This document shows positions 1-64,000 of a DNA stretch of 64,000 nt, one piece after another (the first letter of the stretch is position 1; each line of letters starts with the position of its first letter). The stretch comes from Candidatus Omnitrophota bacterium (lineage in GTDB: Bacteria > Omnitrophota > Gorgyraeia > Zapsychrales > Zapsychraceae). The notes under the pieces were generated by a model, which was given only the letters and a program-made list of their open reading frames with translations, had not been told where the DNA came from and made no database searches. Both the position numbers and the translations under genes were made by a program. The stretch covers positions 2,442 through 66,441 of the forward strand of contig JAGQKV010000003.1 of assembly GCA_020429915.1 (NCBI GenBank), in the 5' to 3' direction.

Positions 1-862
1 GCTCGATGTCCTGCAAACCAATACGTGGGCGTGGGCGGTGACGGCGGTCTTGCTGGTGATCGTCACCGCAGTCATCCGGCGGATGCCGCCCGAACCGCGG
101 CGTGTGATGTTGTTCGGGACAGGTTGGTTTATGATTACGCTGCTGCCGATGTTGAACATCGTGCCGCTGGTCAACGAGTACTCGACCATCCTGAATTTCG
201 AACACTTCCTGTACATCCCGATGATCGGCCTGCTCACGTCGCTGACCATGTTCGTCCGGGAACGGGGGGCCGCCGCGGCGAAGCTCTTCCCGGCGGTGGC
301 CGTGGGACTGGTCCTGCTGAGCGTGCCGTTGACCTGGCGTCAAAATACGTATTGGCGCTCGGAAACCGCGTTGTTTACGCGGACCCTGCGGTTCCAGGAA
401 TCGGGCCGCGTGCGCATGCTGCTGGGCAAGGCCCTGTATTTTCAGGGGGACTATCCGGCGGCGATCAATGAGTACCATAAGGCCTTGGCGATCATGAAGG
501 ACTACGCGGGCAAGACCCCGTTGCCCGCCGTGCGCGAGTTTTACCGCGGCTTTATAAAAGGAATCTACTTCGATCTGGCCCATTGTTACGAGGCTTTGCA
601 AAATCCGGACACAGCTATTACAATGTACGATCAGGCCTTGGCCATCGACCCGCGGGATATTGTCCTTTACAATAATCTTGCGGTCGTTTACATTAAGGAA
701 AAAAATTTTACCGCCGCCGCCGGTTTGCTCGAAAAAGCGTTGGGCCTCGATCCGGCCAGCCCGCTGACCATGCAAAACCTGGCCTATTGTTACGTCCAGC
801 TCGGCCGCCGGGCGGAGGCAGATGCGTTATTCCGTTCCGAAAGGGTTTCCGACTATGAATAA
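1..862 (+). CDS. Multi-pass membrane protein with C-terminal TPR repeats; 5' end probably lies upstream of the window. The track starts it at GTG 38, but the frame is open back to nt 2.
   Basis: Hydrophobic helices (LLVIVTAVI, FMITLLPMLNIVPLV, YIPMIGLLTSL) are followed by TPR-like repeats (AINEYHKALAI, YDQALAIDP, LEKALGLDP). There is no stop between nt 2 and 38 in this frame. Confidence 0.6.
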   Translation, partial: LDVLQTNTWAWAVTAVLLVIVTAVIRRMPPEPRRVMLFGTGWFMITLLPMLNIVPLVNEYSTILNFEHFLYIPMIGLLTSLTMFVRERGAAAAKLFPAVAVGLVLLSVPLTWRQNTYWRSETALFTRTLRFQESGRVRMLLGKALYFQGDYPAAINEYHKALAIMKDYAGKTPLPAVREFYRGFIKGIYFDLAHCYEALQNPDTAITMYDQALAIDPRDIVLYNNLAVVYIKEKNFTAAAGLLEKALGLDPASPLTMQNLAYCYVQLGRRAEADALFRSERVSDYE

Positions 863-1556
863 TCCAGCCATGATTGTCGGTGTCATCGTCTTTATCGTGC
901 TGACGATCCTGATGTTCGAGGTCCTGTTACTGCCCGAAGTTAAAAAACGGCAGAAGAAGGACAGAAAACCGCGCAAACACGTCCCCGGGGAAGAGGAACT
1001 CAAGCTCAAGGAAGCCTTGGAGCGGGCCGACAAACGTGAGCGCGGCCTGAAAGAGGATGTCGAGGAAGTGGAAAAACGTCTCAAGAAGACCGAGGAAGAA
1101 TTGACCGACGAAAAGTCCAAGGTCAAAAAGCTTCAGGAGAAACTGATTACCGAACGCGGCTGGCATGAAAAAGAGGCGGAAGAGACCCACAAAAAGAATA
1201 AAGAAATCCAGCAGATGCGCGAGGATTTTCAAAAAGAGCAGGAAAATTTCAGTAAGGAGCACACCTCCATGCTGAAGCTGGAGCACGCCCACCGCGACCT
1301 CAAGAATCAGTATCAGGACCTGCATAATGAGAAGCGCGCCCTGGAACGGGAAGGATCCCTGCTCAAGGGCAAGCTGGAGGAGTACCGCCGCGAGATCGCC
1401 CACCTCAAAAAGGACCTCGCCGTCGTCCAGAAGAAAAAAGAAGAGGAGACCTTCGTCGCCAAGTCCGAGTACGGCCGGCTGGAGAAAGAACTGGAGAAGG
1501 TCCGCAAAGAACTGGAACGGGCGCAGCGGGAAATTGAATCCAAACCCCCGTCCTGA
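822..1556 (+). CDS. Membrane-anchored K/E-rich coiled-coil protein; alternative start at ATG 855.
   Basis: N-terminal TM segment (MIVGVIVFIVLTILMFEVLLL) followed by about 200 aa of heptad-like charged coiled coil (EELKLKEALERADKRERGLKEDVEEVEKRLKK...). No recognisable enzymatic motifs. Confidence 0.55.
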   Translation: MRYSVPKGFPTMNNPAMIVGVIVFIVLTILMFEVLLLPEVKKRQKKDRKPRKHVPGEEELKLKEALERADKRERGLKEDVEEVEKRLKKTEEELTDEKSKVKKLQEKLITERGWHEKEAEETHKKNKEIQQMREDFQKEQENFSKEHTSMLKLEHAHRDLKNQYQDLHNEKRALEREGSLLKGKLEEYRREIAHLKKDLAVVQKKKEEETFVAKSEYGRLEKELEKVRKELERAQREIESKPPS

Positions 1557-1573
1557 GCAAGGTAAATAAGACT

Positions 1574-2764
1574 ATGTCCCGAAGGACCAGCCCTTTCTCC
1601 CGGCGGACCGACTGGCCGCGTCAGACCAACCGTATCACCTGCGTCCATGAAGAGCTTAAAGAACAAAACATCGAGATCATTGATCTGACGGTGTCCAATC
1701 CGACGCGCTGCGGCCTCGCCGCTCCGCCGGAGTTCTTGGACGCGTTGCGCGACCCGGCGGGGTTGGAATACACGGCGGACGCGCACGGGCTGCTCTGCGC
1801 CCGGGAAGCCGTGGCCGGACTGTTCGCGCGGCGCGGGCTGACGGTCGATCCCCGTGATCTGTTCCTGACGGCATCGACATCCGAGGCTTACGGTTTTGTG
1901 TTCCGCCTGCTGGCCGATCCCGGCGACACGATTTTATTTCCGACGCCGAGCTATCCGCTCTTTCATTTTTTGGGTGAGATCAACGACGTGGAGCTCGGGT
2001 TTTATCCGCTGACCTACCGGGACGGCTGGCGCATCGATATGGAGGGGCTGGTGGAGGCCCTGCATCCCCGGGTCAAGGCTCTGGTCACCGTCAATCCCAA
2101 CAATCCCACCGGATCCTATCTGAGTGAGGAAGAGCGACGGCATCTGAACAAGATTGCGGCCGAGCGGGGCATGGCATTGATCAGCGACGAAGTCTTCTAT
2201 GAGTTCCCCTTGGGAGACGCGCCGGGGGCGAGCCTGGCAGGCAACGCGCCGGCCCTGACGTTTACGCTGGGCGGTCTGTCCAAGTATCTGGGACTGCCCC
2301 AGATGAAGCTGGCGTGGATTCTGGTCAACGGCCCCGAGCACCTGGCGGCGGAGGCTCGCCAGCGGCTGGAGATCATCGCCGATACCTATCTGTCGGTCAA
2401 TACACCGGTTCAGTGTGCGCTGCCCGCGTGGCTCAGTCAGGCGGACACCGTGCAGGCGCCGATTCTCCGGCGGGTGCGGAACAACTGGGAGCATCTTAAC
2501 CGGGAGGCTGCCGGATTGCGGGGCACGCAGGTGCTGCGCGCCGAAGGCGGCTGGTATGCCGTTCTTAGGGTCGCGCCGGTCCGCAACGAAGAGGAGTGGG
2601 TCTTGAAGCTGTTGTCTAAATATCACGTCTTTGTGCATCCCGGATTTTTCTACGACTTTGAGGACGGCCCCTGCCTGGTGGTCAGTCTGCTGGTCCCGCC
2701 GGACGATTTTCGCGAGGGAATCGGCCGCGTACTGAGCCGTGTCGAACAGCAAAGCGGGTCCTGA
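1574..2764 (+). CDS. Class I/II PLP-dependent aminotransferase (AlaT/AspC-like)
   Basis: Motifs NPNNPTG and SKYLGLPQMKLAW (Lys of the PLP site). Length of 396 aa is typical for the family. Confidence 0.8.
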   Translation: MSRRTSPFSRRTDWPRQTNRITCVHEELKEQNIEIIDLTVSNPTRCGLAAPPEFLDALRDPAGLEYTADAHGLLCAREAVAGLFARRGLTVDPRDLFLTASTSEAYGFVFRLLADPGDTILFPTPSYPLFHFLGEINDVELGFYPLTYRDGWRIDMEGLVEALHPRVKALVTVNPNNPTGSYLSEEERRHLNKIAAERGMALISDEVFYEFPLGDAPGASLAGNAPALTFTLGGLSKYLGLPQMKLAWILVNGPEHLAAEARQRLEIIADTYLSVNTPVQCALPAWLSQADTVQAPILRRVRNNWEHLNREAAGLRGTQVLRAEGGWYAVLRVAPVRNEEEWVLKLLSKYHVFVHPGFFYDFEDGPCLVVSLLVPPDDFREGIGRVLSRVEQQSGS

Positions 2765-2788
2765 CACGACGGAAAATCCAGCCATTCC

Positions 2789-2816
2789 TTGAAAAGTCAA
2801 CGCGATTTGCTAATAT
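2789..2816 (+). promoter_or_regulatory. Sigma70-like promoter TTGAAA-16-TAATAT upstream of the receiver-domain gene
   Basis: TTGAAA at 2789-2794, a 16 nt spacer, TAATAT at 2811-2816, and the ATG at 2838. Confidence 0.4.
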
Positions 2817-2837
2817 GAAGAAAATTCGGATCCTGTT

Positions 2838-3254
2838 ATGAAACCGCAATCTCTGAAAATATTGGTAGCTGAAGATGAACCGGATGTCCTGAACGTCATG
2901 TGCAAGGCCGTGGCGCGGGAAGGGTATAACGTGGTGACCGCCGCGGACGGGGAAGAGGCCTGGCAAAAAATCCAGAGTGAAATCCCCGACATGATCCTGC
3001 TGGACATCAACATGCCTGTCAAAAACGGTTTTGAGGTGCTTAAACTGGTGCGTGAGAATCCTTCCGGGGACAAATGGCAGCCGGTGATCATTGTCTCGGC
3101 GCGTTCGGAGCTCAACGACATCCGTAACAGTTACAATCTCGAGGCCGACCACTATATTGCCAAACCCTGTCAAATGGACGACGTGCTGAAGGCCATCCGG
3201 CTGATGGCCGCCCTGATCCCGCAACACAAAAAGCCGTCGGAAATGCACGAATAG
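2838..3254 (+). CDS. Stand-alone response-regulator receiver domain protein (CheY-like)
   Basis: KILVAEDEPDV, a phospho-acceptor Asp in MILLDINMP, and KP near the C-terminus. There is no output domain. Confidence 0.8.
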   Translation: MKPQSLKILVAEDEPDVLNVMCKAVAREGYNVVTAADGEEAWQKIQSEIPDMILLDINMPVKNGFEVLKLVRENPSGDKWQPVIIVSARSELNDIRNSYNLEADHYIAKPCQMDDVLKAIRLMAALIPQHKKPSEMHE

Positions 3255-3276
3255 CCGCGGCACCGGTGGATATGCC

Positions 3277-4077
3277 ATGAGAATCATCGCTACCGTCATT
3301 ATCTGTGTCATCGGCTTAGTAATTTTTGTCCATATCCTGGAAACAAAATCCGTCTTTGTCCCGGCGAAGGAAATCCTGCGTACTCCCAAGGAGCTCGGGA
3401 TCCCGTTTGAGGACGTGTGGCTGCAGGTGACGGTTCCGGCGGACTTCAAGATCCACGGCTGGTGGATCAGCCGGGAGGACCGGCGCAAGACGATCCTGTT
3501 TTTACATGGCAACGCGGGCAACATCAGCGACCGCTTGGACAAGATCAATATGTTCAACCGTATGGGGCTGAACGTCCTGATCATCGACTATCAGGGTTAC
3601 GGCCGCAGCGAGGGTATTCCGACCGAAGGCGGGATGTACGCCGACGCGCAGGCTGCGTACTTTTTTCTGACGCGGGATAAAGGCATCGCCCCGGACGATA
3701 TTTTCCTGTACGGCGCTTCACTCGGCGGGGCCGCGGCCGTGGACGTGGCCGCCAAGAATCCCGTCGGCGGATTGATCCTGGATTCGACCTTTACCAGCGC
3801 CAGGGATATGGCCCGTCATATTTTTCCGTTTGTGCCGACATTCCTGGTGAAGGTTAAACTGGATTCGCATTTGAAGATCAAGGCAGTGGCGGCGCCCAAG
3901 CTGTTTTTTCACAGCAAGGCGGACGCCACCGTCCCGTACCGGTTCGGACGCAAGCTGTACGATGCGGCTGCCGGGAGAAAGAAGTTTGTAGATATCGAGG
4001 GCGGCCATAATGACGGGCACGTTCACTCTGAAGACATCTTCGTAAAGGAGATTCATGATTTCATCACCGGACAATAA
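3277..4077 (+). CDS. Alpha/beta hydrolase with N-terminal TM anchor
   Basis: HGNAGN oxyanion-region motif and a GASLGG nucleophile elbow (GxSxG), with a hydrophobic N-terminus IIATVIICVIGLVIFV. Confidence 0.75.
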   Translation: MRIIATVIICVIGLVIFVHILETKSVFVPAKEILRTPKELGIPFEDVWLQVTVPADFKIHGWWISREDRRKTILFLHGNAGNISDRLDKINMFNRMGLNVLIIDYQGYGRSEGIPTEGGMYADAQAAYFFLTRDKGIAPDDIFLYGASLGGAAAVDVAAKNPVGGLILDSTFTSARDMARHIFPFVPTFLVKVKLDSHLKIKAVAAPKLFFHSKADATVPYRFGRKLYDAAAGRKKFVDIEGGHNDGHVHSEDIFVKEIHDFITGQ

Positions 4078-5287
4078 GCGGACGGCCATGCCGTTTCTGC
4101 GCACGCAAGGGCAGCGTATCTTCGATGAGAACGGGCGCGAGACGCGGCTGCGCGGCGTTAATCTGGGCGGCTGGCTGATGATGGAAGCGTATTTCATGTT
4201 CGCCCCGAACCGCCCGCTGCATCTCTTTGAAAAGAACTTCCAGCGTGCCCTGGGGGCCAAGGCCCTGGAGGAATTCCATCATGAGTTCCGGCACAATTTT
4301 ATCCGCGAAGAAGATTTCGACGCGATCCAGAAACTGGGATGTAACTGCATCCGGTTGCCGTTTCATTACCGTGTCATCGAGCCGGTCGCGATGAAACCCG
4401 GTGGCAAAGATGTCGGCTATTTGGACAAGGCGATCGGCTGGGCGCGCCAACGCGGGATTTATGTCATTCTCGACCTGCACGCGGCGCCGGGGTCGCAAAA
4501 TCACGATTGGCATTCGGACAGCGACGGCAAGGCGCAGTTCTGGACCTCGCCGCGAAACCAACAGCGCACGCTGAAGATCTGGCAATTCCTGGCCGACCGT
4601 TACAAAGACGAAAGCGCCGTCGCGGGATATGACCTGTTAAACGAAACCGTTTTGTCCGACCCGGTCAAGTTAAACCGTTTCTATGCCGCCGCGATCGCGC
4701 GTATCCGCAGAATCGACAAGAAACACATCATCTTTGTGGAAGGGAATAACTGGGCGCAGGATATCGAGTGCCTCGACGTATTTGAGGACGACAACTACGC
4801 GTTAAGCATTCACAATTATGAACCGCTGGATTTTACATTTAACTTCGTGCCGTTCTTGCGTTATCCGTTGCGGCGGGCCAAGGCGCCGTGGAACCGGGCG
4901 ATCCTGACCAAGAATCTGCAACGCTACGCGCAAACCGCGGCCAAACGGAATCTGCCCGTCCTGGTGGGAGAGTTCGGGGTCAACGCGCGGGAGGGCTGGT
5001 ATGGGGAGGACCGCTGGCTGGCGGACACCCTGACGGCTTACGACAAGTTCGAGTTCCACTGGACCTACTGGACTTACAAAGCGGTTAAGAACTACACGTT
5101 TCCCGACGGGTTGTTCAGTTACCGCCCCAATCCGCCGTGGGTCCGCCGCGAAGGGCCGGTGACCGGCTGGGAGACCTACGCGGCCTTGTGGCCCAAGCAC
5201 AAAAAAGAGATGGCGGCATCCTGGCGGACCGCGGCCTTCACGCCCAATCCGCAACTGATCAAGGTATTTAAAGCGCATGTCCGATAA
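4055..5287 (+). CDS. Glycoside hydrolase family 5 (endoglucanase / beta-glycosidase-like) with no obvious signal peptide; alternative start at ATG 4088.
   Basis: RGVNLGGWL, IRLPF, DLHAAPGSQN, and the catalytic NE in YDLLNETV, which are GH5 signatures. The N-terminus is not hydrophobic. Confidence 0.75.
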   Translation: MISSPDNKRTAMPFLRTQGQRIFDENGRETRLRGVNLGGWLMMEAYFMFAPNRPLHLFEKNFQRALGAKALEEFHHEFRHNFIREEDFDAIQKLGCNCIRLPFHYRVIEPVAMKPGGKDVGYLDKAIGWARQRGIYVILDLHAAPGSQNHDWHSDSDGKAQFWTSPRNQQRTLKIWQFLADRYKDESAVAGYDLLNETVLSDPVKLNRFYAAAIARIRRIDKKHIIFVEGNNWAQDIECLDVFEDDNYALSIHNYEPLDFTFNFVPFLRYPLRRAKAPWNRAILTKNLQRYAQTAAKRNLPVLVGEFGVNAREGWYGEDRWLADTLTAYDKFEFHWTYWTYKAVKNYTFPDGLFSYRPNPPWVRREGPVTGWETYAALWPKHKKEMAASWRTAAFTPNPQLIKVFKAHVR

Positions 5288-6074
5288 AATCAGCAGTTTG
5301 AGCAATCCCAAGGTCAAACAGGTGGTCCGCCTGCGTCAGCGCCGCGCGCGTGACGAAGCCGGTTTGACGATCATCGAAGGCGCCAAGGAGCTGGCCACCG
5401 CCGCGCAGGCGGCGCCGGATATTCACCGGGTTTTTTATTGTCCGGAGCTGTTAAATTCTCAGGAGCACGTCATCATGGAGCATCCCGCGTTTATCAGCGC
5501 GGAGCGGCATGAGACCACCCGCGATGTGTATCACAAAATGGCCTACGGGGACCGCGACTCGGGAATCCTCGCCGTGTGCGCGACCCCGCGGTTCGAACTG
5601 AGCCGCATGCGTCCGGCAACGCGCGCGTTACTGCTCGTGCTGGAGGGTGTCGAGAAACCCGGTAATCTCGGTGCGGTGGTGCGCACGGCTGACGGAGCCG
5701 GCGTCGGCGGCATTTTGGTGTGCGGGGTCAAAACCGACATCTTTAATCCGAACGTTATCCGCGCGAGCTTGGGCACGGTTTTCTCTTTGCCGGTGGTGTC
5801 ATGCAGCAATGAGGAGGCGCTGGATTTCTTACGGGTGCACAATTTTACCGTCACGGCGACGCTGCCGGACGCGCGGCATCTTTATTTCAAAGCCGATCTC
5901 AACCGGCGTTGCGCGATTGTCCTGGGGAGCGAGGAGAAGGGATTGACCTCCTTTTGGGTCGAGGCCGCCGACGAAAAAGTCAAACTGCCGATGAAGGGCC
6001 GGGCCGATTCACTGAATGTTTCAGTGACGGCCGCGGTGATGTGTTATGAAGCGCTCCGCCAGCGACAAAAATAG
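5277..6074 (+). CDS. SpoU/TrmH family RNA 2'-O-methyltransferase
   Basis: LVLEGVEKPGNLGAVVRTADGAGV, IVLGSEEKGL and LNVSVTAAV, which are SPOUT methylase motifs. Confidence 0.8.
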   Translation: MSDKISSLSNPKVKQVVRLRQRRARDEAGLTIIEGAKELATAAQAAPDIHRVFYCPELLNSQEHVIMEHPAFISAERHETTRDVYHKMAYGDRDSGILAVCATPRFELSRMRPATRALLLVLEGVEKPGNLGAVVRTADGAGVGGILVCGVKTDIFNPNVIRASLGTVFSLPVVSCSNEEALDFLRVHNFTVTATLPDARHLYFKADLNRRCAIVLGSEEKGLTSFWVEAADEKVKLPMKGRADSLNVSVTAAVMCYEALRQRQK

Positions 6075-6783
6075 CGTCCGCCTCCAGGTCTTCCTTTCGC
6101 ACAACGGTGTCAGCTCCCGGCGCAAGGCCATGGACATCGTTAAAAGCGGCCGTGTCGCAGTCAACGGAACGGCGGTGACCGAGCCGTCCACCCCCGTCCG
6201 CCCGGGCCGGGACAAGATCACCCTGGACGGGCACACGGTGTCCTCCAAGGGGATGGAGTATATCCTGCTCAACAAGTCCGCCGGCTACGCCACCACCAAG
6301 GAAGTCCGTCTCGATGAGGACAATGTTTTCCGTCTGCTGCCCCGCAAATTCCATCACCTCTCCCCGGTGGGCCGATTGGACAAGAACACGGAAGGTCTGT
6401 TATTATTAACCAATGACGGGGACACGGCCTACCGGTTGACGCATCCCAAGTTTCGCGTCGAAAAAACCTATATTGTGCAGGTGGAAGGGGAGATCAAACC
6501 TCCAAAGATAAAACGGCTGATTAACGGGGTCATTATCGACGACCGCAAAACCGCTAGGGCGCGGGTATTCCGGGTGCGCCGCGGCAAAGAGTCCTCCGAA
6601 TTCTTTATGACCATACACGAGGGCCGCAAACGGCAGATTCGCCGAATGTGCGAAAAGGTCGGGCACAAGGTGCTCAACCTGAAACGCATCGCCCAGGGCC
6701 CTCTGCAGCTCGGCAATTTGGCCTCCGGACAGTGGCGTCCGTTGACCCGTACGGAAGTTCAACTGATTACGCGAAGCGACTGA
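6046..6783 (+). CDS. RsuA/RluB-family pseudouridine synthase with S4 domain
   Basis: An S4-like N-terminus (RLQVFLSHNGVSSRRKAMDIVKSGRVAVNG) and the catalytic motif GRLDKNTEGLLLLTNDGD. Confidence 0.8.
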   Translation: MKRSASDKNSVRLQVFLSHNGVSSRRKAMDIVKSGRVAVNGTAVTEPSTPVRPGRDKITLDGHTVSSKGMEYILLNKSAGYATTKEVRLDEDNVFRLLPRKFHHLSPVGRLDKNTEGLLLLTNDGDTAYRLTHPKFRVEKTYIVQVEGEIKPPKIKRLINGVIIDDRKTARARVFRVRRGKESSEFFMTIHEGRKRQIRRMCEKVGHKVLNLKRIAQGPLQLGNLASGQWRPLTRTEVQLITRSD

Positions 6784-6784
6784 C

Positions 6785-8764
6785 ATGATCACCATCAATA
6801 ATCTCACCATGGGCTTCACCCAGCGGACGCTGTTCAAGGACGTCACCTTCAGCATTTTTCCGAATGAAAAGATCGGTCTGACCGGACCCAACGGGGCAGG
6901 GAAGACCACGCTGTTTTCCATTATCCGCGGCGAGCGCGAGGCCCTCGCCGGCGAGATCCAGGTCCAGAAAGGCATCAATATCGGATATCTCCCGCAGGAG
7001 GCGAAATTCAAATCCGAACGCACCGTCATGCAGGAACTGACCGAAGGGGACGACCGGATCAAGGCCCTGCGCCGGGAGAAACGCAAACTCGAAGACGAAA
7101 ATAAGGCCGCGTCCCACCGCTACGGCGATGTGCTGGAGGAGCTCGAGGCCCTGGGCATTTATGAACTTGAACACCGCGCCGAAAAGATCCTGTCCGGCCT
7201 GGGTTTTAAGCCTGAAGATTTCGACCGGCCCATCCAGCATCTCAGCGGGGGGTGGCAGATGCGCACGCTGCTGGCCAAGCTGCTGACGTATCCGTACGAT
7301 CTGCTGCTGCTCGACGAGCCCACCAATTATCTCGATCTCGACGCCACCCTGTGGCTGAAGGACTATCTGAAAAATTATTCCGGATCGTTTGTGCTGATTT
7401 CTCATGACCGGGTCTTTCTGAATGAAGTGACCAATTACACCATCGTTCTGGAAGGGGCCGGTATGACCAAGATCAAAGGGAACTATGAATTTTTCGAGGA
7501 GCAAAAGGGAGTTAACCTAAAGACGCTGGAAAAGAAACAAAAAGTGATCGAGAAAAAGCGCAAACAGCTGGAGCGTTTCACTCAGCGTTTTCACGCCCAG
7601 CCCAACCGGGCCGCCGCGGTCCGCAACAAACGCAAGCAGATCGAGCGTTTGGAAAATATCGAACTGCCGCAGGACCAGAAGAGCATCGGGGAATTCGAAT
7701 TCGCCGAGGCCCCGGCCAGCGGTTATGTGGTGGAACACCTCAAGGGCGTCAGCAAGTCCTACGGCAAAAAACGTGTTTATGCCGATCTCGATATGGAAGT
7801 GCTGCGCGGACAGAAGATCTGCCTGGTCGGCCCCAACGGGGCGGGGAAGTCGACTTTGCTCAAGATGCTGGCCGGTGTCGTCGAACCCGACGGCGGTGAG
7901 ATCCGGCTCGGGCATCAGGTGGAACGCGGTTACTTTTCGCAATCCCGGCTCGATGTGCTTAATCCCACGCGCAACGCCTTTGAAGAAGTGGCAAGCGCGG
8001 CCCCGCAGGGGGTCCAGTCCGTCCGGGTGCGCAGTCTGCTGGGGCTTTTTAATTTTCAAGGTGACGATGTGTTTAAACCGGTCAAGGTCCTCTCCGGCGG
8101 GGAGAAGAGTCGGGTGATCTTGGCGCGGTTGCTGATCCATCCGCCGAATTTCATGTTGCTCGACGAGCCCACCACCCACCTGGACCTGGACGGCGTCAAG
8201 GCGCTGACCAGGGCCTTTCAGAAATACACCGGCACCGTTGTCTTTATCAGCCACGATCTGTATTTTATCCGCGAGATTGCCGACCATATCGTCGAGGTCC
8301 GTGACGGCACCATCAAGACTTTTCCCGGCGGCCTCAACTATTACCTCGACAAAAGAGGGCTGGCCGGTCTCGGCGGCGGCGCCCCGTCGCCGCAGGTCAC
8401 GGAAGACAACCGCGCGGCGGACAAACCGGGCAAGTCATCCGGAAAGAAAGGCGGCGGAAACCAATCGTCCTCAAAAACGAAGGACGAGAAGCCGAACTTG
8501 AAGGAATTGCGCGAGCAGCACAAGGCCGCCAAGAAGCGCGTTTCCCAAATCAAGAATCAGCTCAAGAATCTCGAACAGGAGCAAAAGGACCTGGAGACGG
8601 AAAGCTACGCGAAGTCCCGTCACCTTTCCAAGCAGTTCGACAAAGGCGATCCCGAGATGCTCAAAGAGTACGGACGCCGGCTGAAAGAGATCCAGACCCG
8701 GCAGCGTGAGATCGAAAGTGATATCAAAAAGCTTAAGGATGAGCGTGACCGGATCACCCGCTGA
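6785..8764 (+). CDS. ABC-F family ATPase (Uup/EttA/YheS-like) with K/E-rich C-terminal extension
   Basis: Two ABC cassettes (GPNGAGKTT / LSGGWQMR; GPNGAGKST / LSGGEKSR), an inter-domain linker, and no TM domain. Confidence 0.85.
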   Translation: MITINNLTMGFTQRTLFKDVTFSIFPNEKIGLTGPNGAGKTTLFSIIRGEREALAGEIQVQKGINIGYLPQEAKFKSERTVMQELTEGDDRIKALRREKRKLEDENKAASHRYGDVLEELEALGIYELEHRAEKILSGLGFKPEDFDRPIQHLSGGWQMRTLLAKLLTYPYDLLLLDEPTNYLDLDATLWLKDYLKNYSGSFVLISHDRVFLNEVTNYTIVLEGAGMTKIKGNYEFFEEQKGVNLKTLEKKQKVIEKKRKQLERFTQRFHAQPNRAAAVRNKRKQIERLENIELPQDQKSIGEFEFAEAPASGYVVEHLKGVSKSYGKKRVYADLDMEVLRGQKICLVGPNGAGKSTLLKMLAGVVEPDGGEIRLGHQVERGYFSQSRLDVLNPTRNAFEEVASAAPQGVQSVRVRSLLGLFNFQGDDVFKPVKVLSGGEKSRVILARLLIHPPNFMLLDEPTTHLDLDGVKALTRAFQKYTGTVVFISHDLYFIREIADHIVEVRDGTIKTFPGGLNYYLDKRGLAGLGGGAPSPQVTEDNRAADKPGKSSGKKGGGNQSSSKTKDEKPNLKELREQHKAAKKRVSQIKNQLKNLEQEQKDLETESYAKSRHLSKQFDKGDPEMLKEYGRRLKEIQTRQREIESDIKKLKDERDRITR

Positions 8765-9015
8765 TGAAACTTAAGGCCGACCTCCACGATATTTATTCAG
8801 ACGGCGGGAAACTCCAGCAGGCCCTGCGGGACATTATGGAAGAAGCGGTAGCCGTCCGGGCCAAACAGGTGGAGATCATTCCCGGCAAAGGGAGCGGCCA
8901 GCTGAAAAAGCATGTGCTGAGGTATCTGGAGAAGAATTACAAGGGCGTGTATCACCGGATTGAGAAGGATGATAAAAACTGGGGACGGATTTTCGTTCAC
9001 TTCCGCTGGACGTGA
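8764..9015 (+). CDS. Smr-domain protein
   Basis: Small 83 aa protein with an IIPGKGSGQLKK Smr-like core. Its start overlaps the ABC-F stop (TGATG). Confidence 0.65.
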   Translation: MKLKADLHDIYSDGGKLQQALRDIMEEAVAVRAKQVEIIPGKGSGQLKKHVLRYLEKNYKGVYHRIEKDDKNWGRIFVHFRWT

Positions 9016-9027
9016 CATTGTGCTAGA

Positions 9028-9447
9028 ATGACCAAAATGCACCGACCGCTAATTCTGTGTGTGATTCTCACGGCAACGGTCCCGGCCGTCACCGGATGCC
9101 ACAGTCTCGGGCATGTGGATGAGCTGTGGTTGCTCAAGCAGTACGGCGACGAAGCCGATGCCATGGACGAAGACATTGACGTTGCCGAGGCCGAATACCG
9201 GCAGATCCGGGAGGACGCGGACAACGGCCGCCTGGCGGCGGGGATTGACCGGGATACGGTCCGTGAGCGTTACGGTGATCCGGTTTATGTCCAGGATCCC
9301 GCCGACCGGCAGGGGGCGGCCGTGATGTGGATGTACCGCCGGCCGGTTCATTTTTTTGATTCCGACCGTGTTCTGTTATATTTTAATAAGGAAGGGCGGC
9401 TCATTGAGTACGCCGTGCAGCACCATCAACCGGTCTCCGGGGAGTAA
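9028..9447 (+). CDS. Hypothetical lipoprotein (possible true start ATG 9037)
   Basis: Signal peptide with lipobox AVTGC, then a charged D/E-rich region. Confidence 0.55.
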   Translation: MTKMHRPLILCVILTATVPAVTGCHSLGHVDELWLLKQYGDEADAMDEDIDVAEAEYRQIREDADNGRLAAGIDRDTVRERYGDPVYVQDPADRQGAAVMWMYRRPVHFFDSDRVLLYFNKEGRLIEYAVQHHQPVSGE

Positions 9448-9509
9448 CCCGGAATGAGTGACAGCAATGGTCCGTTCGGGACCGTAACCGTATTCATCAG
9501 GAGGTTGAC

Positions 9510-9644
9510 ATGGGCAAATCCGGAAAAAAACCACGCACGAAGTTCGATGCCAAGAAATTCGAGGCAGGTGCGGACAACGAACGGAAGAAGGAAAAAGACT
9601 GGGGGTTTGACGAGATCGCCCGGTCCAAGACCAAACGGCGGTAA
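9510..9644 (+). CDS. Small basic protein (44 aa) not in the ORF track, translationally coupled to the downstream glycosylase gene
   Basis: An AGGAGG Shine-Dalgarno 5 nt upstream of ATG 9510. The product MGKSGKKPRTKFDAKKFEAGADNERKKEKDWGFDEIARSKTKRR ends in TAATG, which overlaps the ATG at 9644. Confidence 0.4.
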   Translation: MGKSGKKPRTKFDAKKFEAGADNERKKEKDWGFDEIARSKTKRR

Positions 9645-10408
9645 TGCCCCGGGCTGTCATCCACACATTCTACCAGCGGCTTTACGAAACCTTCGGTCCC
9701 CAGCACTGGTGGCCGGGGGAGACCCCGTTTGAAGTCATCATCGGGGCCATCCTTACGCAAAATACCAACTGGCGCAACGTGGAGCGCGCCCTCACCAACT
9801 TAAAGAATCACAAGGCGCTGACACCCCGGGCCCTGCGGCGCATGCCGGCGGGGGACCTGGCGGCGCTCATCAGGCCGGCCGGCTATTTTAACGTCAAGGC
9901 CCGGCGGGTGAAGAACTTTATTGATTACCTTTATCACAATTACAACGGGGACTTGACATGTATGGCCACCGTTCCGACTCGCGAACTGCGCGCGGAGATT
10001 TTGACCGTTAACGGGATCGGTCCGGAGACCGCGGATTCCATTTTATTGTACGCCTTTGACCGTCCGGTTTTTGTGATCGACGCGTACACCAAACGCGTCC
10101 TCTACCGGCACGGGTTGATCGACCGCGACGCGGATTACCCCGCCATGCAGGACTTATTCGTGCGGCATTTGGATGAGGACCGGCAGTTATTTAACGAGTA
10201 TCACGCGCTGATTGTCAGGATCGGAAAGGATTTCTGCAAACCGGTGCCGCGCTGCGAACAATGTCCGTTGAACGGCATTTCCTATTCGCTTCGCGATCGC
10301 TGCGAACGCTGTTTCCGGGTCTTGCAGAATGCGGGACAACGCGGGAAGAGGAGTCAGGGCGGCTCGGTGTGCGGCGGTTGTCAGGTGCCAGGGGCGTCTT
10401 CGCGATGA
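9644..10408 (+). CDS. HhH-GPD superfamily base-excision glycosylase (endonuclease III-related) with C-terminal Cys cluster
   Basis: N-terminus FGPQHWWPGETPFEVIIGAILTQNTNW (EndoIII-like), an HhH region, and a C-terminal CKPVPRCEQC...C motif. Confidence 0.75.
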   Translation: MPRAVIHTFYQRLYETFGPQHWWPGETPFEVIIGAILTQNTNWRNVERALTNLKNHKALTPRALRRMPAGDLAALIRPAGYFNVKARRVKNFIDYLYHNYNGDLTCMATVPTRELRAEILTVNGIGPETADSILLYAFDRPVFVIDAYTKRVLYRHGLIDRDADYPAMQDLFVRHLDEDRQLFNEYHALIVRIGKDFCKPVPRCEQCPLNGISYSLRDRCERCFRVLQNAGQRGKRSQGGSVCGGCQVPGASSR

Positions 10409-10563
10409 TATTTCAGCCACTCCTCGCTGTGATTCTTGATCCAGTCGATGGCCGCCGTGGCGAAGCCGATATCACGGCCTTTTTTTTCGCTTTCAATCCA
10501 TTTATGCTTGCGGATTTCTTCCCGCACTTTTTCATTGGAGAAGAAAGGGGACTTCTCAAACAT
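10381..10563 (-). CDS. Small conserved protein of unknown function (60 aa); convergent with the glycosylase gene and overlapping its 3' end by 28 nt
   Basis: AAGGAG SD 7 nt upstream of the ATG (reverse strand). Product MFEKSPFFSNEKVREEIRKHKWIESEKKGRDIGFATAAIDWIKNHSEEWLKYH has a conserved-looking W/G/D pattern. Confidence 0.5.
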   Translation of the reverse strand: MFEKSPFFSNEKVREEIRKHKWIESEKKGRDIGFATAAIDWIKNHSEEWLKYHREDAPGT

Positions 10564-10596
10564 GACAGAACTCCTTTCCGCGATTGGGGAATTTTT

Positions 10597-10624
10597 AGTA
10601 TACTAAACTCACAGGATTTTTCAA
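10597..10624 (-). promoter_or_regulatory. Candidate sigma70 promoter (TTGAAA-16-TATACT on the minus strand) for the small convergent gene
   Basis: Reverse complement of 10597-10624 reads TTGAAAaatcctgtgagtttagTATACT. It is in an AT-rich divergent intergenic region shared with rmuC. Confidence 0.3.
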
Positions 10625-10706
10625 TCCTTGATATAAAAAATCAGGCAGAATCGGAATTATCGGAAGCGCGCGGCGGCTCCGTTTTCCGTCGACAAAGGAC
10701 ATCCGT

Positions 10707-11912
10707 ATGACCATCGCCATAGTCATCTTGTTAATTGCCAACACCTTGCTGTTGTTATTTCTGTTAACGCAGATGAACAACCGCCGGCAGGAACAGGACC
10801 GCATCGAACGCAATATCCGCGAAGAGATGGCGGCCAACCGCAAGGAGCTGGGGGATAATCTCGGCAAGTTTTCCGAACAATTTCTCCGGCTGACCCAAAT
10901 GAACGAGGAAAAGCTGGAGCGGGTGCGCGATACCCTGCAAAAAAACCTGCAGTCCCTGCAGGAGGACAATAATCAGAAATTGGAAAGAATGCGCGAGACC
11001 GTGGATGAGAAGCTGCAGTCCACCCTAGAGAAGCGGCTGGGCGATTCCTTCAAGCTGGTCAGCGACCGTTTGGAACAGGTCCACAAGGGCCTGGGCGAGA
11101 TGCAGAATCTGGCGACCGGGGTCGGGGACCTGAAGAAGGTGCTGACCAACGTCAAGACCCGCGGGACGTGGGGAGAGATCCAGCTGGAGAATCTGCTCGA
11201 CCAGATCCTCACGCCGGACCAGTACGAAAAGAATGTAGCCACCAAGAAAGGCAGCCGCGATCCGGTCGAATTCGCCATTAAACTGCCCGGCCAGGACGAC
11301 GGCACGGCGGTGTACATTCCGATCGACGCCAAGTTTCCCAAGGAAGACTATGAACGCTTACTGGCCGCGCAGGAACAGGCCGACCCGGCGGCTGTGGAGG
11401 AATTCGCCAAGGCCATCGAAAACCGCATCAAGGCGGAAGCAAAAAAGATCCGCGAGAAATACATCGATCCGCCCAACACCACGGATTTCGGAATTCTGTA
11501 TTTGCCCATCGAAGGGTTGTATGCCGAGGTGCTGCGCCGGCCGGGACTGACCGATGCCCTGCAGCGCGACTACCGCATCACCGTGGCCGGGCCGACGATC
11601 ATAGCCGCGCTGCTGAATTCCCTGCAGATGGGCTTCCGCACGCTGGCGGTCGAAAAGCGCGCCAGCGAGGTATGGACGCTGCTGGGCACAGTGAAGAAAG
11701 AGTTCGGAAAATTCGGCGATATTCTCGAGAAGACGCAGAAAAAGCTTCAGGAAGCGTCCAACACGATCGAACAGGCCGGCCGCAAGAGCCGCAATATTGA
11801 ACGTAAACTCGGCAAGGTCCAGGAACTGCCGTCCACCCCCCAAGAGGAGATTCCATCTGTTGATGACTTCGAAGACACGCAACTCTTTGACGACTCGCCC
11901 ACTGTTCGATGA
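10707..11912 (+). CDS. rmuC: DNA recombination protein RmuC
   Basis: N-terminal TM, a long coiled coil, and the conserved C-terminal RmuC region (GTWGEIQLENLL, ILYLPIEGLYAE, ITVAGPTIIAALL). Confidence 0.85.
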   Translation: MTIAIVILLIANTLLLLFLLTQMNNRRQEQDRIERNIREEMAANRKELGDNLGKFSEQFLRLTQMNEEKLERVRDTLQKNLQSLQEDNNQKLERMRETVDEKLQSTLEKRLGDSFKLVSDRLEQVHKGLGEMQNLATGVGDLKKVLTNVKTRGTWGEIQLENLLDQILTPDQYEKNVATKKGSRDPVEFAIKLPGQDDGTAVYIPIDAKFPKEDYERLLAAQEQADPAAVEEFAKAIENRIKAEAKKIREKYIDPPNTTDFGILYLPIEGLYAEVLRRPGLTDALQRDYRITVAGPTIIAALLNSLQMGFRTLAVEKRASEVWTLLGTVKKEFGKFGDILEKTQKKLQEASNTIEQAGRKSRNIERKLGKVQELPSTPQEEIPSVDDFEDTQLFDDSPTVR

Positions 11913-12588
11913 TTTTTTCCCGGAAAATGTGACGGTCCTGGTCAGCACCCGCGACGAGGACTTTATGTTGCATCATCCCGAGGACCCTTTTTCCCTAAGC
12001 CAGCAGGACGCTCTGCGCGCTGGCGCCGGATTGGATCCCCGCCGGATCTGTAACGTCAGGCAGGTGCACGGCCACCGGATTATCAGCTTCCACGAACCCG
12101 TGCTTCCGCTGGCCGAGGCCGACGGACTGATCACCGATATTCCCGGCTTGGGACTGGCGGTACGTACCGCCGATTGCCTGCCGTTGATTTTGCATGACCC
12201 CCGGATCCCGGCGGTGGGCCTGGTCCACGCCGGTTGGCGGGGCACCGCGGCGCGGATCGGTCCGGCTGCCGTGGCGGCGATGGCCGCGGCTTATGGAACC
12301 GATCCGGGGCGTCTGCAGGTCGCTTTCGGTCCGTGCATCCGGATGCATCAGTATGAAGTCGGTCCGGAGTTCCAGGAAATCTTTCCGGACGAGGTCAGTC
12401 TGATCAGCGGCCGCCTGTACTTCGACTTGGCGTTGGCCAACCGGCGCCAGCTGCGGCAAGCGGGCGTCCGTCCCGAAAACATCGTCGACTGCGGGATTTG
12501 CACCTTCGCCGACACGCACTATCACTCGTTCCGGCGCGACGGCGAGTCGGCCGGGCGGATCCTGACCATCGTTCAAATTAAGGAGTAA
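11863..12588 (+). CDS. pgeF: Peptidoglycan editing factor PgeF / YfiH (DUF152, laccase-domain purine nucleoside enzyme). Start chosen at ATG 11863; the track ORF begins at 11797.
   Basis: Motifs VLVSTRD, QVHGHRII, AVRTADCLPLIL and VHAGWRGT. It overlaps the rmuC 3' end. Confidence 0.8.
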   Translation: MTSKTRNSLTTRPLFDDFFPENVTVLVSTRDEDFMLHHPEDPFSLSQQDALRAGAGLDPRRICNVRQVHGHRIISFHEPVLPLAEADGLITDIPGLGLAVRTADCLPLILHDPRIPAVGLVHAGWRGTAARIGPAAVAAMAAAYGTDPGRLQVAFGPCIRMHQYEVGPEFQEIFPDEVSLISGRLYFDLALANRRQLRQAGVRPENIVDCGICTFADTHYHSFRRDGESAGRILTIVQIKE

Positions 12589-12591
12589 CTC

Positions 12592-12915
12592 ATGTACATC
12601 GTGGTGCTGATGACCTGTCCCAATGCCGATGAGGCGAAAACGATCGTGGACACATTGCTCAACGAGAAACTCATCGCCTGCGCCAATCTGGTGAACCCGG
12701 TCCGTTCGTTATACTGGTGGGATGGGAAAGTCAATAGCGACGAGGAGGTTTTGGTCGTGATGAAAACCCGGCAGGACCTTTTTGCCGGCCTGGAAAAGAC
12801 GGTCAAGCCGCTGCACAGTTACTCGGTGCCGGAGATCATCGCGTTACCGATCGCGGCCGGGAACCAGGACTATCTCGACTGGATCGATCAATCCACGGGA
12901 GGAAACGAAGGATGA
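12592..12915 (+). CDS. cutA: Divalent-cation tolerance protein CutA
   Basis: 107 aa. MYIVVLMTCPN...LIACANL...SLYWWDGKV pattern typical of CutA1. Confidence 0.85.
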   Translation: MYIVVLMTCPNADEAKTIVDTLLNEKLIACANLVNPVRSLYWWDGKVNSDEEVLVVMKTRQDLFAGLEKTVKPLHSYSVPEIIALPIAAGNQDYLDWIDQSTGGNEG

Positions 12916-13424
12916 ACAGACGCTGGAAAGGATTGGCCGGCATTCTGCTGGGAGCCGCACTGCTGACGGCTGCCGTGCCGGTGGCGGGCATGGACCCGTT
13001 GTTGCTGCGCGGCCCCAACCCGCTGATCGGCAAACCGTTGGCTGATTTTGAAATACACGATATCGAAGGGAAAAAGAAAACCTTCTCCGCCATGCGCGGC
13101 GACAACCGGGTCATCATGATATTCTGGGCCACCTGGTGCCCGCACTGTCGTACCCAACTCGACGTGATCCGGCGCAACCACCAAAAGTTGATAGACAGCG
13201 GAGTGACGATGATGCTGGTCAACGTGGGGGAGAGCCGTGATCAGGCCCGGGCGTACCTGGTGAATGCGGGACTGCCGCTGAAGGAAGGGTATTTGGATCA
13301 AGACGGTTCGGTTTCGAACAAACTGGGCATCAACGGACTGCCGACGTATATCTTCGTGGACGAAAACGACGTGGTCGCCGCCGTCCAGCATCAACTGCCG
13401 CAGACATTGAGCGAGGTTTACTAA
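12912..13424 (+). CDS. Periplasmic thiol:disulfide oxidoreductase, TlpA/ResA-like thioredoxin fold
   Basis: Signal peptide and a WATWCPHC active site. Confidence 0.8.
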   Translation: MNRRWKGLAGILLGAALLTAAVPVAGMDPLLLRGPNPLIGKPLADFEIHDIEGKKKTFSAMRGDNRVIMIFWATWCPHCRTQLDVIRRNHQKLIDSGVTMMLVNVGESRDQARAYLVNAGLPLKEGYLDQDGSVSNKLGINGLPTYIFVDENDVVAAVQHQLPQTLSEVY

Positions 13425-13429
13425 CGAAC

Positions 13430-15013
13430 CTATTGGCTTGTGCTCTGCCGCGCCTGTTGTTCGGCCTGGCGGCGGGCGAGGTTGTTGTCGAGGTTGGATT
13501 CCACCCGCAGGATGGTCATGAACTCGGTAAAGGTCTGATTTTTGCGTTCCTGCAGCAGGGCTTCTTCGATGGCGGCACGCTGCTCGGGCAGCTTTTCGGG
13601 ATCGGCCGGTGTCTTGTTATCCAGATATAAAATGGCAAAACCCTTGGTTTGGTCGATCACCTCGCTGATGGGGGCCTCCTTGGTGAGGTCGAAGGCCGCG
13701 TTTTCAAATTCCTTGGAGATCCCGATAATCGGCAGGTATTGCCCGCGGCTGAAATCCGGCGACTGATAGAGATTGAGGCCGAGGTCCTTGGCCAGCTGCG
13801 CGAAATCCGCGGCCGGGCTTTCGGCAAATGCCGCTGTTATTTTCTCCCGCGCTTCCCGTGTCTTTTCCTTGGCCACTTCCCTGGCCTTCTCCAGTAAATA
13901 AGAATCCTTCACTTTGTTTTTCACTTCCTCGTAGTCCGGAATATACGCGTCGCGGCGTTCGGTCACGTTGACCAGGACCATGCCGTTGGGGGTTTCGAAC
14001 GGTTCCGGGATCGTGTCGGTGGTCAGGCGGAATACATCCTGAAACATCTCGAACGGCCAGCCGAGGCTCATGTCGGGTTGGTCGATGTTGAAGAAACCGG
14101 TCTCCTTGATCTCCAGTGAGTTGGCTTCGGCCACCTCGCGCAGGTTCGGATTGATCAGGGTTTCGGTATAGATCTCGTCCGCCCGGTCACGGATTGCCTG
14201 CTGAGCCGCAAAATCATCGTCCTCTTCGCCGGCGAGGGGATCGTCGATATCGTCGGCCGGTTCGTTATCCAGCGACAGTTTCATGTCCAGTTCCTCCGGT
14301 TCCTTATCGGGGAAGGGGAGGAGGACGTACTCGACGTTGATCGCGGCCGGGATCATGAAGGCCGGGGGATTGGCTTCGTAATGCGCGCGCGCGCCCGCTT
14401 CGTCGTACATGTCTTCATTCTTGTACTTATCGGGCTCCACCAGGACATAACTCACCTGGACCTTCTGATTGCGCTGCTGGTATTCCGCGGCGATTTCGTC
14501 CGCGGACACGTGGACGTCCCGTGTGGCTTGGTCGTAGAGCAGCTGCATTTTCAGATTTTCCCGGATGCCTTCCTCAAAATCGCGCGGATTGACGCGCAGG
14601 TATTTGAGGACCTGTTCATACATGATGCTGTCGAAGTGTCCGTTGCGGTGAAAGTTCTGGTTCTCCTGAATACTCTTGATGACCATGTCATCGTAAACCT
14701 TGATCTTGCGCTTGTTCGCTTCGTGCAGCAGGATTAATCGGTCCCAGGTCCGGGATTCCAGATTGAGGTACGGTTTCAGCTCATGGAACTTGTCCCCGTA
14801 TTGCATGAGGGACTGGATTTCCACGTTGCGATAGGCATCCAGGAAATCGGAGCGGGATACTGTTTGGCGGAATATTTTACCGGCGATATCGGGGTTGCCT
14901 TTACCCGTGATCAGGTAGGCCGTCCCGAAGAATCCGAATGAGAGGATGATCAGGATCGCGACCGCCCAGATAAACTTCTTCTTCAATTCCTTGTTACGAA
15001 AGAGTTTCAGCAT
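13430..15013 (-). CDS. ppiD: Periplasmic chaperone / peptidyl-prolyl isomerase PpiD-like (SurA-like)
   Basis: N-terminal TM anchor (FIWAVAILIILSFGFFGTAYLI), a long chaperone domain and a parvulin-like region. Product is 527 aa. Confidence 0.75.
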   Translation of the reverse strand: MLKLFRNKELKKKFIWAVAILIILSFGFFGTAYLITGKGNPDIAGKIFRQTVSRSDFLDAYRNVEIQSLMQYGDKFHELKPYLNLESRTWDRLILLHEANKRKIKVYDDMVIKSIQENQNFHRNGHFDSIMYEQVLKYLRVNPRDFEEGIRENLKMQLLYDQATRDVHVSADEIAAEYQQRNQKVQVSYVLVEPDKYKNEDMYDEAGARAHYEANPPAFMIPAAINVEYVLLPFPDKEPEELDMKLSLDNEPADDIDDPLAGEEDDDFAAQQAIRDRADEIYTETLINPNLREVAEANSLEIKETGFFNIDQPDMSLGWPFEMFQDVFRLTTDTIPEPFETPNGMVLVNVTERRDAYIPDYEEVKNKVKDSYLLEKAREVAKEKTREAREKITAAFAESPAADFAQLAKDLGLNLYQSPDFSRGQYLPIIGISKEFENAAFDLTKEAPISEVIDQTKGFAILYLDNKTPADPEKLPEQRAAIEEALLQERKNQTFTEFMTILRVESNLDNNLARRQAEQQARQSTSQ

Positions 15014-15221
15014 GAGGGCTCCTCAATATTTATACTTGTCAAATGTCGTTTTTCTGATATATTGGGGCATCCGCGGGCGCGGCGCCGGAGGTTTTAACCA
15101 CGGATTATAACCACGAATACCGTGTTTGACAAGGAATTTTCGGATCCGGGGGAGGTTCCCGGCCGTGCTTGCCCACAGAGAGCATTAATATTATACTTGG
15201 TGTGTGTCTTGTTGAAATGTC

Positions 15222-15250
15222 TTTACAAGCCAATTCGCCGCGGTTATAAT
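15222..15250 (+). promoter_or_regulatory. Consensus-like sigma70 promoter TTTACA-17-TATAAT upstream of hisG
   Basis: TTTACA at 15222-15227, a 17 nt spacer, TATAAT at 15245-15250. It lies in the divergent ppiD/hisG intergenic region. Confidence 0.45.
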
Positions 15251-15297
15251 GAAGCTCTTTTTACGCTATCACCGACGAAAGTGAAGACGCTAACCAT

Positions 15298-16173
15298 ATG
15301 AAGAAACTGAAATTAGGCCTGCCGAAAGGCAGTCTGCAAGACGCAACGATAAAGATTTTCGAACGGGCCGGTTTTAAAATTGTGGTACGCAGCCGCTCGT
15401 ATTTTCCCAACATTGACGATGCCGAGATCGAACCGGTTCTGCTGCGCGCTCAGGAAATGAGCCGCTACGTTGAAGACCGCACGCTCGACTGCGGGATCAC
15501 CGGGGCCGACTGGGTCCTGGAGAACGGCTCCAAGGTCAAATCGCTGGCCGAACTGCAATATTCCAAGCAGACCGAAAACAAGGTCCGCTGGGTCCTGGCC
15601 GTGCCGGAGAGCTCGAAGATCAAGTCGGTAAAGGATTTGGCCGGCAAGAAAATCGCCACGGAGGTCGTCGGCATCACCAAGAAGTATCTCAAGCAGCACA
15701 AGGTCCAAGCCGATGTCGAGTTCAGTTGGGGAGCCACCGAAGCCAAGGTCACCTCGGGCTTGGTCGACGCGATCGTCGAATTGACTGAGACCGGCAGCAG
15801 TCTGCGGGCGAACAAACTGCGCATCGTGGAAACGCTGTGCGAATCGAACACTCAGTTCATTGCCAACAAGGAGGCCTGCGCCGACGACTGGAAGCGGTCC
15901 AAGATGGAACAGATCATCATGCTGCTCCACGGCGCGCTGGCGGCCAGCAACATGGTCGGCCTGAAGATGAATATCCTGGAGAAGAATTTCGAGAAGGTCC
16001 GCAGTTTGCTGCCTTCTCTTAAAGAACCAACCGTGTCGCACTTGAGCGATCCGAAATGGCTGGCGGTCGAAACGGTCATCAGCGAGAATGTCGTCCGGGT
16101 CCTGATCCCGCGTCTGAAGATGGCGGGGGCGGAGGGAATTATAGAATATCCATTGAACAAACTCATCCACTAG
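15298..16173 (+). CDS. hisG: ATP phosphoribosyltransferase, long form (HisG with C-terminal regulatory domain)
   Basis: [19 protein letters not shown], and a length of 291 aa consistent with the long form. Confidence 0.85.
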
Positions 16174-16194
16174 AGGTAAGATTAAGGTAAACGT

Positions 16195-16296
16195 ATGCCG
16201 TGCGGTAAGAAAAGAAAAAAAAGAAAAATCAGAACGCATAAGCGTAAAAAGCTCAGAAAGTCCCTGAGACACCTGAAGAAACGCGACTGGAAGTAA
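16195..16296 (+). CDS. Small highly basic protein (33 aa), bS22-like; not in the ORF track
   Basis: AGGT SD then ATG 16195. Product MPCGKKRKKRKIRTHKRKKLRKSLRHLKKRDWK resembles the KKRKKR..KHRKLL..R pattern of the ribosomal bS22 / DUF4295 family. It sits between hisG and the TPR gene. Confidence 0.45.
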   Translation: MPCGKKRKKRKIRTHKRKKLRKSLRHLKKRDWK

Positions 16297-16344
16297 TTCC
16301 GGTCTCCGATCCCAACACAGGCACGATCAACAAAGGCGGGTCCC

Positions 16345-17373
16345 ATGCCAAAAGCGATAATGAAGTCACTCACGATCAGCTTCGGACTACTCTTGTTGAT
16401 GTGCGCTCCCGTTCGGACCGCCGACGCGTTTGTATTCCAGGACCGGATCGCGACCTATAAGGCCGTGGCGCATTATGCCATGGGCCAGGTGTTCGACTTG
16501 CTCGGCCAAACCACCAAGGCCGTTCAGGAATACGAAATGGCCGCGCAATTCGACGAGGCGAGCTATCTGATCCACCTCCGCCTGGGGGCGGATTACGCCC
16601 GTCTGGACATGCTTACCAAGGCCAAAGATGAGCTCCAGCTGGTCGGCAAATACAATCCGGATGACCTGCAGTCCCACTATCTGCTTGCCCTGATCCATTC
16701 CACCGAAAAAGATTACGACGCCGCCGCCCACGAGTATGAATACATCCTCAAGACTTTTTCCGAGGCGGAACCCGGTAATATCGAGATCTACGGCTACCTC
16801 GGCCAGCTTTACTATTCCCAAAAGAAGTATAAGAATGCGATTGAGCAGTTCGAGAAAATTTTACAGCTTGAGCCGGACAATCCCGACGTACTGTACCTGC
16901 TCGGTTCGCTCTATCTGGAGATCGACGATCAGCGCAAGGCCATCGAGATGCTGAAGGAATCGATCAAGATCAAACCGAATCACGACGGGAGTTTGAACAC
17001 CCTGGGTTATATCTACGCCGAGAGCAATCAAAATCTTGCCGAGGCCGAATCACTGGTCCTGCAGGCACTCGAGGAAAGCCCGAACAACGGCGCTTACCTG
17101 GACAGCCTCGGGTGGGTTTACTACAAGCGCGAGAAATACCAGGAAGCGCTGGACGCCTTCGAGCGGGCGAATGCGGTTATGAAAGACCCGGTGATCTACG
17201 AACATATGGGCGACGTTTATTACAAACTCAATCAGTTTGAGAAGGCGATCGAATACTGGGAGTTGTCGCTGGATCTGTTGCCCGACCAGAAGTCCGTGAT
17301 CAAGAAGATCGACGCCGCCAAGAGCATTCAGGTCCGCAATACCGAGGAATCTTCCGAGGTTGACTCTCAGTAA
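16345..17373 (+). CDS. Secreted TPR-repeat protein
   Basis: Signal peptide (LLLLMCAPVRTADA) and multiple TPR repeats (YEMAAQFD, YEYILKTF, FEKILQLEPDNPD, FERANAV, IEYWELSLDL). Confidence 0.7.
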   Translation: MPKAIMKSLTISFGLLLLMCAPVRTADAFVFQDRIATYKAVAHYAMGQVFDLLGQTTKAVQEYEMAAQFDEASYLIHLRLGADYARLDMLTKAKDELQLVGKYNPDDLQSHYLLALIHSTEKDYDAAAHEYEYILKTFSEAEPGNIEIYGYLGQLYYSQKKYKNAIEQFEKILQLEPDNPDVLYLLGSLYLEIDDQRKAIEMLKESIKIKPNHDGSLNTLGYIYAESNQNLAEAESLVLQALEESPNNGAYLDSLGWVYYKREKYQEALDAFERANAVMKDPVIYEHMGDVYYKLNQFEKAIEYWELSLDLLPDQKSVIKKIDAAKSIQVRNTEESSEVDSQ

Positions 17374-17381
17374 TCCGCGCA

Positions 17382-18287
17382 ATGCCCCAGATCTCCGTCA
17401 AAGCCCCTGCCAAAGTTAATCTTTATCTCAAAGTCATCGACAAACGTCCCGACGGGTTTCACAACATCGTCACCGTGTTCGAACGCATCAATCTGGTCGA
17501 CCGGTTGAGTTTCAAGACCAATCGCAGCGGCCGGATTGTCATCACCTGCGACCATCCGCACGTCCCCACGGGCCCCAAAAACTTGGTCTACCGCACCGCC
17601 GAAATTATCCGGAAGGAGTACGGCATCACCGCGGGGGTGGACGTTGCCATCGCCAAGGCCATCCCGGTGGCGGCCGGCCTGGCTGGCGGTTCGACCAATG
17701 CCGCCGCCGCCATCACCGGCCTGAACCGTTTGTGGGGGCTGAAAATGTCCCGGGATGAGATGGTGGACGTCGGCCGGCGCATAGGCAGCGACGTTCCGTT
17801 CTTTCTTTATGACGCCAGTTGGGGCCTGGGAACGGGCCGCGGAGACCGCATCCAAACCCTCCCGATCGGGCGCCGATTGTGGCACATTTTGGTGGTTCCC
17901 AAGATCAAAATGTATACTCCCAAAGTCTACGGGCACATAAAGATACCGAAAAACGGCCGGTCGCGGGCAAGGACTTCCCGGGGGGGGAGGAATATGTTGA
18001 CAAATATAGATGATAATGCTAATATTCTTCTTCACCACTTACCCAAAAGTGACGTTGCAACGATTAGTTCTTTGTTATATAACGACTTGGAGAAAGTTGT
18101 TGTACAGATTTGTCCGAAGATCAATAAACTAAAAGAGAGACTCAAGTCCTTGGGCGCGCAGGGTGTTACCGTTTCCGGTAGCGGCCCGAGCGTGTACGGG
18201 TTGACGGATTCCCAACAAGCAGCCAAGCAAATACAAGCCCACTTAGCGTCGCGTTATTCTCAGGTATTTGTCGTACGGACTCTATGA
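17382..18287 (+). CDS. ispE: 4-diphosphocytidyl-2-C-methyl-D-erythritol kinase
   Basis: AKVNLYLKV, a GHMP-kinase motif PVAAGLAGGSTNAAA, and C-terminal GSGPSVYGL. The 3' third is unusually AT-rich and contains a G8 run (about 17971-17978). Confidence 0.85.
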   Translation: MPQISVKAPAKVNLYLKVIDKRPDGFHNIVTVFERINLVDRLSFKTNRSGRIVITCDHPHVPTGPKNLVYRTAEIIRKEYGITAGVDVAIAKAIPVAAGLAGGSTNAAAAITGLNRLWGLKMSRDEMVDVGRRIGSDVPFFLYDASWGLGTGRGDRIQTLPIGRRLWHILVVPKIKMYTPKVYGHIKIPKNGRSRARTSRGGRNMLTNIDDNANILLHHLPKSDVATISSLLYNDLEKVVVQICPKINKLKERLKSLGAQGVTVSGSGPSVYGLTDSQQAAKQIQAHLASRYSQVFVVRTL

Positions 18288-18330
18288 TTCTTCGCCGGTG
18301 CCAGTAACCCGCGTAAGGGAAGGAGTGAAA

Positions 18331-18750
18331 ATGGAGATTACAGAAATACGGGTATTTCCAAAAGAAGGGCCAGACAAGAAGTTAAAAGCTTACACGACCG
18401 TGACGTTCGACAATTCATTTGTGGTGCGCAATATCAAGATCATCCAGGGATCCAACGGCCTCTTTATCGCCATGCCTTCACGCAAACTGAAATCCGCTTG
18501 CCAGAAATGCGGATTCAAAAACGAGGTGGGCAGCAAATTCTGTAATCAATGCGGCACCGCGATCCGCGGCGCCACTCAAGATTTCGATACCGACGACAGA
18601 TCTGATGCCAAATCCGAACACAGGGATATCGCGCATCCGATAACCCAGCAGTTTCGCGATTATCTTCAGTCCCAAATCCTACAAGCGTATGAGCGGGAGA
18701 TTACGGCAGAGCATCGAAGTGAATATAGTTCCATTGGCGAGGCTTCCTGA
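18331..18750 (+). CDS. spoVG: SpoVG-family protein carrying an inserted zinc-ribbon (C4) segment
   Basis: MEITEIRVFP...FVVRNIKIIQGSNGLFIAMPS...HRDIAHPI is canonical SpoVG. It is interrupted by CQKCGFKNEVGSKFCNQCG (CxxC-x10-CxxC). A strong GGAAGGAG SD precedes the ATG. Confidence 0.85.
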   Translation: MEITEIRVFPKEGPDKKLKAYTTVTFDNSFVVRNIKIIQGSNGLFIAMPSRKLKSACQKCGFKNEVGSKFCNQCGTAIRGATQDFDTDDRSDAKSEHRDIAHPITQQFRDYLQSQILQAYEREITAEHRSEYSSIGEAS

Positions 18751-18787
18751 AGACCCAGCCGCAAGTACCGAATTTAAAAAGATCTAT

Positions 18788-18859
18788 TGCCCGGTGGTGT
18801 AATTGGCAACACAGCAGAATTTGGATCTGCTTTTCCAGGTTCGAGTCCTGGCTGGGCAG
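18788..18859 (+). tRNA. tRNA-Gln (anticodon TTG)
   Basis: Manual cloverleaf: acceptor TGCCCGG/CTGGGCA (one G-T), D stem GTGT/ACAC, anticodon stem GCAGA/TCTGC with loop ATTTGGA, T arm CCAGG-TTCGAGT-CCTGG, discriminator G. CCA is not encoded. Confidence 0.8.
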
Positions 18860-18919
18860 TACTTTTGTAGCGACGACCAGACGCAGCAGTTGAACTGACA
18901 GGATTTCTTTGAGACGAAC

Positions 18920-20179
18920 ATGACAGACCTGAAGACAATCATTTTGGCCGCAGGAAAAGGGACGCGAATGAAATCCGCTGTCCCTAAAGTTTTGCACCCG
19001 GTTTGCGGCAAGCCGATGATCGAGTACGTCCTCGACGTGGCCAAGGCCGCCGGCTCCAAGGAATTGATTGTCGTCCTGGGTCACATGATCACGGCGGTCC
19101 GCGAACAGCTTCCTCCCGAAGTTGTCACGATCGAACAGAAAAAGCTATTGGGCACGGCCGACGCCGTCAAGACCACCTCCAGTCACCTCAAGTCGTTTAA
19201 GGGTGACATTTTGATTTTATGCGGCGATACGCCGTTGCTGACCAAAGAAACCGTCCGCGCGCTGGTCAAAAAACACCGCGGATCCAAGGCCGTCTGCACC
19301 TTCCTGACGGCCGTTGTTCATGACCCCCAGGGATACGGCCGGGTCATCCGCGACATGGACGGTAAAGCGGTCGCGATCCGCGAGGACAAGGACGCCGTCG
19401 GTTTCGAACGCCAGATCGCTGAGATCAATTCCGGCGTGTATTGCATCAACGCTTCGGCGCTTTTTGCGGCGCTGGACAAGGTTCGGCAGAACAAGGCCAA
19501 GAAAGAATTTTACCTCACGGATATCATCGAGATATTCACGCAGGACGGACAGACCGTGGAAACGGTCGCCACCGAAAATTTTAAGGAAGCGCTGGGCGTC
19601 AACAGCCGGATCGATCTGGCCCAGTCGCAGGAAATCATCCGCCGGCGGATCCTCGACAGGTTGATGCTCGCGGGCGTCACCATCGTCGATCCCGCCTCCA
19701 CGCATATCGATGCGGATGTGAAGATCGGCCGGGATACCGTAGTCCGGCCGTTTTCTGTCATTGAGAACAATGTGCGCATCGGCAGCGGGTGTTTGATCGG
19801 CCCGTTCGCGCGGATCAGGCCGGGCAGCCGTATCGGGGATGACGTCGAGGTCGGCAATTTCACCGAGGTGTCCCGAACCAAAATCGGCCGCGCGACGCTG
19901 ATGAAGCACTTCGGATTTCTGGGCGATGCTACCGTCGGCGCCAACGCCAACATCGGAGCCGGGACGGTAACTGCGAATTATGACGGGGTGGAAAAGCATC
20001 CGACCAAAATCGGCGACGGTGCGTTTATCGGATCGGACGCGATATTGGTCGCCCCGGTGAAGGTTGGGAAGAAAGCGGTGATCGGGGCTGCGAGCGTGGT
20101 TGTCCGGTCAGACATTCCCGACGGAGCAACGGCGGTGGGAACACCGGCCCGGGTGACCAAGAAAGCAAGGAGTCAATGA
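18920..20179 (+). CDS. glmU: Bifunctional UDP-N-acetylglucosamine pyrophosphorylase / glucosamine-1-phosphate acetyltransferase
   Basis: N-terminal LAAGKGTRMKS nucleotidyltransferase motif and a C-terminal left-handed beta-helix with hexapeptide repeats. Confidence 0.9.
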   Translation: MTDLKTIILAAGKGTRMKSAVPKVLHPVCGKPMIEYVLDVAKAAGSKELIVVLGHMITAVREQLPPEVVTIEQKKLLGTADAVKTTSSHLKSFKGDILILCGDTPLLTKETVRALVKKHRGSKAVCTFLTAVVHDPQGYGRVIRDMDGKAVAIREDKDAVGFERQIAEINSGVYCINASALFAALDKVRQNKAKKEFYLTDIIEIFTQDGQTVETVATENFKEALGVNSRIDLAQSQEIIRRRILDRLMLAGVTIVDPASTHIDADVKIGRDTVVRPFSVIENNVRIGSGCLIGPFARIRPGSRIGDDVEVGNFTEVSRTKIGRATLMKHFGFLGDATVGANANIGAGTVTANYDGVEKHPTKIGDGAFIGSDAILVAPVKVGKKAVIGAASVVVRSDIPDGATAVGTPARVTKKARSQ

Positions 20180-21129
20180 ACGGTTTAGCCATCTTGTACG
20201 GAAACGCCAATGTGCCGCTGGCCAAAGGCATCTGCAAGCATTTGGATATCAGTCCCACCAAAATGACGGTGGGGCGGTTTAGCGAAGGGGAGATCCGGGT
20301 CGCGATCGAGGAGAATATCCGGGGCAAGGACGTTTTTATCGTCCAGCCCACCTGCCCGCCTTCCAATGACAATTTGATGGAACTGCTGATTATGGTCGAC
20401 GCGGTGCGCCGGGCGTCCGCCAAACGGGTTACGGCGGTTCTCCCGTATTACGGTTACGCGCGGCAGGACCGCAAGGACGCGCCGCGGGTACCCATTACGG
20501 CCAAGCTGGTCGCCAATCTGATCGTGGCGGCCGGAGCCAAGCGCGTGCTGACCATGGACCTGCACGCAAACCAGATTCAGGGATTTTTTGACATACCGGT
20601 CGATCACCTGTACGCCATCAACACGCTGTGTGATTATTTCAGCGAGAAAAAGCTCAAGAATCTCGTGGTCGTTTCACCGGACGTGGGCGGGATCAAGATG
20701 GCGCGCGCGTATGCCAAGCGGCTCAAGGCCGGCTTGGCGATCGTCGACAAGCGGCGCATGTCTCCGGACAAAACCGAGGTGATGCACATCCTCGGTAACG
20801 TCAAGGGCAAGAACGTCATTCTCGTCGACGATATCGTCGCCACCGCGGGTTCGTTGGTCGAGGCCATCGACGTGCTGAAGAAGAAAGGCGTCAAGGATGT
20901 GTACGCGGCCATCAGTCACGGCATATTATCCGGACCCGCGGCCGACCGGATCAAGAATTGCAAGGAACTGAAGGAACTCGTCACCACCGACAGTATTCCG
21001 CTGTCGGCGAAGGCGCGCAAAGTCAAGAGCATCAAGCAAGTTACCATCGCCTCTTTGCTGGCCGAGGCGATCCAGAGAATACATAACGAAGAATCGATCA
21101 GTTGCTTGTTCGATGAAACCACGCGATAA
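20176..21129 (+). CDS. prs: Ribose-phosphate pyrophosphokinase
   Basis: Prs signature region DLHANQIQGFFDIPVDHL and PRPP-binding loop VILVDDIVATAGS. Confidence 0.9.
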   Translation: MNGLAILYGNANVPLAKGICKHLDISPTKMTVGRFSEGEIRVAIEENIRGKDVFIVQPTCPPSNDNLMELLIMVDAVRRASAKRVTAVLPYYGYARQDRKDAPRVPITAKLVANLIVAAGAKRVLTMDLHANQIQGFFDIPVDHLYAINTLCDYFSEKKLKNLVVVSPDVGGIKMARAYAKRLKAGLAIVDKRRMSPDKTEVMHILGNVKGKNVILVDDIVATAGSLVEAIDVLKKKGVKDVYAAISHGILSGPAADRIKNCKELKELVTTDSIPLSAKARKVKSIKQVTIASLLAEAIQRIHNEESISCLFDETTR

Positions 21130-21147
21130 ACAAGGGGTAGAGGAACG

Positions 21148-21828
21148 ATGGAAGAAATTCAGTTAGACGTACAACTCAGAAACGAAACCGGACGGCGGAA
21201 TGTGAAGGCGGTTCGGCGGGAAGATTTCGTCCCGGCGATCGTCTATGGTGAAGAGAAGGAACCGACATCGATCAAAGTGGATCGCCGTACTTACGAAAAG
21301 ATTATGCGCGCACATGTCGGACAAAGTGTGGTGTTCCACCTGAATGTCATGGACGGGGACAAAAAGTTGCGCGACTACGCGGCGATCGTCAAGGAAGAGC
21401 AGCTTCATCCCGTGGCGGAATCCCTGCTGCATCTGGATTTTCAACGGATCAACCTCAAGGAGGAGCTGGAGATCGAGGTCCAGGTGATCTGTGTGGGCGA
21501 GGCCATCGGCGTCAAACGCGACGGGGGATCGCTCGATCAGCCTTTGCATGACATGGAAATCGTCTGTCTGCCGACCAACATCCCGGAAAAGATCGAGGTC
21601 GACGTCAGCTCCCTCGAGATCGGGGACGCGATTCACGTCAGCGACATCAAGCTCCCGGCGAAGGTCACGACCAAAATGGACCCGGAAACCATGGTCGCCT
21701 CGGTCGTGCCTCCGATGAAGTCGGAAGATGAAATCTCGGCGGAAGGTGGGGAAGTGTCCGAACCGGAAGTCACCAAGGAAAAATCCGAAAGCAAAGCGGA
21801 ATCGAAACCAGATTCCAAAAAAGAGTAA
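21148..21828 (+). CDS. rplY: 50S ribosomal protein L25 / general stress protein Ctc
   Basis: L25 N-terminal domain (RNETGRRNVKAVRREDFVPAIVYG) plus Ctc-type C-terminal extension. Confidence 0.85.
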   Translation: MEEIQLDVQLRNETGRRNVKAVRREDFVPAIVYGEEKEPTSIKVDRRTYEKIMRAHVGQSVVFHLNVMDGDKKLRDYAAIVKEEQLHPVAESLLHLDFQRINLKEELEIEVQVICVGEAIGVKRDGGSLDQPLHDMEIVCLPTNIPEKIEVDVSSLEIGDAIHVSDIKLPAKVTTKMDPETMVASVVPPMKSEDEISAEGGEVSEPEVTKEKSESKAESKPDSKKE

Positions 21829-21876
21829 CGTGCCTTGCTCTTCTTTCGCAAGAAAGAATCGGCCAGCCAGGCCAAC

Positions 21877-22461
21877 ATGAAAATCATCGCGGGACTAGGC
21901 AATCCCGGTGGCGAATACGAGTTCACGCGCCACAACCTCGGCTTTTTGACGGTCACCCGTCTGGCTGAGCAGCATCATCTGAAATTACGCAAAAGTTCTT
22001 TTACAAACGGGTTAACGGCTGAGGGTGAATGGGACGGTCATCCGTTCAGTCTGCTGATGCCGCTGACCTATATGAACAAATCCGGATACGCCGTCCGGCA
22101 GGCGCTTACGCACTACGGCGCCGCCAATACCTCGTTGCTGGTGGTTTGCGACGATTTAAACTTGCCTTACCGCCGCATGCGGTTGAGGCCCAACGGCAGC
22201 GACGGCGGTAATAACGGATTGAAGTCGATCATCTCCCAGTTGGACAGCAAGGAGTTTTCACGGCTGCGCATGGGAATCGGGCGGCCGGCACGCGGAGATG
22301 AAAACGTGGACTTTGTCCTCGGTGAATTCGACGTACGGGAAAAAGAAGAACTTCCGAATTTCATAAAAGAAGCAACGGAATGTTGCGGTGTCTGGCTGAA
22401 AGAAGGAATCGAGAAGGCAATGGATCAATTCAACCAAAGGAAGGAAAATGGAACAAAGTAA
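21877..22461 (+). CDS. pth: Peptidyl-tRNA hydrolase (start taken at MKIIAGLGNPG; track ORF begins 21835)
   Basis: Motifs GLGNPG...YEFTRHNLGF, MNKSGYAV and LVVCDDLNLP. Confidence 0.85.
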   Translation: MKIIAGLGNPGGEYEFTRHNLGFLTVTRLAEQHHLKLRKSSFTNGLTAEGEWDGHPFSLLMPLTYMNKSGYAVRQALTHYGAANTSLLVVCDDLNLPYRRMRLRPNGSDGGNNGLKSIISQLDSKEFSRLRMGIGRPARGDENVDFVLGEFDVREKEELPNFIKEATECCGVWLKEGIEKAMDQFNQRKENGTK

Positions 22462-22783
22462 TTCAGCGAACAAGTACGAACTCATGGCGATCGTTGACGC
22501 CCATTTGTCCCAGGACGACAAGGATGCTATCGTCAAGGATGTTTGCGATACCGTCACCAAGGCCAAAGGGAACATCGTCAACACACAAATCTGGTTCGAG
22601 AAACAGAAGTTATCTTTCGAGATCAAGAAGAAGACGGAAGGCACCTACTACCTGATCAATTTCGAGGCCCCCAAGGCGTCTGTCGCCAGTATCCGGGGTG
22701 AGCTGAGACTCAAGGAACAACTCCTGCGTTACCTGATCCTTGAAGTCGAGGCGTTTGCCAGTAAAGAAGCGGCACAGGTGTAA
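22448..22783 (+). CDS. rpsF: 30S ribosomal protein S6
   Basis: YELMAIVDAHLSQDD aligns with S6 N-terminus (HYEIVFMVHPDQSE). 111 aa. Confidence 0.85.
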   Translation: MEQSNSANKYELMAIVDAHLSQDDKDAIVKDVCDTVTKAKGNIVNTQIWFEKQKLSFEIKKKTEGTYYLINFEAPKASVASIRGELRLKEQLLRYLILEVEAFASKEAAQV

Positions 22784-22856
22784 GCCCTCCCCTCGGTTCC
22801 GAGGACAGGCAATCCCGTAATATTAACAGCTTTACCTGATCAGTAAGGAGATATAC

Positions 22857-23303
22857 ATGGCGAACCTCAACAAAGTATTCCTGATTGGAAACCTGACACG
22901 TGATCCTGAATTGAGATATACGCCCGGCGGGACAGCCGTAGCGAATTTGGGGATCGCTGTCAATCGCCGTTTTAAAGACAGCTCCGGTGAACTGAAGGAA
23001 GAGGTCTGCTTCCTGACCGTTACGGTGTGGGATAAACAGGCCGAGGCCTGCTGCCAATATTTGACCAAGGGACGCCCCGTATTCGTGGAAGGCGTTCTTC
23101 AGTCACGTTTTTGGGAAACCACCGACGGACAAAAGCGGAGCGCGATCGACGTACGGGCGGAACGCGTCCAATTTTTGGGAACCTACAGCAACGGTTCCGG
23201 CAAGGGTAAATCTCACGACGATGATACCGACACCGAAATGGTGGATGTAGGAAGTCATCAAAGCGATGCCATAAAACCTGAAGACATTATCTGGGACGAT
23301 TAA
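22857..23303 (+). CDS. ssb: Single-stranded DNA-binding protein
   Basis: OB fold ([35 protein letters not shown]) and acidic C-terminal tip DIIWDD. A strong AAGGAG SD precedes it. Confidence 0.85.
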
Positions 23304-23317
23304 TACGGAGAGTATCA

Positions 23318-23566
23318 ATGACGGCATACCGAAAAAGAAGAAAGTTCAGCGGCCGCGGAAAGATTTCGGCCAAGTACCAGTTGCCCAAAGAGGCGGTGAT
23401 CGATTACAAAAACCTGTCGCTCATCCAGAAGTACGTGAATGAGCGCGGTAAATTGATCCCGCGCCGGATCACCGGCGTAACGGCGAAGGAACAGCGTAAT
23501 ATCGCCGTAGCAGTCAAACGGGCACGGTTTATGGCGTTGCTGACGACGGGCGCGGCCCGGCGGTAA
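23318..23566 (+). CDS. rpsR: 30S ribosomal protein S18
   Basis: [48 protein letters not shown]. Confidence 0.9.
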
Positions 23567-23618
23567 GCGCTGCTGAAGCGACATTAACAAACAACCATAT
23601 ATAGCATAGGACAGCATT

Positions 23619-24062
23619 ATGAAAGTCATACTGCGGCAGGATGTGAGAAATCTGGGACGGGTGGGCGACGTCGTAAAGGTCAAGGACGGCTATGCCCGTA
23701 ATATGTTGCTCCCCAAGGATATGGCTTATCTCGCCACACCGGCGAACCTAAAGCGCATTGAGAAGCAGAAAAAATTGCATGCCGAACAATACGCCAAAAA
23801 GAAGGAAGAGTCTCTGGAACTGGCCGAAAAGATGGCCAAGGCTTCCTACACGGTCAGTGTGGAGGCCAACGAGCAGGAAAAGCTGTACGGTTCCATTCAC
23901 GAAGGCGATGTGGTGAAGGCCCTGGAAGCCGAAGGTTTCACTGTTGACAAGAAGGATATCGCCTTTGAACAACCGATCGAAGAGCTCGGAATTTTTGAAG
24001 TCGGTGTTACACTCCATCCGGAAGTGACGGCAAAGATAAGACTATGGGTAACCCGGAAGTAA
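23619..24062 (+). CDS. rplI: 50S ribosomal protein L9
   Basis: MKVILRQDVRNLGRVGDVVKVKDGYARNMLLP. Confidence 0.9.
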   Translation: MKVILRQDVRNLGRVGDVVKVKDGYARNMLLPKDMAYLATPANLKRIEKQKKLHAEQYAKKKEESLELAEKMAKASYTVSVEANEQEKLYGSIHEGDVVKALEAEGFTVDKKDIAFEQPIEELGIFEVGVTLHPEVTAKIRLWVTRK

Positions 24063-25393
24063 AAGTCCCTCCCCAAAATATCGAAGCGGAACGGTGCGTC
24101 CTCGGGTCGATGATGATCGACGAAGAGGCCATCGGAACGGCCGTGGAGATACTGCAGGAGGATTGGTTTTACAACGAAGCCCATCGCACCATTTTTTCGG
24201 CGCTGGTCGATCTTTACAATGACCGCAAAAACGTCGACCTGATCACGGTCACCGACAAGTTGACCGCCCAAGGACAGCTGGACCAGATCGGCGGCGTCGC
24301 CTACATTTCGTCCGTCATCGATACCGTCCCCACCTCGGCGAACGTCGGGCATTATGCCAATATCGTCAAAGAAAAAGGCATTCTGCGCCGGCTCATCAAG
24401 AACGCCACCCAAATCGTCAGCGACAGTTATGAAGCCAAGGGCAAGATCGAAGATATCGTCGACGACGCTGAACGGCTTATTTTCGAGGTCGCCGATCTCA
24501 AGCAACAACAGCAATCCTATCATATCAAGGACCTGGTCAAGGACGGGATCGAGAAGATCGATTACCTCTACCAGCGCAAGGAAAGCCTGACCGGCGTTCC
24601 GACCGGCTTTGTCGACGTCGATAAAATGACGTCGGGACTTCAGCCTTCTGATTTAATCATTGTGGCCGCGCGGCCGTCGATGGGCAAGACAGCATTTGCC
24701 ATAACTATCGCGGAAAACTTCGCGCTGAAGTACAACGGCGGGGTCGCGATTTTCAGCCTGGAAATGTCAAAGGAACAATTGGTCCAGCGGATGTTGTGTT
24801 CCCAGGCCCGGGTGGACGCGCACAAGGTGCGTTCCGGGTTTTTGTCGCCGTCGGACTGGCCGCTGCTGACCAAGGCTGCCGCAGATTTATCCAACGCCAA
24901 GATCTTCATCGACGACACCCCGGCGATCTCGGCGCTGGAATTGCGCGCCAAGGCGCGTCGTCTAAAGGCCAATCACGACATCCAGCTGATTCTGCTCGAC
25001 TATATCCAGCTCATGCGCGGCTCGGCGCGTTCCGAGAGCCGGCAGCAGGAGATCTCGGAAATATCACGCTCCCTGAAGGCGCTCGCCCGCGAGTTGAACG
25101 TCCCGATGATCGCGCTTAGCCAGTTGTCGCGTCTGGTCGAACAACGCCAGGACCACCGGCCGCAACTGTCCGATCTGCGGGAATCGGGAGCCATCGAACA
25201 GGATGCGGACGTCGTCATTCTGCTGATGCGGGAAGAATACTACAACCCGACCGAAGACAACCGCGGCGTCGCCGACATCATTCTCGCCAAACAACGCAAC
25301 GGACCCGTTGGCACCGTTAAACTTTCATTCCTGAAGGAATTCGTCCGTTTCGAAAATCTGGCAACGGCCGAAAACTTTGCAACTGTTGATTGA
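24044..25393 (+). CDS. dnaB: Replicative DNA helicase DnaB
   Basis: N-terminal PPQNIEAERCVLGSMM, Walker A ARPSMGKTAF and the RecA-like C-domain. Confidence 0.9.
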   Translation: MGNPEVKVPPQNIEAERCVLGSMMIDEEAIGTAVEILQEDWFYNEAHRTIFSALVDLYNDRKNVDLITVTDKLTAQGQLDQIGGVAYISSVIDTVPTSANVGHYANIVKEKGILRRLIKNATQIVSDSYEAKGKIEDIVDDAERLIFEVADLKQQQQSYHIKDLVKDGIEKIDYLYQRKESLTGVPTGFVDVDKMTSGLQPSDLIIVAARPSMGKTAFAITIAENFALKYNGGVAIFSLEMSKEQLVQRMLCSQARVDAHKVRSGFLSPSDWPLLTKAAADLSNAKIFIDDTPAISALELRAKARRLKANHDIQLILLDYIQLMRGSARSESRQQEISEISRSLKALARELNVPMIALSQLSRLVEQRQDHRPQLSDLRESGAIEQDADVVILLMREEYYNPTEDNRGVADIILAKQRNGPVGTVKLSFLKEFVRFENLATAENFATVD

Positions 25394-25418
25394 CACGCCA
25401 TAGTATTGACCATATAAT
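25390..25418 (+). promoter_or_regulatory. Consensus sigma70 promoter TTGACA-17-TATAAT upstream of bamA, overlapping the dnaB stop codon
   Basis: TTGACA at 25390-25395, a 17 nt spacer, TATAAT at 25413-25418, and bamA ATG at 25430. Confidence 0.45.
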
Positions 25419-25429
25419 CAACGAAACAT

Positions 25430-27763
25430 ATGCCATACATGAGACAGTTATTCATATATACAACTATATCTGCCCTAATACTTTGCACCTTGCCCGTGCC
25501 GGTCATGGCCCAGTCGAAGGGGGCCGGAGTGATGTCCGAAAAGGTGCGTCCCGTCAAGTCCATCGACGTCATCGGTAACAAGACCATCAGCATCGCCACC
25601 ATCCTGTCGAAAATCAAGACCCGAGTCGGGCAAGACTACCTGCAGGGCGTGGTCAGTGATGACCTGAAGCGTCTGTACAACACCGGCTATTTTTCCGACA
25701 TCCGTGTCGACCGCGAGCTGGACGGCGAGGGGTACCGGGTGAAAATCTTCGTGGAAGAGAAGCCGATCATCGAAGAAATCACCTTCACCAAGACCAAACA
25801 GATCAAGCGCAAGACCTTGGAAAAAAAGCTCAAATCCAAAGTCGGCAAGTTTTTGGACAACAAGGTCCTGCGGGATGACGAAAAGACGCTCAAAGAGTTC
25901 TATGAAAAGAAGGGGCTGACTACCGCTGAAATCGCGGCCGAGACCTTCGTCGATGAAGTCACCAACAAGGCCAGCATACATTTTGTGGTCCGCGAGGGCC
26001 AGAAGATCCGTATCCAGGACATCAACATCTTCGGGAACGATTCCTATAACGACGGCAAGATCGGCAAGGTTATCAAGAGCAAACCCAAGATTTGGATCAT
26101 CCGTTCGGGATATCTCCAGGAAGACGTGCTTAAGGAAGATATGGACCGGATCGTCGCGTTTTATGAGCAGAACGGCTACATCGATGCCACGGCCACTTAC
26201 GAAGTCGACTACCTGTATAAAGGAAACATCGACGTCGACATCACAATTAAAGAAGGCCGTCGCTACTCCGTGGGCGACATATCCATCTCCGGCAATGAAA
26301 TCCTGTCCGACCGGGAGATCGCCAAGGCTATGGAGAATATCAGTGAGGGCGGCGTGTTCAGCCGTGAAAAACTCAGCCTGGATGTGTCATCCATCCGCAC
26401 GCTTTATTTTGATCGCGGCTACATTTTTGCCCGCGTGAACGAAACCACATCGCTTGATCCGAATTCCGGCGAAGTCGCCGTCTCGATCGACATCGAAGAA
26501 GGCAACTTGGCCTACGTCGAACGTATCAAGATCGAAGGCAACACCCGCACCAAGGACAATGTTATCCGACGGGAACTTAAACTGTTCCCGGGCGACCGCT
26601 TCGACGGTGAGGAAATTCGCAAGAGCAAGGAACGGCTCAATCAGCTCGGATACTTTGAAGACGTCACGTTCGACATCGAGGATACCGAATCCAACGACCG
26701 TAAGGACTTGGTGGTCCAAGTCAAAGAAGCCAAAACCGGGACCTTCAGTTTCGGGGGCGGGTTCAGTACGGTCGACCGCATCGTCGGGTTCGTCGAACTC
26801 GAACAACGCAATTTCGATATCGCCAACTGGCCGACTTTTACCGGTGGCGGACAACAGCTGCAGTTGCGGGCCGAGACTGGTTCTTCGCGTAACAACTACC
26901 GGCTCAGTTTTACCGAGCCGTGGATGTTTGGCCGGCCGCTCTCCGGCGGTTTCGACGTCTATCGTAGCGAGCGCGACCGCGAGGACGATACCGGGTATGC
27001 TTACGATGAAAATCGCACCGGCGGTGTGTTGCGGCTGGGCAAACGCTTTAATGATCTGTATTCCGGAAACGTGTCTTACAAGCTGGAAGAGGTCGAAATT
27101 AGCAATATTGAATCCGGAGTTTCCGCGGAGTTGCGGGCCGAGGAAGGGGATAATGTCATCAGCGCGATCGGCGTGTCCGTGGTGCGCGATACCCGCAACA
27201 GTTACGTCAATCCGACCAAGGGGTTGATCGTGCGCAACACCGTCGATCTGGCCGGCAGCTGGCTGGGCGGAGACCAGGACTTTATCCGCTACCAGTTCAA
27301 CACATCTTATTTCATACCATTGATTTGGGACTCGGTGTTGCAGTTCCGTTTGCGGGCCGGTGTCGTCAACGACATTGCCGATTCCACCCGGGTGCCGATT
27401 TTCGAGCGTTTCTTCGCGGGGGGCGCCCGCTCTATCCGCGGTTACGATGAGCGGGATGTCGGTCCGCTGGATACGGTCACCCTGGACCCCATCGGTGGGG
27501 AATCCTTGCTCGTGGGGAACATTGAGTATACAATACCTTTAATTCAGTACATCAAACTGGCAGCTTTTTATGATGTCGGTAACGTTTGGGCCGACATTGA
27601 CGATTTTGGGTCGGGGGATTATAAAGGCGGTGTTGGGCTTGGACTTCGGATCAAGACCCCTATCGGCCCGATCAATTTGGACTACGGATATCCGCTTGAC
27701 GACGTTCCCACGGAGCCTGACAAGGAAGGCAAGTTTTACTTCAGCGTGAGTCGCGGATTCTAA
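25430..27763 (+). CDS. bamA: Outer membrane protein assembly factor BamA (Omp85)
   Basis: Signal peptide, POTRA repeats, and a C-terminal beta-barrel ending in an aromatic residue (RGF). 777 aa. Confidence 0.9.
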   Translation: MPYMRQLFIYTTISALILCTLPVPVMAQSKGAGVMSEKVRPVKSIDVIGNKTISIATILSKIKTRVGQDYLQGVVSDDLKRLYNTGYFSDIRVDRELDGEGYRVKIFVEEKPIIEEITFTKTKQIKRKTLEKKLKSKVGKFLDNKVLRDDEKTLKEFYEKKGLTTAEIAAETFVDEVTNKASIHFVVREGQKIRIQDINIFGNDSYNDGKIGKVIKSKPKIWIIRSGYLQEDVLKEDMDRIVAFYEQNGYIDATATYEVDYLYKGNIDVDITIKEGRRYSVGDISISGNEILSDREIAKAMENISEGGVFSREKLSLDVSSIRTLYFDRGYIFARVNETTSLDPNSGEVAVSIDIEEGNLAYVERIKIEGNTRTKDNVIRRELKLFPGDRFDGEEIRKSKERLNQLGYFEDVTFDIEDTESNDRKDLVVQVKEAKTGTFSFGGGFSTVDRIVGFVELEQRNFDIANWPTFTGGGQQLQLRAETGSSRNNYRLSFTEPWMFGRPLSGGFDVYRSERDREDDTGYAYDENRTGGVLRLGKRFNDLYSGNVSYKLEEVEISNIESGVSAELRAEEGDNVISAIGVSVVRDTRNSYVNPTKGLIVRNTVDLAGSWLGGDQDFIRYQFNTSYFIPLIWDSVLQFRLRAGVVNDIADSTRVPIFERFFAGGARSIRGYDERDVGPLDTVTLDPIGGESLLVGNIEYTIPLIQYIKLAAFYDVGNVWADIDDFGSGDYKGGVGLGLRIKTPIGPINLDYGYPLDDVPTEPDKEGKFYFSVSRGF

Positions 27764-27777
27764 CAAAGGAGGATTCA

Positions 27778-28272
27778 ATGAAACTAAAACATATAATGAC
27801 CGGATTCGTGCTGGTCGCTCTGATGGCCTCTCCCGCATTGGCCAAGGACAAATTGGGTTACGTTGACCTCAGCCGGCTTTTCGATGAGTACTACAAGACG
27901 CAGGACTATGATGCGACTCTGGAAGGTCAGCACAAAAACTTTGAGCAGGAACGGAATACCAAGATCGAAGCCATCCGGGAAGCGCAAGGCAAGTTGGGAC
28001 TGTTGAACGAAGAGAAGAAGGCGGAGCTTGAGGAGCAGATTGAACAGATGAAGGCGGACCTGCTCGAATTTGATCGGCAAAAAAAGGCCGACCTGACTAA
28101 GGAACGCAACGAAAAGATCAGAGAGATCCTGCTGGAGATCGAGAATGAGGTGAGCTCCTACGCCGAGAAGGAAGGCTTCGCGATGATTCTCAATGACCGC
28201 GTTCTGGTTTACGGGAACCCGGCGATCGATTTGACCGAGCAGATTCTCGAAAAATTGAATACCCGAAAGTAA
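27778..28272 (+). CDS. skp: Periplasmic chaperone Skp (OmpH)
   Basis: Signal peptide, GYVDLSRLFDEY, and a long coiled-coil body. It sits directly downstream of bamA. Confidence 0.8.
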   Translation: MKLKHIMTGFVLVALMASPALAKDKLGYVDLSRLFDEYYKTQDYDATLEGQHKNFEQERNTKIEAIREAQGKLGLLNEEKKAELEEQIEQMKADLLEFDRQKKADLTKERNEKIREILLEIENEVSSYAEKEGFAMILNDRVLVYGNPAIDLTEQILEKLNTRK

Positions 28273-28312
28273 GATTTAACGGTAAAAATTCAACGCACGA
28301 CCCCCGATGAAA

Positions 28313-28338
28313 CAGAGGACAACCGTCCTCTGTTTTTT
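28313..28338 (+). terminator. Rho-independent terminator after skp (stem CAGAGGAC / GTCCTCTG, loop AACC, T6)
   Basis: A perfect 8 bp stem followed by TTTTTT at 28333-28338. Confidence 0.6.
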
Positions 28339-28402
28339 CGGCATAAGGGACATGCGCGGCGCGACCCGACGGCATCAGGCGCGGGCCGCCCCGACAGGGA
28401 TT

Positions 28403-29425
28403 ATGAAGAAGACACTTGAAGAATTGGCAGCGATGATCGGCGGCGAAGTGGTGGGTGACGGCGGCGTAGAGATTTCGGGAATGAACGGGATCCGCGAGGC
28501 TGCGCCCGGAGAGATCACGTTTGTGACCAACGCGAAATACGCGTCGCTGGCGGCGAAAACCCAGGCCTCGGCGCTGATTTATCCCCGGGACATGGAACTG
28601 CCGGCTAAGCCCGTGATCCGCACCGACGATCCGGCAGCGGCGTTCGCGCAGTTGTTACCCGTCTTCACCGATCCGGAGACCTACGAACCCCGTGGGATTC
28701 ATCCGTCGGCCCACGTGGCCGAAGACGCCCGGCTGGGCAAGGACGTTACGCTCGGACCCAATGTGGTCATCGAGCCGAAAGTCGTCATCGGAGACGGTGT
28801 TATCGTCGGGGCAAACAGTTTCATCGGTTTCAAGGCGCACATCGGCGCCGGCACGCATTTGTATCCCAATGTCACGGTGTGTTCCAAGTCCGTGCTGGGC
28901 GAACGGGTCAAGGTCTTCAGCGGAACGGTGATCGGCTCCGACGGATTCGGATTTGAGAATGTCAACGGCGCGCACCAGAAGATTCCGCAGATGGGTATTG
29001 TACTCATTGAGGATGACGTGGAGATCGGCGCCAATGTAACCATTGACCGGGCCCGCTTCAGCAAGACGGTGATCGGCCGCGGCTCCAAGATTGATAACCT
29101 GGTTCAGATCGCGCACAACGTGATCATCGGTGAGCATTGCATCATAGTGGCGCAAGTCGGCATCAGCGGAAGCACCATCGTCGGCAAGAATGCAATCCTC
29201 GCCGGGCAGGCCGGCATCGCCGGTCATCTCACCATCGGCGCCAATACCGTGGTGGCGGCCCAGGCCGGCGTTACCGGATCATTGCCGCCCAACAGCATGG
29301 TCAGCGGTTATCCGGCCAAGCCGCATGAACACGCCAAACGCGTCAACGCGCACGTGCAAAAATTACCCGAGTACGTCCGTCGCATCAAGAAACTTGAGTC
29401 CAAACACCCACAAGAGGAAAGCTAA
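28403..29425 (+). CDS. lpxD: UDP-3-O-acylglucosamine N-acyltransferase (start at MKKTLEELAAMIGGEV; track ORF begins 28307, inside the skp terminator)
   Basis: Left-handed beta-helix hexapeptide repeats with the LpxD N-terminal domain pattern. Position is right after skp, as in many diderms. Confidence 0.85.
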   Translation: MKKTLEELAAMIGGEVVGDGGVEISGMNGIREAAPGEITFVTNAKYASLAAKTQASALIYPRDMELPAKPVIRTDDPAAAFAQLLPVFTDPETYEPRGIHPSAHVAEDARLGKDVTLGPNVVIEPKVVIGDGVIVGANSFIGFKAHIGAGTHLYPNVTVCSKSVLGERVKVFSGTVIGSDGFGFENVNGAHQKIPQMGIVLIEDDVEIGANVTIDRARFSKTVIGRGSKIDNLVQIAHNVIIGEHCIIVAQVGISGSTIVGKNAILAGQAGIAGHLTIGANTVVAAQAGVTGSLPPNSMVSGYPAKPHEHAKRVNAHVQKLPEYVRRIKKLESKHPQEES

Positions 29426-29430
29426 GCATC

Positions 29431-30765
29431 ATGTCGTCCCGTCATCAAAAAACGATTTCACAGGAAGCCACTCTCAGCGGAGTCGGTCTGCACACCGGCA
29501 ACGAAGTCACGATTACTCTTAAACCGGCACCGGTCAACAGCGGAATCCGTTTTCAGCGGATCGATCTTCCGCTTAAACCGGTCATCAAGGCTGATTGGGA
29601 AAACCTTTGTCCCGACGCCAAGATCCCGCGTTGCACGACCATCGGCCGCGGTGAAGGCGTTGTGCATACGATCGAGCATTTGATGAGCGCGCTGGCCGGC
29701 AGCGGGATCACCAATTTGCATGTGGACATCAACGGCAATGAGTTGCCCGGTTGCGACGGCAGCGCCCAGGGATTTCTCGATGCCTTGAAGTCGGCCGGGA
29801 TACAGACCCAGGACGCCGAGCAGGATACGTTCAATGTCACCAAGCCGGTGGGAGTCTCACAGAACGGATCGTCGATCTTTATTTCTCCGGCCGATGATCT
29901 GCGCATTTCTTACGTCCTGGATTACCGCCATCCGCTGCTGCATTCCCAATTCCGTGAATTCGTCATCGATGAAGAGACCTACGGCCAGCAGATCGCGCCC
30001 AGCCGCACCTTCTGTCTGCAGCGCGAGGCCGAGGAACTCATCAATCAGGGACTGGGCAAGGGCGCGAATTATCAGAATACCCTGGTGGTGGGAGAGAACG
30101 GGGTCCTGGAAAACAACGTGCGTTTTGAAGACGAGTTCGTGAGACACAAGATTCTGGACATCATCGGTGATTTGTACCTGCTGGGAGCCCCCCTGAAGGG
30201 CCATATTTTCGCCGTTAAGAGCGGACACGAGCTTAACGCCCGCCTGGTCCGGAAAATGGCGGCCCAGCTGAAGGCCCAAAAAGCCCGGAGTGAACGGACC
30301 GGCCTCGATTTCAGCGGATTTCGCGAATTCGACATCCAGGCGATTCAGCAGGTCCTGCCGCACCGCTATCCGTTTCTGCTGGTTGACCGGGTGGTCGAGA
30401 TCGAGCACGGGAAACGGGCGCTCGGCATCAAGAATGTGACCATCAATGACGGCTTTTTTCAGGGCCATTTCCCGACCCGGCCGGTCATGCCGGGTGTTTT
30501 GATGGTGGAAGCCATGGCCCAGACCGGGGGCGTAGTTGTCTTGACGAATCCCGCTCATCGTGGTAAATTAGCATTTTTTATGGCCGCCAATAATGTCAAG
30601 TTCCGAAAAGTGGTAACGCCGGGAGATCAGCTGTTGATGGAAGTGGAAGTCCTGAAGGATAAGAGCCGTGTGGCCGAGATTCACGCCGTGTCCCGCGTCG
30701 ACGGGGAAATCGTCGCGGAGGCCGATATGACCTTCTTTTTTACCGACGCCACCTACCTGGAGTGA
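29431..30765 (+). CDS. lpxC-fabZ: Bifunctional UDP-3-O-acyl-N-acetylglucosamine deacetylase / 3-hydroxyacyl-ACP dehydratase (LpxC-FabZ fusion)
   Basis: N-terminal LpxC ([31 protein letters not shown]) and C-terminal FabZ hot-dog ([23 protein letters not shown]). 444 aa. Confidence 0.85.
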
Positions 30766-30802
30766 TCCTCAGAACGACTCCAAAAAAAAACCGATTAAAT
30801 GT

Positions 30803-30840
30803 TTGGCAAGGGTCGATATTGCGCTAAAATAAATATCGAC
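30803..30840 (+). promoter_or_regulatory. Candidate promoter TTGGCA-16-TAAAAT upstream of lpxA, with an 8 bp inverted repeat (GTCGATAT ... ATATCGAC) bracketing the -10
   Basis: TTGGCA at 30803-30808, TAAAAT at 30825-30830, inverted repeat arms at 30813-30820 and 30833-30840, ATG at 30849. Confidence 0.3.
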
Positions 30841-30848
30841 TTACACTT

Positions 30849-31634
30849 ATGGAAAATATCAAAATCCACAAAACAGCCGTCATCAACCCCGGGGCCAAGA
30901 TTTCCCCGGGCGTATCCATCGGGCCGTACTCGATCGTCGATGGGGACGTCACCCTCGGTGACAATGTCCGTATCGGCAGCCACTGCGTCATCACCGGCCA
31001 AACCAAAATCGGAGCCAACTGTAAGATTTTTACCGGGGCCGTTATCGGCAGCGCCCCCCAGGACCGGAAATATTCCACGGACGATAATGTCTATCTGAAT
31101 ATCGGGGAGAACAACGTGATCCGGGAGTATGTCACGATGAACCCCGGAACCCTGGACGGCGGCGGCAAGACAATCGTGGGCAGCAACAATCTGTTTATGG
31201 CCTACGCCCATGTGGCTCACGACTGCGTGATCGGCAACAACTGTGTTATGGCGAATGCCGCCACGCTGGCCGGTCACGTGACCCTGGAGGACAACGCCGT
31301 CATCGGAGGACTCAGCGCCGTGCATCAGTTTGTCAGACTGGGCCGGCTTTCCATAGTGGGAGGCTGCTCCCGCGTGGTCCAGGATGTCCCCCCGTTCGCT
31401 ATGGTGGTGGGGCACCCGGTGAAGGTGATCCGTACCAACGCCGTGGGGCTCCAGCGCGCCCAGATTCCCGAGGAATCCGTCCGCCTATTGAACAGGGCCT
31501 ACAAGATTCTGTTCCGTCAGGGGCTTCCCAAGACCCGCGCCATTGAAAAAGTGGAGAGCGAAGTCGAGATGTGTCCCGAGGTGGAACACCTGATTTTCTT
31601 CTGCAAAACCACCAAACGCGGCCTCTGCAGTTAA
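30849..31634 (+). CDS. lpxA: Acyl-ACP--UDP-N-acetylglucosamine O-acyltransferase
   Basis: IHKTAVINPGAKI, and hexapeptide repeats with HVAHDCVIGNN. Confidence 0.9.
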   Translation: MENIKIHKTAVINPGAKISPGVSIGPYSIVDGDVTLGDNVRIGSHCVITGQTKIGANCKIFTGAVIGSAPQDRKYSTDDNVYLNIGENNVIREYVTMNPGTLDGGGKTIVGSNNLFMAYAHVAHDCVIGNNCVMANAATLAGHVTLEDNAVIGGLSAVHQFVRLGRLSIVGGCSRVVQDVPPFAMVVGHPVKVIRTNAVGLQRAQIPEESVRLLNRAYKILFRQGLPKTRAIEKVESEVEMCPEVEHLIFFCKTTKRGLCS

Positions 31635-31713
31635 TCTACGAAATCATGACAGCCTTAAGGCGTATGCGATTCACCGTCAGAGTGCATACGGACCTTGGGC
31701 ATTTTTTTAATCC

Positions 31714-32526
31714 ATGAACAGCCATAAGCGTCTCGGTCTTATCGCCGGCAACGGCAAGTTTCCCATCATGTTCGCCCGCGAGGCCCGCTCGATGGACTAT
31801 GAAATCATCGCCGCGGGTGTCAAGGGGGACACGTCCATCCTGCTCAAGCCGTTCGTCGACAAAATGAATACCTTTCACGTCAGCGAGCTCGAACAGCTCT
31901 GCGCGTATTTCCGTTCGGAGAATGTCAATAAGGCCATTATGGCCGGGCAGGTCAATCCCGATAATTTGTTCCGGGAACAGATGAGTGAGGACGATGGGCT
32001 GTGGAAGCTGTTTAATGCCATCCAGGACCGTAAGGCCGACACGATCTTCACCGCCGTGGCCGAGAAACTCAGCGAGTACGACATCGAACTGATCGACTCG
32101 ACCTTTCTGATCCAGAACCACCTCGCGCCCCAGGGGACACTAACCCGGCGCGCCCCGACCCTCAACGAACTTGATGATATCAGCTTCGGCCGTGAAATTG
32201 CCAAGGCGATGGGCGGCATCGATGTCGGGCAGACGGTGGTGGTCAAGGACAAGGCCATCGTCGCCATCGAGGCGATGGAGGGGACCGACCGGACCATCCT
32301 GCGCGGCGGCCAGATCGCGAAGCAGGGAGCGGTGGTGGTCAAGATGAGCAAACCCGATCAGGACCTGCGTTTCGACGTGCCCGTTGTCGGCCCGCGCACC
32401 ATCCGCCACATGCGCAAATCCCGCTGCGCCTGCCTGGCCATCGAATCCGCCAAGACCATCATTATCGATCAGGACAAGACCGTCCGGCTGGCCGATAAGG
32501 CCGGTATCTGTATCGTCGCGGTCTGA
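31714..32526 (+). CDS. lpxI: UDP-2,3-diacylglucosamine hydrolase LpxI (DUF1009)
   Basis: LGLIAGNGKFPI N-terminus and the C-terminal DQDLRFDVPVVG region typical of LpxI. Confidence 0.75.
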   Translation: MNSHKRLGLIAGNGKFPIMFAREARSMDYEIIAAGVKGDTSILLKPFVDKMNTFHVSELEQLCAYFRSENVNKAIMAGQVNPDNLFREQMSEDDGLWKLFNAIQDRKADTIFTAVAEKLSEYDIELIDSTFLIQNHLAPQGTLTRRAPTLNELDDISFGREIAKAMGGIDVGQTVVVKDKAIVAIEAMEGTDRTILRGGQIAKQGAVVVKMSKPDQDLRFDVPVVGPRTIRHMRKSRCACLAIESAKTIIIDQDKTVRLADKAGICIVAV

Positions 32527-32635
32527 TCAACACCCCGCCAGACAGGCCGGCAAGGCGTGCCGACCGGCCCGGTGAGGGGGGTCGGGACCCGCGGAAAACG
32601 GCCCTAATCGCCGTGAAACCCCTCCCAAGCACCCG

Positions 32636-32664
32636 TTGACACTATATCCCTTTTTCTATATAAT
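32636..32664 (+). promoter_or_regulatory. Consensus sigma70 promoter TTGACA-17-TATAAT upstream of lysS, with about 55 nt AT-rich leader
   Basis: TTGACA at 32636-32641, a 17 nt spacer, TATAAT at 32659-32664, and ATG at 32721. Confidence 0.5.
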
Positions 32665-32720
32665 CGTATACTCATTATAAAAATTAGTAATATAATAAGT
32701 ACCAAACGAAAGCGTATTGT

Positions 32721-34208
32721 ATGAAACCGGATGAAATTAAAGAGGTTAGGCTGGCCAAGGCGGAAAATTTGCAGGCGGCCGGCATCGACCCCTATGGCGT
32801 AAAATTCACACCGTCCCATTGCGTGACGGATATCCTCACCGATTTTCAACCCGATCAGGAAGTGGCGGTAGCCGGCCGGATCATGGCCCAGCGCAGTATG
32901 GGCAAGGTAGTTTTCGCCGATCTGGAAGACCAGTCGGGCAAGGTCCAGTTGTTCATCAGACTGGCAGACCCCGACTCCCCGTTGACCAAGGCGGTCAAAT
33001 CCCTGGACATCGGCGATATCATCGGCGTGAAGGGAATTACCTTCACTACCAAGATGGGCCAGGACAGCATCAATGTCAGCGAAGTGACTTTTCTGACCAA
33101 GTCCCTGGCCACTTTGCCGGAAAAGTGGCACGGCTTGAAGGACGTCGAAGTCCGTTACCGCCAGAGGTATGTTGATCTCATCGCCAACAAGAACGTGCGT
33201 GATGTGTTTACCAAGCGCAGCCGGATCGTGTCGTATATCCGCCGACTGCTGGACGAGCGCGGATTCCTCGAGGTCGAGACGCCCATGTTGCAGCCGCTGG
33301 CCGGCGGCGCGCGCGGCCGTCCGTTCAGGAGCAAGCACAACGCGTATGACCTGGACGTTTTCTTGCGCATCGCACCGGAGTTGTACCTCAAACGGCTGCT
33401 GGTCGGCGGGTTCGAGCGCGTGTATGAAATCAACCGCAACTTCCGCAACGAGGGGGTTTCCACGCGGCACAATCCCGAGTTCACCATGCTGGAGGTGTAC
33501 CAGGCCTACGGTGATTTCGGAGACATGATGAAGCTTACCGAAGATCTCGTGGCCGGCGCGGCCAAGGAGATCACCGGATCGTATAAAGTGATGTACCAGG
33601 GCCGGGAGATCAACTTTGAACCGCCCTGGGAACGGCGCAGCTTTGCGCAGATCATGAAGGACAAGTTCGACATCAATCCCGAAGATGAAGCCGCGGTGAT
33701 GCTCGACAAGGTCAAGGCGCACAAGGGCGGATCGGTCAAGATCGATAAACTGACCCGGTCGGCCGTCATGAAGATCGCCGAAGACCTGCTGGAAGAAGAC
33801 GAGATCACCGATCCGGTCTTCTTTACCGATTACTTCACGTTCCTCTGCCCGCTGGCCAAGACCATTCCGGAAAATCCGGCCATCTCGGCCCGCTTTGAGG
33901 CGTTTATCGCGGGTATGGAGGTCGGCAACGCGTATTCGGAGTTGAACGACCCCAGCGAACAGCGCCGCCGGTTGCTGGAAGATCTCGAGGACGACGTCGA
34001 GACCGGCAACCGCTCCGTGGACGAAGACTTTCTGACCGCTCTGGAGTACGGCATGCCGCCGGCCGGCGGTCTGGGTATCGGGATCGACCGCTTGGTCATG
34101 CTGTTGACCGACTCGCCGTCGATCCGCGATGTGATCCTGTTCCCGCTGATGAAGCCGCTTCCGGTCAGAGGCGAAGAGCCGACGGCCGCAACTGTCGAAC
34201 AGGAATAG
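32721..34208 (+). CDS. lysS: Lysyl-tRNA synthetase (class II)
   Basis: N-terminal OB anticodon-binding domain and class II motifs (FLEVETPML, RNEG, GLGIGIDRLVMLL). Confidence 0.9.
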   Translation: MKPDEIKEVRLAKAENLQAAGIDPYGVKFTPSHCVTDILTDFQPDQEVAVAGRIMAQRSMGKVVFADLEDQSGKVQLFIRLADPDSPLTKAVKSLDIGDIIGVKGITFTTKMGQDSINVSEVTFLTKSLATLPEKWHGLKDVEVRYRQRYVDLIANKNVRDVFTKRSRIVSYIRRLLDERGFLEVETPMLQPLAGGARGRPFRSKHNAYDLDVFLRIAPELYLKRLLVGGFERVYEINRNFRNEGVSTRHNPEFTMLEVYQAYGDFGDMMKLTEDLVAGAAKEITGSYKVMYQGREINFEPPWERRSFAQIMKDKFDINPEDEAAVMLDKVKAHKGGSVKIDKLTRSAVMKIAEDLLEEDEITDPVFFTDYFTFLCPLAKTIPENPAISARFEAFIAGMEVGNAYSELNDPSEQRRRLLEDLEDDVETGNRSVDEDFLTALEYGMPPAGGLGIGIDRLVMLLTDSPSIRDVILFPLMKPLPVRGEEPTAATVEQE

Positions 34209-34242
34209 CCCCGCACGGGATTCGCCCATCGAAGGAGGGCGC

Positions 34243-35436
34243 ATGCACTACGAAAACTGGATCAGTTACCGTTACCTGAAGGCCAAACAGGGAGGATTTC
34301 TCCGCTTCCTGCATTTCATTTCCGTGGCCGGTGTGGCCACCGGCGTCATGGCCCTGATCGTGGTGATCTCGGTCATGACCGGTTTCGGCAATACCCTTCG
34401 CGAACGAATCATCGGGACCTCTCCGCACATTACTGTCGAGAAAGAGACCGGCCTCACGGACTATCAGGATCTGCGCGAGCAATTGTTGCGCATCCCTGAG
34501 GTCAAGAGCGCCACGGCGTATCTGCAGGGAAATATCTATCTGGAGAGTCACGGTCAAAGCATGGCGTTGATCCTGCGCGGCGACCAGGTGCAGAGCCAGG
34601 CACAGACGACACGCATGGCCGAGTTCCTCAAGAAGGGCAACGTTGACGAACTCAAGAACGGCCGGATCTTTATCGGCACCGAACTGGCGCGCTTCTTCGG
34701 TTTCGATATCGGCGATCTGGTCACGCTGATCTCCCCGGGGACCGGGATCTCCGGCGAAGGCTGGCGGCATAGCGTCGAGATTGCCGGCATCTTCGAGACA
34801 GGGATGAGCGACCTCGATCAGAGTCTGATCGTCAGCAACATTGCCACCGCGCAGAAGCTGTTTAATATCAAGGACGACCGCGTCCACGGCATCGGGGTGC
34901 AGTTGCAGGACCCGTACAAAGCCGACGAGATCAAAAAAAAGGTTTACGCGCGCTTCGGCTTTAAGTACGCCGTCAAGACATGGACCGACACCAACCGCGG
35001 GCTGTTTCAGGCCTTGAAGCTGGAAAAGCTCGGTCTGTTTCTGGTCCTGACGCTGATGGTCCTGGTGGCGTCGTTCAATATCATCAGCACCCTGATCGTG
35101 ACGGTCACCAGCAAGGTCCATGACATCGGGGTGCTGCAGTCGATCGGCGTGTCCAAGGCGTCGATCCGTCGGATCTTCACGCGGCAGGGGATTTACATCG
35201 GGCTGCGCGGGATCATGTGGGGCGTCGTGTTGGGGCTGAGCATCTGCTACATCCTCAAGACCTATGTGGAAGTCCCGCAGAGTGTGTACGGCGTGGACCG
35301 GGTGCCGGTGGAGGTCGAACTCTTCGACATGCTGTGGATCATCGGCTGCGCGTTTGTCATCAGTTACTTGGCGTCGATTTACCCGTCCTCCAAGGCCGCC
35401 AGCCTGGAGCCGGTCGACGCCCTGCGTTACGAATAA
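34243..35436 (+). CDS. lolE: Lipoprotein-releasing system permease LolC/LolE (FtsX-like)
   Basis: 4-TM FtsX fold with a large periplasmic loop, immediately upstream of the LolD ATPase. Confidence 0.8.
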   Translation: MHYENWISYRYLKAKQGGFLRFLHFISVAGVATGVMALIVVISVMTGFGNTLRERIIGTSPHITVEKETGLTDYQDLREQLLRIPEVKSATAYLQGNIYLESHGQSMALILRGDQVQSQAQTTRMAEFLKKGNVDELKNGRIFIGTELARFFGFDIGDLVTLISPGTGISGEGWRHSVEIAGIFETGMSDLDQSLIVSNIATAQKLFNIKDDRVHGIGVQLQDPYKADEIKKKVYARFGFKYAVKTWTDTNRGLFQALKLEKLGLFLVLTLMVLVASFNIISTLIVTVTSKVHDIGVLQSIGVSKASIRRIFTRQGIYIGLRGIMWGVVLGLSICYILKTYVEVPQSVYGVDRVPVEVELFDMLWIIGCAFVISYLASIYPSSKAASLEPVDALRYE

Positions 35437-35450
35437 ATGAAGGGCCGGAT

Positions 35451-36167
35451 ATGATCATAATGCAAGCCCATAAATTACGTAAAGAGTACCGCCAGGCCAA
35501 GAGCAAACTGGAGGTCCTCAAAGGGATCGATTTCCAGGTGAACATCGGCGAGGTCGTCGCGGTGGTCGGTCCGTCAGGCGCGGGCAAGTCGACGCTGCTG
35601 CACATCCTCGGCGGACTGGACGAGCCGACCGGCGGCAAGGTGCTGCTCGACGGCGAAGACCTGTACCGGATCCGCGACGTGGAACGGGCGCGCCTGCGTA
35701 ACGAGAAGATCGGCTTTATCTTCCAGTTTTACCATTTATTGCCGGAGTTCAACGCGTTGGAAAACGTGATGCTGCCCGCCCTCGTCAAAGGGGATATCAA
35801 GCGGTCCGAGATCCGCAAGCGGGCCTCGTCGCTGCTCGCGCAACTCGGCCTGAAGAACCGCATCCGGCACAAACCCAGCCAGCTGTCCGGCGGGGAACAA
35901 CAGCGCGTGGCCATCGCCCGGGCGCTCATCAACGACCCGAAAGTGGTCCTGTCCGATGAGCCGACCGGGAACCTGGACTCCGCCAACGGCAAGGAGATCA
36001 TCAACCTGTTGATGCTGCTTAATGAACTTAACAACCAGACGATCGTCATCGTAACGCACGATGAGTCCATCGCCCAGCAATGCCACCGCGTGGTTTATAT
36101 GAACGACGGTTTGCTGGAGGGCGAAGAGAACAAGAAAAAAGGGAAAGTCCATGAAAATCTACCTTAA
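35451..36167 (+). CDS. lolD: Lipoprotein-releasing system ATP-binding protein LolD
   Basis: Start [13 protein letters not shown]. Walker [25 protein letters not shown], and a D-loop. Confidence 0.8.
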
Positions 36168-37014
36168 CGGAAATTTTGTCGAGAAAGATCAGGCCGTGGT
36201 GTCCGTGTTCGATCACGGCCTATTGTACGGGGACGGGGTGTTTGAAGGGATCCGTTCCTATAACAGTCTGGTCTTCAAACTGGACGAGCATATCGGACGT
36301 CTGTATGAGACCATGCACACGCTGATGATCCGCTGCCCGCTGAGCAAAGAGGGCATGGCGCAGGCCGTCGTGGACACGCTCAAGGCCAATAACCTCAAGG
36401 ACGCGTATATCCGCCTCATCGTCACCCGCGGGGAAGGGGACCTCGGACTGGACCCCAAAAAGTGTTTCGACAAGCCGAATGTGATAATTATCACTGATAA
36501 AATCACACTGTATCCGGAAGCATTGTATAATAACGGCATGGAAATTATCACGGTGAGCACCGTGCGCAATCATCCCGAGGCGATCAATCCCCAGCTGAAG
36601 TCTTTGAATTACCTGAACAATATTCTGGCCAAGATCGAGGCCGGCAACGCCGGCTACGCCGAAGCCATCATGCTGGACCACCGGGGTTTCGTCGCCGAAT
36701 GTACCGGAGACAATATCTTTATCATCAAGAAAGGCGAAATCCGCACGCCCAGCCAGGGGATCCTCAAGGGGATCACGCGCCAGTGCGTGCTGGACATCGC
36801 CGGCGAACTGAGCATCCCGGCCACCGAATGCCTGATGACCCGGCATGAAGTTTACATCGCCGACGAATGTTTCCTCACCGGCACCGCCGCGGAGATCATT
36901 CCCGTCGTCAAGGTGGACGGCCGGGTGATCGGCGACGGCAAACCCGGGCCGATGACCAAACAGATCATGGATAAATTCCACACTGCCACTCTAACCCAGG
37001 GGACAAAATACTGA
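36151..37014 (+). CDS. ilvE: Class IV PLP aminotransferase (branched-chain amino acid aminotransferase-like)
   Basis: FDHGLLYGDGVFEGIRSY, and a catalytic Lys region around GKYLNNIL (here LKSLNYLNNIL). Confidence 0.8.
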   Translation: MKIYLNGNFVEKDQAVVSVFDHGLLYGDGVFEGIRSYNSLVFKLDEHIGRLYETMHTLMIRCPLSKEGMAQAVVDTLKANNLKDAYIRLIVTRGEGDLGLDPKKCFDKPNVIIITDKITLYPEALYNNGMEIITVSTVRNHPEAINPQLKSLNYLNNILAKIEAGNAGYAEAIMLDHRGFVAECTGDNIFIIKKGEIRTPSQGILKGITRQCVLDIAGELSIPATECLMTRHEVYIADECFLTGTAAEIIPVVKVDGRVIGDGKPGPMTKQIMDKFHTATLTQGTKY

Positions 37015-37517
37015 TGAAATGCGACCTGTGCAACAAGAAGGCGACCGTTCATCTCACCGAGATCGTTGACGACCAGATGTCGGAAATGCATCTGTGCGAG
37101 GAATGCGCGCGCGAAAAGAGTGTGCAAATGGAACAGCAGTTCGGCCTGTCCGACCTGCTGGCCGGACTGACCGACTTCGGCAAGCAGACCAAGACTGCCG
37201 ACAAGGTCGACCTGAAGTGCCCGACGTGCGGGATCACCTATGACGATTTCCGCAAATTTGGCCGGCTCGGCTGCGGCGACTGTTACACCGCCTTCCGCAC
37301 GCATCTGTCCACACTGCTGAAAAAGATCCACGGCTCCAATCATCACTTCGGCAAGACCCCCAAACGGATGCCCAAAGCGGCCAAAAAGAAGGTGGAGAAT
37401 CTGCAGGACCTGAAAGGCAAACTGCTGGAAGCGATCCAGGAGGAAGACTTTGAGAAGGCCGCGGTCCTGCGCGACAAGATCCGCGAAATCGAAGCGAATA
37501 AAGACAATGAGACTTGA
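37014..37517 (+). CDS. mcsA: Protein-arginine kinase activator McsA (zinc fingers + UVR domain)
   Basis: CDLC...CEEC and CPTC...CGDC zinc-ribbon pairs, and a C-terminal UVR motif LQDLKGKLLEAIQEEDFEKAAVLRDKI. Start overlaps the ilvE stop (TGATG). Confidence 0.75.
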   Translation: MKCDLCNKKATVHLTEIVDDQMSEMHLCEECAREKSVQMEQQFGLSDLLAGLTDFGKQTKTADKVDLKCPTCGITYDDFRKFGRLGCGDCYTAFRTHLSTLLKKIHGSNHHFGKTPKRMPKAAKKKVENLQDLKGKLLEAIQEEDFEKAAVLRDKIREIEANKDNET

Positions 37518-38559
37518 TGAATTTATCGAAAATACCGGGGAGTGGCTGAAAGGCACCGGCGAAAGCGCCAACATCGTGATGTCTTCGCGCATCCGTCTGG
37601 CGCGCAATCTGGCCGGCACGCCCTTTCCCAACAAGGCGAGCAAAAAAGAGCTCAACCAGATCCTGACCACGGTGCACAACGCGATCGAGCAGATCGGGTA
37701 TTTCAAGAACTCTTCGCTATTCAAGATCAGCGAGCTCGACAATGTCGACAAGCAGTTCCTGATCGAGCGTCACCTAATCAGCCACGATCACGCTACCAAT
37801 CCCGACGGCAAGGCGGTCCTGATTTCACGCGAGGAGGTCCTGTCGCTGATGATCAACGAGGAGGACCACCTGCGCATCCAGGTGATGCAGTCGGGACTGA
37901 ACCTCGATCAGACCTGGGAGATTATTAACAATATCGATGACGCGCTGTCCGAGTTCCTGAACTTTTCCTATTCAATGCACTGGGGGTATCTGACGGCGTG
38001 CCCGACGAATACCGGGACGGCTATGCGCGGTTCGGTGATGCTGCATCTGCCGGCGCTGGTCATGACCAAGCAGATTAACAAAGTGATGGCCGCGATTTCC
38101 AAGCTGAACTTCGCCTCGCGCGGGTTCTACGGCGAAGGAACACAGGCCAGCGGCAATATCTATCAAATTTCCAATCAGCTGTCTCTGGGACACAGCGAAC
38201 AGGACGTGCTGCAAAACATCAAAGGACTGATCCGCCAGGTGATCGAACAGGAAGAGCAGGCCCGTCAGGCGCTGATGCTGCAAAACAAGCCGATGCTGGA
38301 GGACAAGATCTTCCGTTCCGTCGGGTTGTTGCGCAACGCGCGTATCATCAGCAGTCAGGAAACGGTCGATCTGTTATCGATGGTCCGGCTGGGAACGGAT
38401 TTGGGGATCCTTAAGAATATTACACGTAAAACCGTCAATGAATTATTCATCACGATTCAGCCCGCGCACCTGCAGAAGATCGGCGGGAAGAAACTCAACG
38501 CGGCCGAACGTGATGCCCGCAGAGCGGCCTTGATCCGCAAAAAACTGGGAGGGTCATAA
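37507..38559 (+). CDS. mcsB: Protein-arginine kinase McsB (ATP:guanido phosphotransferase)
   Basis: Start [10 protein letters not shown]. Motifs [20 protein letters not shown] and [14 protein letters not shown], which is the phosphagen-kinase catalytic core. Confidence 0.85.
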
Positions 38560-38561
38560 GC

Positions 38562-40982
38562 ATGTTCAATCGATTTACCGAAAGAGCGAGAAAAGTGATC
38601 GTTTACGCCAAGGAAGAGGCGCGGCGGTTTAATCATGATTACATCGGCACCGAGCATCTGCTGCTCGGGCTCGTCCGCGAGGGCGAAGGGGTGGCCGCGG
38701 CCGTCCTGCAGAAGCTCGGACTGGACCTGGAGACCATCCGCATCGAGGTCGAAAAGCTCGTCCAGCCCGGACCGCAGACGCAGGTCCTCGGCGATATTCC
38801 GTTTACCCCGCGCTCCAAAAAGGCGCTGGAGCTCTCCGCCGAAGAGGCGCGGGCGCTCGGCCACAACTATATAGGGACCGAACACCTGCTGCTCGGTCTG
38901 GTCAAGGAAGGCGAGGGCATGGCCTACCGCGTGCTGTTGAACCTCGGCCTTGATTTGGGCAAGCTGCGCAACGAGGTGATGGAACTGTTGGGCAGCGGTA
39001 TCCCCGGATACGGTTCGCAGGAACAGACCAAGACCGACAAGACGCCGGCCATCGACGCCTACGGCCGTAACCTGAACAAGCTGGCCAAGGACGGCAAGCT
39101 CGATCCGGTCATCGGCCGTAAGGACGAAATCGACCGCATCCTGCAGATCCTTTCGCGGCGAACCAAAAACAACCCGGTGCTGCTCGGGGAGGCCGGGGTC
39201 GGGAAGACGGCGATCGTCGAAGGTCTCGCCCAGAAGATCATCAAGGGCGAAGTCCCGGAAGTGCTGCGCGACAAGACTATCGTCGTGCTCGACTTGGCGC
39301 TGATGATCGCCGGCACGAAGTACCGCGGTCAATTCGAAGAGCGCATCAAGGCGATCATGGATGAAATCAAACGTTCCGGCAAGATCATCCTGTTCATCGA
39401 CGAGCTGCACACGCTGGTCGGGGCCGGGGCGGCGGAAGGCGCGATCGACGCGGCCAACATCCTCAAGCCGGCGCTGGCGCGTGGTGAAATCCAGTGTATC
39501 GGCGCCACCACCCTCGATGAATACCGTAAGCATATCGAAAAGGACGCCGCGCTCGAACGGCGCTTTCAAACCATTACCGTGGACCCGCCGTCGGAAGACG
39601 AGGCGATCCAGATCCTGCAGGGATTGCGCGACAAGTACGAAGCGCATCACCGCGTGAAATTCTCCGATGAATCGCTGGAGGCCGCGGTGAAATTGTCCGA
39701 ACGATACATCTCCGGCCGTGCGCTTCCGGACAAGGCTGTCGATATCCTCGACGAAGCCGGCGCACGCGCGCGCCTGGAGGCAATGGTGGTCCCGCCCGAC
39801 GTGAAGGATTTGGAAGGCGAAATCGAATCGCTGAAGAAGGAAAAGGAAGCGTTCATCAAGAGCCAGGACTTTGAAAAAGCGGCCAAGATGCGCGACAAAG
39901 AGCGTGAGACCCGCGACAAACTCGAGGGGATCAAGAACAAGTGGTCGGAAGAGCGCGACAAGGTCTCGATTACCATCGGTTACGAAGAGATCGCGCAGGT
40001 GATCTCACAGTGGACCAAGGTGCCGCTGGCCAGTCTTGAAGAAAAGGAATCCAAAAAGCTGCTCAAACTGGAAGAGCATCTCAAAGATGCGGTCGTCGGT
40101 CAGGAAGAGGCGATCGCCTCGTTGGCCCGCGCCATCCGCCGTTCACGCGCCGGGATCAAGGATCCGCGCCGGCCGATCGGATCGTTCATCTTTCTCGGAC
40201 CCACCGGTGTCGGCAAGACACTGCTTGCGCAAACCATCGCGCAATACATGTTCGGCGGCAAAGACTCGCTGATCCAGATCGACATGAGCGAGTACATGGA
40301 CAAGTTTAACGTCTCGCGCCTGATCGGGGCGCCTCCGGGATACGTCGGATACGAGGAAGGCGGGCAATTGACCGAAAAAGTCCGCCGCCGGCCGTATTCG
40401 GTGGTGCTGCTCGACGAGATCGAAAAGGCGCATCCGGACGTCTTCAACCTGTTGCTGCAGGTCTTCGAAGAAGGCCGGCTCACCGACAGCCTCGGCCGCA
40501 AGATCGACTTCCGCAACACGATCATCCTGATGACGTCCAACGTCGGAGCCCACATGATCGGCAACCAGACCGGTCTCGGTTTCGCCGAACAGAAGGACGA
40601 GGTCACCTACGAGCAGATGAAAGAAAAACTGCTTGAGACCGCGAAGAAGACCTTCAAGCCGGAGTTCCTCAACCGGATCGACGAAATCATCGTCTTCAAG
40701 TCCCTGACCAGGGAAAACCTCAAGAACATCGTGCAGCTCGAGATCAAGGGCGTGCTCAACCGGCTCAAGGACAAAGAGATTCAGGTCGAACTCAGTCCCG
40801 ACGCCTTCGAGCTGTTGATCGAGAAGGGCTTTGATCCGGTTTACGGTGCGCGGCCGCTGAAGCGGACCATTCAGCGTTTGCTGGAAGACCCGCTGGCCGA
40901 GGAGATCATCTCCGGCTCCTTCAAAGAGGGCAGCAAGGTCAAGGCCGACCGCAAAGAGGAGGTCCTCGTTTTTCAGACATGA
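38562..40982 (+). CDS. clpC: ATP-dependent Clp protease ATP-binding subunit ClpC (Clp_N repeats, two AAA+ modules, UVR)
   Basis: [12 protein letters not shown], double Clp_N, Walker A GEAGVGKT and GPTGVGKT, and an internal UVR. 806 aa. Confidence 0.9.
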
Positions 40983-41959
40983 AACCAGCCGTCACCGCCG
41001 CCATCCTGATGCTGTCGGTCCTGTTTAGCGGACCGGCGGCCGCCAAACAACTCTTCACCTATGAAGGGGTGCTGAATCTTCAGGAAGCGCGGCTCGACAT
41101 GAACGTGACGGTGCGGCCCGAGGAAACCCTGCGGTTAACTCTCCTGAAAAAAGACGACCGGCAATTTCATCTCAAGAGCGACTTGTCGCATTTCAAGGCC
41201 CTCGCCTTCGACATGAACAGCGAAATGGAGGGAGTGGTCGACGTGCAGCGCGATGCCCGCGGCCGGGTGGAGGCCGTGGTCGGTACCCTGTGGAGCAACT
41301 ACTCCATCGTCGACGGCAAGCCGATCAAGGAATTGTCGGGCGGTTTCCGCGTCGAAGGGGGACAACTGCATGTGGCCGAACTGCATTTCGGAACGCTCGA
41401 CCTCAACGGAGTGATGGACCTGTCCGCTCCGTATAAAATGGACTTCGATTTTAACGTGCGGTACATGCCGATGGCCTCATTCCTGAAACTCTGGACCGGC
41501 CACAACCACTTCGAAGATTCCCGCGGTGATGTCGTGGGCGTCATCCGCGCGTTGGGCCCGCTGGACCGGGTTTTGCTCAAGGGCAACCTCAAGAGCTACG
41601 ACGCCATGATAAAGGGCAAGGAGTTTGATTCGATCGTGCTCAACCTGGAAGGCTATTACCCGCAATTCGAGATCGACAAGTCTTCACGCTTGGCCAAGCA
41701 GGGCGGCGTCAGTTTCAGTATCGACGGGCGCATCGACCTGGGTGACCTCAAGTCCTTCAAACGGCAGTTGAAACAACTGCATACCGCGCCGCTCGTCAAA
41801 GAGTCCGAGTACCTCAAGGAATGGACGATCAAGACGCAGACGGAAACCGGCGCTGAATCGGCCGCGCTGGAATACTTCATCCGCAACGAAGACAAGCTGG
41901 GAACGGACGAAGACGAAGAGGACATCATGTTCGGCATCCAGCGTTCCGTTCAATTTTAG
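40979..41959 (+). CDS. Secreted hypothetical protein inserted between clpC and radA
   Basis: Signal peptide [22 protein letters not shown], no recognisable motifs, acidic C-terminus. Confidence 0.55.
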
Positions 41960-41986
41960 ACCGGACGCCCGGCGGGCGACTTCTTT

Positions 41987-43369
41987 ATGAAGACGAAAAC
42001 CGTTTACATTTGTCAGGAATGCGGCGCGCAGTCCGCGCGTTGGCAGGGCAAGTGCCCCAGTTGTAACGCTTGGAATTCCTACGTTGAAGAAACCCTTGTT
42101 CCCTCGCCCGGCGGCAAGACGCCGGCGGTCAGCTATCAGGAAGATCCGGTCCTGCTCGATGATATTTCCCTCAATGATGAGAAGCGGTACGTGACCGGCA
42201 TCGCCGAGCTCGACCGCGTCATGGGCGGCGGCATCGTTCCCGGGTCCGTCACGTTGATCGGCGGCGATCCTGGCATAGGCAAGTCCACGTTGTCGCTGCA
42301 GATCGGCTGCGCTTTGTCCGCAGGCGGGCTGAAGGTTCTTTACATCAGCGGCGAAGAGTCGGTCAAGCAGACGAGTATGCGCGCCGGACGGATCAGCCGG
42401 GGAGAGACCAAATCTTTGTATATCGTCAACCAGGTCGATCTCAACGCCATCCTCGACTATATCAAAAAGATGCAGCCGCAGGTCGTGGTGATCGATTCGA
42501 TTCAGGTGGTGTATCAGCCCGAAGTGCAGTCTTCCCCGGGCAGCGTCAGTCAGGTCCGCGAATGCTCGGCTATCCTCACGCACACGGCCAAGCGCCACGG
42601 TATCGCGTTGTTCATCATCGGCCATGTCACCAAAGAGGGCATGCTGGCCGGCCCGCGGGTGCTGGAACATATCGTGGATACGGTGCTTTACTTCGAAGGC
42701 GAACGCTATTCCACGTACCGGATTTTGCGCGGGACCAAGAACCGTTTCGGGTCCACCAATGAGATCGGGCTCTTTGAGATGATGGCCAACGGACTGAATG
42801 AGGTCCCCAATCCGTCGGAGATCTTCCTGTCGGAACGGCCCGACGACACCACCGGCTCGGTAGTGACTCCGATTATCGAAGGGACGCGGCCGTTCCTGGT
42901 GGAGGTGCAGGGACTGGTGAGCAATTCGAATTTCAATATGGTCCGGCAAAAGGCGCAGGGCTTCGACGTCAACCGCCTGGCGCTGCTGATCGCGGTGCTC
43001 GACAAGCGCCTCGGCCTGAATATGCAAGACAAGGACATCTTTCTCAACGTGGTCGGCGGCGTGAAACTGATGGATCCGGCCGCGGACCTGGCGGTGGCCC
43101 TGGCGCTGGCCACGGCGTTGCTGGACAAACCGGTCAACCGTTCGACGGTGGTGATCGGCGAGGTGGGCCTTTCCGGCGAGGTGCGCAGCGTGTCGCAGGT
43201 GGCGCTACGGGTAAACGAGGCGCGCAAACTCGGCTTCGAACGCTGCATTCTGCCCAAGAACAATTTGAAGTCCCGGCTGGAAATCGACACCGACGGCATC
43301 GAGATCATGCCGGTGGCGACCGCCCGCGAGGCGCTGGATCTGCTCAATGACATAGAGGAAAACCGATGA
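41987..43369 (+). CDS. radA: DNA repair protein RadA/Sms
   Basis: N-terminal C4 zinc finger (CQECGAQSARWQGKCPSC), Walker A GDPGIGKST, KNRFG, and a C-terminal Lon-like domain. Confidence 0.9.
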   Translation: MKTKTVYICQECGAQSARWQGKCPSCNAWNSYVEETLVPSPGGKTPAVSYQEDPVLLDDISLNDEKRYVTGIAELDRVMGGGIVPGSVTLIGGDPGIGKSTLSLQIGCALSAGGLKVLYISGEESVKQTSMRAGRISRGETKSLYIVNQVDLNAILDYIKKMQPQVVVIDSIQVVYQPEVQSSPGSVSQVRECSAILTHTAKRHGIALFIIGHVTKEGMLAGPRVLEHIVDTVLYFEGERYSTYRILRGTKNRFGSTNEIGLFEMMANGLNEVPNPSEIFLSERPDDTTGSVVTPIIEGTRPFLVEVQGLVSNSNFNMVRQKAQGFDVNRLALLIAVLDKRLGLNMQDKDIFLNVVGGVKLMDPAADLAVALALATALLDKPVNRSTVVIGEVGLSGEVRSVSQVALRVNEARKLGFERCILPKNNLKSRLEIDTDGIEIMPVATAREALDLLNDIEENR

Positions 43370-44355
43370 CCCTGACCTTTTTACGTATTCTGTTTATGAC
43401 CATGAGCGTGCTCGTCGGTTATTACGCAGGCAGCGTTCATAACGACGCGTTGGCCGGCGGTCAGATCGGATTTCTCGGCGGCCTGCTGCTGATCGTACTC
43501 GAACGGTCAATGCGCCGTGTCTCGGTGCGCGGTCTGTCGAGCATGGTCTGCGGATTGCTGCTGGGGATCTTTATGGCCAAGATCCTTGCCGATATCCTGT
43601 CGCTGTTGCCGCTGGGCCATTACATCCAGTCCGTAACCCGCGTCTCGCTGACTCTGGTCTTTTCGTACCTGGGCGCGGTCATGGCCCTGCGGGGCAAGGA
43701 CGAGTTTCACCTGATAATCCCGTACGTGAAATTCCGCCGGCAGGATATCAAGGACGGGGTGGTGCTGCTCGACACCAGCGCGATCATCGACGGCCGGGTC
43801 ATTGACATTTACAAGACCCATTTTCTGGTGGGACGCCTGGTGGTGCCGCGCTTCGTGCTACACGAGATGCAGGCGCTGGCGGATTCCGCCGAGGACATCA
43901 AACGCGAACGGGGCCGGCGTGGGCTGGAACTGCTGCGCCTGATGCAGGAGGACCCCAAGGTCGATCTGCATATTCATGAAGACGACATGACCGGTCCCGA
44001 ACCGGTGGACGCGAAGCTGATCCGCATGGCGCGGATGATGGACGCGCGGATCTGCACCAATGATTTCAATCTCGGCCGGACCGCCGAACTGCAGGGCGTG
44101 GACATTCTCAACGTTAACGAACTCATCCAGGCGGTCAAGTCGGTGCTTTTTACCGGGGACAACATCGACGTGAAACTGATTAAGGAAGGCAAGGAGCACG
44201 ACCAGGCCATCGGCTATATGGAAGACGGTACCATGGTCGTGGTCAGCGGCGCCCGCGAACGCATCGGCCATGAAGTGCGGGTCCAGGTCACCTCAGTCCT
44301 GCAAACACAGGCCGGAAAAATGATCTTCGCCAAACTGAGTGGAGGAGCGAACTGA
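43366..44355 (+). CDS. Membrane PIN-TRAM domain protein (YacL-like)
   Basis: N-terminal TM helices, a PIN domain (VVLLDTSAIIDGRV) and a C-terminal TRAM (GHEVRVQVTSVLQTQAGKMIFAKL). It sits between radA and ispD as yacL does in Bacillus. Confidence 0.75.
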   Translation: MTLTFLRILFMTMSVLVGYYAGSVHNDALAGGQIGFLGGLLLIVLERSMRRVSVRGLSSMVCGLLLGIFMAKILADILSLLPLGHYIQSVTRVSLTLVFSYLGAVMALRGKDEFHLIIPYVKFRRQDIKDGVVLLDTSAIIDGRVIDIYKTHFLVGRLVVPRFVLHEMQALADSAEDIKRERGRRGLELLRLMQEDPKVDLHIHEDDMTGPEPVDAKLIRMARMMDARICTNDFNLGRTAELQGVDILNVNELIQAVKSVLFTGDNIDVKLIKEGKEHDQAIGYMEDGTMVVVSGARERIGHEVRVQVTSVLQTQAGKMIFAKLSGGAN

Positions 44356-45044
44356 TGAAAGCACAAGCCATTATCCCCGCCGCCGGAGAAGGGACCCGCA
44401 TGGGGTCCGACACTCCCAAGATATTCTTGCCGCTGGCCGGCGTTCCGATGATCGTGCACACGCTACGCGCCTTTGAGGCGTGCGCCTCAGTCGATAAAGT
44501 CGTGCTCGTTGTTCATCCTGAATATGCCAGCGAGTACCGCTCGCTCGTCGAAGACCACGGGTTGACCAAGGTCAAGGAATACATCACCGGCGGCGTCCGG
44601 CGCAGCGAGTCGGTGGGCAACGGACTGACCTATGTCGATTCCGACTGCGGGATCATCGTGGTGCATGACGGCGCCCGGCCGCTGATCAAACCGAACCTTA
44701 TCGACAAGGCGGTGGCCCAGTGTGTGACCGACCGGGCGGTGGTACTGGGAGTTCCGGTGAAACAAACGATCAAGAAAATCAATGCGCTCGAAGGGACTGT
44801 TGAGCGCACGCTGGAGCGCGAGCAACTGTGGGAGATCCAGACGCCGCAGGTGTTTCACCGCGATCTGCTGGTGGAGGCCTACGAACATGCCAAGAGTTTG
44901 GACGTCACCGACGACGCGTCGCTGGTAGAGCAGATCGGCATCAAAGTTAAGGTGATGCAGGGCGACTACTTCAATATCAAAGTCACCACGCCCGATGACG
45001 TGGCGATCGCTGAAAAGCTTTTGGCCATGGAGAGTGTCGGCTGA
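44355..45044 (+). CDS. ispD: 2-C-methyl-D-erythritol 4-phosphate cytidylyltransferase
   Basis: AIIPAAGEGTRMGS, VHDGARPL. Confidence 0.9.
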   Translation: MKAQAIIPAAGEGTRMGSDTPKIFLPLAGVPMIVHTLRAFEACASVDKVVLVVHPEYASEYRSLVEDHGLTKVKEYITGGVRRSESVGNGLTYVDSDCGIIVVHDGARPLIKPNLIDKAVAQCVTDRAVVLGVPVKQTIKKINALEGTVERTLEREQLWEIQTPQVFHRDLLVEAYEHAKSLDVTDDASLVEQIGIKVKVMQGDYFNIKVTTPDDVAIAEKLLAMESVG

Positions 45045-45046
45045 TC

Positions 45047-45526
45047 ATGGATATCCGCACCGGACTCGGTTATGACATCCACTGCTTTGCCGCCGGCCGC
45101 AAGCTCGTGCTGGGCGGGGTGGAGATCCCGCACGAGTACGGGCTCGAGGGGCACAGCGATGCCGACGTCCTGCTACACGCGCTGTGCGACGCGATCCTCG
45201 GTGCGCTCGGCCTTGGCGATATCGGCGAGCATTTTCCCAACACCGATTTACAGTACAAGGACATTTCCAGCCTGCTGCTGCTCGACGAGGTGAACAAGCA
45301 GATGCGGGAGGCCGGCTACCGGTTGACCAATGTCGACTGCATGCTGCAGGCCGAGGAACCGAACCTGAAGGATTACAAACCGGCGATGCGCAACCTCATC
45401 GCCCTGCGGCTCGACATTCCTTATGAGTCGGTCAATATCAAGGCCACGACCATGGAAGGGATGGGTTCAATCGGCCGCCGTGAAGGCATCGCCGCCTTTG
45501 CCACGGTGCTGTTAATTAAGGATTGA
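45047..45526 (+). CDS. ispF: 2-C-methyl-D-erythritol 2,4-cyclodiphosphate synthase
   Basis: [33 protein letters not shown]. Confidence 0.9.
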
Positions 45527-45530
45527 CGCA

Positions 45531-46220
45531 ATGATGCTGTTTTTAAAAATATTTATCGGACTGCTGATCTTCACACTGGCGTTTATCGCCGTGATTTACG
45601 CGTTTTTCCGCGACGAGATCGTGTCCACGCGGGAACGCGATCCGGCGGCCAAGAACGACATCGAGATCATCCTGCTGTATTCCGGCCTGCACGCGGTCGT
45701 CTCGCACCGCGTCGCGCACCGGTTGTGGTTGATGAAGCTGAAACTGATCGCGCGGTTGCTCTCGCAGATCTCGCGGTTTTTCACGGGAATCGAAATCCAT
45801 CCCGGCGCCCGGATCGGCCGCGGCTTGTTTATCGACCACGGCATGGGCGTGGTGATCGGCGAGACCGCGATCGTCGGCGACAACTGCACGCTGTTCCAGG
45901 GCGTGACTCTCGGCGGGACCGGCAAGGAGACCGGCAAGCGGCATCCCACGCTGGGCCACAATGTGGTCGTCGGCGCCGGGGCCAAAGTGCTCGGCAACAT
46001 CACCATCGGCGACAACAGCTACGTCGGCGCCAACGCGGTGATCCTCAAACCCGTGCCGGCCAACGCGACCGTCGTCGGCGTGCCCGGTCACATCACCAAA
46101 AAGGACGGACACAAGATTGATCCGATGGACCACGTTCATATCTCGGACCCGGTGATGGTCCATATGAAGGACCTGCTCAAACGCATCAAGTGTCTGGAGG
46201 ACCAGACCAAGGACAAGTAA
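45531..46220 (+). CDS. cysE: Serine O-acetyltransferase
   Basis: [44 protein letters not shown]. Confidence 0.85.
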
Positions 46221-46245
46221 CGCACCTCGAGGGAAGGGAGACAAC

Positions 46246-46872
46246 ATGGCCCGCAATGGTTTGTTGATCACGTTCGAAGGACTGGAAGGGTCCGGCAAGA
46301 GCACGCAGATTGAGCGCAGCTGCGAATACCTTAAAGATAAAGAGCACGACATCCTGTTTTTGCGTGAACCGGGCGGCGTTCCGCTCAGCGAGAAGATCCG
46401 TGATATTCTGCTCGACGTCGGCAACACCGATATGACCCATGAGTGCGAGATGCTGTTGTACATGGCGGCGCGCGCCCAGCTGGTCCGCGAAAAGATCATT
46501 CCCGCCCTGGAAAACGGGCAGACCGTGATCTGCGACCGTTTTCTCGATTCCACGTTGGCCTATCAGGGGTACGGCCACGACATGAATGTCGAATTCATCA
46601 AGGACCTCGGCGAGTTTGTCACCGAGGACGTCTCTCCGGACTTGACCATCATCTTCGACATCGATCCGGCCAAGGGTTTGGGGCGTATTAAGGGCGTCAA
46701 AGACCGCATCGAACAGCGCGACCTTGATTATCACGCCCGCGTCCAGGAAGGGTATCACGACATCGCCCGCCAGAATCCGCAGCGCGTCAAGGTAATCGAG
46801 TCCGACCGCACGATCGAAGAAGTCTTTGAGCGCGTCCGTCAATACATCGATGATGTGTTGGGGAACGCATGA
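46246..46872 (+). CDS. tmk: Thymidylate kinase
   Basis: ITFEGLEGSGKSTQ, LREPGG, DRF...S lid. Confidence 0.9.
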   Translation: MARNGLLITFEGLEGSGKSTQIERSCEYLKDKEHDILFLREPGGVPLSEKIRDILLDVGNTDMTHECEMLLYMAARAQLVREKIIPALENGQTVICDRFLDSTLAYQGYGHDMNVEFIKDLGEFVTEDVSPDLTIIFDIDPAKGLGRIKGVKDRIEQRDLDYHARVQEGYHDIARQNPQRVKVIESDRTIEEVFERVRQYIDDVLGNA

Positions 46873-47783
46873 CCGCGATCACCGTCGAACCCCATCAGGA
46901 TGTTGTTGACCGCTTGCTGCGGCTGTATCGGGCCGGACGACTGGCGCACGGATACCTCTTCACCGGCGCCAAATACGTCGGCAAATCGGAAACAGCCATG
47001 GCCATGGCCCGGGAATTGAGTGATCCCATTGACACTCACGTGCTGGAATGCGCGTTCGGCGAGAAGATCAAGATCGATGAGGTACGCGAAATTCTCGGCC
47101 TGATGGGCCTGCGGCCGTTCAGCGCGGAGAAGAAGGTCATCATCATCAAGAACGTGGAGCTGATGACCGTGGAAAGCGCCAATATCCTGCTTAAGACCCT
47201 GGAAGAGCCCACCCCCAGCAGCCTGATGATCCTGACAACCTCCGTGTTTGAGCGTGTGTTGCCCACCATCCGGTCGCGTTGCCACCGGGTCCATTTCCCG
47301 ACCCCCTGCAAAGAAGTCCTTGCAGAACAACTGAGAAGTCTTTATCATGAAGACACCTCTTCAGCCCATTTTTTAAGCGCCCTGGCCGAGGGCAGCCTCG
47401 GGGTGGCGCAGCACTACCGGGAACGCGGCCTGTTCGAACGCAAGAATCACTGGATCAGCCAGTTTGTGTTCGGCCCGTCCGATCCGGATTTTGCCAAGAA
47501 GGAGCTGAAGGATCTCAAGGACAAGGAGTTGACCAAGGAATTCCTGGACGTCCTGCTGAGCTGGGTAAGGGACGCGGCGCTGATCTATTCGGGCGTCGCG
47601 GACGATCACCTGATTCATCTGGACCGGCGCGATGAGCTCGAACAGTTCGCGCGGCGCTTTCACTTTGATGACCTTGCTGAAATATACGATGAGGTCATCC
47701 TGGCGCAAAAAATGCTGGCGGACAATCTGAATCTGAAATTGCCGCTGTTGATTATAAAGGAGAAGATGTCATGGGTAAGCTAG
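46869..47783 (+). CDS. holB: DNA polymerase III subunit delta' (HolB)
   Basis: HGYLFTGAKYVGKSETA, a degenerate P-loop typical of delta', and SRCHRVHF. Confidence 0.8.
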   Translation: MTAITVEPHQDVVDRLLRLYRAGRLAHGYLFTGAKYVGKSETAMAMARELSDPIDTHVLECAFGEKIKIDEVREILGLMGLRPFSAEKKVIIIKNVELMTVESANILLKTLEEPTPSSLMILTTSVFERVLPTIRSRCHRVHFPTPCKEVLAEQLRSLYHEDTSSAHFLSALAEGSLGVAQHYRERGLFERKNHWISQFVFGPSDPDFAKKELKDLKDKELTKEFLDVLLSWVRDAALIYSGVADDHLIHLDRRDELEQFARRFHFDDLAEIYDEVILAQKMLADNLNLKLPLLIIKEKMSWVS

Positions 47784-48559
47784 TGCAGGTCCGGCTGGGA
47801 GAATACCGTGCGGTAGGTTTCTTTGATCTCAACGGGGTCGAAGCCGACCGCGACGATTATGTGATATTGGAAGTCGACCGGGGGTCCGAGTTCGGCCAGG
47901 TCGTCTCCGACGTCAATATGGCGTGCAAAGGCAGCACCGAAAACGCCAAGGGCAAGATCATCCGCAAAGCCACCGAAGGCGATCTTCGGCAAATCGAAAA
48001 CAACCGCGGCAAGGCCAAAGACGCGCTCGGCGTCTGCGCCCGCAAGATCACCGACCGCAAGCTCGACATGCGCCTCACCAAGGTCGAATACACCTTCGAC
48101 TGCAGCAAGATCATTTTCTATTTCACCGCCGAAGGCCGTGTGGATTTCCGCGCGCTGGTGAAGGACCTGGCCAAGGTCTTCCGCGTGCGCATCGAGCTCA
48201 AGCAGATCGGCGTGCGCGACAAAGCCAAGATCGTCGGCGGCTACGGCGTCTGCGGCCGGGAACTGTGCTGCTCGTCGTTCATGAAAGGCTTTCACCCGCT
48301 GTCGATCAAGATGGCCAAAGAGCAGGGTCTGCCGCTGAACCCTTCCCGGATCTCCGGGGTGTGCGGCCGGATCAAGTGCTGCATGGCCTATGAATTCCAG
48401 GTCTACAAGGAATTCTCCCGCGACCTGCCGCGCATCGGCGAGCGTATCCAGGTCAAGGAAGGTAAGGGCAAGGTGATCGACGTCAATATCCTCAAACGCC
48501 TCGTCAGTATCGAAATGAAGGAAGGGCACGTCGTCAAAACCGAAATCGCCAAGAAATAG
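47771..48559 (+). CDS. ricT: PSP1-domain protein RicT/YaaT
   Basis: Conserved PSP1 C-terminal region with a Cys cluster (CGRELCCSSF, CGRIKCC). Position after holB is as in Bacillus. Confidence 0.8.
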   Translation: MGKLVQVRLGEYRAVGFFDLNGVEADRDDYVILEVDRGSEFGQVVSDVNMACKGSTENAKGKIIRKATEGDLRQIENNRGKAKDALGVCARKITDRKLDMRLTKVEYTFDCSKIIFYFTAEGRVDFRALVKDLAKVFRVRIELKQIGVRDKAKIVGGYGVCGRELCCSSFMKGFHPLSIKMAKEQGLPLNPSRISGVCGRIKCCMAYEFQVYKEFSRDLPRIGERIQVKEGKGKVIDVNILKRLVSIEMKEGHVVKTEIAKK

Positions 48560-48561
48560 TC

Positions 48562-50070
48562 ATGAGCGCCAAGAACTTTTACGTCACCACACCGATATAC
48601 TATGTTAATGACAAGCCGCACATCGGTCACGCCTACACGACCATTCTGGCCGACGTCATCGCGCGTTTCCACCGCTCCAACAATCAGCCCGTTTTTTTTC
48701 TGACAGGACTCGACGAGCACGGCCAGAAGGTCCAGCAGGCCGCCGAGAAGCGCGGCATGGACCCGCAGGCCCACTGCGACGACCTGGCTCCGCGATTTTT
48801 GCAGTTATGGGAACGGCTCGAGATCCGGTACGACGACTTTATCCGCACCACCGAAGACCGTCATCAAACCATTGTGCAAAAAGTGTTGCAGGACGTCTAC
48901 GACAAGGGCGACATCTATACCGACGAGTATGAAGGCTGGTATTCGGTGTCCGAAGAGCGTTTCATCACCGAAAAGGAAAAGGACTCCGGCGAGTTCCGCG
49001 ACGTGAAGCGGATCAAGGAGAAGAATTATTTCTTCAAGATGAGCAAGTACCAGCAGCAGCTCATCGATCACATCAACGCTAACCCCGGTTTCATCCAGCC
49101 CGAACACCGCAAGAACGAGATCCTCGGATTTCTGCGAGAACCGCTCAACGACCTGTGCATCTCGCGGCCGAAGGCGCGAATGAGCTGGGGGATCGATCTG
49201 CCCTTCGATGCCGATTACGTGACCTATGTCTGGTTCGATGCGCTGTTGAATTATGTCTCGGCGCCGGGTTACGGCTCGGACGAAAATAAATTTCAGACGT
49301 GGTGGCCCGCCAACGTGCATCTGATCGGCAAGGATATCCTGACCACGCACTGCGTGTACTGGCCGACCATGCTGATGGCGATGGGCGTGGAATTACCGAC
49401 CACCGTCTTTGCCCACGGCTGGTGGCTGATGGGCGAGTCCAAGATGAGCAAATCCCTGGGCAACGTGGTCAGTCCGCTGGACCTCATCGAGGAGTACGGC
49501 GTCGACGCAGTACGTTATTATCTGATGAGCGAGATGGTCCTCGGGCAGGACGCCAGCTTCACCATCGAGTCGTTTATCAAACGTTTCAACAGCGATCTCG
49601 CCAACGACTTCGGCAATCTTCTCAACCGGGTGTGCGGTCTGATCGGCAAGTATTTCGAGGCCAAGGTTCCGCAACCGGGCGAGCATACGGCGGAGGACCG
49701 GGCCATCATCGACCAGGCCGTCGCGCTCGAGACGGAAGTCACCCGGCACATCGACAAACTGCAAATCCATTCGGCGATCTTCGCGATCCTGGACTTGGTC
49801 GGCAAGACCAACCGTTACATGGAACACGAGGCGCCGTGGAAGGTCGCCAAGGAAGATTTGACCCGGGCCGGGACGATTCTCTACGTCGCCACCGAGTCAC
49901 TGCGCGTCGCCGCGCATCACCTCAGTCCGGTCATGCCGGCACGCTGCGGCAAGGTCCGGGGGATCCTCGGCGCCGCGGACAGCGGCGCGGCGTGGGGAGA
50001 GCTGAAACCAGGCACCGAACTCCCGGCGCCGGAGGCGTTGTTTCCGAGATTGGAGATGCCCGGCGTGTGA
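48562..50070 (+). CDS. metG: Methionyl-tRNA synthetase, short form without C-terminal tRNA-binding appendage
   Basis: HIGH motif PHIGHAYTT, KMSKS motif KMSKSLGN. 502 aa. Confidence 0.9.
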   Translation: MSAKNFYVTTPIYYVNDKPHIGHAYTTILADVIARFHRSNNQPVFFLTGLDEHGQKVQQAAEKRGMDPQAHCDDLAPRFLQLWERLEIRYDDFIRTTEDRHQTIVQKVLQDVYDKGDIYTDEYEGWYSVSEERFITEKEKDSGEFRDVKRIKEKNYFFKMSKYQQQLIDHINANPGFIQPEHRKNEILGFLREPLNDLCISRPKARMSWGIDLPFDADYVTYVWFDALLNYVSAPGYGSDENKFQTWWPANVHLIGKDILTTHCVYWPTMLMAMGVELPTTVFAHGWWLMGESKMSKSLGNVVSPLDLIEEYGVDAVRYYLMSEMVLGQDASFTIESFIKRFNSDLANDFGNLLNRVCGLIGKYFEAKVPQPGEHTAEDRAIIDQAVALETEVTRHIDKLQIHSAIFAILDLVGKTNRYMEHEAPWKVAKEDLTRAGTILYVATESLRVAAHHLSPVMPARCGKVRGILGAADSGAAWGELKPGTELPAPEALFPRLEMPGV

Positions 50071-50234
50071 ACAGCGGCCAGCGGTGAGCGGCCAGAGAAC
50101 AGAAAGGGAAAAGCGGATAGAAGATAGTGGGATCAGGGAACAGCTCCTCGGCAGTTTCTGGTGGCTTACTACTGATCCCAACATGACGCGTCCTGAACAC
50201 TCGCCGCTGGACGCTGTCCGCTGAACGCTAAAAT

Positions 50235-51287
50235 ATGCCGATAAACACCGTCAAGTGGACCCGCAATGAACTCAAGCTCATCGACCAGACCAAGCTTCCC
50301 GACGCGCTGAAGTATATTCACTGCCGTGATATTCAGACTGTCTGGAACGCGATCCGGCGCCTGAGCGTGCGGGGGGCGCCGGCCATCGGCGTGGCCGCGG
50401 CCTACGGGGTGTTGCTGGAGGCCAATCATTTCAAAGGGAAGACCCGCGACGAATTGATGATCCGTGTCGATGAAGCGTGCAGTTATCTGGCTACGGCCCG
50501 GCCCACGGCCGTGAATCTGTTTTACGCCCTGGACCGTATGAACAAGGTCTTTGCCAAGCACCCGGGGGAATCCAGTGTGGCCGTCCTGAAGAAGTTGCTC
50601 AAGGATGAGGCCATGGCGATGTATGAAGAGGACCGCCGGGTCTGCCGTCAGATGGGACAGCACGGCGCCAAGTTCATCAAACCGCATAACCGGGTCATGA
50701 CGATCTGCAATGCCGGCGCGCTGGCCACCGTCGATTACGGCACCGCCCTCGGCGTGATGTACGCGGCGCACGAACAGGCCGTCCCGTTTCAGGTCTACGC
50801 CTGTGAGACGCGTCCGCTCCTGCAGGGCGCCCGGTTGACCACGTGGGAACTGCGCAAGGCCAAGATCCCGGTGACGGTCATCTGCGACAGCATGGCCGCC
50901 ACCGTCATGAAGCGCGGGCTGATAGACGCCGTCTTTACCGGGGCCGACCGCATCGCCGCCAACGGCGACACCGCCAACAAGATCGGGACCTACAATCTCG
51001 CAATCCTGGCCAAGCACCACAAGGTGCCGTTCTACGTGGTCGCCCCGAGCTCCACGTTCGATCTGACCATCGCCAACGGCGACGGGATCCCGATCGAAGA
51101 GCGGCATCACGACGAAGTGACGCATTTTCGTCACGTGCGCGTGGCGCCGCGCGGGGTAAAGGCGTTCAATCCGGCCTTTGACGTGACCGAGGCGAAATTG
51201 ATCACCGCGATCATTACCGAGCGCGGCGTGATCGTCAAGCCCGGCCGTGCCAGCGTGAATAAGGTCCTGCGGTATGACAAAATCTGA
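50235..51287 (+). CDS. mtnA: Methylthioribose-1-phosphate isomerase (eIF-2B alpha/beta/delta-like)
   Basis: RGAPAIGVAAAYG, CNAGALATVDYGTALG and GADRIAANGDTANKIGTY. Confidence 0.85.
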   Translation: MPINTVKWTRNELKLIDQTKLPDALKYIHCRDIQTVWNAIRRLSVRGAPAIGVAAAYGVLLEANHFKGKTRDELMIRVDEACSYLATARPTAVNLFYALDRMNKVFAKHPGESSVAVLKKLLKDEAMAMYEEDRRVCRQMGQHGAKFIKPHNRVMTICNAGALATVDYGTALGVMYAAHEQAVPFQVYACETRPLLQGARLTTWELRKAKIPVTVICDSMAATVMKRGLIDAVFTGADRIAANGDTANKIGTYNLAILAKHHKVPFYVVAPSSTFDLTIANGDGIPIEERHHDEVTHFRHVRVAPRGVKAFNPAFDVTEAKLITAIITERGVIVKPGRASVNKVLRYDKI

Positions 51288-52185
51288 AACCCTCAGCGAC
51301 ATCGGCGAGTTCGGCCTTATCGACAAACTACGCCGGACCGTGCACAGCGGTCGGGCCCGTCTGGCGATCGGCGACGACGCGGCGGTCCTGCCCTACAGCC
51401 GCTCCCGCGATGAACTACTGGCCGCGGACATGCTGGCCGAGGGAGTCCACTTTAAGAAAACAACCGATCCGCGGCTGATCGGACGCAAGGCGATCAACAG
51501 CTGCATCAGCGACATCGCCGCCATGGGCGGCCTGCCGCGCTTTGCAGTGATCTCGCTGGGCGTGCCTGCCCGCCGTCCGGTGAAGGATATCCGCGAGCTC
51601 TATGCCGGCATCAACAGCGCCGCCCGCAAATTCGATTGCGGGATCGTCGGCGGAGACACGATCAAAAGCCCGAAGCTGATCATCAATGTGGCCATGACCG
51701 GCTTGGTGCAACGGAGTCAGCTGGTCCGCCGCAGCGGGGCGAGGCCCGGGCACATCATCATGGTGACCGGCCCGCTGGGCAATTCCCTGAAGTCGGGTCA
51801 TCATTTGAAATTCACCCCGCGCGTCGACGCGGCGCAGTATCTCGTCAAACATTTCAAACCGTCGGCCATGATCGACGTCTCCGACGGTTTTCTGGCCGAC
51901 CTCGCACACATCCTGGAAGAAAGCGGGGTGGGCGCGCGGATCTATGAAGACCGGCTGCCGATGCGTCAAGGCGCGACCCTGCGCCGGGCGCTGTGCGACG
52001 GCGAGGACTTCGAGTTACTGTTTACCCTGACCAAGACCAAGGCGGCCAAGCTGCTGACCGCGAAGACACGCGGCCTGCGGTTTTATCCCGTCGGCGAGAT
52101 AACCGCCAAGGGGCTGACCTTTATGACCAAAAAGACCAGCGCGATCACCCTGAAACATCGCGGCTATGATCATTACCGCCGATGA
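51274..52185 (+). CDS. thiL: Thiamine-monophosphate kinase
   Basis: IGEFGLIDKL, IGDDAAVL, and the AIR-synthase-related fold. Confidence 0.8.
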   Translation: MTKSETLSDIGEFGLIDKLRRTVHSGRARLAIGDDAAVLPYSRSRDELLAADMLAEGVHFKKTTDPRLIGRKAINSCISDIAAMGGLPRFAVISLGVPARRPVKDIRELYAGINSAARKFDCGIVGGDTIKSPKLIINVAMTGLVQRSQLVRRSGARPGHIIMVTGPLGNSLKSGHHLKFTPRVDAAQYLVKHFKPSAMIDVSDGFLADLAHILEESGVGARIYEDRLPMRQGATLRRALCDGEDFELLFTLTKTKAAKLLTAKTRGLRFYPVGEITAKGLTFMTKKTSAITLKHRGYDHYRR

Positions 52186-52646
52186 AGATCACAACCCGAA
52201 AACCGCAAGAAACAAGCGCCGTGGGCAAGGCGCTGGCCCGCCACCTGCAGCCGGGCGACATCATCCTGCTCGTCGGCGATCTTGGCTCCGGAAAGACGAC
52301 CTTCGTCAAGGGCGTGGCCGCCGGCCTGCGCCTGAAGCCCGACGCGGTGCACAGCCCGACCTTTGTCTTGATGAACATTTACGAAGGCCGGCTCCCGTTG
52401 TTCCATTTCGATCTGTACCGGCTCGATCCGGGGGAACAAATGAACGGACTCGGTCTCGACGAATTTCTCTACGGCGACGGCGTGGCGCTGGTCGAATGGG
52501 CCGACCGCATGGGCGGCTGGACGCCGCGGGAGTACCTGCGCCTGGACCTGACGCACGGCGGTGAAGAAAAGCGGACCCTGGTGCTGAAGGCCAAGGGCGC
52601 GCGCTACCGGCAATTGCTCGAAAACGTAAAGGCGGCATTCCGATGA
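52182..52646 (+). CDS. tsaE: tRNA threonylcarbamoyladenosine biosynthesis ATPase TsaE
   Basis: ILLVGDLGSGKTTFVKG, SPTFVLMNIYEG, HFDLYRL. Confidence 0.85.
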   Translation: MKITTRKPQETSAVGKALARHLQPGDIILLVGDLGSGKTTFVKGVAAGLRLKPDAVHSPTFVLMNIYEGRLPLFHFDLYRLDPGEQMNGLGLDEFLYGDGVALVEWADRMGGWTPREYLRLDLTHGGEEKRTLVLKAKGARYRQLLENVKAAFR

Positions 52647-53332
52647 ATACGCTGGCCATCGACACATCCACACGCACGCTGAGCCTGGCCCTGGCAATCG
52701 ACGGGACGTGTGTGTCCTACCGCAACATTGTGCTCAACCGGCGCATGGCCGACGCGATCGTCCCGCACATCACCGCCTTTTTACGCCGGCGCGGGCTGGG
52801 GCTTGAAGATATCGGTGCGGTCGTGGCGGGACGCGGACCGGGATCGTTTACCAGCCTGCGGGTGGGCGTGGCCACGGTCAAAGGATTATGTTTCGGACGC
52901 GACATTCCGGTGGCCGGCATCCCCAGTCCCGCCGCGGTTGCCGCCGCGGTCGCCGCCACACCCGGGAAAACCGACTGTAAGCTGTGTGTGATCAGTGACG
53001 CGCGCCGCGGCCTGCTGTATGCCGCGACCTACCGGATTGAAGAGGAGCGACCGGTCGCCGCCGGCGACTGTCAATTGCTTCCGTGGAAGGAACTGCGTCG
53101 TCAGCTGACCAAACCCGTGGTCTTTGCCGGCGACGGGGTGACGCTGCACCGCGAGGACATCGTCAAGGCCTTCGGGCCCGACGCGGCCCTGACTGATCCG
53201 AAATTCCTGACGCCGCAGGCGCGTTATCTGCTGCCGGCCGGACTCGCCGCCATCAAAGACGGCCGGGCCGGGGATGCGGCGACGCTCGAACCGTTGTACC
53301 TGTACGCCGAAGACTGCCAGGTGCGCCCGTGA
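52643..53332 (+). CDS. tsaB: tRNA threonylcarbamoyladenosine biosynthesis protein TsaB
   Basis: MNTLAIDTSTRTLSLAL, GPGSFTSLRVGVA. Confidence 0.8.
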   Translation: MNTLAIDTSTRTLSLALAIDGTCVSYRNIVLNRRMADAIVPHITAFLRRRGLGLEDIGAVVAGRGPGSFTSLRVGVATVKGLCFGRDIPVAGIPSPAAVAAAVAATPGKTDCKLCVISDARRGLLYAATYRIEEERPVAAGDCQLLPWKELRRQLTKPVVFAGDGVTLHREDIVKAFGPDAALTDPKFLTPQARYLLPAGLAAIKDGRAGDAATLEPLYLYAEDCQVRP

Positions 53333-54531
53333 ACCGACGTAACTATAAAAATCCCATGCCGCAGCACGCGACCTGGTGCGAGATCGATCTGGCCGCCATC
53401 CGTCACAACCTGCGCCAGGTCAAGGAGCTGGCCTCGCGCAACGAATTCTTTCTTCCCGGCCGTAGCGGATCGGGACAGAAGATCAAAACCAGCATGATGG
53501 GCGTGCTGTGTGTGATCAAGGCCGACGCCTACGGCCACGGCATGCTCGAGGTGTGCGGGGTCCTTGACGACGAGGGGGTGGAGATGTTCGGCGTGTCCGA
53601 CATCAATGAAGGCATTGCTCTGCGCGACCGCGGCATCACGACACCGGTGCTGCTGTTTGAAAGCACGCTTCCCGAACACATTCCGTTTATCTGCGAATAC
53701 GATTTGACGCCGACATTGTGCACGCTGGAATTTGCCCGCCGTTTGGACGAGCTGGCGCACAAACTGAACAAGACCGTGCGCGTCCATATCGAGGTCGACA
53801 CCGGCATGGGCCGGCTCGGCGAGTGGCATACCGGCGCGCTGGATTTTATCCGCCAGGTCGCGTCTTTGCGCAATCTGGTGATCGAGGGGATTTTCACCCA
53901 TTTCCCGTCCGCCGACACCGACAAGAAATTCACCCGCCAGCAGATCGACCTGATCCACGGCATCATCCTCGAACTCGACCGGGAAGGGCTGATCATCCCG
54001 TATGTCCACGCCTGCAACAGCATGGGCCTGATGGGCTATCACACCAGCGTGATGAATCTGTTCCGGCCGGGGTTAATGGTGTACGGCCAGTACCCGGCCA
54101 AACGTGTGCGCGATGTCATCGCGCTGAAGCCGGTGCTCACGGTCAAAAGCAAGGTCATCTATGTCAAAGAGATTGCCAAGGGTCGCAGCATCTCCTACGG
54201 CCGGACATTCGTCGCCAAGCGCCGGATGACCGTGGCCACCATCCCGATCGGCTACAATGACGGATACCTGCGCGAGTACTCCAACAAGGCGCACGTACTC
54301 ATTAACGGTCGCCGCTGCCGGGTGCTGGGCATGGTCACTATGGACCAGATCGTCGTCGATGTGACCGGTATCGGCGGTGTGAGCGAAGGGACGATCGCCA
54401 CCGTGCTGGGCCGCGACGGCGACGATGAAATCACGGCCGACGAACTTGCCCGGCACGCCAAGACGATCAACTACGAAATCCTGTGCCACCTCGGCAACTG
54501 CATCCCGCGGGTGTACTTGGAGGCATCCTAA
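53329..54531 (+). CDS. alr: Alanine racemase
   Basis: PLP-lysine motif VIKADAYGHG, and C-terminal beta domain with the YGR..V..M pattern. Confidence 0.9.
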   Translation: MNRRNYKNPMPQHATWCEIDLAAIRHNLRQVKELASRNEFFLPGRSGSGQKIKTSMMGVLCVIKADAYGHGMLEVCGVLDDEGVEMFGVSDINEGIALRDRGITTPVLLFESTLPEHIPFICEYDLTPTLCTLEFARRLDELAHKLNKTVRVHIEVDTGMGRLGEWHTGALDFIRQVASLRNLVIEGIFTHFPSADTDKKFTRQQIDLIHGIILELDREGLIIPYVHACNSMGLMGYHTSVMNLFRPGLMVYGQYPAKRVRDVIALKPVLTVKSKVIYVKEIAKGRSISYGRTFVAKRRMTVATIPIGYNDGYLREYSNKAHVLINGRRCRVLGMVTMDQIVVDVTGIGGVSEGTIATVLGRDGDDEITADELARHAKTINYEILCHLGNCIPRVYLEAS

Positions 54532-55466
54532 TGCGAATCCAATTCCGCCACGTTTTGTTGCTTACCCTCATTGTAAACTTTTTATGTTCAACTGTTGCCG
54601 CAGCGGTTGAACGAGTGGCTGGAACACATGTAAGCTTGAATCCGCCGCCGAACTTTGAAAAAGCGGATAAGTTTCCCGGTTTCATGCGTGAAGAGTACGG
54701 CGCGTCGATTATGGTGATGGAGCTCCCGGGTCCGTTCGATGAATATAGAGCCGGCATTGAAGACAAGGATCACTTGAGTACGCGAGGGATGCGTCTTTTG
54801 CAGAAAGAGGCTGTCCGGGTGGATAACCGAGACGGCTTACTGGTGCATCTTTCTCAGGTGCTTCATTCGTTGGAATTCCGAAAATGGGTATTGCTCATCG
54901 GTGAGCGAGATCGAAACGTTATGGTCATGGCAAATTATCCTGCAGAACTTGAAGAAGAATTTTCGATGATTTTGCGTGAGAGTGTGCTCAGTACACTTTG
55001 GGATCCGGACCAACAAGTGAGCAAGGAAGAGGGATTAAATTTCACCTTAACCGAATCCGGATCGATGCGTCTTGCGGAGCGGATGGGGAATATGCTGATG
55101 TACTCAAAGGATGCACAGGTTCAGCCTAGATCGGTGGATGATCCCATTTTGATCGCTGGTTCTGCCTTGACAGATTGGCCTATTGGTGACAGAAAAGAGT
55201 TTTCCCGAAAGCGTCTGCAATTGACCGCTACCGTCACGGCGATTGAGATCGAGACTTTGGATGAGGTACGTGTGGACGGTTTAGAGGCGGTCGAAATTCT
55301 GGCGAAAGCGAAGGATACTGATTCCGGGAAAGAAATTCGTCTTTACCAAATGATGGTTTTTAAGGGGCAGACCTACTACCTGATTCAGGGTATGGTGAGC
55401 TTACGCCGGGAGGACGAATTTATGGCGGACTTTCAGGCAATGGCGCGATCGTTTAAGTGCAAATAA
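54531..55466 (+). CDS. Secreted hypothetical protein in a lower-GC segment
   Basis: Signal peptide MRIQFRHVLLLTLIVNFLCSTVAAA and no recognisable motifs. Local GC is about 45% versus about 62% genome-like background. Confidence 0.55.
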   Translation: MRIQFRHVLLLTLIVNFLCSTVAAAVERVAGTHVSLNPPPNFEKADKFPGFMREEYGASIMVMELPGPFDEYRAGIEDKDHLSTRGMRLLQKEAVRVDNRDGLLVHLSQVLHSLEFRKWVLLIGERDRNVMVMANYPAELEEEFSMILRESVLSTLWDPDQQVSKEEGLNFTLTESGSMRLAERMGNMLMYSKDAQVQPRSVDDPILIAGSALTDWPIGDRKEFSRKRLQLTATVTAIEIETLDEVRVDGLEAVEILAKAKDTDSGKEIRLYQMMVFKGQTYYLIQGMVSLRREDEFMADFQAMARSFKCK

Positions 55467-55571
55467 ACTTGCATGTGTACCATGGGGTCCTTATGTGTCC
55501 GAGAATGACTACCTAAGTTGCCCAGGACATCCATATTGCAAAAATAAGTACCCCCACTAGCCCGATGAGTA

Positions 55572-55600
55572 TTGACAATCACTTACGATTGATTTACATT
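55572..55600 (+). promoter_or_regulatory. Candidate sigma70 promoter TTGACA-17-TACATT in the non-coding region upstream of the giant gene
   Basis: TTGACA at 55572-55577, a 17 nt spacer, TACATT at 55595-55600. Confidence 0.4.
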
Positions 55601-55606
55601 TAGCAT

Positions 55607-55688
55607 ATAGTCACGGCAACGATGTCGTGACTTACCTGAACGGACATTGAAGCCCGGATTGCCGAACCAACGGCGGCCCGGGTTTTTT
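55607..55688 (+). ncRNA. Candidate small RNA (about 80 nt) between the promoter and an intrinsic terminator
   Basis: Predicted transcript carries the hairpin GTCACG-N10-CGTGAC (55610-55631) and ends at a terminator. No family assigned. Confidence 0.3.
55653..55688 (+). terminator. Rho-independent terminator (CCCGG-att-GCCG-aaccaa-CGGC-gg-CCGGG + T6)
   Basis: A two-part GC stem followed by TTTTTT at 55683-55688. Confidence 0.55.
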
Positions 55689-55959
55689 CATTGAGGACAT
55701 CATTTACGGAGCGCAGCGACGTAAATGGACGTCCGAAATGAACCCGACGTAGCTCAAACGCGGAGGCACACGCAGTATGCCGGAGCATTTGAGCGTAGGC
55801 GGGTCATATCATTCATCTGGTATCACGGCTTCAGCCGTGATGCTCCCGAAGATTCGGTGGTGAATCCGCGGATCGAAGGGAGCGATACGTTCTTTTGGCT
55901 GTCCCCGGCCACTTTCCCCGTTAAGATTAACCGTCCAAGACCGTTACCTTGGATATATG

Positions 55960-55998
55960 ACCCAACTTCCCCAATTGGGAGGTTGGGCTTTTGTATTT
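55960..55998 (+). terminator. Terminator/attenuator-like hairpin directly upstream of the giant gene RBS
   Basis: CCCAAC-ttc-CCCAATTGGG-ag-GTTGGG, followed by the U-rich CTTTTGTATTT. The AGGAG SD lies at 56001-56005. Confidence 0.4.
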
Positions 55999-56014
55999 AC
56001 AGGAGTATGAAATC

Positions 56015-59000
56015 ATGACGTCATCGCCAACGCACCCGAAATTCCGCTTTAGCCTGCCGTTTCGGCTGATCGCCCAAGTGTTGATTGTGTGCCTCGTCGG
56101 TACGGGCATCCCCGCGCCGCGGGAGGCGCACGGCCGCACGGCGCCGGAGATCCCGCGTCTGGGCGAACTGGTCCCGGCCAGCCCGGACTATGCCCCGCCG
56201 ACCTTGGCCGGACTGAAGATCTATCCGGACAATCCGTTCCGTTTCGATTTTCTCATCGATCCGGGGGATTCCCGTTTGACACAGGAGGCGCAGCGCGATG
56301 AATTCACCCGTCTTATCAAATACTTTCTGGCGGCGCTGACCATCCCCGAGGGCGATCTGTGGGTGAATCTCTCGCCGTTCGAGAAAGACCGCATCATGAC
56401 CGACGCCTTTGGCCGTACCCAGATGGGGCGCGATATGTTGGTTCAGGATTACATGCTCAAGCAGATGTCCGCCTCGGTGATCTATCCGGAGAGCGAGGTC
56501 GGGGAAAACTACTGGCGCGAGGTGTTCGCGCGCTTCAATCAGGAATTCGGTTCCTCCGAGGTGCCCGTGGAGATGGTCAACAAGGTTTGGGTCGTACCGC
56601 GGGATGCCGAGCTGTACGTTGAGGACGGCCGCGTGCTGATCACCGAAAGCCGCCTGGAGGTGATGCTCGGCGAGGATTATCAGGCGCGCCTGCGCGAAGA
56701 CGCCGTCACGGGTGAGTCTGTGGAGGCGGAGGTCTCCGGGGAGACCGCGGCCCGTCAGGAATTGTGGCGCCAGCTCTTCCGCGAACACATACTGCCCGAA
56801 GTCGCGCGGGACGTCAACCACGGCCGGAATTTTAACGAACTGCGCCAGATCTACCACGCGGTCATTCTGGCGACGTGGTATCGCCGGCATCTGCGCCAAT
56901 CGCTTTTCGGGCAGATGTATGTCGGCCGCGAAAAGACCGACGGTGTGGACATCGCGGACCGGACGGCCAAAGAGAAGATCTATGAGCAGTACCTGAAAGC
57001 GATCAAGCGCGGGGTCTACGATTACATCAAAGAAGATTTCGATCCCGTCACGCAGGGCATCATCGCACGCCGGTATTTCTCCGGCGGCATCATGTTTTCC
57101 AATCTCGACCGGCGCGAGGGCGTGTACCGCGAGACCCGCGATCCCGGCGTGTTGAGCAAATTGAAGATCACCGCGCGGCAGCATCTCGAGCGCTTGTACT
57201 ATCTGGTATCGTCGGTGGTGATCTCCAAGGAGGGCGTGGCCAGCTACCAGAAGTTGGAGCTGGCCGCCCGTCCGCGGACCGCCGCGCGGATACGTTCCGC
57301 GATTCCGGTCGAACGTCTCAGCCGGCTCTTCCGGCGGACATTCGCCGCGGCACGCTCCAAGGTGCGCGGGGTCGGCCTGCTGGCCGGTGCGGCGTTCCTC
57401 GCGACCACGCTCGGCATGGGCCAGCCTGTTCAGGCGGCCGAGTATACCTATGACGACCAGGGACGTTTCGTGGTCGTGGTGGAGCAGGGCGATGACTTCG
57501 GCGAGATCGTGGAAGATTTGCGCGTCGCGCACAAGCGCTATGACAACGCGCGGTACACGCCGCCGTTGCGCGGACAATTTTGGGGCCCGGACGGCGCGGT
57601 CTATGCTATGGCGCGGTTGATGGAACGCGACAATTTAGGCCTGCATCCGGGCGACGTGCTGGTCATCCCCGGGGATGTGATCTCCGAGGCCACGCAGACC
57701 GCTTTGGCCGGGCCGGTACCGTATACACCGCCGATGCTCACCGGACCGCTGGTCGTCGAAGAGCCGGAGCTCGACCTGACGCCGCTGGAACCGGTCAAGC
57801 CCGCCCCGCAACTGCAGGAGTTCACGCCGCCGGACTTCGTCGATACCCCGGCGATCGTCACCGACACCGATACCGACGAAGGCGCTGCCGACCGCATTGT
57901 CGAGGCCGGTAAAGGCGAACGTCTGGACGCGGGCGACAATCGTGAGGAAACACAGATCACCGCGGTCCCTGAGACGTCCCCGGGACTGTTCAACCGCTGG
58001 ACCCTGCTCGGCGTCCTGGGATTGATCGGCGCCGGCGTGATCGGTGTCCTCTTGTACCGCAGCCGCGGCGGACGCGTGTTGTCCGCAGAGGAGGAACAGG
58101 ACGAGCCCGCGGACCTGCCGCAGGAAGACCCCGGACGGCTGGCGCAGCGCCGGATTATTCAGGAGGCCCTGCGCATCCGGTTGCAAAAGTTGAGCCTGAA
58201 CTATTCCGGGCATACCGCCAAACTGCGTCAGGCGGCGGTTGACGTGACACGGCCGCTGGCCGATTATCTCGCGGACCGCTTGAACTCCGTGCTGCCCGAC
58301 GGGCGCGGGGACATCACCGGACTGGTGCAGGAATACGTGACCGCGCCGCTGCGTGACGGAATTGCCGGCGCGATCGACACGGCAGGCGACTTTGAGTCCA
58401 TCGAACGAAATCTCGACGCGTGGACCGACGGACTGGCCGGGACCATTCTGGAGCAAGATCTGCCGGTGGCAGAGGTCGAGCGCCGTATCAACGCCTATAT
58501 ACAGGAAGAACTGGACCCGCTTTTCGCCGCTGCTGAGTCCGCGGCGGTGTCCCGGGTCTCCGCCGAATTGTTCAGCGCCGAATGGATGAACGTTTATCAG
58601 GCGCGCATCGAGAGTCTGCTGCGCCGTCGCCTGGCGGATCAAGACGGGCTCAACGACCTGCCCGGTTTCCTCAGCGAAACCGCGACTGCGTTGACGCAGC
58701 TGTTCCGTGAAGAAGGATTGATCACCGGCGCCGACAGTCTCACTTTAAGTGCAGGGTTGTCGGCCGCGCAGGTGGCGGCCGTCATCCGCCGCCACAGTCC
58801 GGAATACCGCGGCATGTTGAACCGGGCCTATGCGCACAGCGAGGCGATCCGCGAAGACATCATTACCGCGCTCTTGGACGGGAATATCCTTCCCGAGGGT
58901 ATCAGCAAGGAAGAGGCACGGGCCTACTTGCGTGACGCCGCCGGGGCTGAACTCGACCGTATTGTGGAAAGTGAATTCGACCGCCGGGCCGGGTACCTGC

Positions 59001-62000
59001 AGGTGGAGGCGCGCGTCGATGCCTTTGCCGCGGCCGTGGCCGAAACCTTGGCCGGGGAGGAGCCGGACCTGTCCGCGCAGCAGCGGCTGTTGCGCGGCTT
59101 TATCGATTTTGAACTGCGCGATACCGTGACTGCCGCGGTGGCGGCGGCTGAGGAGGCATTGCGCGCGCAGTTGTTCGGCGCCGACATGCCGCTCGTGTAC
59201 CGGGCCGCCATGGAGAAGGCGGTGCGCACCGAAGTGGCCGTGGCCAACGGGGCGCCCGTCAATCCGGCGTTGATGTTCGCGCAGGCCGTGGAAAATGTAC
59301 TCACCGCGCTGAAGGACGACATGAAACTGATCGGCCAGGCGATCATCCCGCCGCCCGAAGAATTGCTCGCGGCGGTCGGTGCCCTGTTCCCTGAACCCGT
59401 GACCGCCGGCGTCCCGGATGACCGGCGCCTGCGCGCGCCGCCGTTCGAAATCACCCGCGCCGACATCGCGGCCGCCGCGGCCGCTGTTACCATTTATCTC
59501 GGCGGAGACGGTTCCGCCGCCGAAGGTCTGTTGCTGGCCGCCAGTCCGCTGTTATTCCGCGCCGGCGTGACCGCGTCGTACTGGCTGCATGAACTCACGC
59601 ACGTCGCCGCGGCCGGCCCCTCCGCCGTAACGTCCGCGAACCTGCGCGCCAATGTCCCGTTCGGCGACTGGCTGCGGATGCTCGTCCCGGTCTTCGGGAC
59701 GGTGCCCGGCGACCTGCACGTTAAGGCGCCCAATACATGGTGGAATCATCTTTCGGCTGTGGGCACCAGCCTGGCGCTGACACTCGGTTTGGCCATGACC
59801 GGTTTGTCGGCGGCAGGCGCCCACGCCATCGAACAATTGCAGCTCATTACACCGCTCTTGCTCGGTTCGGCGTTCGTGCTGGCCGGTGCGATACAGACGG
59901 ACGTGATCGATCCGCTGCTCAAGCGTATCAAGCAAGGCGCGAACTGCTGCGGCGTGGCGATCCTGCTCGGCAAACGCAAAGAGAAGGACGAACCGGTCAT
60001 CGCCCGGCGTCTGCTCGGCGTGTACAAGCGGATGGGAGAGATTACCAACATCCGCGGACAGCAGGCGGCCGGCGCGGTCATCTCGGCCCGCAACGCCAAG
60101 GGCATGAGCACATTCGTCGGCGACCGCCGCGTCAACCCCAAGCACGGCGATCTTCCCGAAGGGCTGGAGGGACAAATCCGTCGGCATGTCCGTGCCGCGC
60201 GGGTGAAGGGTTTCGGGGATACCGGGACCACCATGATGTTCGGTCACTACCGGTACGGGACTACCTCGGCCCCGGCCAAGAAGGAAACCCATCCGCACCG
60301 TTTCGTCGAACCGCGCGACGTTCGCTACTGGGAAGTCAGCGATGGACGACTGGAGGCACAGACGCGCGAACTCGAGATTTACATCGTGCACAACGGGGAC
60401 TTTAATTACTGGACCATGTACGGGACCAAGCACGGTAATTCGCACATCGGCTTTTGGCTCGAACACGTGCTGGGTGTGGTCGACGAGACCCAGGGTGACT
60501 CGCCCAAGATCTCCGGGATGATGAACTTGCTGCGCACGCAGGGCATCTTCGGAGCGTCGGCGCGACTGGCGTATTACACGCAGATCGCCACCCGCATCGA
60601 AGACGTGTTCGGCGGACAGCATCCCGCCGACATCCTGCCGGATTTTTCCAAGAGCCTGGTCCAGCCGTCGGAAGATTACATTTTCAAGAAGACCATGGAG
60701 GCGAAACGCAACGCGCCCAATACCGCGCTCACTCAGGACGAGATCGCGGAGTTGGGTAAAGTGTTCGACGACCTGTTCACAGAGTCGGGTGAATCGTTGC
60801 TGACCTCCGGAGCGGCCCGGCTTGCCGACATGTGGGTCAGCCGCGAACAGGCCGCCCGCGGCGACGAAGTCCTCACCGCGCAGCGGGCCCGCATCGACGC
60901 CTTCGCGGCGCGCGCGGCCGAACGGCTGGCCGGAGTGCCGCTGACCGCGGCGTGGAGCATCGAACAGCGCGACCGTTTTATCGAGGCGACGCTCGAGGCG
61001 TTCTTCATGAACGATGAATTCACCGCCGTGCGCAGATTTTTGGAAGGCGCGCAGGGGTCGTTCGGCATGGGCCTGGCGACCTCGCTCAATCCCGGCGGGG
61101 TGGTGGTGGCCGCCGACGGACAGCCGCTGGCCGTGGGGATGGACACCGCCCGCGAGAATATCCTGATCGCGTCGGAATTCTCTGCGCTCAAAGTACCCGT
61201 CGATGAAGACGGCACCCGCCTCGATTACCGCTTCGCTCTGAAACAAGAGCCCGGCAAGGGCGAGATCGTGGCCATCGCACCGGACGGGCGGCTGCAGGTC
61301 TATTCGCGCGAACGCCGCTCCATGATCAACGAGGGAGAAATCACCCGCCGGCTGGTCCCGCTCAAGAATAATCCTTACATCACGGAACTGGCTGTGCTGG
61401 ACCAGGAGGATCCCGTCGGCAAAGATATCGCCGAGACGGCCGCGGTCCTGGGGCATATCCGCGACGAATGGACCGATCCGGATTCGATGAATCGCCAGAG
61501 CCTCGCGGGCCTGCAGGAACAGATCATCCGCAAACACATCCTGCGCCGCATCAAAAAGACGTCGGCCGCTTACGCCGGCATTCACAATGCGCTCAGCCGC
61601 AAGGCGCGCGCCGCAGTGCGCGACAGATTAAACGGTTATCTGCGCGCCGAACTCGGCGAACGCATCCCTCTCGACGAAGAACTCTGGAAGAAGCTCGGCA
61701 TGGACCGTTTCACCGGTGAGGTGCAGCACCTGGTAGAGATTGCTCTGGACCAGGCCTTTGCCTGGCACGAGATCAATGAACACATCGGGGCCAAGGCCGC
61801 TGTTTTCGCGCGCCGCCACTCCGTCGGCGTACTCAGCCTGGACCAGCTTCAGGACGAGATCCATCTCTATGTCGACCACCTGCTCAAGGACACGATCGAA
61901 GCGGAACTGCAGCGTGCGCAAAGTATGGTCGATGAGATCATCGCCCATTGGCAGCCGGTGATCGCCGCGGAGATCGTCTTTGAATGGACACGCGCCAAGG

Positions 62001-64000
62001 CCCAGCAGCGCACCGGGGACCTTTCCCCGATCGGCCGTCAGGCGATCGCTCAGTGGAAGGGGATTTGGCGGAAACTCAACATCCGCCTGACCATGCCGCC
62101 GGAGACGCCGAAGACCGATGTGCTGGTGACCGGACTGGAAACGAGCCTGTGGATGGGCGAACAGTTCGCGCAGGACCTGCAACGGATGTTTCCGGAGATG
62201 GTCGTGCGCAGTGAGTCGGCCAACAAGCTGCTCGAGGATCCGCTGTCTACCGGACTCGATGAGGATACCATTGTGATCGCGGTCAGCCAGTCGGGACAGA
62301 CCTTTCCGTCGCTCAACGCGACCATCCTGCTTGACAAGATCACCCGCCACAAAGTCTTTGTGGTCACCGGTGAATACGACACGCTGATGGGGCAGGCCGT
62401 CGGCCAGGATTTCCAGCCCGACGCGCGTTTCAGCGGCCGCATCTTTTCCAACTTTACCGGCTTCCGCCACGCGGAGGCCTCCTCGGTGACGGCCACGGCC
62501 ACGCATGCCACCTTCACCGAAATGTTGATTTATCTTGCTGAGGGACTCCACGACCGGTTTCCCTACGATTCCCCATACGGACTCGCGATTGAAGAAGGCG
62601 ACGTGGCCGACGTGAAGGCCGCCCGTGACCGCGCGCTGGAAGAGACCGCGCGCATCACCGGCAAGGACGCCGACGGAAAGACGCTGGAAAGTCCGGAACG
62701 CAGCCAGATCCTCCAACAGGCGCGCAACTGGGCGCGCAACGTCCTGGACGCGCCGCTGGCGGTGATCCTCTCGAAGATCAACCTGTACGTGACGGTGGTC
62801 AGCGGGTTCTTCGTCTTTCTGTCGATCGCCAAGAGCCTGCCGCTGGTCGGCGGGCTGGCCGGGACGGTCTTTATCGCCAGCTTCCTGCAGGCGATGTACT
62901 ACGATTACTTCTCGGCAGGCATGAATTACCTGTTGCGCAAGATCACCGGCCGCGAGATGCTCGACCGCATCGGCAAGCGCACCGTAGTCATCGGCGACAA
63001 GGCCTATGTCCATCAGTCGCTGGAGGCGTTTTTATCGAAACTCAACTCGCTCAGCCGCGGTATCGTGGGTGTCGAGGTGCACGGCGCCAATCCGGGTGAT
63101 CACATGATCTCGCGTTTCGGGCACCGCGTGGTGCGCGGGACCATGATCTGGATCGGCGTCCCTGACGGACGCATGCCGGGACTGCGCCAGAAACAGGCGA
63201 GTGTCGAGATGACCGCCAAACAGGGCAAGGGCGTGCGCAACCGCATTTTTGGCCGCGGCATCGGTCCCAACGTGGTGACCGTCGGACGCCGGCGCGTGCA
63301 CAATCCCAACGTGGCCGACAGCACCATCATTCTGAACGGGGAGGTGAAGACGGACAAGCCGGCCCTGGAGACGTTTGTCGAGAACCGCTTCGATTCGATG
63401 ACCCGGCTGGTCGCCGGGCAGGTGTTCTTTCACGCGATGCAGCGGCGCGTGGCCACCGCCGGCCTGAGCAAACCGTGGCGCTGGCTGTGGTACTGGCGCT
63501 GGAATATTCACCGCACGCAGAGCGGACCGCGTATCGCCACTACGCAGAGTCCGGTCGATGCCGAGATCCTGGAACAACTCGAGGACCGTCCCATTTATCC
63601 CGCGGCGGGCGTGCGCGAGGTCATCCGCCGGCCCGACGGCGGACATCGTTACGACAGAGATACGAACCCGGTCGACGGGGGAGACGCGGCCCTGTTGGCA
63701 GAGCCGGCAACCGTGACCGGGGGCGACGAAGTCGGGGGTATCGACTTGCGCGGCGGGACCGTCGAACTCAATATCACCGAAGGTCTCCCGACGGTACCGG
63801 CCGACACCCTCCCGGCCGGATTTACCATCGATCCTCTGATTATCGAAACGCTCCCGGTCAACGGTTTCACGCCGCTGATCATCGACGTCAGGCCTATCAA
63901 CGCGATTTACTTCCTCGGAGAAGGGGACAGTGATCGCGATCAGCCCCGGCCCCGGTCCCGCTTAGGCGGACCGGTGGCCGGATACATGGCGGAGGAAGCC
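56015..64000 (+). CDS. Giant multi-domain, membrane-associated protein. At least 2,662 aa are in the window and the 3' end runs off the window. It contains a GlmS-like glutamine amidotransferase class II + SIS module and is not present in the supplied ORF track.
   Basis: Manual triplet-by-triplet reading from ATG 56015 (SD AGGAG 9 nt upstream; in-frame TGA upstream at 55838-55840). No TAA/TAG/TGA occurs in 2,662 consecutive codons to nt 64000, whereas about 65 stops would be expected by chance at this GC. GC-rich third positions are consistent with the other genes. N-terminal signal/TM (FRLIAQVLIVCLVGTGIPAP) and a TM at about 57990-58060 (WTLLGVLGLIGAGVIGVLLY). Ntn-GATase motifs CCGVAILLG, GFGDTGTTMMFGHYRYGT...HPH and IYIVHNGDFNY. 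SIS motif VIAVSQSGQT. Confidence 0.8.
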   Translation, partial: MTSSPTHPKFRFSLPFRLIAQVLIVCLVGTGIPAPREAHGRTAPEIPRLGELVPASPDYAPPTLAGLKIYPDNPFRFDFLIDPGDSRLTQEAQRDEFTRLIKYFLAALTIPEGDLWVNLSPFEKDRIMTDAFGRTQMGRDMLVQDYMLKQMSASVIYPESEVGENYWREVFARFNQEFGSSEVPVEMVNKVWVVPRDAELYVEDGRVLITESRLEVMLGEDYQARLREDAVTGESVEAEVSGETAARQELWRQLFREHILPEVARDVNHGRNFNELRQIYHAVILATWYRRHLRQSLFGQMYVGREKTDGVDIADRTAKEKIYEQYLKAIKRGVYDYIKEDFDPVTQGIIARRYFSGGIMFSNLDRREGVYRETRDPGVLSKLKITARQHLERLYYLVSSVVISKEGVASYQKLELAARPRTAARIRSAIPVERLSRLFRRTFAAARSKVRGVGLLAGAAFLATTLGMGQPVQAAEYTYDDQGRFVVVVEQGDDFGEIVEDLRVAHKRYDNARYTPPLRGQFWGPDGAVYAMARLMERDNLGLHPGDVLVIPGDVISEATQTALAGPVPYTPPMLTGPLVVEEPELDLTPLEPVKPAPQLQEFTPPDFVDTPAIVTDTDTDEGAADRIVEAGKGERLDAGDNREETQITAVPETSPGLFNRWTLLGVLGLIGAGVIGVLLYRSRGGRVLSAEEEQDEPADLPQEDPGRLAQRRIIQEALRIRLQKLSLNYSGHTAKLRQAAVDVTRPLADYLADRLNSVLPDGRGDITGLVQEYVTAPLRDGIAGAIDTAGDFESIERNLDAWTDGLAGTILEQDLPVAEVERRINAYIQEELDPLFAAAESAAVSRVSAELFSAEWMNVYQARIESLLRRRLADQDGLNDLPGFLSETATALTQLFREEGLITGADSLTLSAGLSAAQVAAVIRRHSPEYRGMLNRAYAHSEAIREDIITALLDGNILPEGISKEEARAYLRDAAGAELDRIVESEFDRRAGYLQVEARVDAFAAAVAETLAGEEPDLSAQQRLLRGFIDFELRDTVTAAVAAAEEALRAQLFGADMPLVYRAAMEKAVRTEVAVANGAPVNPALMFAQAVENVLTALKDDMKLIGQAIIPPPEELLAAVGALFPEPVTAGVPDDRRLRAPPFEITRADIAAAAAAVTIYLGGDGSAAEGLLLAASPLLFRAGVTASYWLHELTHVAAAGPSAVTSANLRANVPFGDWLRMLVPVFGTVPGDLHVKAPNTWWNHLSAVGTSLALTLGLAMTGLSAAGAHAIEQLQLITPLLLGSAFVLAGAIQTDVIDPLLKRIKQGANCCGVAILLGKRKEKDEPVIARRLLGVYKRMGEITNIRGQQAAGAVISARNAKGMSTFVGDRRVNPKHGDLPEGLEGQIRRHVRAARVKGFGDTGTTMMFGHYRYGTTSAPAKKETHPHRFVEPRDVRYWEVSDGRLEAQTRELEIYIVHNGDFNYWTMYGTKHGNSHIGFWLEHVLGVVDETQGDSPKISGMMNLLRTQGIFGASARLAYYTQIATRIEDVFGGQHPADILPDFSKSLVQPSEDYIFKKTMEAKRNAPNTALTQDEIAELGKVFDDLFTESGESLLTSGAARLADMWVSREQAARGDEVLTAQRARIDAFAARAAERLAGVPLTAAWSIEQRDRFIEATLEAFFMNDEFTAVRRFLEGAQGSFGMGLATSLNPGGVVVAADGQPLAVGMDTARENILIASEFSALKVPVDEDGTRLDYRFALKQEPGKGEIVAIAPDGRLQVYSRERRSMINEGEITRRLVPLKNNPYITELAVLDQEDPVGKDIAETAAVLGHIRDEWTDPDSMNRQSLAGLQEQIIRKHILRRIKKTSAAYAGIHNALSRKARAAVRDRLNGYLRAELGERIPLDEELWKKLGMDRFTGEVQHLVEIALDQAFAWHEINEHIGAKAAVFARRHSVGVLSLDQLQDEIHLYVDHLLKDTIEAELQRAQSMVDEIIAHWQPVIAAEIVFEWTRAKAQQRTGDLSPIGRQAIAQWKGIWRKLNIRLTMPPETPKTDVLVTGLETSLWMGEQFAQDLQRMFPEMVVRSESANKLLEDPLSTGLDEDTIVIAVSQSGQTFPSLNATILLDKITRHKVFVVTGEYDTLMGQAVGQDFQPDARFSGRIFSNFTGFRHAEASSVTATATHATFTEMLIYLAEGLHDRFPYDSPYGLAIEEGDVADVKAARDRALEETARITGKDADGKTLESPERSQILQQARNWARNVLDAPLAVILSKINLYVTVVSGFFVFLSIAKSLPLVGGLAGTVFIASFLQAMYYDYFSAGMNYLLRKITGREMLDRIGKRTVVIGDKAYVHQSLEAFLSKLNSLSRGIVGVEVHGANPGDHMISRFGHRVVRGTMIWIGVPDGRMPGLRQKQASVEMTAKQGKGVRNRIFGRGIGPNVVTVGRRRVHNPNVADSTIILNGEVKTDKPALETFVENRFDSMTRLVAGQVFFHAMQRRVATAGLSKPWRWLWYWRWNIHRTQSGPRIATTQSPVDAEILEQLEDRPIYPAAGVREVIRRPDGGHRYDRDTNPVDGGDAALLAEPATVTGGDEVGGIDLRGGTVELNITEGLPTVPADTLPAGFTIDPLIIETLPVNGFTPLIIDVRPINAIYFLGEGDSDRDQPRPRSRLGGPVAGYMAEEA

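Follow-up and report, generated by a model that had tools for sequence, protein, structure and literature searches.

The last 8 kb of the analysed DNA, a window of 64,000 nt, raise the question of whether a frame that runs off the end of the sequence without a stop codon is a genuine gene and, if so, what type of protein it encodes. Translation of nt 55838-64000 revealed no stop between ATG 56015 and nt 64000 on the + strand, corroborating the 2,662 sense codons claimed in an earlier sequence-only reading of the window. Given the regional composition (GC: 0.635), stops are expected at a spacing of 36 codons and the chance of a stop-free run of this length is ~10^-32.5. GC by codon position (0.67/0.44/0.80) is a clear coding signature, and the remaining two + strand frames contain 80 and 48 stops. 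The antisense frame that harbors the previously listed shadow ORFs has only seven stops, as is to be expected of the strand opposite a GC3-rich gene. The predicted Shine-Dalgarno motif AGGAG is present (56001..56005, +), 9 nt 5′ of ATG 56015, and the sole alternative start candidate is the in-frame TTG 55991. The nearest upstream in-frame stop is, however, TGA 55958-55960, with TAA codons also at 55922 and 55928, and not TGA 55838 as had been stated. Extension into the identical ENA contig L001 yields 2,669 codons and a TAG 21 nt past the window end, such that the coding sequence in the window (56015..64000, +) comprises codons 1-2662 of a gene of 8,010 nt encoding 2,669 aa. The proposed minimum of 7,986 nt thus holds as a lower bound, although the window already contains nearly the whole gene, with seven codons missing. 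It is also the sole gene larger than 2.5 kb in the window, as noted previously, the next-largest ORFs being 2,421 and 2,334 nt. The absence of the frame from the ORF list is probably a matter of tool convention, as the lister used here leaves out ORFs running off a source end and the track of the sequence-only reading was presumably produced in the same manner; a lesson for genome scans is that a real gene can escape notice for the sole reason that it extends past the window. We conclude that the open frame represents a genuine, selected and complete very long gene.

The methionyl-tRNA synthetase encoded in the window shares 68-76% identity with Omnitrophota orthologs and, by this comparison, the host of the gene is an Omnitrophota bacterium, a member of a phylum of ubiquitous, ultra-small and probably host-dependent bacteria. 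The genes located 5′ of the 8-kb gene are tmk, holB, metG, tsaE/B, alr and an unknown 327-aa ORF, while the contig ends downstream. No functional partner gene was found in the neighborhood of the gene or of the orthologs examined, no gene order is kept across the orthologs, and no defence system was matched by PADLOC. A phage origin is not supported, as the sole PHROG match is to a GlmS-length profile. A terminator-like hairpin with an 11-bp stem, followed by CTTTTGTATT, is found in the leader (55961..55987, +), ending 27 nt before the start codon, and represents a candidate attenuator or leaky terminator. An equivalent hairpin and U-tract precede the start in six ortholog loci; in the ortholog locus L083 the gene upstream is divergent. 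A crude scan of family leaders recovered hairpins in 29/76, versus 14-20/76 in controls, a weak enrichment that does not support the leader terminator as a family-wide trait. A search of the 550-nt leader for known RNA elements, the glmS ribozyme among them, gave no match.

The protein opens with a signal-peptide-like hydrophobic segment (aa 14-33; 56054..56113, as all features below on the + strand) preceded by K/R, the family consensus of which ends in AxAQ. It is followed by a family-defining region of ~335 aa, hereafter the N-module (aa ~36-372; 56120..57130), with the motifs PDNPxxFDF, LIKYFLA, DLWVNLSPxExDRI, MGRDLLxQDYxLKQ, LRQIY and YFSGG. A second, internal signal-sequence-like hydrophobic segment (aa 454-472; 57374..57430) is preceded by an Arg-rich stretch and ends in VQA|AE. 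Downstream, aa 476-660 are acidic, Pro-rich and LysM-like, including a LysM-like segment with an insertion (aa ~476-556; 57440..57682). The latter assignment derives from a sub-threshold Pfam match in the ortholog P0005 (17.0 bits vs a threshold of 20.9; e-value: 0.0056), the window protein itself giving no match, while LysM is also found in other family members, namely P0062 (PF01476) and P0047 (named LysM by NCBI). Hydropathy further predicts a strong transmembrane (TM) helix (aa 662-680; 57998..58054) followed by RSRGGR, behind which lies a poorly conserved Ala/Arg/Glu-rich helical spacer (aa ~700-1140; 58112..59434). A hydrophobic HExxH module (59462..59914; HExxH at nt 59588-59602) contains two TM helices (aa 1246-1264 and 1275-1293) and D1296. 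The codon of an invariant cysteine and putative N-terminal nucleophile, Cys1312 (59948..59950), opens a class-II (Ntn) glutamine amidotransferase domain (aa 1312-1779; 59948..61351) with a ~200-aa helical insertion (aa ~1475-1678). In the model, a long helical linker or insertion (aa ~1800-2020; 61412..62074) separates it from a sugar-phosphate-binding SIS domain (aa ~2036-2215; 62120..62659) with an invariant SQSGQT loop. The chain continues with a conserved TM hairpin predicted by hydropathy (aa ~2250-2299; 62762..62911), a conserved domain without an assigned fold (aa ~2300-2510; 62912..63544; VHGANPxDH...RFxHRVVRG...RTQSG) and a family-wide C-module of ~65 aa without a Pfam match (aa ~2573-2640; 63731..63934; VGGIDL...PVNGFTPLIIDVRPINAIYFLG). 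The two TM clusters which the sequence-only reading placed at nt 59740-59900 and 62760-62900 correspond to aa 1246-1293 and 2250-2299, and the N-terminal signal-like segment, long Ala/Arg/Glu-rich helical region and enzyme domains it described were likewise observed.

The enzyme core resembles glucosamine-6-phosphate (GlcN-6-P) synthase, GlmS/GFAT. An AF2 model of aa 1305-2240 (pLDDT: 88.6; pTM: 0.79) was compared by Foldseek: E. coli GlmS and human GFAT-1 fill ranks 1-31 (e-value: 4e-12 to 5e-10), and the GlmS glutaminase domain (TM-score: 0.68), PurF and SIS proteins (TM-score: 0.6) come next; 1xff is among the matches. When aligned by hhalign with the E. coli GlmS sequence, Cys1312 falls on GlmS Cys1 (e-value: 6e-5), together with the motifs RG..AG, GHxRxxT..HPH, HNG and (S/T)D(S/T), while aa ~1670-1763 align to residues 144-223 (e-value: 1.7e-4) and the SQSGQT loop, invariant in the orthologs, to residues 338-366 of the same sequence. 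Model and alignments thus contain both a class-II amidotransferase fold with the Cys nucleophile, oxyanion Asn-Gly and Gln-binding Arg/Thr/Asp, and a first SIS subdomain with the S-x-S-G-x-T loop. In all sixteen orthologs, C1312, G1313, R1347, G1348, H1411, R1413, T1416, N1460, G1461, D1462 and D1495 are invariant, among which are the residues we take to be the equivalents of E. coli GlmS Cys1, Arg26, Arg73, Thr76, Asn98, Gly99 and Asp123. The Pfam SIS match is sub-threshold (e-value: 0.0017), and sub-threshold GlmS and PHROG matches concur. Searches with phmmer and hmmsearch, using the core and a full-length ortholog profile, did not recover GlmS from the PDB sequences, and the similarity is therefore visible only by profile-profile and fold comparison. 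The whole protein scores 24.1 and 28.3 bits against the GlmS families TIGR01135 and PRK00331, far below the curated cut-offs of 418 and 381, respectively, which excludes it as a GlmS/GFAT equivalog. Judged from alignments and model, the core is a very divergent GlmS/GFAT-type enzyme, with a class-II amidotransferase and at least one SIS domain. Canonical glmS has been reported in 174/176 complete Omnitrophota genomes, and the GlmS-like protein is best explained as a paralogue additional to this housekeeping gene. We consider the identity, family membership and GlmS-like fold of the protein to be very well founded.

The position of the second SIS subdomain of GlmS, which carries the catalytic Glu488, His504 and Lys603, is occupied by aa 2296-2504. 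The orthologs share this conserved stretch, yet neither hhalign against GlmS residues 449-609 nor a profile search against PDB chains detected any similarity, and its assignment as a second SIS subdomain is unsupported. The GlcN-6-P synthase reaction hence remains a proposal.

Ntn amidotransferases need a free α-amino group on the nucleophile Cys, and in PurF and glutamate synthase the residues preceding the class-II Cys, ~11-40 in the known amidotransferase propeptides, are removed to activate the enzyme. As encoded, the putative nucleophile of the window protein is internal, as it is in 16/16 orthologs, never forming the chain N-terminus, and the polypeptide would therefore have to be cut between Cys1311 and Cys1312. 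In the model, Cys1312 is located directly before the first β-strand, behind a disordered linker, and in 15/16 orthologs the Cys lies 8-40 aa past a hydrophobic helix; in the remaining one, P0017, the helix abuts it directly. The adjacent HExxH module appears weakly site-2-protease (M50)-like. All seven close orthologs keep its HELTH motif (aa 1192-1196) and D1296 unchanged, while HExxH is altered or absent in six of the sixteen, with HExxxH in three and either no motif or no alignable region in the remaining three. The best Pfam M50 score is 18.4 bits, against a cut-off of 27.2, and weak M50/M50B matches occur in two orthologs.

The protein is not a one-off. An identical protein and 15 relatives are already public as unannotated proteins; the latter share the same architecture and 21-42% identity with the core of the window protein, and the ortholog P0002 is collinear with it from end to end. 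A homology search with the core (aa 1301-2520) added only one new protein, P0121, suggesting that few proteins carry this core. The N-module, by comparison, matches 7,897 protein cluster representatives, of which 5,687 have an e-value of 1e-30 or lower; the 150 matches listed come from proteins 376-4,770 aa in length, and all of them begin no further than ~90 residues from the N-terminus. Among 570 N-module loci confirmed in species-representative genomes, the best 80 are labelled Omnitrophota or carry the placeholder 'uncultured Planctomycetales', the one exception being a contig of 6.3 kb from a MAG with the label Ca. Elulimicrobium. The family is almost entirely restricted to Omnitrophota. 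The window N-module is 48% identical to that of P0047 over aa 17-367, and 36 of its columns are invariant across 40 proteins. Its model (pTM: 0.71) is an α/β fold with long helices, without a Pfam or NCBIfam match or a PDB relative. The C-module, with the pattern GGIDL...GFxPVIIxIxP within ~110 aa of the C-terminus, was found in 34/39 members with diverse cargo, and is represented in the window protein by VGGIDL (aa 2573-2578) and FTPLIIDVRP. The cargo of the family includes PGM, PGI, TIM, FBPase, starch synthase, methyltransferase, HATPase_c, radical SAM and receiver domains, as well as kinases. As judged by these comparisons, the N-module and the GGIDL C-module frame variable enzyme cargo in a large uncharacterised family. 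Nothing relevant on the motifs or the N-module family was found in the literature.

The topology was judged from simple hydropathy and positive-inside rules. Both successive signal-like segments (aa 14-33 and 454-472) look N-in/C-out, and such rules hence give no unique topology. Hints at the orientation come from RSRGGR behind TM 662-680, from K/R on the predicted cytoplasmic side of both TM 1275-1293 and the TM hairpin, and from the acidic, Pro-rich and LysM-like character of aa 476-660. We propose a periplasmic or cell-wall-facing location for the N-module and the LysM-like segment, and that TM 662-680 brings the chain back into the cytoplasm, so that the enzyme core would be cytoplasmic. 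The cut at Cys1312 may be autocatalytic, as in the propeptide removal of PurF and glutamate synthase, or may alternatively be made by the adjacent HExxH module, and would expose the free α-amino group required. The C-terminal fragment, held at the membrane, would subsequently move glutamine-derived ammonia to a bound sugar phosphate, as in GlcN-6-P synthase, which could be a local source of amino-sugar precursors for building the envelope or glycans, with the HExxH module upstream and the TM hairpin downstream tying the core to the membrane. The best explanation as a whole, in which we have about even confidence, is that the 8,010-nt gene is functional and encodes a multi-pass membrane protein with a cytoplasmic GlmS-like core, cleaved at Cys1312. 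Its individual elements of topology, cleavage and catalysed reaction, which we infer from the above, are put forward tentatively.

Most paralogues have an N-terminal hydrophobic segment only, without a further strong TM helix before the C-module, and are predicted to be wholly exported despite their cytoplasmic-type cargo, suggesting a possible extracytoplasmic role for the family. A phylum-specific sorting or secretion frame could then be made up of the signal peptide, N-module and C-module, with the whole protein, or the fragment freed at Cys1312, displayed on the surface or delivered to a host or prey. There the GlmS-like enzyme would rewire sugar or amino-sugar metabolism, as would the PGM, PGI, radical-SAM, kinase and methyltransferase cargoes. 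The 45-50% identity of the N-module across proteins with unrelated cargo is as expected for docking to a common machinery, and the literature both predicts that giant Omnitrophota proteins have their sugar-metabolic domains outside the cell and associates the phylum with an episymbiotic or predatory lifestyle. Structural matches of the N-module to the helical pore-forming toxins NheA and Cry6Aa and to BPI-like lipid binders point in the same direction, but are far below significance. However, at least five conserved internal hydrophobic helices in the window subgroup suit an integral inner-membrane protein, the substrates glutamine and sugar phosphate are cytoplasmic, and neither the window gene nor its orthologs have secretion, pilus or pilZ genes beside them. 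We regard export as possible, if on the doubtful side. A broader version, which we consider rather unlikely, holds that the N- and C-modules are the two ends of an Omnitrophota-specific sorting, export or display system which would carry divergent versions of cytoplasmic-type enzymes (GlmS-like in the window protein; PGM, PGI, TIM, radical SAM, kinases and methyltransferases in others) to the envelope, cell surface or host cell, and that the giants of 10-150 kAA are concatenated frames. In the window subgroup, the cargo would be a zymogen, activated by juxtamembrane cleavage at the internal Ntn Cys, possibly by the HExxH module; if true, this would be an activation mode undescribed for amidotransferases.

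The location of the HExxH module directly upstream of the core also raises the prospect of a sensor or regulator, in which the GlmS-like core would sense glutamine and/or sugar phosphate and control either the HExxH module, through regulated intramembrane proteolysis, or envelope-facing functions of the N-module. In line with this, the core has diverged strongly and shows no recognizable second SIS domain or catalytic tail, and SIS domains serve as ligand sensors in regulators such as RccR, which is among the fold matches. The full class-II catalytic and glutamine-binding set is, however, invariant in sixteen orthologs at 21-42% identity, which argues for retained catalysis, and HExxH is not universal in the group, making this an improbable role. 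The sequence-only reading had pointed to a giant surface, adhesion or predation-related gene and a candidate novel system. The gene is indeed long, occurs in a phylum known for giant membrane-anchored proteins and encodes an N-terminal signal-like segment and a LysM-like piece. At 8.0 kb it is nevertheless below the thresholds used for Omnitrophota giants (>20 kb ORFs or proteins of at least 10,000 aa; West-Roberts 2023; Seymour 2023), rather than in the >20-30 kb range, and its neighbors are housekeeping genes instead of the secretion-system and pilZ loci reported beside giant genes. Pfam comparisons found no repeats, HEAT, dockerin, glycosyltransferase or adhesin domains, and the conserved core is an enzyme of the GlmS/GFAT amidotransferase type. 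A classical giant adhesin or predation gene, or an Archaeovorin proper, is thus very improbable, and the suggested novelty survives only in the shared terminal modules, which are uncharacterised and frame many enzymes. An assembly chimera, decaying fusion or pseudogene, which the metagenome source and the odd architecture of an enzyme buried within a membrane protein might suggest, is effectively refuted by the identical 2,669-aa product on a separately stored ENA contig, the same domain order in 15 more proteins from different samples and sources, and the absence of stops, GC3 of 0.80 throughout and invariant residues along the whole length.

The long proteins of Omnitrophota are a recognised puzzle, in that cytoplasmic-type enzymes are found in chains bearing signal peptides or TM helices. 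The 8-kb gene offers a tractable single-enzyme case of this puzzle, with cleavage at Cys1312 as a proposed and clearly testable activation step. Its two terminal modules, which have no counterpart in Pfam, NCBIfam or PDB, define a family of ~7,900 clusters. Knowledge of where these modules direct or retain their cargo would bear directly on how the giant proteins work, and would annotate thousands of 'hypothetical' proteins.

Among known systems, GlmS/GFAT shares with the window protein the order of a class-II Ntn amidotransferase followed by SIS, the best structural matches and the SQSG(E/Q)T phosphate loop. The window protein differs, however, in its low identity (~10-12%; 24-28 bits vs family cut-offs of 381-418), a nucleophile at Cys1312 of 2669 rather than at residue 1 or 2, and helical insertions of ~200 aa both inside the amidotransferase and between the domains. 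It has a TM hairpin after SIS1 and neither a recognizable second SIS nor a C-terminal Lys tail, and its core is embedded in a membrane protein with N- and C-modules. In B. subtilis PurF, which is among the fold matches, and the large subunit of glutamate synthase, the class-II Cys is likewise preceded by residues that have to be removed, but the corresponding 'propeptide' of the window protein, with its predicted cleavage, would amount to a membrane protein of 1,311 residues. As in M50 proteases, a hydrophobic stretch bears the HExxH motif, with more TM helices and a conserved Asp (D1296) behind it, whereas all matches in the window family are below the gathering threshold and no PDZ or CBS domains were found. 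The TpsA proteins of two-partner secretion and modular exoproteins of the polymorphic-toxin type provide a functional analogy, with a signal peptide followed by a strongly conserved N-terminal domain of ~300 aa, shared by large proteins, and a variable remainder. The two are, however, unrelated in sequence and fold, the N-module model not being a β-helix, and no TpsB-like partner is encoded nearby, while members of the window family have their variable part in the center and a conserved C-module behind it.

Further parallels are the very long 'multi-enzyme metabolic' proteins, or Archaeovorins, of the same phylum (West-Roberts et al. 2023, bioRxiv 10.1101/2023.11.21.568195; Nielsen & Lui 2026, bioRxiv 10.64898/2026.06.07.730766), which are long proteins bearing signal peptides or TM helices and combine cytoplasmic-type sugar-metabolism and other enzymes. 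These studies do not describe the frame of N- and C-modules or a GlmS-like cargo. Archaeovorins comprise 10-147 kAA and dozens of enzymes, in contrast to the 2.7 kAA and single enzyme of the window protein, in which Pfam identifies no HEAT, glycosyltransferase or TPR domains. A T2SS/T4P-like locus upstream and pilZ downstream are furthermore reported for the giants, whereas no such locus is found upstream of the window gene, and the contig ends downstream. The cargo spectrum of the N-module family nonetheless mirrors the Pfam modules of the long Omnitrophota proteins, and the window protein is a small, single-enzyme relative of these multi-enzyme long proteins.

The plus-strand reading frame that opens at ATG 56015 contains no stop in its 2,662 sense codons to the end of the window, as translation from 55838 confirmed. 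The local GC content of 0.635 predicts one stop every 36 codons, and the chance of such a stop-free run is therefore approximately 10^-32.5. In-frame stops occur upstream at 55838, 55922, 55928 and 55958, and the nearest is thus TGA 55958-55960 rather than the one at 55838 named in the sequence-only reading; the AGGAG Shine-Dalgarno sequence it proposed does lie 9 nt 5′ of the start codon. The remaining two plus-strand frames contain 80 and 48 stops over the gene, and GC at codon positions 1, 2 and 3 is 0.67, 0.44 and 0.80, respectively. The antisense frame holding the long "shadow" ORFs has just 7 stops, as is usual for the strand facing a GC3-rich gene. These antisense ORFs are artefacts of the same type as a 546-aa minus-strand ORF without family match (32604-34244), which overlaps a class-II aminoacyl-tRNA synthetase (tRNA-synt_2 plus OB fold; 32721-34208, +). 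The frame had been singled out as missing from the ORF track; the gene is real, while its missing entry is probably explained by the omission of ORFs running off an end. A 2,669-aa protein (P0001) encoded on an ENA metagenome contig (L001) differs from the window protein in a single residue, having G where the window encodes R. Given its length and a TAG stop on that contig, 21 nt past the window end, the gene is 8,010 nt and essentially complete within the window. Its coding properties are ordinary, and its product is already in public data, unannotated.

The window MetRS shares 68-76% identity with MetRS proteins named Candidatus Omnitrophota/Omnitrophica, including that of Ca. Aceula. The rest of the window consists of housekeeping genes, encoding ClpB-like, BamA, ABC-F, SurA-like and RadA proteins, the class-II aminoacyl-tRNA synthetase and an LpxC-FabZ-type fusion (LpxC and FabA-like dehydratase domains in one 444-aa ORF; 29431-30765, +), together with tmk, holB, metG, tsaE/B, alr, a GlmU-like gene and one tRNA-Gln. 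The lowest GC of the window (~0.52) is found in a ~1.6 kb region (22461-24044) with solely short ORFs (≤148 aa). Directly 5′ of the large gene, a 327-aa ORF (54483-55466, +), called as a 311-aa product in L001, lacks a Pfam match, and its L001 counterpart has no family on record. Secretion-system and pilZ loci, which have been reported beside Omnitrophota giant genes, are absent around the large gene in the window. The gene neighbourhoods of its orthologs differ among themselves, and the gene is therefore treated as stand-alone.

One ortholog (P0002) is collinear with the window protein over its whole length (36% identity), and seven close orthologs have invariant residues in common along the entire length. 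The enzyme core is common to 16 proteins in all (21-42% identity). Pfam and NCBIfam yielded SIS and GlmS (glutamine-fructose-6-phosphate aminotransferase) matches in the core, all sub-threshold, and a GlmS-length PHROG profile hits this region too. Plain sequence searches of the PDB found no match. Residues 1305-2240 were modelled with AlphaFold2 from a 16-sequence alignment (pLDDT 88.6, pTM 0.79), and the model was compared against the PDB with Foldseek: ranks 1-31 are all E. coli GlmS and human GFAT-1 (E 4e-12 to 5e-10), and after them come the GlmS glutaminase domain on its own (TM 0.68), PurF and proteins with SIS domains (TM ~0.6). In a profile comparison with E. coli GlmS, Cys1312 falls on GlmS Cys1, with alignment of the RG..AG, GHxRxxT..HPH, HNG and (S/T)D(S/T) motifs (E 6e-5), of aa ~1670-1763 with GlmS 144-223 (E 1.7e-4) and of an SQSGQT loop with GlmS 338-366. 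Residues C1312, G1313, R1347, G1348, H1411, R1413, T1416, N1460, G1461, D1462 and D1495 are invariant in all 16 orthologs; we take these to be the nucleophile, oxyanion hole and glutamine-binding residues of a class-II amidotransferase, and their invariance suggests that a working glutaminase site is likely.

The modelled fold is stretched by two long helical insertions (aa ~1475-1678 and ~1800-2020). The orthologs are also conserved over aa 2296-2504, the position at which the second SIS subdomain and catalytic tail are found in GlmS, but these residues have no detectable similarity to the GlmS sequence or to any PDB chain. As such, the claim made here is for an amidotransferase plus at least one SIS domain, "GlmS-like" rather than "GlmS", and the core can confidently be assigned to a GlmS-like enzyme embedded in a membrane protein, with its Ntn cysteine at residue 1312. 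The gene had been put forward as a candidate surface, adhesion or predation-type system; with a GlmS/GFAT-like core the product is not an adhesin. The GlmU-like gene (nucleotidyltransferase plus hexapeptide repeats; 18920-20179, +), which adjoins the tRNA-Gln (18787-18860), shows that the window also encodes a canonical enzyme of the UDP-GlcNAc pathway, at a distance of 36 kb from the GlmS-like one. Because 174 of the 176 complete Omnitrophota genomes are reported to have canonical glmS, the window protein is most likely a paralogue encoded alongside it.

Hydrophobic segments were placed by hydropathy of the window protein and the ortholog average. A signal-like segment (aa 14-33) precedes the N-module (aa ~36-372), and a further one inside the chain (aa 454-472), with an Arg-rich stretch before it and ending VQA|AE, is followed by a LysM-like segment with an insertion, an acidic and Pro-rich linker and a strong TM helix (aa 662-680; RSRGGR after it). 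Beyond a little-conserved Ala/Arg/Glu-rich helical spacer (aa ~700-1140) lies a hydrophobic module with H1192-E-x-x-H1196, two TM helices and D1296, the motif and the Asp both invariant among the seven close orthologs. The invariant Cys1312-Gly1313 falls 12 residues past this module and opens the enzyme core, after which come a TM hairpin (aa ~2250-2299) and a further domain (aa ~2300-2510), both conserved, and then the C-module (aa ~2573-2640).

Class-II amidotransferases use the free α-amino group of an N-terminal Cys in catalysis. PurF and glutamate synthase are known exceptions from which short propeptides are removed, whereas the nucleophile of the window protein lies at residue 1312. All 16 orthologs have it inside the chain, at positions 184-1424, and in 15 it lies 8-40 residues, mostly 12-21, past a hydrophobic helix usually ending in (T/S)D; in the remaining ortholog (P0017) the helix directly abuts it. 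The AlphaFold2 model places Cys1312 directly before the first β-strand, behind a disordered linker. The simplest inference is a cut at Cys1311|Cys1312, which would leave an N-terminal half facing the envelope and a C-terminal enzyme held at the membrane by the TM hairpin. The HExxH segment has weak M50 (site-2 protease) matches in two orthologs, and a role as a cis-protease is only a lead: three orthologs carry HExxxH instead and another three lack the motif or cannot be aligned there, making autoprocessing the more general candidate.

In the model we prefer, the N-module and LysM-like segment would be on the periplasmic side and the spacer and enzyme core on the cytoplasmic side, and cleavage at Cys1312 would switch on an enzyme that uses glutamine to aminate a sugar phosphate locally. 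This model draws support from the way charges are distributed about TM 662-680, TM 1275-1293 and the hairpin, from the cytoplasmic location of the substrates and from the conserved active site. Topology is its main difficulty. Both aa 15-33 and aa 454-472 resemble N-in/C-out signals, and most paralogues have the N-terminal hydrophobic segment alone, so that their export is predicted, cytoplasmic-type cargo included. A model of export, display or effector function thus stays alive as the chief rival.

The 548-nt gap before the large gene (55467-56014) has a GC content of ~0.52, compared to 0.63 in the gene, and may represent a long 5′ leader. It contains a sigma-70-like TTGACA-17-TACATT (55572-55600); the promoter count in the gap does not exceed shuffled expectation. 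Just 5′ of the start codon, a strong GC-rich hairpin is followed by a U-tract (55961-55997), and such an element precedes the large gene at six ortholog loci, this one included and L082 (~7915-7960) counted once with the near-identical L084 (also L083, ~7930-7975; L085, ~1440-1473; L086, ~1450-1470; L087, ~75-110). The hairpin ends ~25-45 nt before the start codon in five loci and ~100 nt before it in one, leaving no room for a promoter, and transcription must therefore read through it. Furthermore, the upstream gene in L083 is divergent, so that the hairpin is not its terminator. The hairpin has no counterpart in Rfam and may act as an attenuator in the leader or as a leaky terminator. In a crude scan of 80 N-module family loci (L002-L081), terminator-like hairpins were found ≤150 nt 5′ of 29 of the 76 gene starts, against 14/76 inside genes and 20/76 on the reverse complement, an enrichment so weak that the hairpin is not demonstrably a family-wide trait.

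A whole-protein search returned more than 1,000 matches, most covering just ~13% of the window protein. The common part is the N-module (P0047: 48% identity, aa 17-367) plus a short C-terminal match. An exhaustive N-module search recovered 7,897 representatives of 50%-identity clusters, 5,687 with E ≤1e-30; the 150 matches listed are to proteins of 376-4,770 aa, and in every one the module begins no later than about residue 90. At least 570 N-module loci were confirmed in species-representative genomes. The best 80 of these derive from MAGs labelled Omnitrophota or placeholder "uncultured Planctomycetales", several with multiple copies, except for one 6.3-kb contig (L042, DYOU01000064.1) in a MAG labelled Ca. 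Elulimicrobium (Patescibacteria group, NCBI taxonomy), which is either a mis-binned Omnitrophota contig or a rare occurrence beyond the phylum. The family is thus very large, uncharacterised and almost entirely restricted to Omnitrophota.

An alignment of 40 members has 36 invariant N-module columns. The most conserved motif, DLWVNLSPFEKDRI (aa ~116-127; 56360-56395), is modelled by AlphaFold2 as an apparently unstructured loop (pLDDT ~46), which would be more in keeping with a role in docking or processing than with a part in the structural core. GG[IV]D[LFM], followed by GFxPVIIxIxP...LG, occurs near the C-terminus in 34 of 39 full-length members, 22-111 residues from the end (56-111 with a single exception). 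The stretch that the two modules enclose differs widely among members in its precomputed Pfam domains, which include phosphoglucomutase, PGI, TIM, PGK, FBPase, UDPGP, EPSP/MurA-type, starch synthase, radical SAM, methyltransferase, UbiB with M48, kinase, HATPase_c, receiver and HTH domains. Near the ortholog genes, L082 encodes a 2,038-aa cytidine/dCMP-deaminase-domain protein (21204-23209; 6 kb 3′ of the P0007/P0005 gene) with a 1,991-aa counterpart in L084 (21232-23206), and L085 a 1,046-aa radical-SAM protein (9598-10947; 150 nt 3′ of P0002). These large proteins may also belong to the framed family.

The N-/C-module frame and GlmS-like cargo are undescribed in the Omnitrophota giant-protein papers, and full-text motif searches likewise returned none. 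The gene had been described as giant; at 2,669 aa its product is below the size thresholds of that literature. A 2026 preprint (Nielsen & Lui, bioRxiv 10.64898/2026.06.07.730766) catalogues proteins of ≥10 kAA, reports TM helices or a signal peptide in 94% of them and defines among them a "multi-enzyme metabolic" class. The interest of the window protein lies in a GlmS-like enzyme whose Ntn cysteine is buried mid-chain in a membrane protein, and in its membership of a huge, so far uncharacterised Omnitrophota family framed by the two modules. This family further ties it to the unexplained multi-enzyme long proteins of the phylum: the Pfam spectrum of the "multi-enzyme metabolic" class matches the cargo spectrum of the N-module family, and we read the window protein as a one-enzyme relative of those proteins.

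Follow-up and report, generated by a model that had tools for sequence, protein, structure and literature searches.

GlmS and GFAT are among the best-studied amidotransferases and are regarded as soluble enzymes with the nucleophile right after the initiator Met. Ntn chemistry needs a free alpha-amino group on this nucleophilic Cys. Cyanobacteria have a canonical glmS, and known site-2 proteases (S2Ps) carry regulatory domains (e.g., PDZ and CBS). GPRAT propeptides are removed autocatalytically, which exposes the Cys; the propeptides described are short, and Cys87 is named for Arabidopsis GPRAT2 (PMC7056826).

We analyzed a stretch of 64,000 nucleotides of Omnitrophota DNA (referred to here as the window). 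A giant ORF (Table 1) is open at the window end, leaving at least 2661 aa visible. Its closest relative, P0001 (2669 aa), is 85% identical to the window protein, and by this comparison the full length of the giant ORF is likely about 2669 aa. A preliminary description of this DNA had called the protein exported; it is a multi-pass membrane protein instead. Residues 1312 to 2514, in the C-terminal half of this ~2,670-residue Omnitrophota membrane protein, are a complete but divergent copy of GlmS, composed of a class II Ntn glutaminase, a linker helix, two SIS domains (SIS1 and SIS2), and a tail. The module had been thought to end at nt 62520, which is too early, as the hairpin, SIS2, and tail reach approximately nt 63556. 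Regarding the rest of the protein, the N-terminal 625-aa domain had no Pfam match and no PDB sequence match, and a search for internal repeats in aa 684 to 1150 found none. Neither conserved partner genes nor functional hints were detected in the gene neighborhoods of the window protein, P0001/P0152 (Omnitrophota), P0016 (a cyanobacterial cluster including Stanieria), and P0028 (Cyanobium-like), and no PADLOC defence model matched.

Table 1 Features of the giant ORF and its GlmS/GFAT-like module (nucleotide positions in the window; residues counted from M1)
Feature	Nucleotides	Strand	Residues	Remarks
Giant ORF	56015..64000	+		M1 = nt 56015 (ATG); in-frame upstream stop at 55958
Site-2-protease (peptidase M50)-like membrane domain	59507..59914	+	~1165-1300	
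Linker before Cys, putative propeptide end	59903..59947	+	1297-1311	VIDPLLKRIKQGANC
Motif NCCGVAI	59942-59962	+	1310-1316	
Cys1312, predicted N-terminal nucleophile	59948..59950	+	1312	GlmS Cys1 equivalent; invariant in both family alignments; invariant Gly next
Class II (Ntn) glutaminase domain	59948..61384	+	1312 to ~1790	
Motif IRGQQAAG			1346-1353	
Motif GHYRYGTT			1410-1417	
Motif ETHPH			1424-1428	
Motif VHNGDF			1458-1463	
Family-specific helical insertion inside glutaminase domain	60590..60958	+	~1526-1648	Alignment and model secondary structure
Motif GSFGMG			from 1681	
Motif LIASEFSAL			1717-1725	
Linker helices	61409..61564	+	1799-1850	DPVGKDIAETAAVL...NRQS
Lineage-specific helical insert	61565..62104	+	1851-2030	Missing from compact family members
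First SIS domain (SIS1)	62105..62614	+	2031 to ~2200	Pfam SIS (sub-threshold), hhalign, fold
Motif LVTGLETSLW			from 2037	
Motif VIAVSQSGQTFPSL			2087-2100	
Hydrophobic helical hairpin between SIS domains	62750..62911	+	2246-2299	Hydropathy scans; two long model helices
Second SIS domain (SIS2)	62960..63454	+	2316 to ~2480	Structure model, Foldseek, invariant columns
C-terminal tail motif R-I-A-T-T-Q-S-P-V	63530..63556	+	2506-2514	Family consensus; no Lys

The homology to GlmS-type glutaminase and SIS domains that the preliminary description had proposed for nt 59940 to 62520 was borne out: the quoted motifs were all present, and both profile and fold evidence supported the assignment. All eight GlmS active-site residues that we checked, with the numbering verified on the E. 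coli sequence, had invariant counterparts in 29 aligned relatives that were 22 to 39% identical to the window protein (i.e., Cys1, Arg26 [R1347], Arg73 [R1413], Thr76 [T1416], His86 [H1426], Asn98/Gly99 [N1460/G1461], and Asp123 [D1495]). The equivalents of Cys1, Arg26, Asn98, Gly99, and Asp123, which had been singled out earlier for this comparison, were thereby all accounted for. The invariant positions of this alignment were C1312-G, R1347, H1411, R1413, T1416, H1426, H1459-N-G-D1462, and D1495-S. The structure model of the glutaminase domain (pLDDT 92.2; pTM 0.90) has the four-layer alpha-beta-beta-alpha Ntn fold and matched 2j6h_A in Foldseek (E 8e-10). Searched against the PDB, the family profile matched only GFAT/GlmS chains (E 7e-6), and on GFAT1 it aligned in three colinear stretches, with the family CGNFG placed on GFAT1 residues 1 to 6 (M-C-G-I-F). 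The NCBIfam GlmS models matched the window protein locally (E 1.3e-8), and over the window protein together with the 8/8 relatives tested, the E values were 2e-13 to 2e-3.

A single-sequence PDB search found nothing, and hhalign of the family against E. coli GlmS alone was weak (probability, 27% and 4%). In the suggested Pfam HMM check, GATase_2/4/6/7 did not match the window protein, the domains of the 29 relatives, or eight whole relatives, and Pfam SIS (PF01380) scored 17.5 to 20.3 bits (E 5e-4), under its gathering score of 25. Given that the profile and fold evidence was strong, we did not take the silence of the GATase models as a refutation. The insert of ~160 residues that had been noted after the HNG motif is real, as Asn1460 and Gly1681 are 221 residues apart versus 61 for Asn98 to Gly159 in GlmS; the helical insertion of this domain is shorter in compact relatives.

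Motif comparison suggests that the linker helices are the counterpart of KEIxEQP, the helix with which the GlmS isomerase domain begins. In SIS1, strand 1 is followed by G-L-E-T-S (E-T-S at aa 2042 to 2044), and the phosphate loop reads S2091-Q-S-G-Q-T2096; counterparts of both Thr302-Ser303 and the phosphate loop of GlmS (Ser347-Gln-Ser-Gly-Glu-Thr352) are thus kept. An hhalign comparison of SIS1 with a 10-sequence GlmS profile gave a probability of 69% (E 4e-5), while the hhalign run of the SIS2 profile against the same 10-sequence profile was not significant. The SIS structure model (pLDDT 89) matched GFAT1/GlmS isomerase domains in Foldseek (E ~1e-9; target-normalised TM-score [TMt], 0.60 to 0.67; ~450 columns), in agreement with the five-stranded parallel sheet of the SIS fold. 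Both the glutaminase and SIS models matched GlmS/GFAT best, with glutaminase, tandem SIS, and tail in colinear order. The family-invariant residues of SIS2 were K2342, H2356, D2362-H2363, H2370-R2371, R2374-G2375, D2384-G-R2386, and Q2403. An alternative SIS2 register suggested by that run (GRPDGR = GRGDQY and Gln2403 = Glu488) was rejected because it would reduce SIS2 to three strands, whereas the model shows five, arranged as in GlmS. A hydrophobic hairpin was found between the SIS domains in 11/11 family members checked by hydropathy and is a predicted membrane anchor.

Two acceptor-site residues of GlmS appear to be missing. Motif similarity suggests that the tail (family consensus, R-x-A-T-T-x-S-P-V) is the positional counterpart of GlmS P-R-N-L-A-K603-S-V-T, and the helix FVSKLFALSY (LSKLNSLS in the window protein) has no acidic residue where GlmS has LKLKE488ISY. 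With the mapping drawn from secondary-structure order and motif matching, Glu488 appears to be replaced by Ala/Ser and Lys603 by Thr. Such replacements would mean that the acceptor chemistry is not the conversion of fructose-6-P to GlcN-6-P, and the earlier label of a sugar-phosphate amidotransferase is not established.

The module is not a one-protein oddity: a large family shares it as a conserved core. With clustering at 50% identity, an exhaustive HMMER search yielded 1,065 clusters with E 1e-3 or better, at least 279 of them reaching E 1e-30; members come from cyanobacteria, haptophyte and dinoflagellate algae, Planctomycetales, and Omnitrophota. Nostoc, Chroococcidiopsis, and Leptolyngbya are among the species-level relatives. 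A word-indexed search gave 0 and 1 matches; given the 1,065 matches of the exhaustive search, a conclusion of "no homologues" from it would be a false negative. The smallest members are ~1,000 aa long; the cyanobacterial P0016, one of the compact relatives, has 1,251 aa. The preliminary description had called the architecture undescribed, and we found no description of it in the literature or in curated models. Named members are all annotated as "hypothetical protein," and nothing in Pfam scored above threshold anywhere along the members tested, so identifying the fold offers a ready means of annotating them.

The aligned nucleophile is C1312, the second Cys of a CC pair, and not C1311; with the Gly after it, it sits where the first beta strand begins. 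No start codon is adjacent to it, and, as stated in the preliminary description, it is internal and lies behind a membrane segment. A consensus before the Cys, also proposed there for checking, does exist in the family: G(-4)-x-[FYL](-2)-[CYF](-1). The Cys is at residue 2 (i.e., a Met/Val-Cys start) in ~10 of 104 representatives (~10%) and internal in ~90%. Three Met-Cys starts were verified by in-frame stops 12 to 29 codons upstream. The gene upstream of P0028, which has a Met-Cys start, is unrelated, and no gene abuts the start of P0035 upstream; Met-Cys-start members without any protease domain also exist. Cleavage maturation and a dead binding domain had been named as the alternatives, and they were the right pair. 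The sequence evidence favours maturation because all eight glutaminase-site residues are invariant and because ~10/104 representatives, three of them verified, begin with Met/Val-Cys.

On balance, we lean toward an active, membrane-bound glutamine amidotransferase that would be matured by cleavage before Cys1312 and would act on a phosphorylated acceptor, and that would not be a GlcN6P synthase. Residues 1312 to 2514 would then be, somewhat more probably than otherwise, the catalytic core of a widespread family of membrane-anchored GlmS/GFAT paralogues. The chain would be cut between C1311 and C1312, giving Cys1312 its free alpha-amino group. Most probably, the chain would cut itself by an N-to-S acyl shift, in the manner described for the propeptides of glutamine PRPP amidotransferases. 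The hairpin would hold the released C-terminal fragment in the membrane, with the glutaminase and both SIS domains on the cytoplasmic face, a topology predicted from hydropathy only. Glutamine would be hydrolyzed and the ammonia handed to an acceptor at the SIS phosphate loop, probably a phosphorylated and possibly a membrane-associated compound. At -1 the family has an aromatic residue or Cys, which runs counter to autocatalysis, as many self-processing Ntn hydrolases have a small residue. The propeptides described are short, none being near 1,311 residues, which runs counter to maturation.

The same enzyme could instead have its Cys unmasked by the adjacent membrane cluster, which, as judged from its sequence, is an S2P (M50)-like domain; acting as an intramembrane zinc metalloprotease, it would cut its own chain ~16 residues past the third zinc ligand, Asp1296, and so free the amidotransferase with Cys1312 in first position. 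We consider this unlikely. The domain directly adjoins the Cys in most family members, and the conserved motif before the Cys could serve as a recognition site. The window protein has an HExxH motif in a transmembrane helix (H1192-E-L-T-H1196, nt 59588 to 59602) and a distal Asp ligand, the family-invariant Asp1296 (nt 59900 to 59902). HExxH is intact in 55/104 representatives; its second His, like the Asp, does not vary across the family. A profile of 28 upstream segments matched the Aquifex RseP-like structure 9j82_A (E 2.3e-4) and E. coli RseP (7w6y; E 0.11), and Pfam Peptidase_M50 matched 7/28 members (best E 3.4e-5) but not the window protein itself. However, the catalytic Glu is Gly in a cyanobacterial clade (H-G-x-G-H, seven representatives; also in Synechococcus BA-132), and the first His is Asn in six other representatives. 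These degenerate groups keep the internal Cys and all of the glutaminase residues; thus, self-cutting by the S2P-like domain cannot be the general mechanism. No S2P-type protease is known to us to cut its own chain. A fuller version, in which the S2P-type domain would cut its own chain to unmask the Cys and the enzyme would aminate a phosphorylated acceptor in or at the membrane (e.g., a lipid-linked sugar phosphate), is decidedly improbable, more so than either this proposal or the sensor discussed below. Such a self-maturing enzyme, if true, would mean an undescribed pathway common to cyanobacteria, plastid-bearing algae, Planctomycetes, and Omnitrophota.

More doubtful than cutting by the S2P-like domain is the possibility that the module stays uncleaved, is not an enzyme, and binds glutamine or a sugar phosphate as a sensor or regulatory domain whose target could be, for example, the S2P-like protease to which it is fused or the extracytoplasmic domain at the N terminus. 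The internal position of the Cys in ~90% of representatives and the apparent absence of Glu488 and Lys603 counterparts are consistent with a sensor, and the PDZ and CBS domains of known S2Ps offer a parallel. Nevertheless, the Cys and the glutamine-binding and oxyanion set are invariant at 22 to 39% identity, a nucleophile and an Asn-Gly pair would be superfluous in a pure binding domain, and there are Met-Cys-start members that have no protease domain. Least probable of all, and very much so, is an ordinary GlmS fused by chance to a membrane protein. In both structure and profile searches, GlmS/GFAT came out as the top match to each half, and the phosphate loop SQSGQT is retained, but the window protein scored 29 to 34 bits against cutoffs of 418 and 381 (TIGR01135 and NF001484), and its relatives scored 17 to 49 bits. 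An ordinary GlmS would also not be expected to carry the ~160-residue helical insert, a membrane hairpin in the isomerase domain, or its own set of invariant Arg and His residues in SIS2, nor to lack Glu488 and Lys603 counterparts, as this module appears to; moreover, family members are found in cyanobacteria, where a canonical glmS is already present.

The window reveals a large sister family of GlmS that is built differently, with a membrane hairpin, apparently altered acceptor-site residues, and a nucleophile that is usually behind an S2P-like domain. If these proteins are active, oxygenic phototrophs and PVC-type bacteria would carry out an unassigned amination at the membrane that draws on glutamine, and the system would be a tractable case for the release of an Ntn nucleophile from a very long precursor.

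Regarding known systems, the double-SIS enzymes AgaS, FrlB-like, and GlmD-like (PDB 3c3j, 3g68, and 2aml) matched the tandem SIS domains nearly as well as GlmS/GFAT did (Foldseek E 4e-9 to 1e-8), but they have neither a glutaminase domain nor a membrane hairpin. Like the site-2 proteases RseP, SpoIVFB, and MjS2P, the upstream domain places HExxH within a hydrophobic helix, and an invariant Asp follows in a helix further along; a family (R/K)xAGxxxS segment resembles their AGPxxN segment, and the profile matched RseP-type structures over TM1, hairpin, and TM2. In contrast, this match is weak (E 2e-4), the window protein has no Pfam match, the LDG motif is S/T-D in the family, the Glu or the first His has been lost in several clades, and there is no PDZ or CBS domain. 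We found no description in the literature of an S2P fused to an amidotransferase. For PurF with a propeptide and the glutamate synthase large subunit, the propeptides described (PMC7056826) are short, compared with 1,311 residues containing folded domains here. The acceptor domains of these enzymes (PRTase in PurF; FMN/Fe-S in glutamate synthase) are unrelated to that of the module, and the enzymes have no membrane segments. The closest likeness is to GlmS/GFAT, with which the module shares the order of Ntn glutaminase, linker helix, two SIS domains, and C-terminal tail, as well as the 8/8 glutaminase-site residues, the loop S-Q-S-G-x-T, the Thr-Ser after strand 1, a Lys485 equivalent, and a His in the His504 loop. 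The differences are a low identity (11 to 21%), scores far under the NCBIfam cutoffs, and silent Pfam GATase models; the apparent changes of Glu488 to Ala/Ser and Lys603 to Thr on the mapping described above; and features of the family's own, namely, the glutaminase helical insert, the SIS1-SIS2 hairpin, the invariant Arg/His cluster of SIS2, and a nucleophile that in most members lies within the chain, preceded by a membrane domain.

The giant ORF is a single plus-strand frame (ATG at 56015, from which residues are numbered; preceding in-frame stop at 55958) that encodes at least 2661 aa and is open at the window end. Because its closest relative (P0001; 85% identity), a Candidatus Omnitrophota MAG protein annotated as "hypothetical protein," is 2669 aa long, only the final few codons lie outside the window. 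Upstream are housekeeping genes (radA, ispD, ispF, cysE, tmk, holB, metG, mtnA, thiL, tsaE, tsaB, and alr), named from translations and from Pfam matches at the syntenic locus of a relative. At the position equivalent to the window's 327-aa ORF, a related Omnitrophota contig (L049) carries a 311-aa gene. On the contig of another Omnitrophota relative (L050, 14357-16724), genes for an MscS-type channel and a rhomboid protease lie downstream of the giant-gene orthologue; the window stops short of the equivalent region. No conserved gene neighborhood was found among the loci compared. The large N-terminal domain is presumably extracytoplasmic, given its placement between a signal-anchor-like helix and a second transmembrane (TM) helix, and is kept in some of the relatives (P0002-P0005, P0045, P0047, P0064, P0081, P0112, P0144, and P0148).

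Features of the giant protein and its surroundings (nucleotide positions refer to the window)
Feature	Residues	Nucleotides	Observations
tRNA-Gln (anticodon TTG)		18787-18860	Sole RNA gene detected in window
327-aa ORF		54483-55466	Directly upstream of giant gene; weak PsbP-like (PF18933) match, E 0.005
Signal-anchor-like helix	10-36
N-terminal large domain	37-657	56123-57985	Pfam and PDB sequence searches without match
Second TM helix	658-683
Segment between second TM helix and site-2-protease (S2P)-like domain	684-1150	58064-59464	Ala/Leu/Glu/Arg-rich, apparently helical; no internal repeats, no family match
H-E-x-x-H	H1192-E-L-T-H1196		In hydrophobic helix; conserved before Cys
L-x-P-F			Conserved before Cys
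(R/K)-x-A-G-x-x-x-S			Conserved before Cys
Invariant Asp	D1296		~16 residues before Cys
CCGV motif	C1311-C1312	59945-59950
Glutaminase domain	1312 to ~1790		Family-specific helical insertion at ~1526-1648 (alignment, model)
Linker helices	1799-1850		D-I-x-x-I-P-x-x-L, likened by us to GlmS K-E-I-x-E-Q-P
Lineage-specific insert	1851-2030		Missing in compact relatives
SIS1	2031 to ~2200		G-L-E-T-S and S-Q-S-G-Q-T
Hydrophobic hairpin	2246-2299		Two long hydrophobic helices; in 11/11 relatives checked
SIS2	2316 to ~2480		Model and fold match
Tail	2506-2514		R-I-A-T-T-Q-S-P-V
C-terminal extension	2515-2661	63557-64000	Follows GlmS-like tail; kept only in closest relatives (P0001, P0003-P0005)

All GlmS-like motifs quoted in the preliminary description were in frame in the giant ORF. 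Regarding the curated models, the proposed Pfam GATase check yielded zero matches, the Pfam SIS scores (17.5 to 20.3 bits) were under the gathering score of 25, and the NCBIfam GlmS models produced only a local match (aa 1666-1725 to model positions 141-198; E 1.3e-8; 34 bits versus a cut-off of 381). Such models are almost blind to this region. BLAST against E. coli GlmS gave three weak, colinear matches. In the PDB, a profile from 29 relatives matched no chains other than those of GFAT1 and GlmS (E 7e-6 to 1.6e-4). The whole-family profile aligned "CGNFG" to GFAT1 residues 1-6 (M-C-G-I-F-A), and two more stretches aligned colinearly, one within the C-terminal half of the glutaminase domain and one at the SIS phosphate loop. 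For an AlphaFold model of aa 1312-1850 (44-sequence alignment; pLDDT 92.2; pTM 0.90), PurF (23.1), EgtC, AsnB, and GltS scored below GlmS/GFAT, and Foldseek was concordant. The model of aa 2025-2530 (pLDDT 89) resembled the isomerase domains, likewise double-SIS, of GFAT1, E. coli GlmS, and Candida Gfa1 (E ~1e-9; target-normalised TM-score [TMt], 0.60 to 0.67; ~450 columns). These profile matches and models support the GlmS-type glutaminase and SIS homology first proposed, as well as the insertion in the GATase fold; the module is, however, larger than described, the whole GlmS-like unit reaching ~nt 63556. We conclude that it is a real, well-supported remote paralogue of GlmS.

The smallest family members (~1,000 aa) consist of exactly the GlmS-like unit minus the lineage-specific insert. 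Some relatives, such as P0104 (4617 aa) and P0074 (5926 aa), are far larger than the giant protein; P0104 carries the SIS-hairpin-SIS module twice in tandem (residues 2715-3197 and 3264-3735). Searching 1.84 billion cluster representatives exhaustively with HMMER detected 1,065 relatives at E ≤ 1e-3 (279 at E ≤ 1e-30). Word-indexed searches returned 0 and 1 matches versus these >1,000 representatives; the Ala-rich query apparently saturates their limit of 8,000 candidates, and a "no homologues" reading based on them alone would have been wrong. Named members belong to Omnitrophota and Cyanobacteriota, every one a "hypothetical protein." Among species-level genomes, 42 loci were found, predominantly cyanobacterial (including Nostoc, Chroococcidiopsis, Pleurocapsa, Microcystis elabens, and Leptolyngbya), plus Planctomycetales and Omnitrophota; eukaryotic algal members occur in the haptophyte Diacronema lutheri and the dinoflagellates Polykrikos and Pelagodinium. 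No Pfam model exceeded its threshold anywhere in eight whole relatives, and PADLOC models gave no match. A literature search yielded no paper describing the architecture, in agreement with the initial assertion. The architecture is new: a buried Ntn Cys behind an S2P-like domain, then an insert-bearing glutaminase, SIS1, a predicted membrane hairpin, a modified SIS2, and a modified tail.

A Cys buried this deep had been taken to imply either maturation or a dead, binding-only domain. In an alignment of 29 sequences (22 to 39% identity to the window protein), C1312, G1313, R1347-G, Q1350, G1353, K1376, H1411, R1413, T1416, H1426, H1459-N-G-D1462, and D1495-S were invariant. These include the equivalents of Cys1, Arg26, Arg73, Thr76, His86, Asn98, Gly99, and Asp123 (numbering checked on the E. 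coli sequence), i.e., the GlmS nucleophile, glutamine-binding residues, and oxyanion hole. Moreover, Cys was at residue 2 in 10 of the 104 representatives with a locatable Cys motif. Four such starts were checked at the DNA level: three, all lacking a membrane domain ahead of the Cys, had an in-frame stop 12 to 29 codons upstream (P0028, Cyanobium-type, with an unrelated upstream gene; P0035, cyanobacterial, with no upstream gene abutting the start; and P0102, on a cDNA-like contig), and the fourth sequence reaches its contig edge. The contig carrying P0102 (L062) begins with Illumina adapter-like sequence (positions 1-67; AGACGTGTGCTCTTCCGATCT) and so probably represents a cDNA or transcript assembly, with a eukaryotic alga as the likely source. 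Since the Met-Cys starts of these three proteins are verified by upstream stops, the family includes classical Met-Cys Ntn enzymes. These members and the invariant catalytic set argue for a working glutaminase, in which case members with an N-terminal extension would have to be cleaved before the Cys.

In the window, no start codon adjoins Cys1312 (the closest in-frame GTG is V1297), and a search for a conserved motif before CCGV, as had been proposed, revealed the family motif G(-4)-x-[FYL](-2)-[CYF](-1). Cys1312 would most likely be unmasked by proteolysis. The "TM cluster" previously noted before the Cys does contain a membrane segment but is more than that: the ~150 preceding residues, conserved across most relatives, form a protease-like domain. 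A profile of 28 such segments matched the Aquifex RseP-type S2P (9j82_A; E 2.3e-4) and, at E 0.11, E. coli RseP, spanning TM1, the hairpin, and TM2; 7 of the 28 segments matched Pfam Peptidase_M50 (best E, 3.4e-5). Together with the HExxH and D1296, these matches suggest that the S2P-like domain may cut its own chain in cis before the Cys in lineages with an intact HExxH, including the window protein. However, the cyanobacterial clade, with Gly for the catalytic Glu (H-G-x-G-H), and another clade with Asn for the first His both keep the internal Cys, which places autoproteolysis by the Ntn domain ahead of cleavage by the protease domain in our ranking. In glutamine PRPP amidotransferases, the propeptide is removed autocatalytically, exposing the Cys (PMC7056826).

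Once unmasked, the enzyme would most likely catalyze glutamine-dependent amination of a phosphorylated acceptor at the membrane. SIS2 carries a new invariant Arg/His set (H2356, H2370-R2371, R2374, and D2384-G-R2386), and its profile alignment to GlmS was non-significant; residues of SIS2 and the tail were mapped tentatively from the five-strand/helix order in the model and motif similarity. Compared with GlmS, the family has Tyr or Phe instead of Trp74, the putative counterpart of the Glu488 helix is V-S-K-L-F-A-L-S-Y, without an acidic residue, and a tail Thr would take the place of Lys603. Shared with the acceptor half of GlmS are the phosphate loop, the Thr-Ser that follows strand 1 and, probably, counterparts of Lys485 (K2342) and of the loop His at 504 (D2362-H2363); the last two are invariant in the family.
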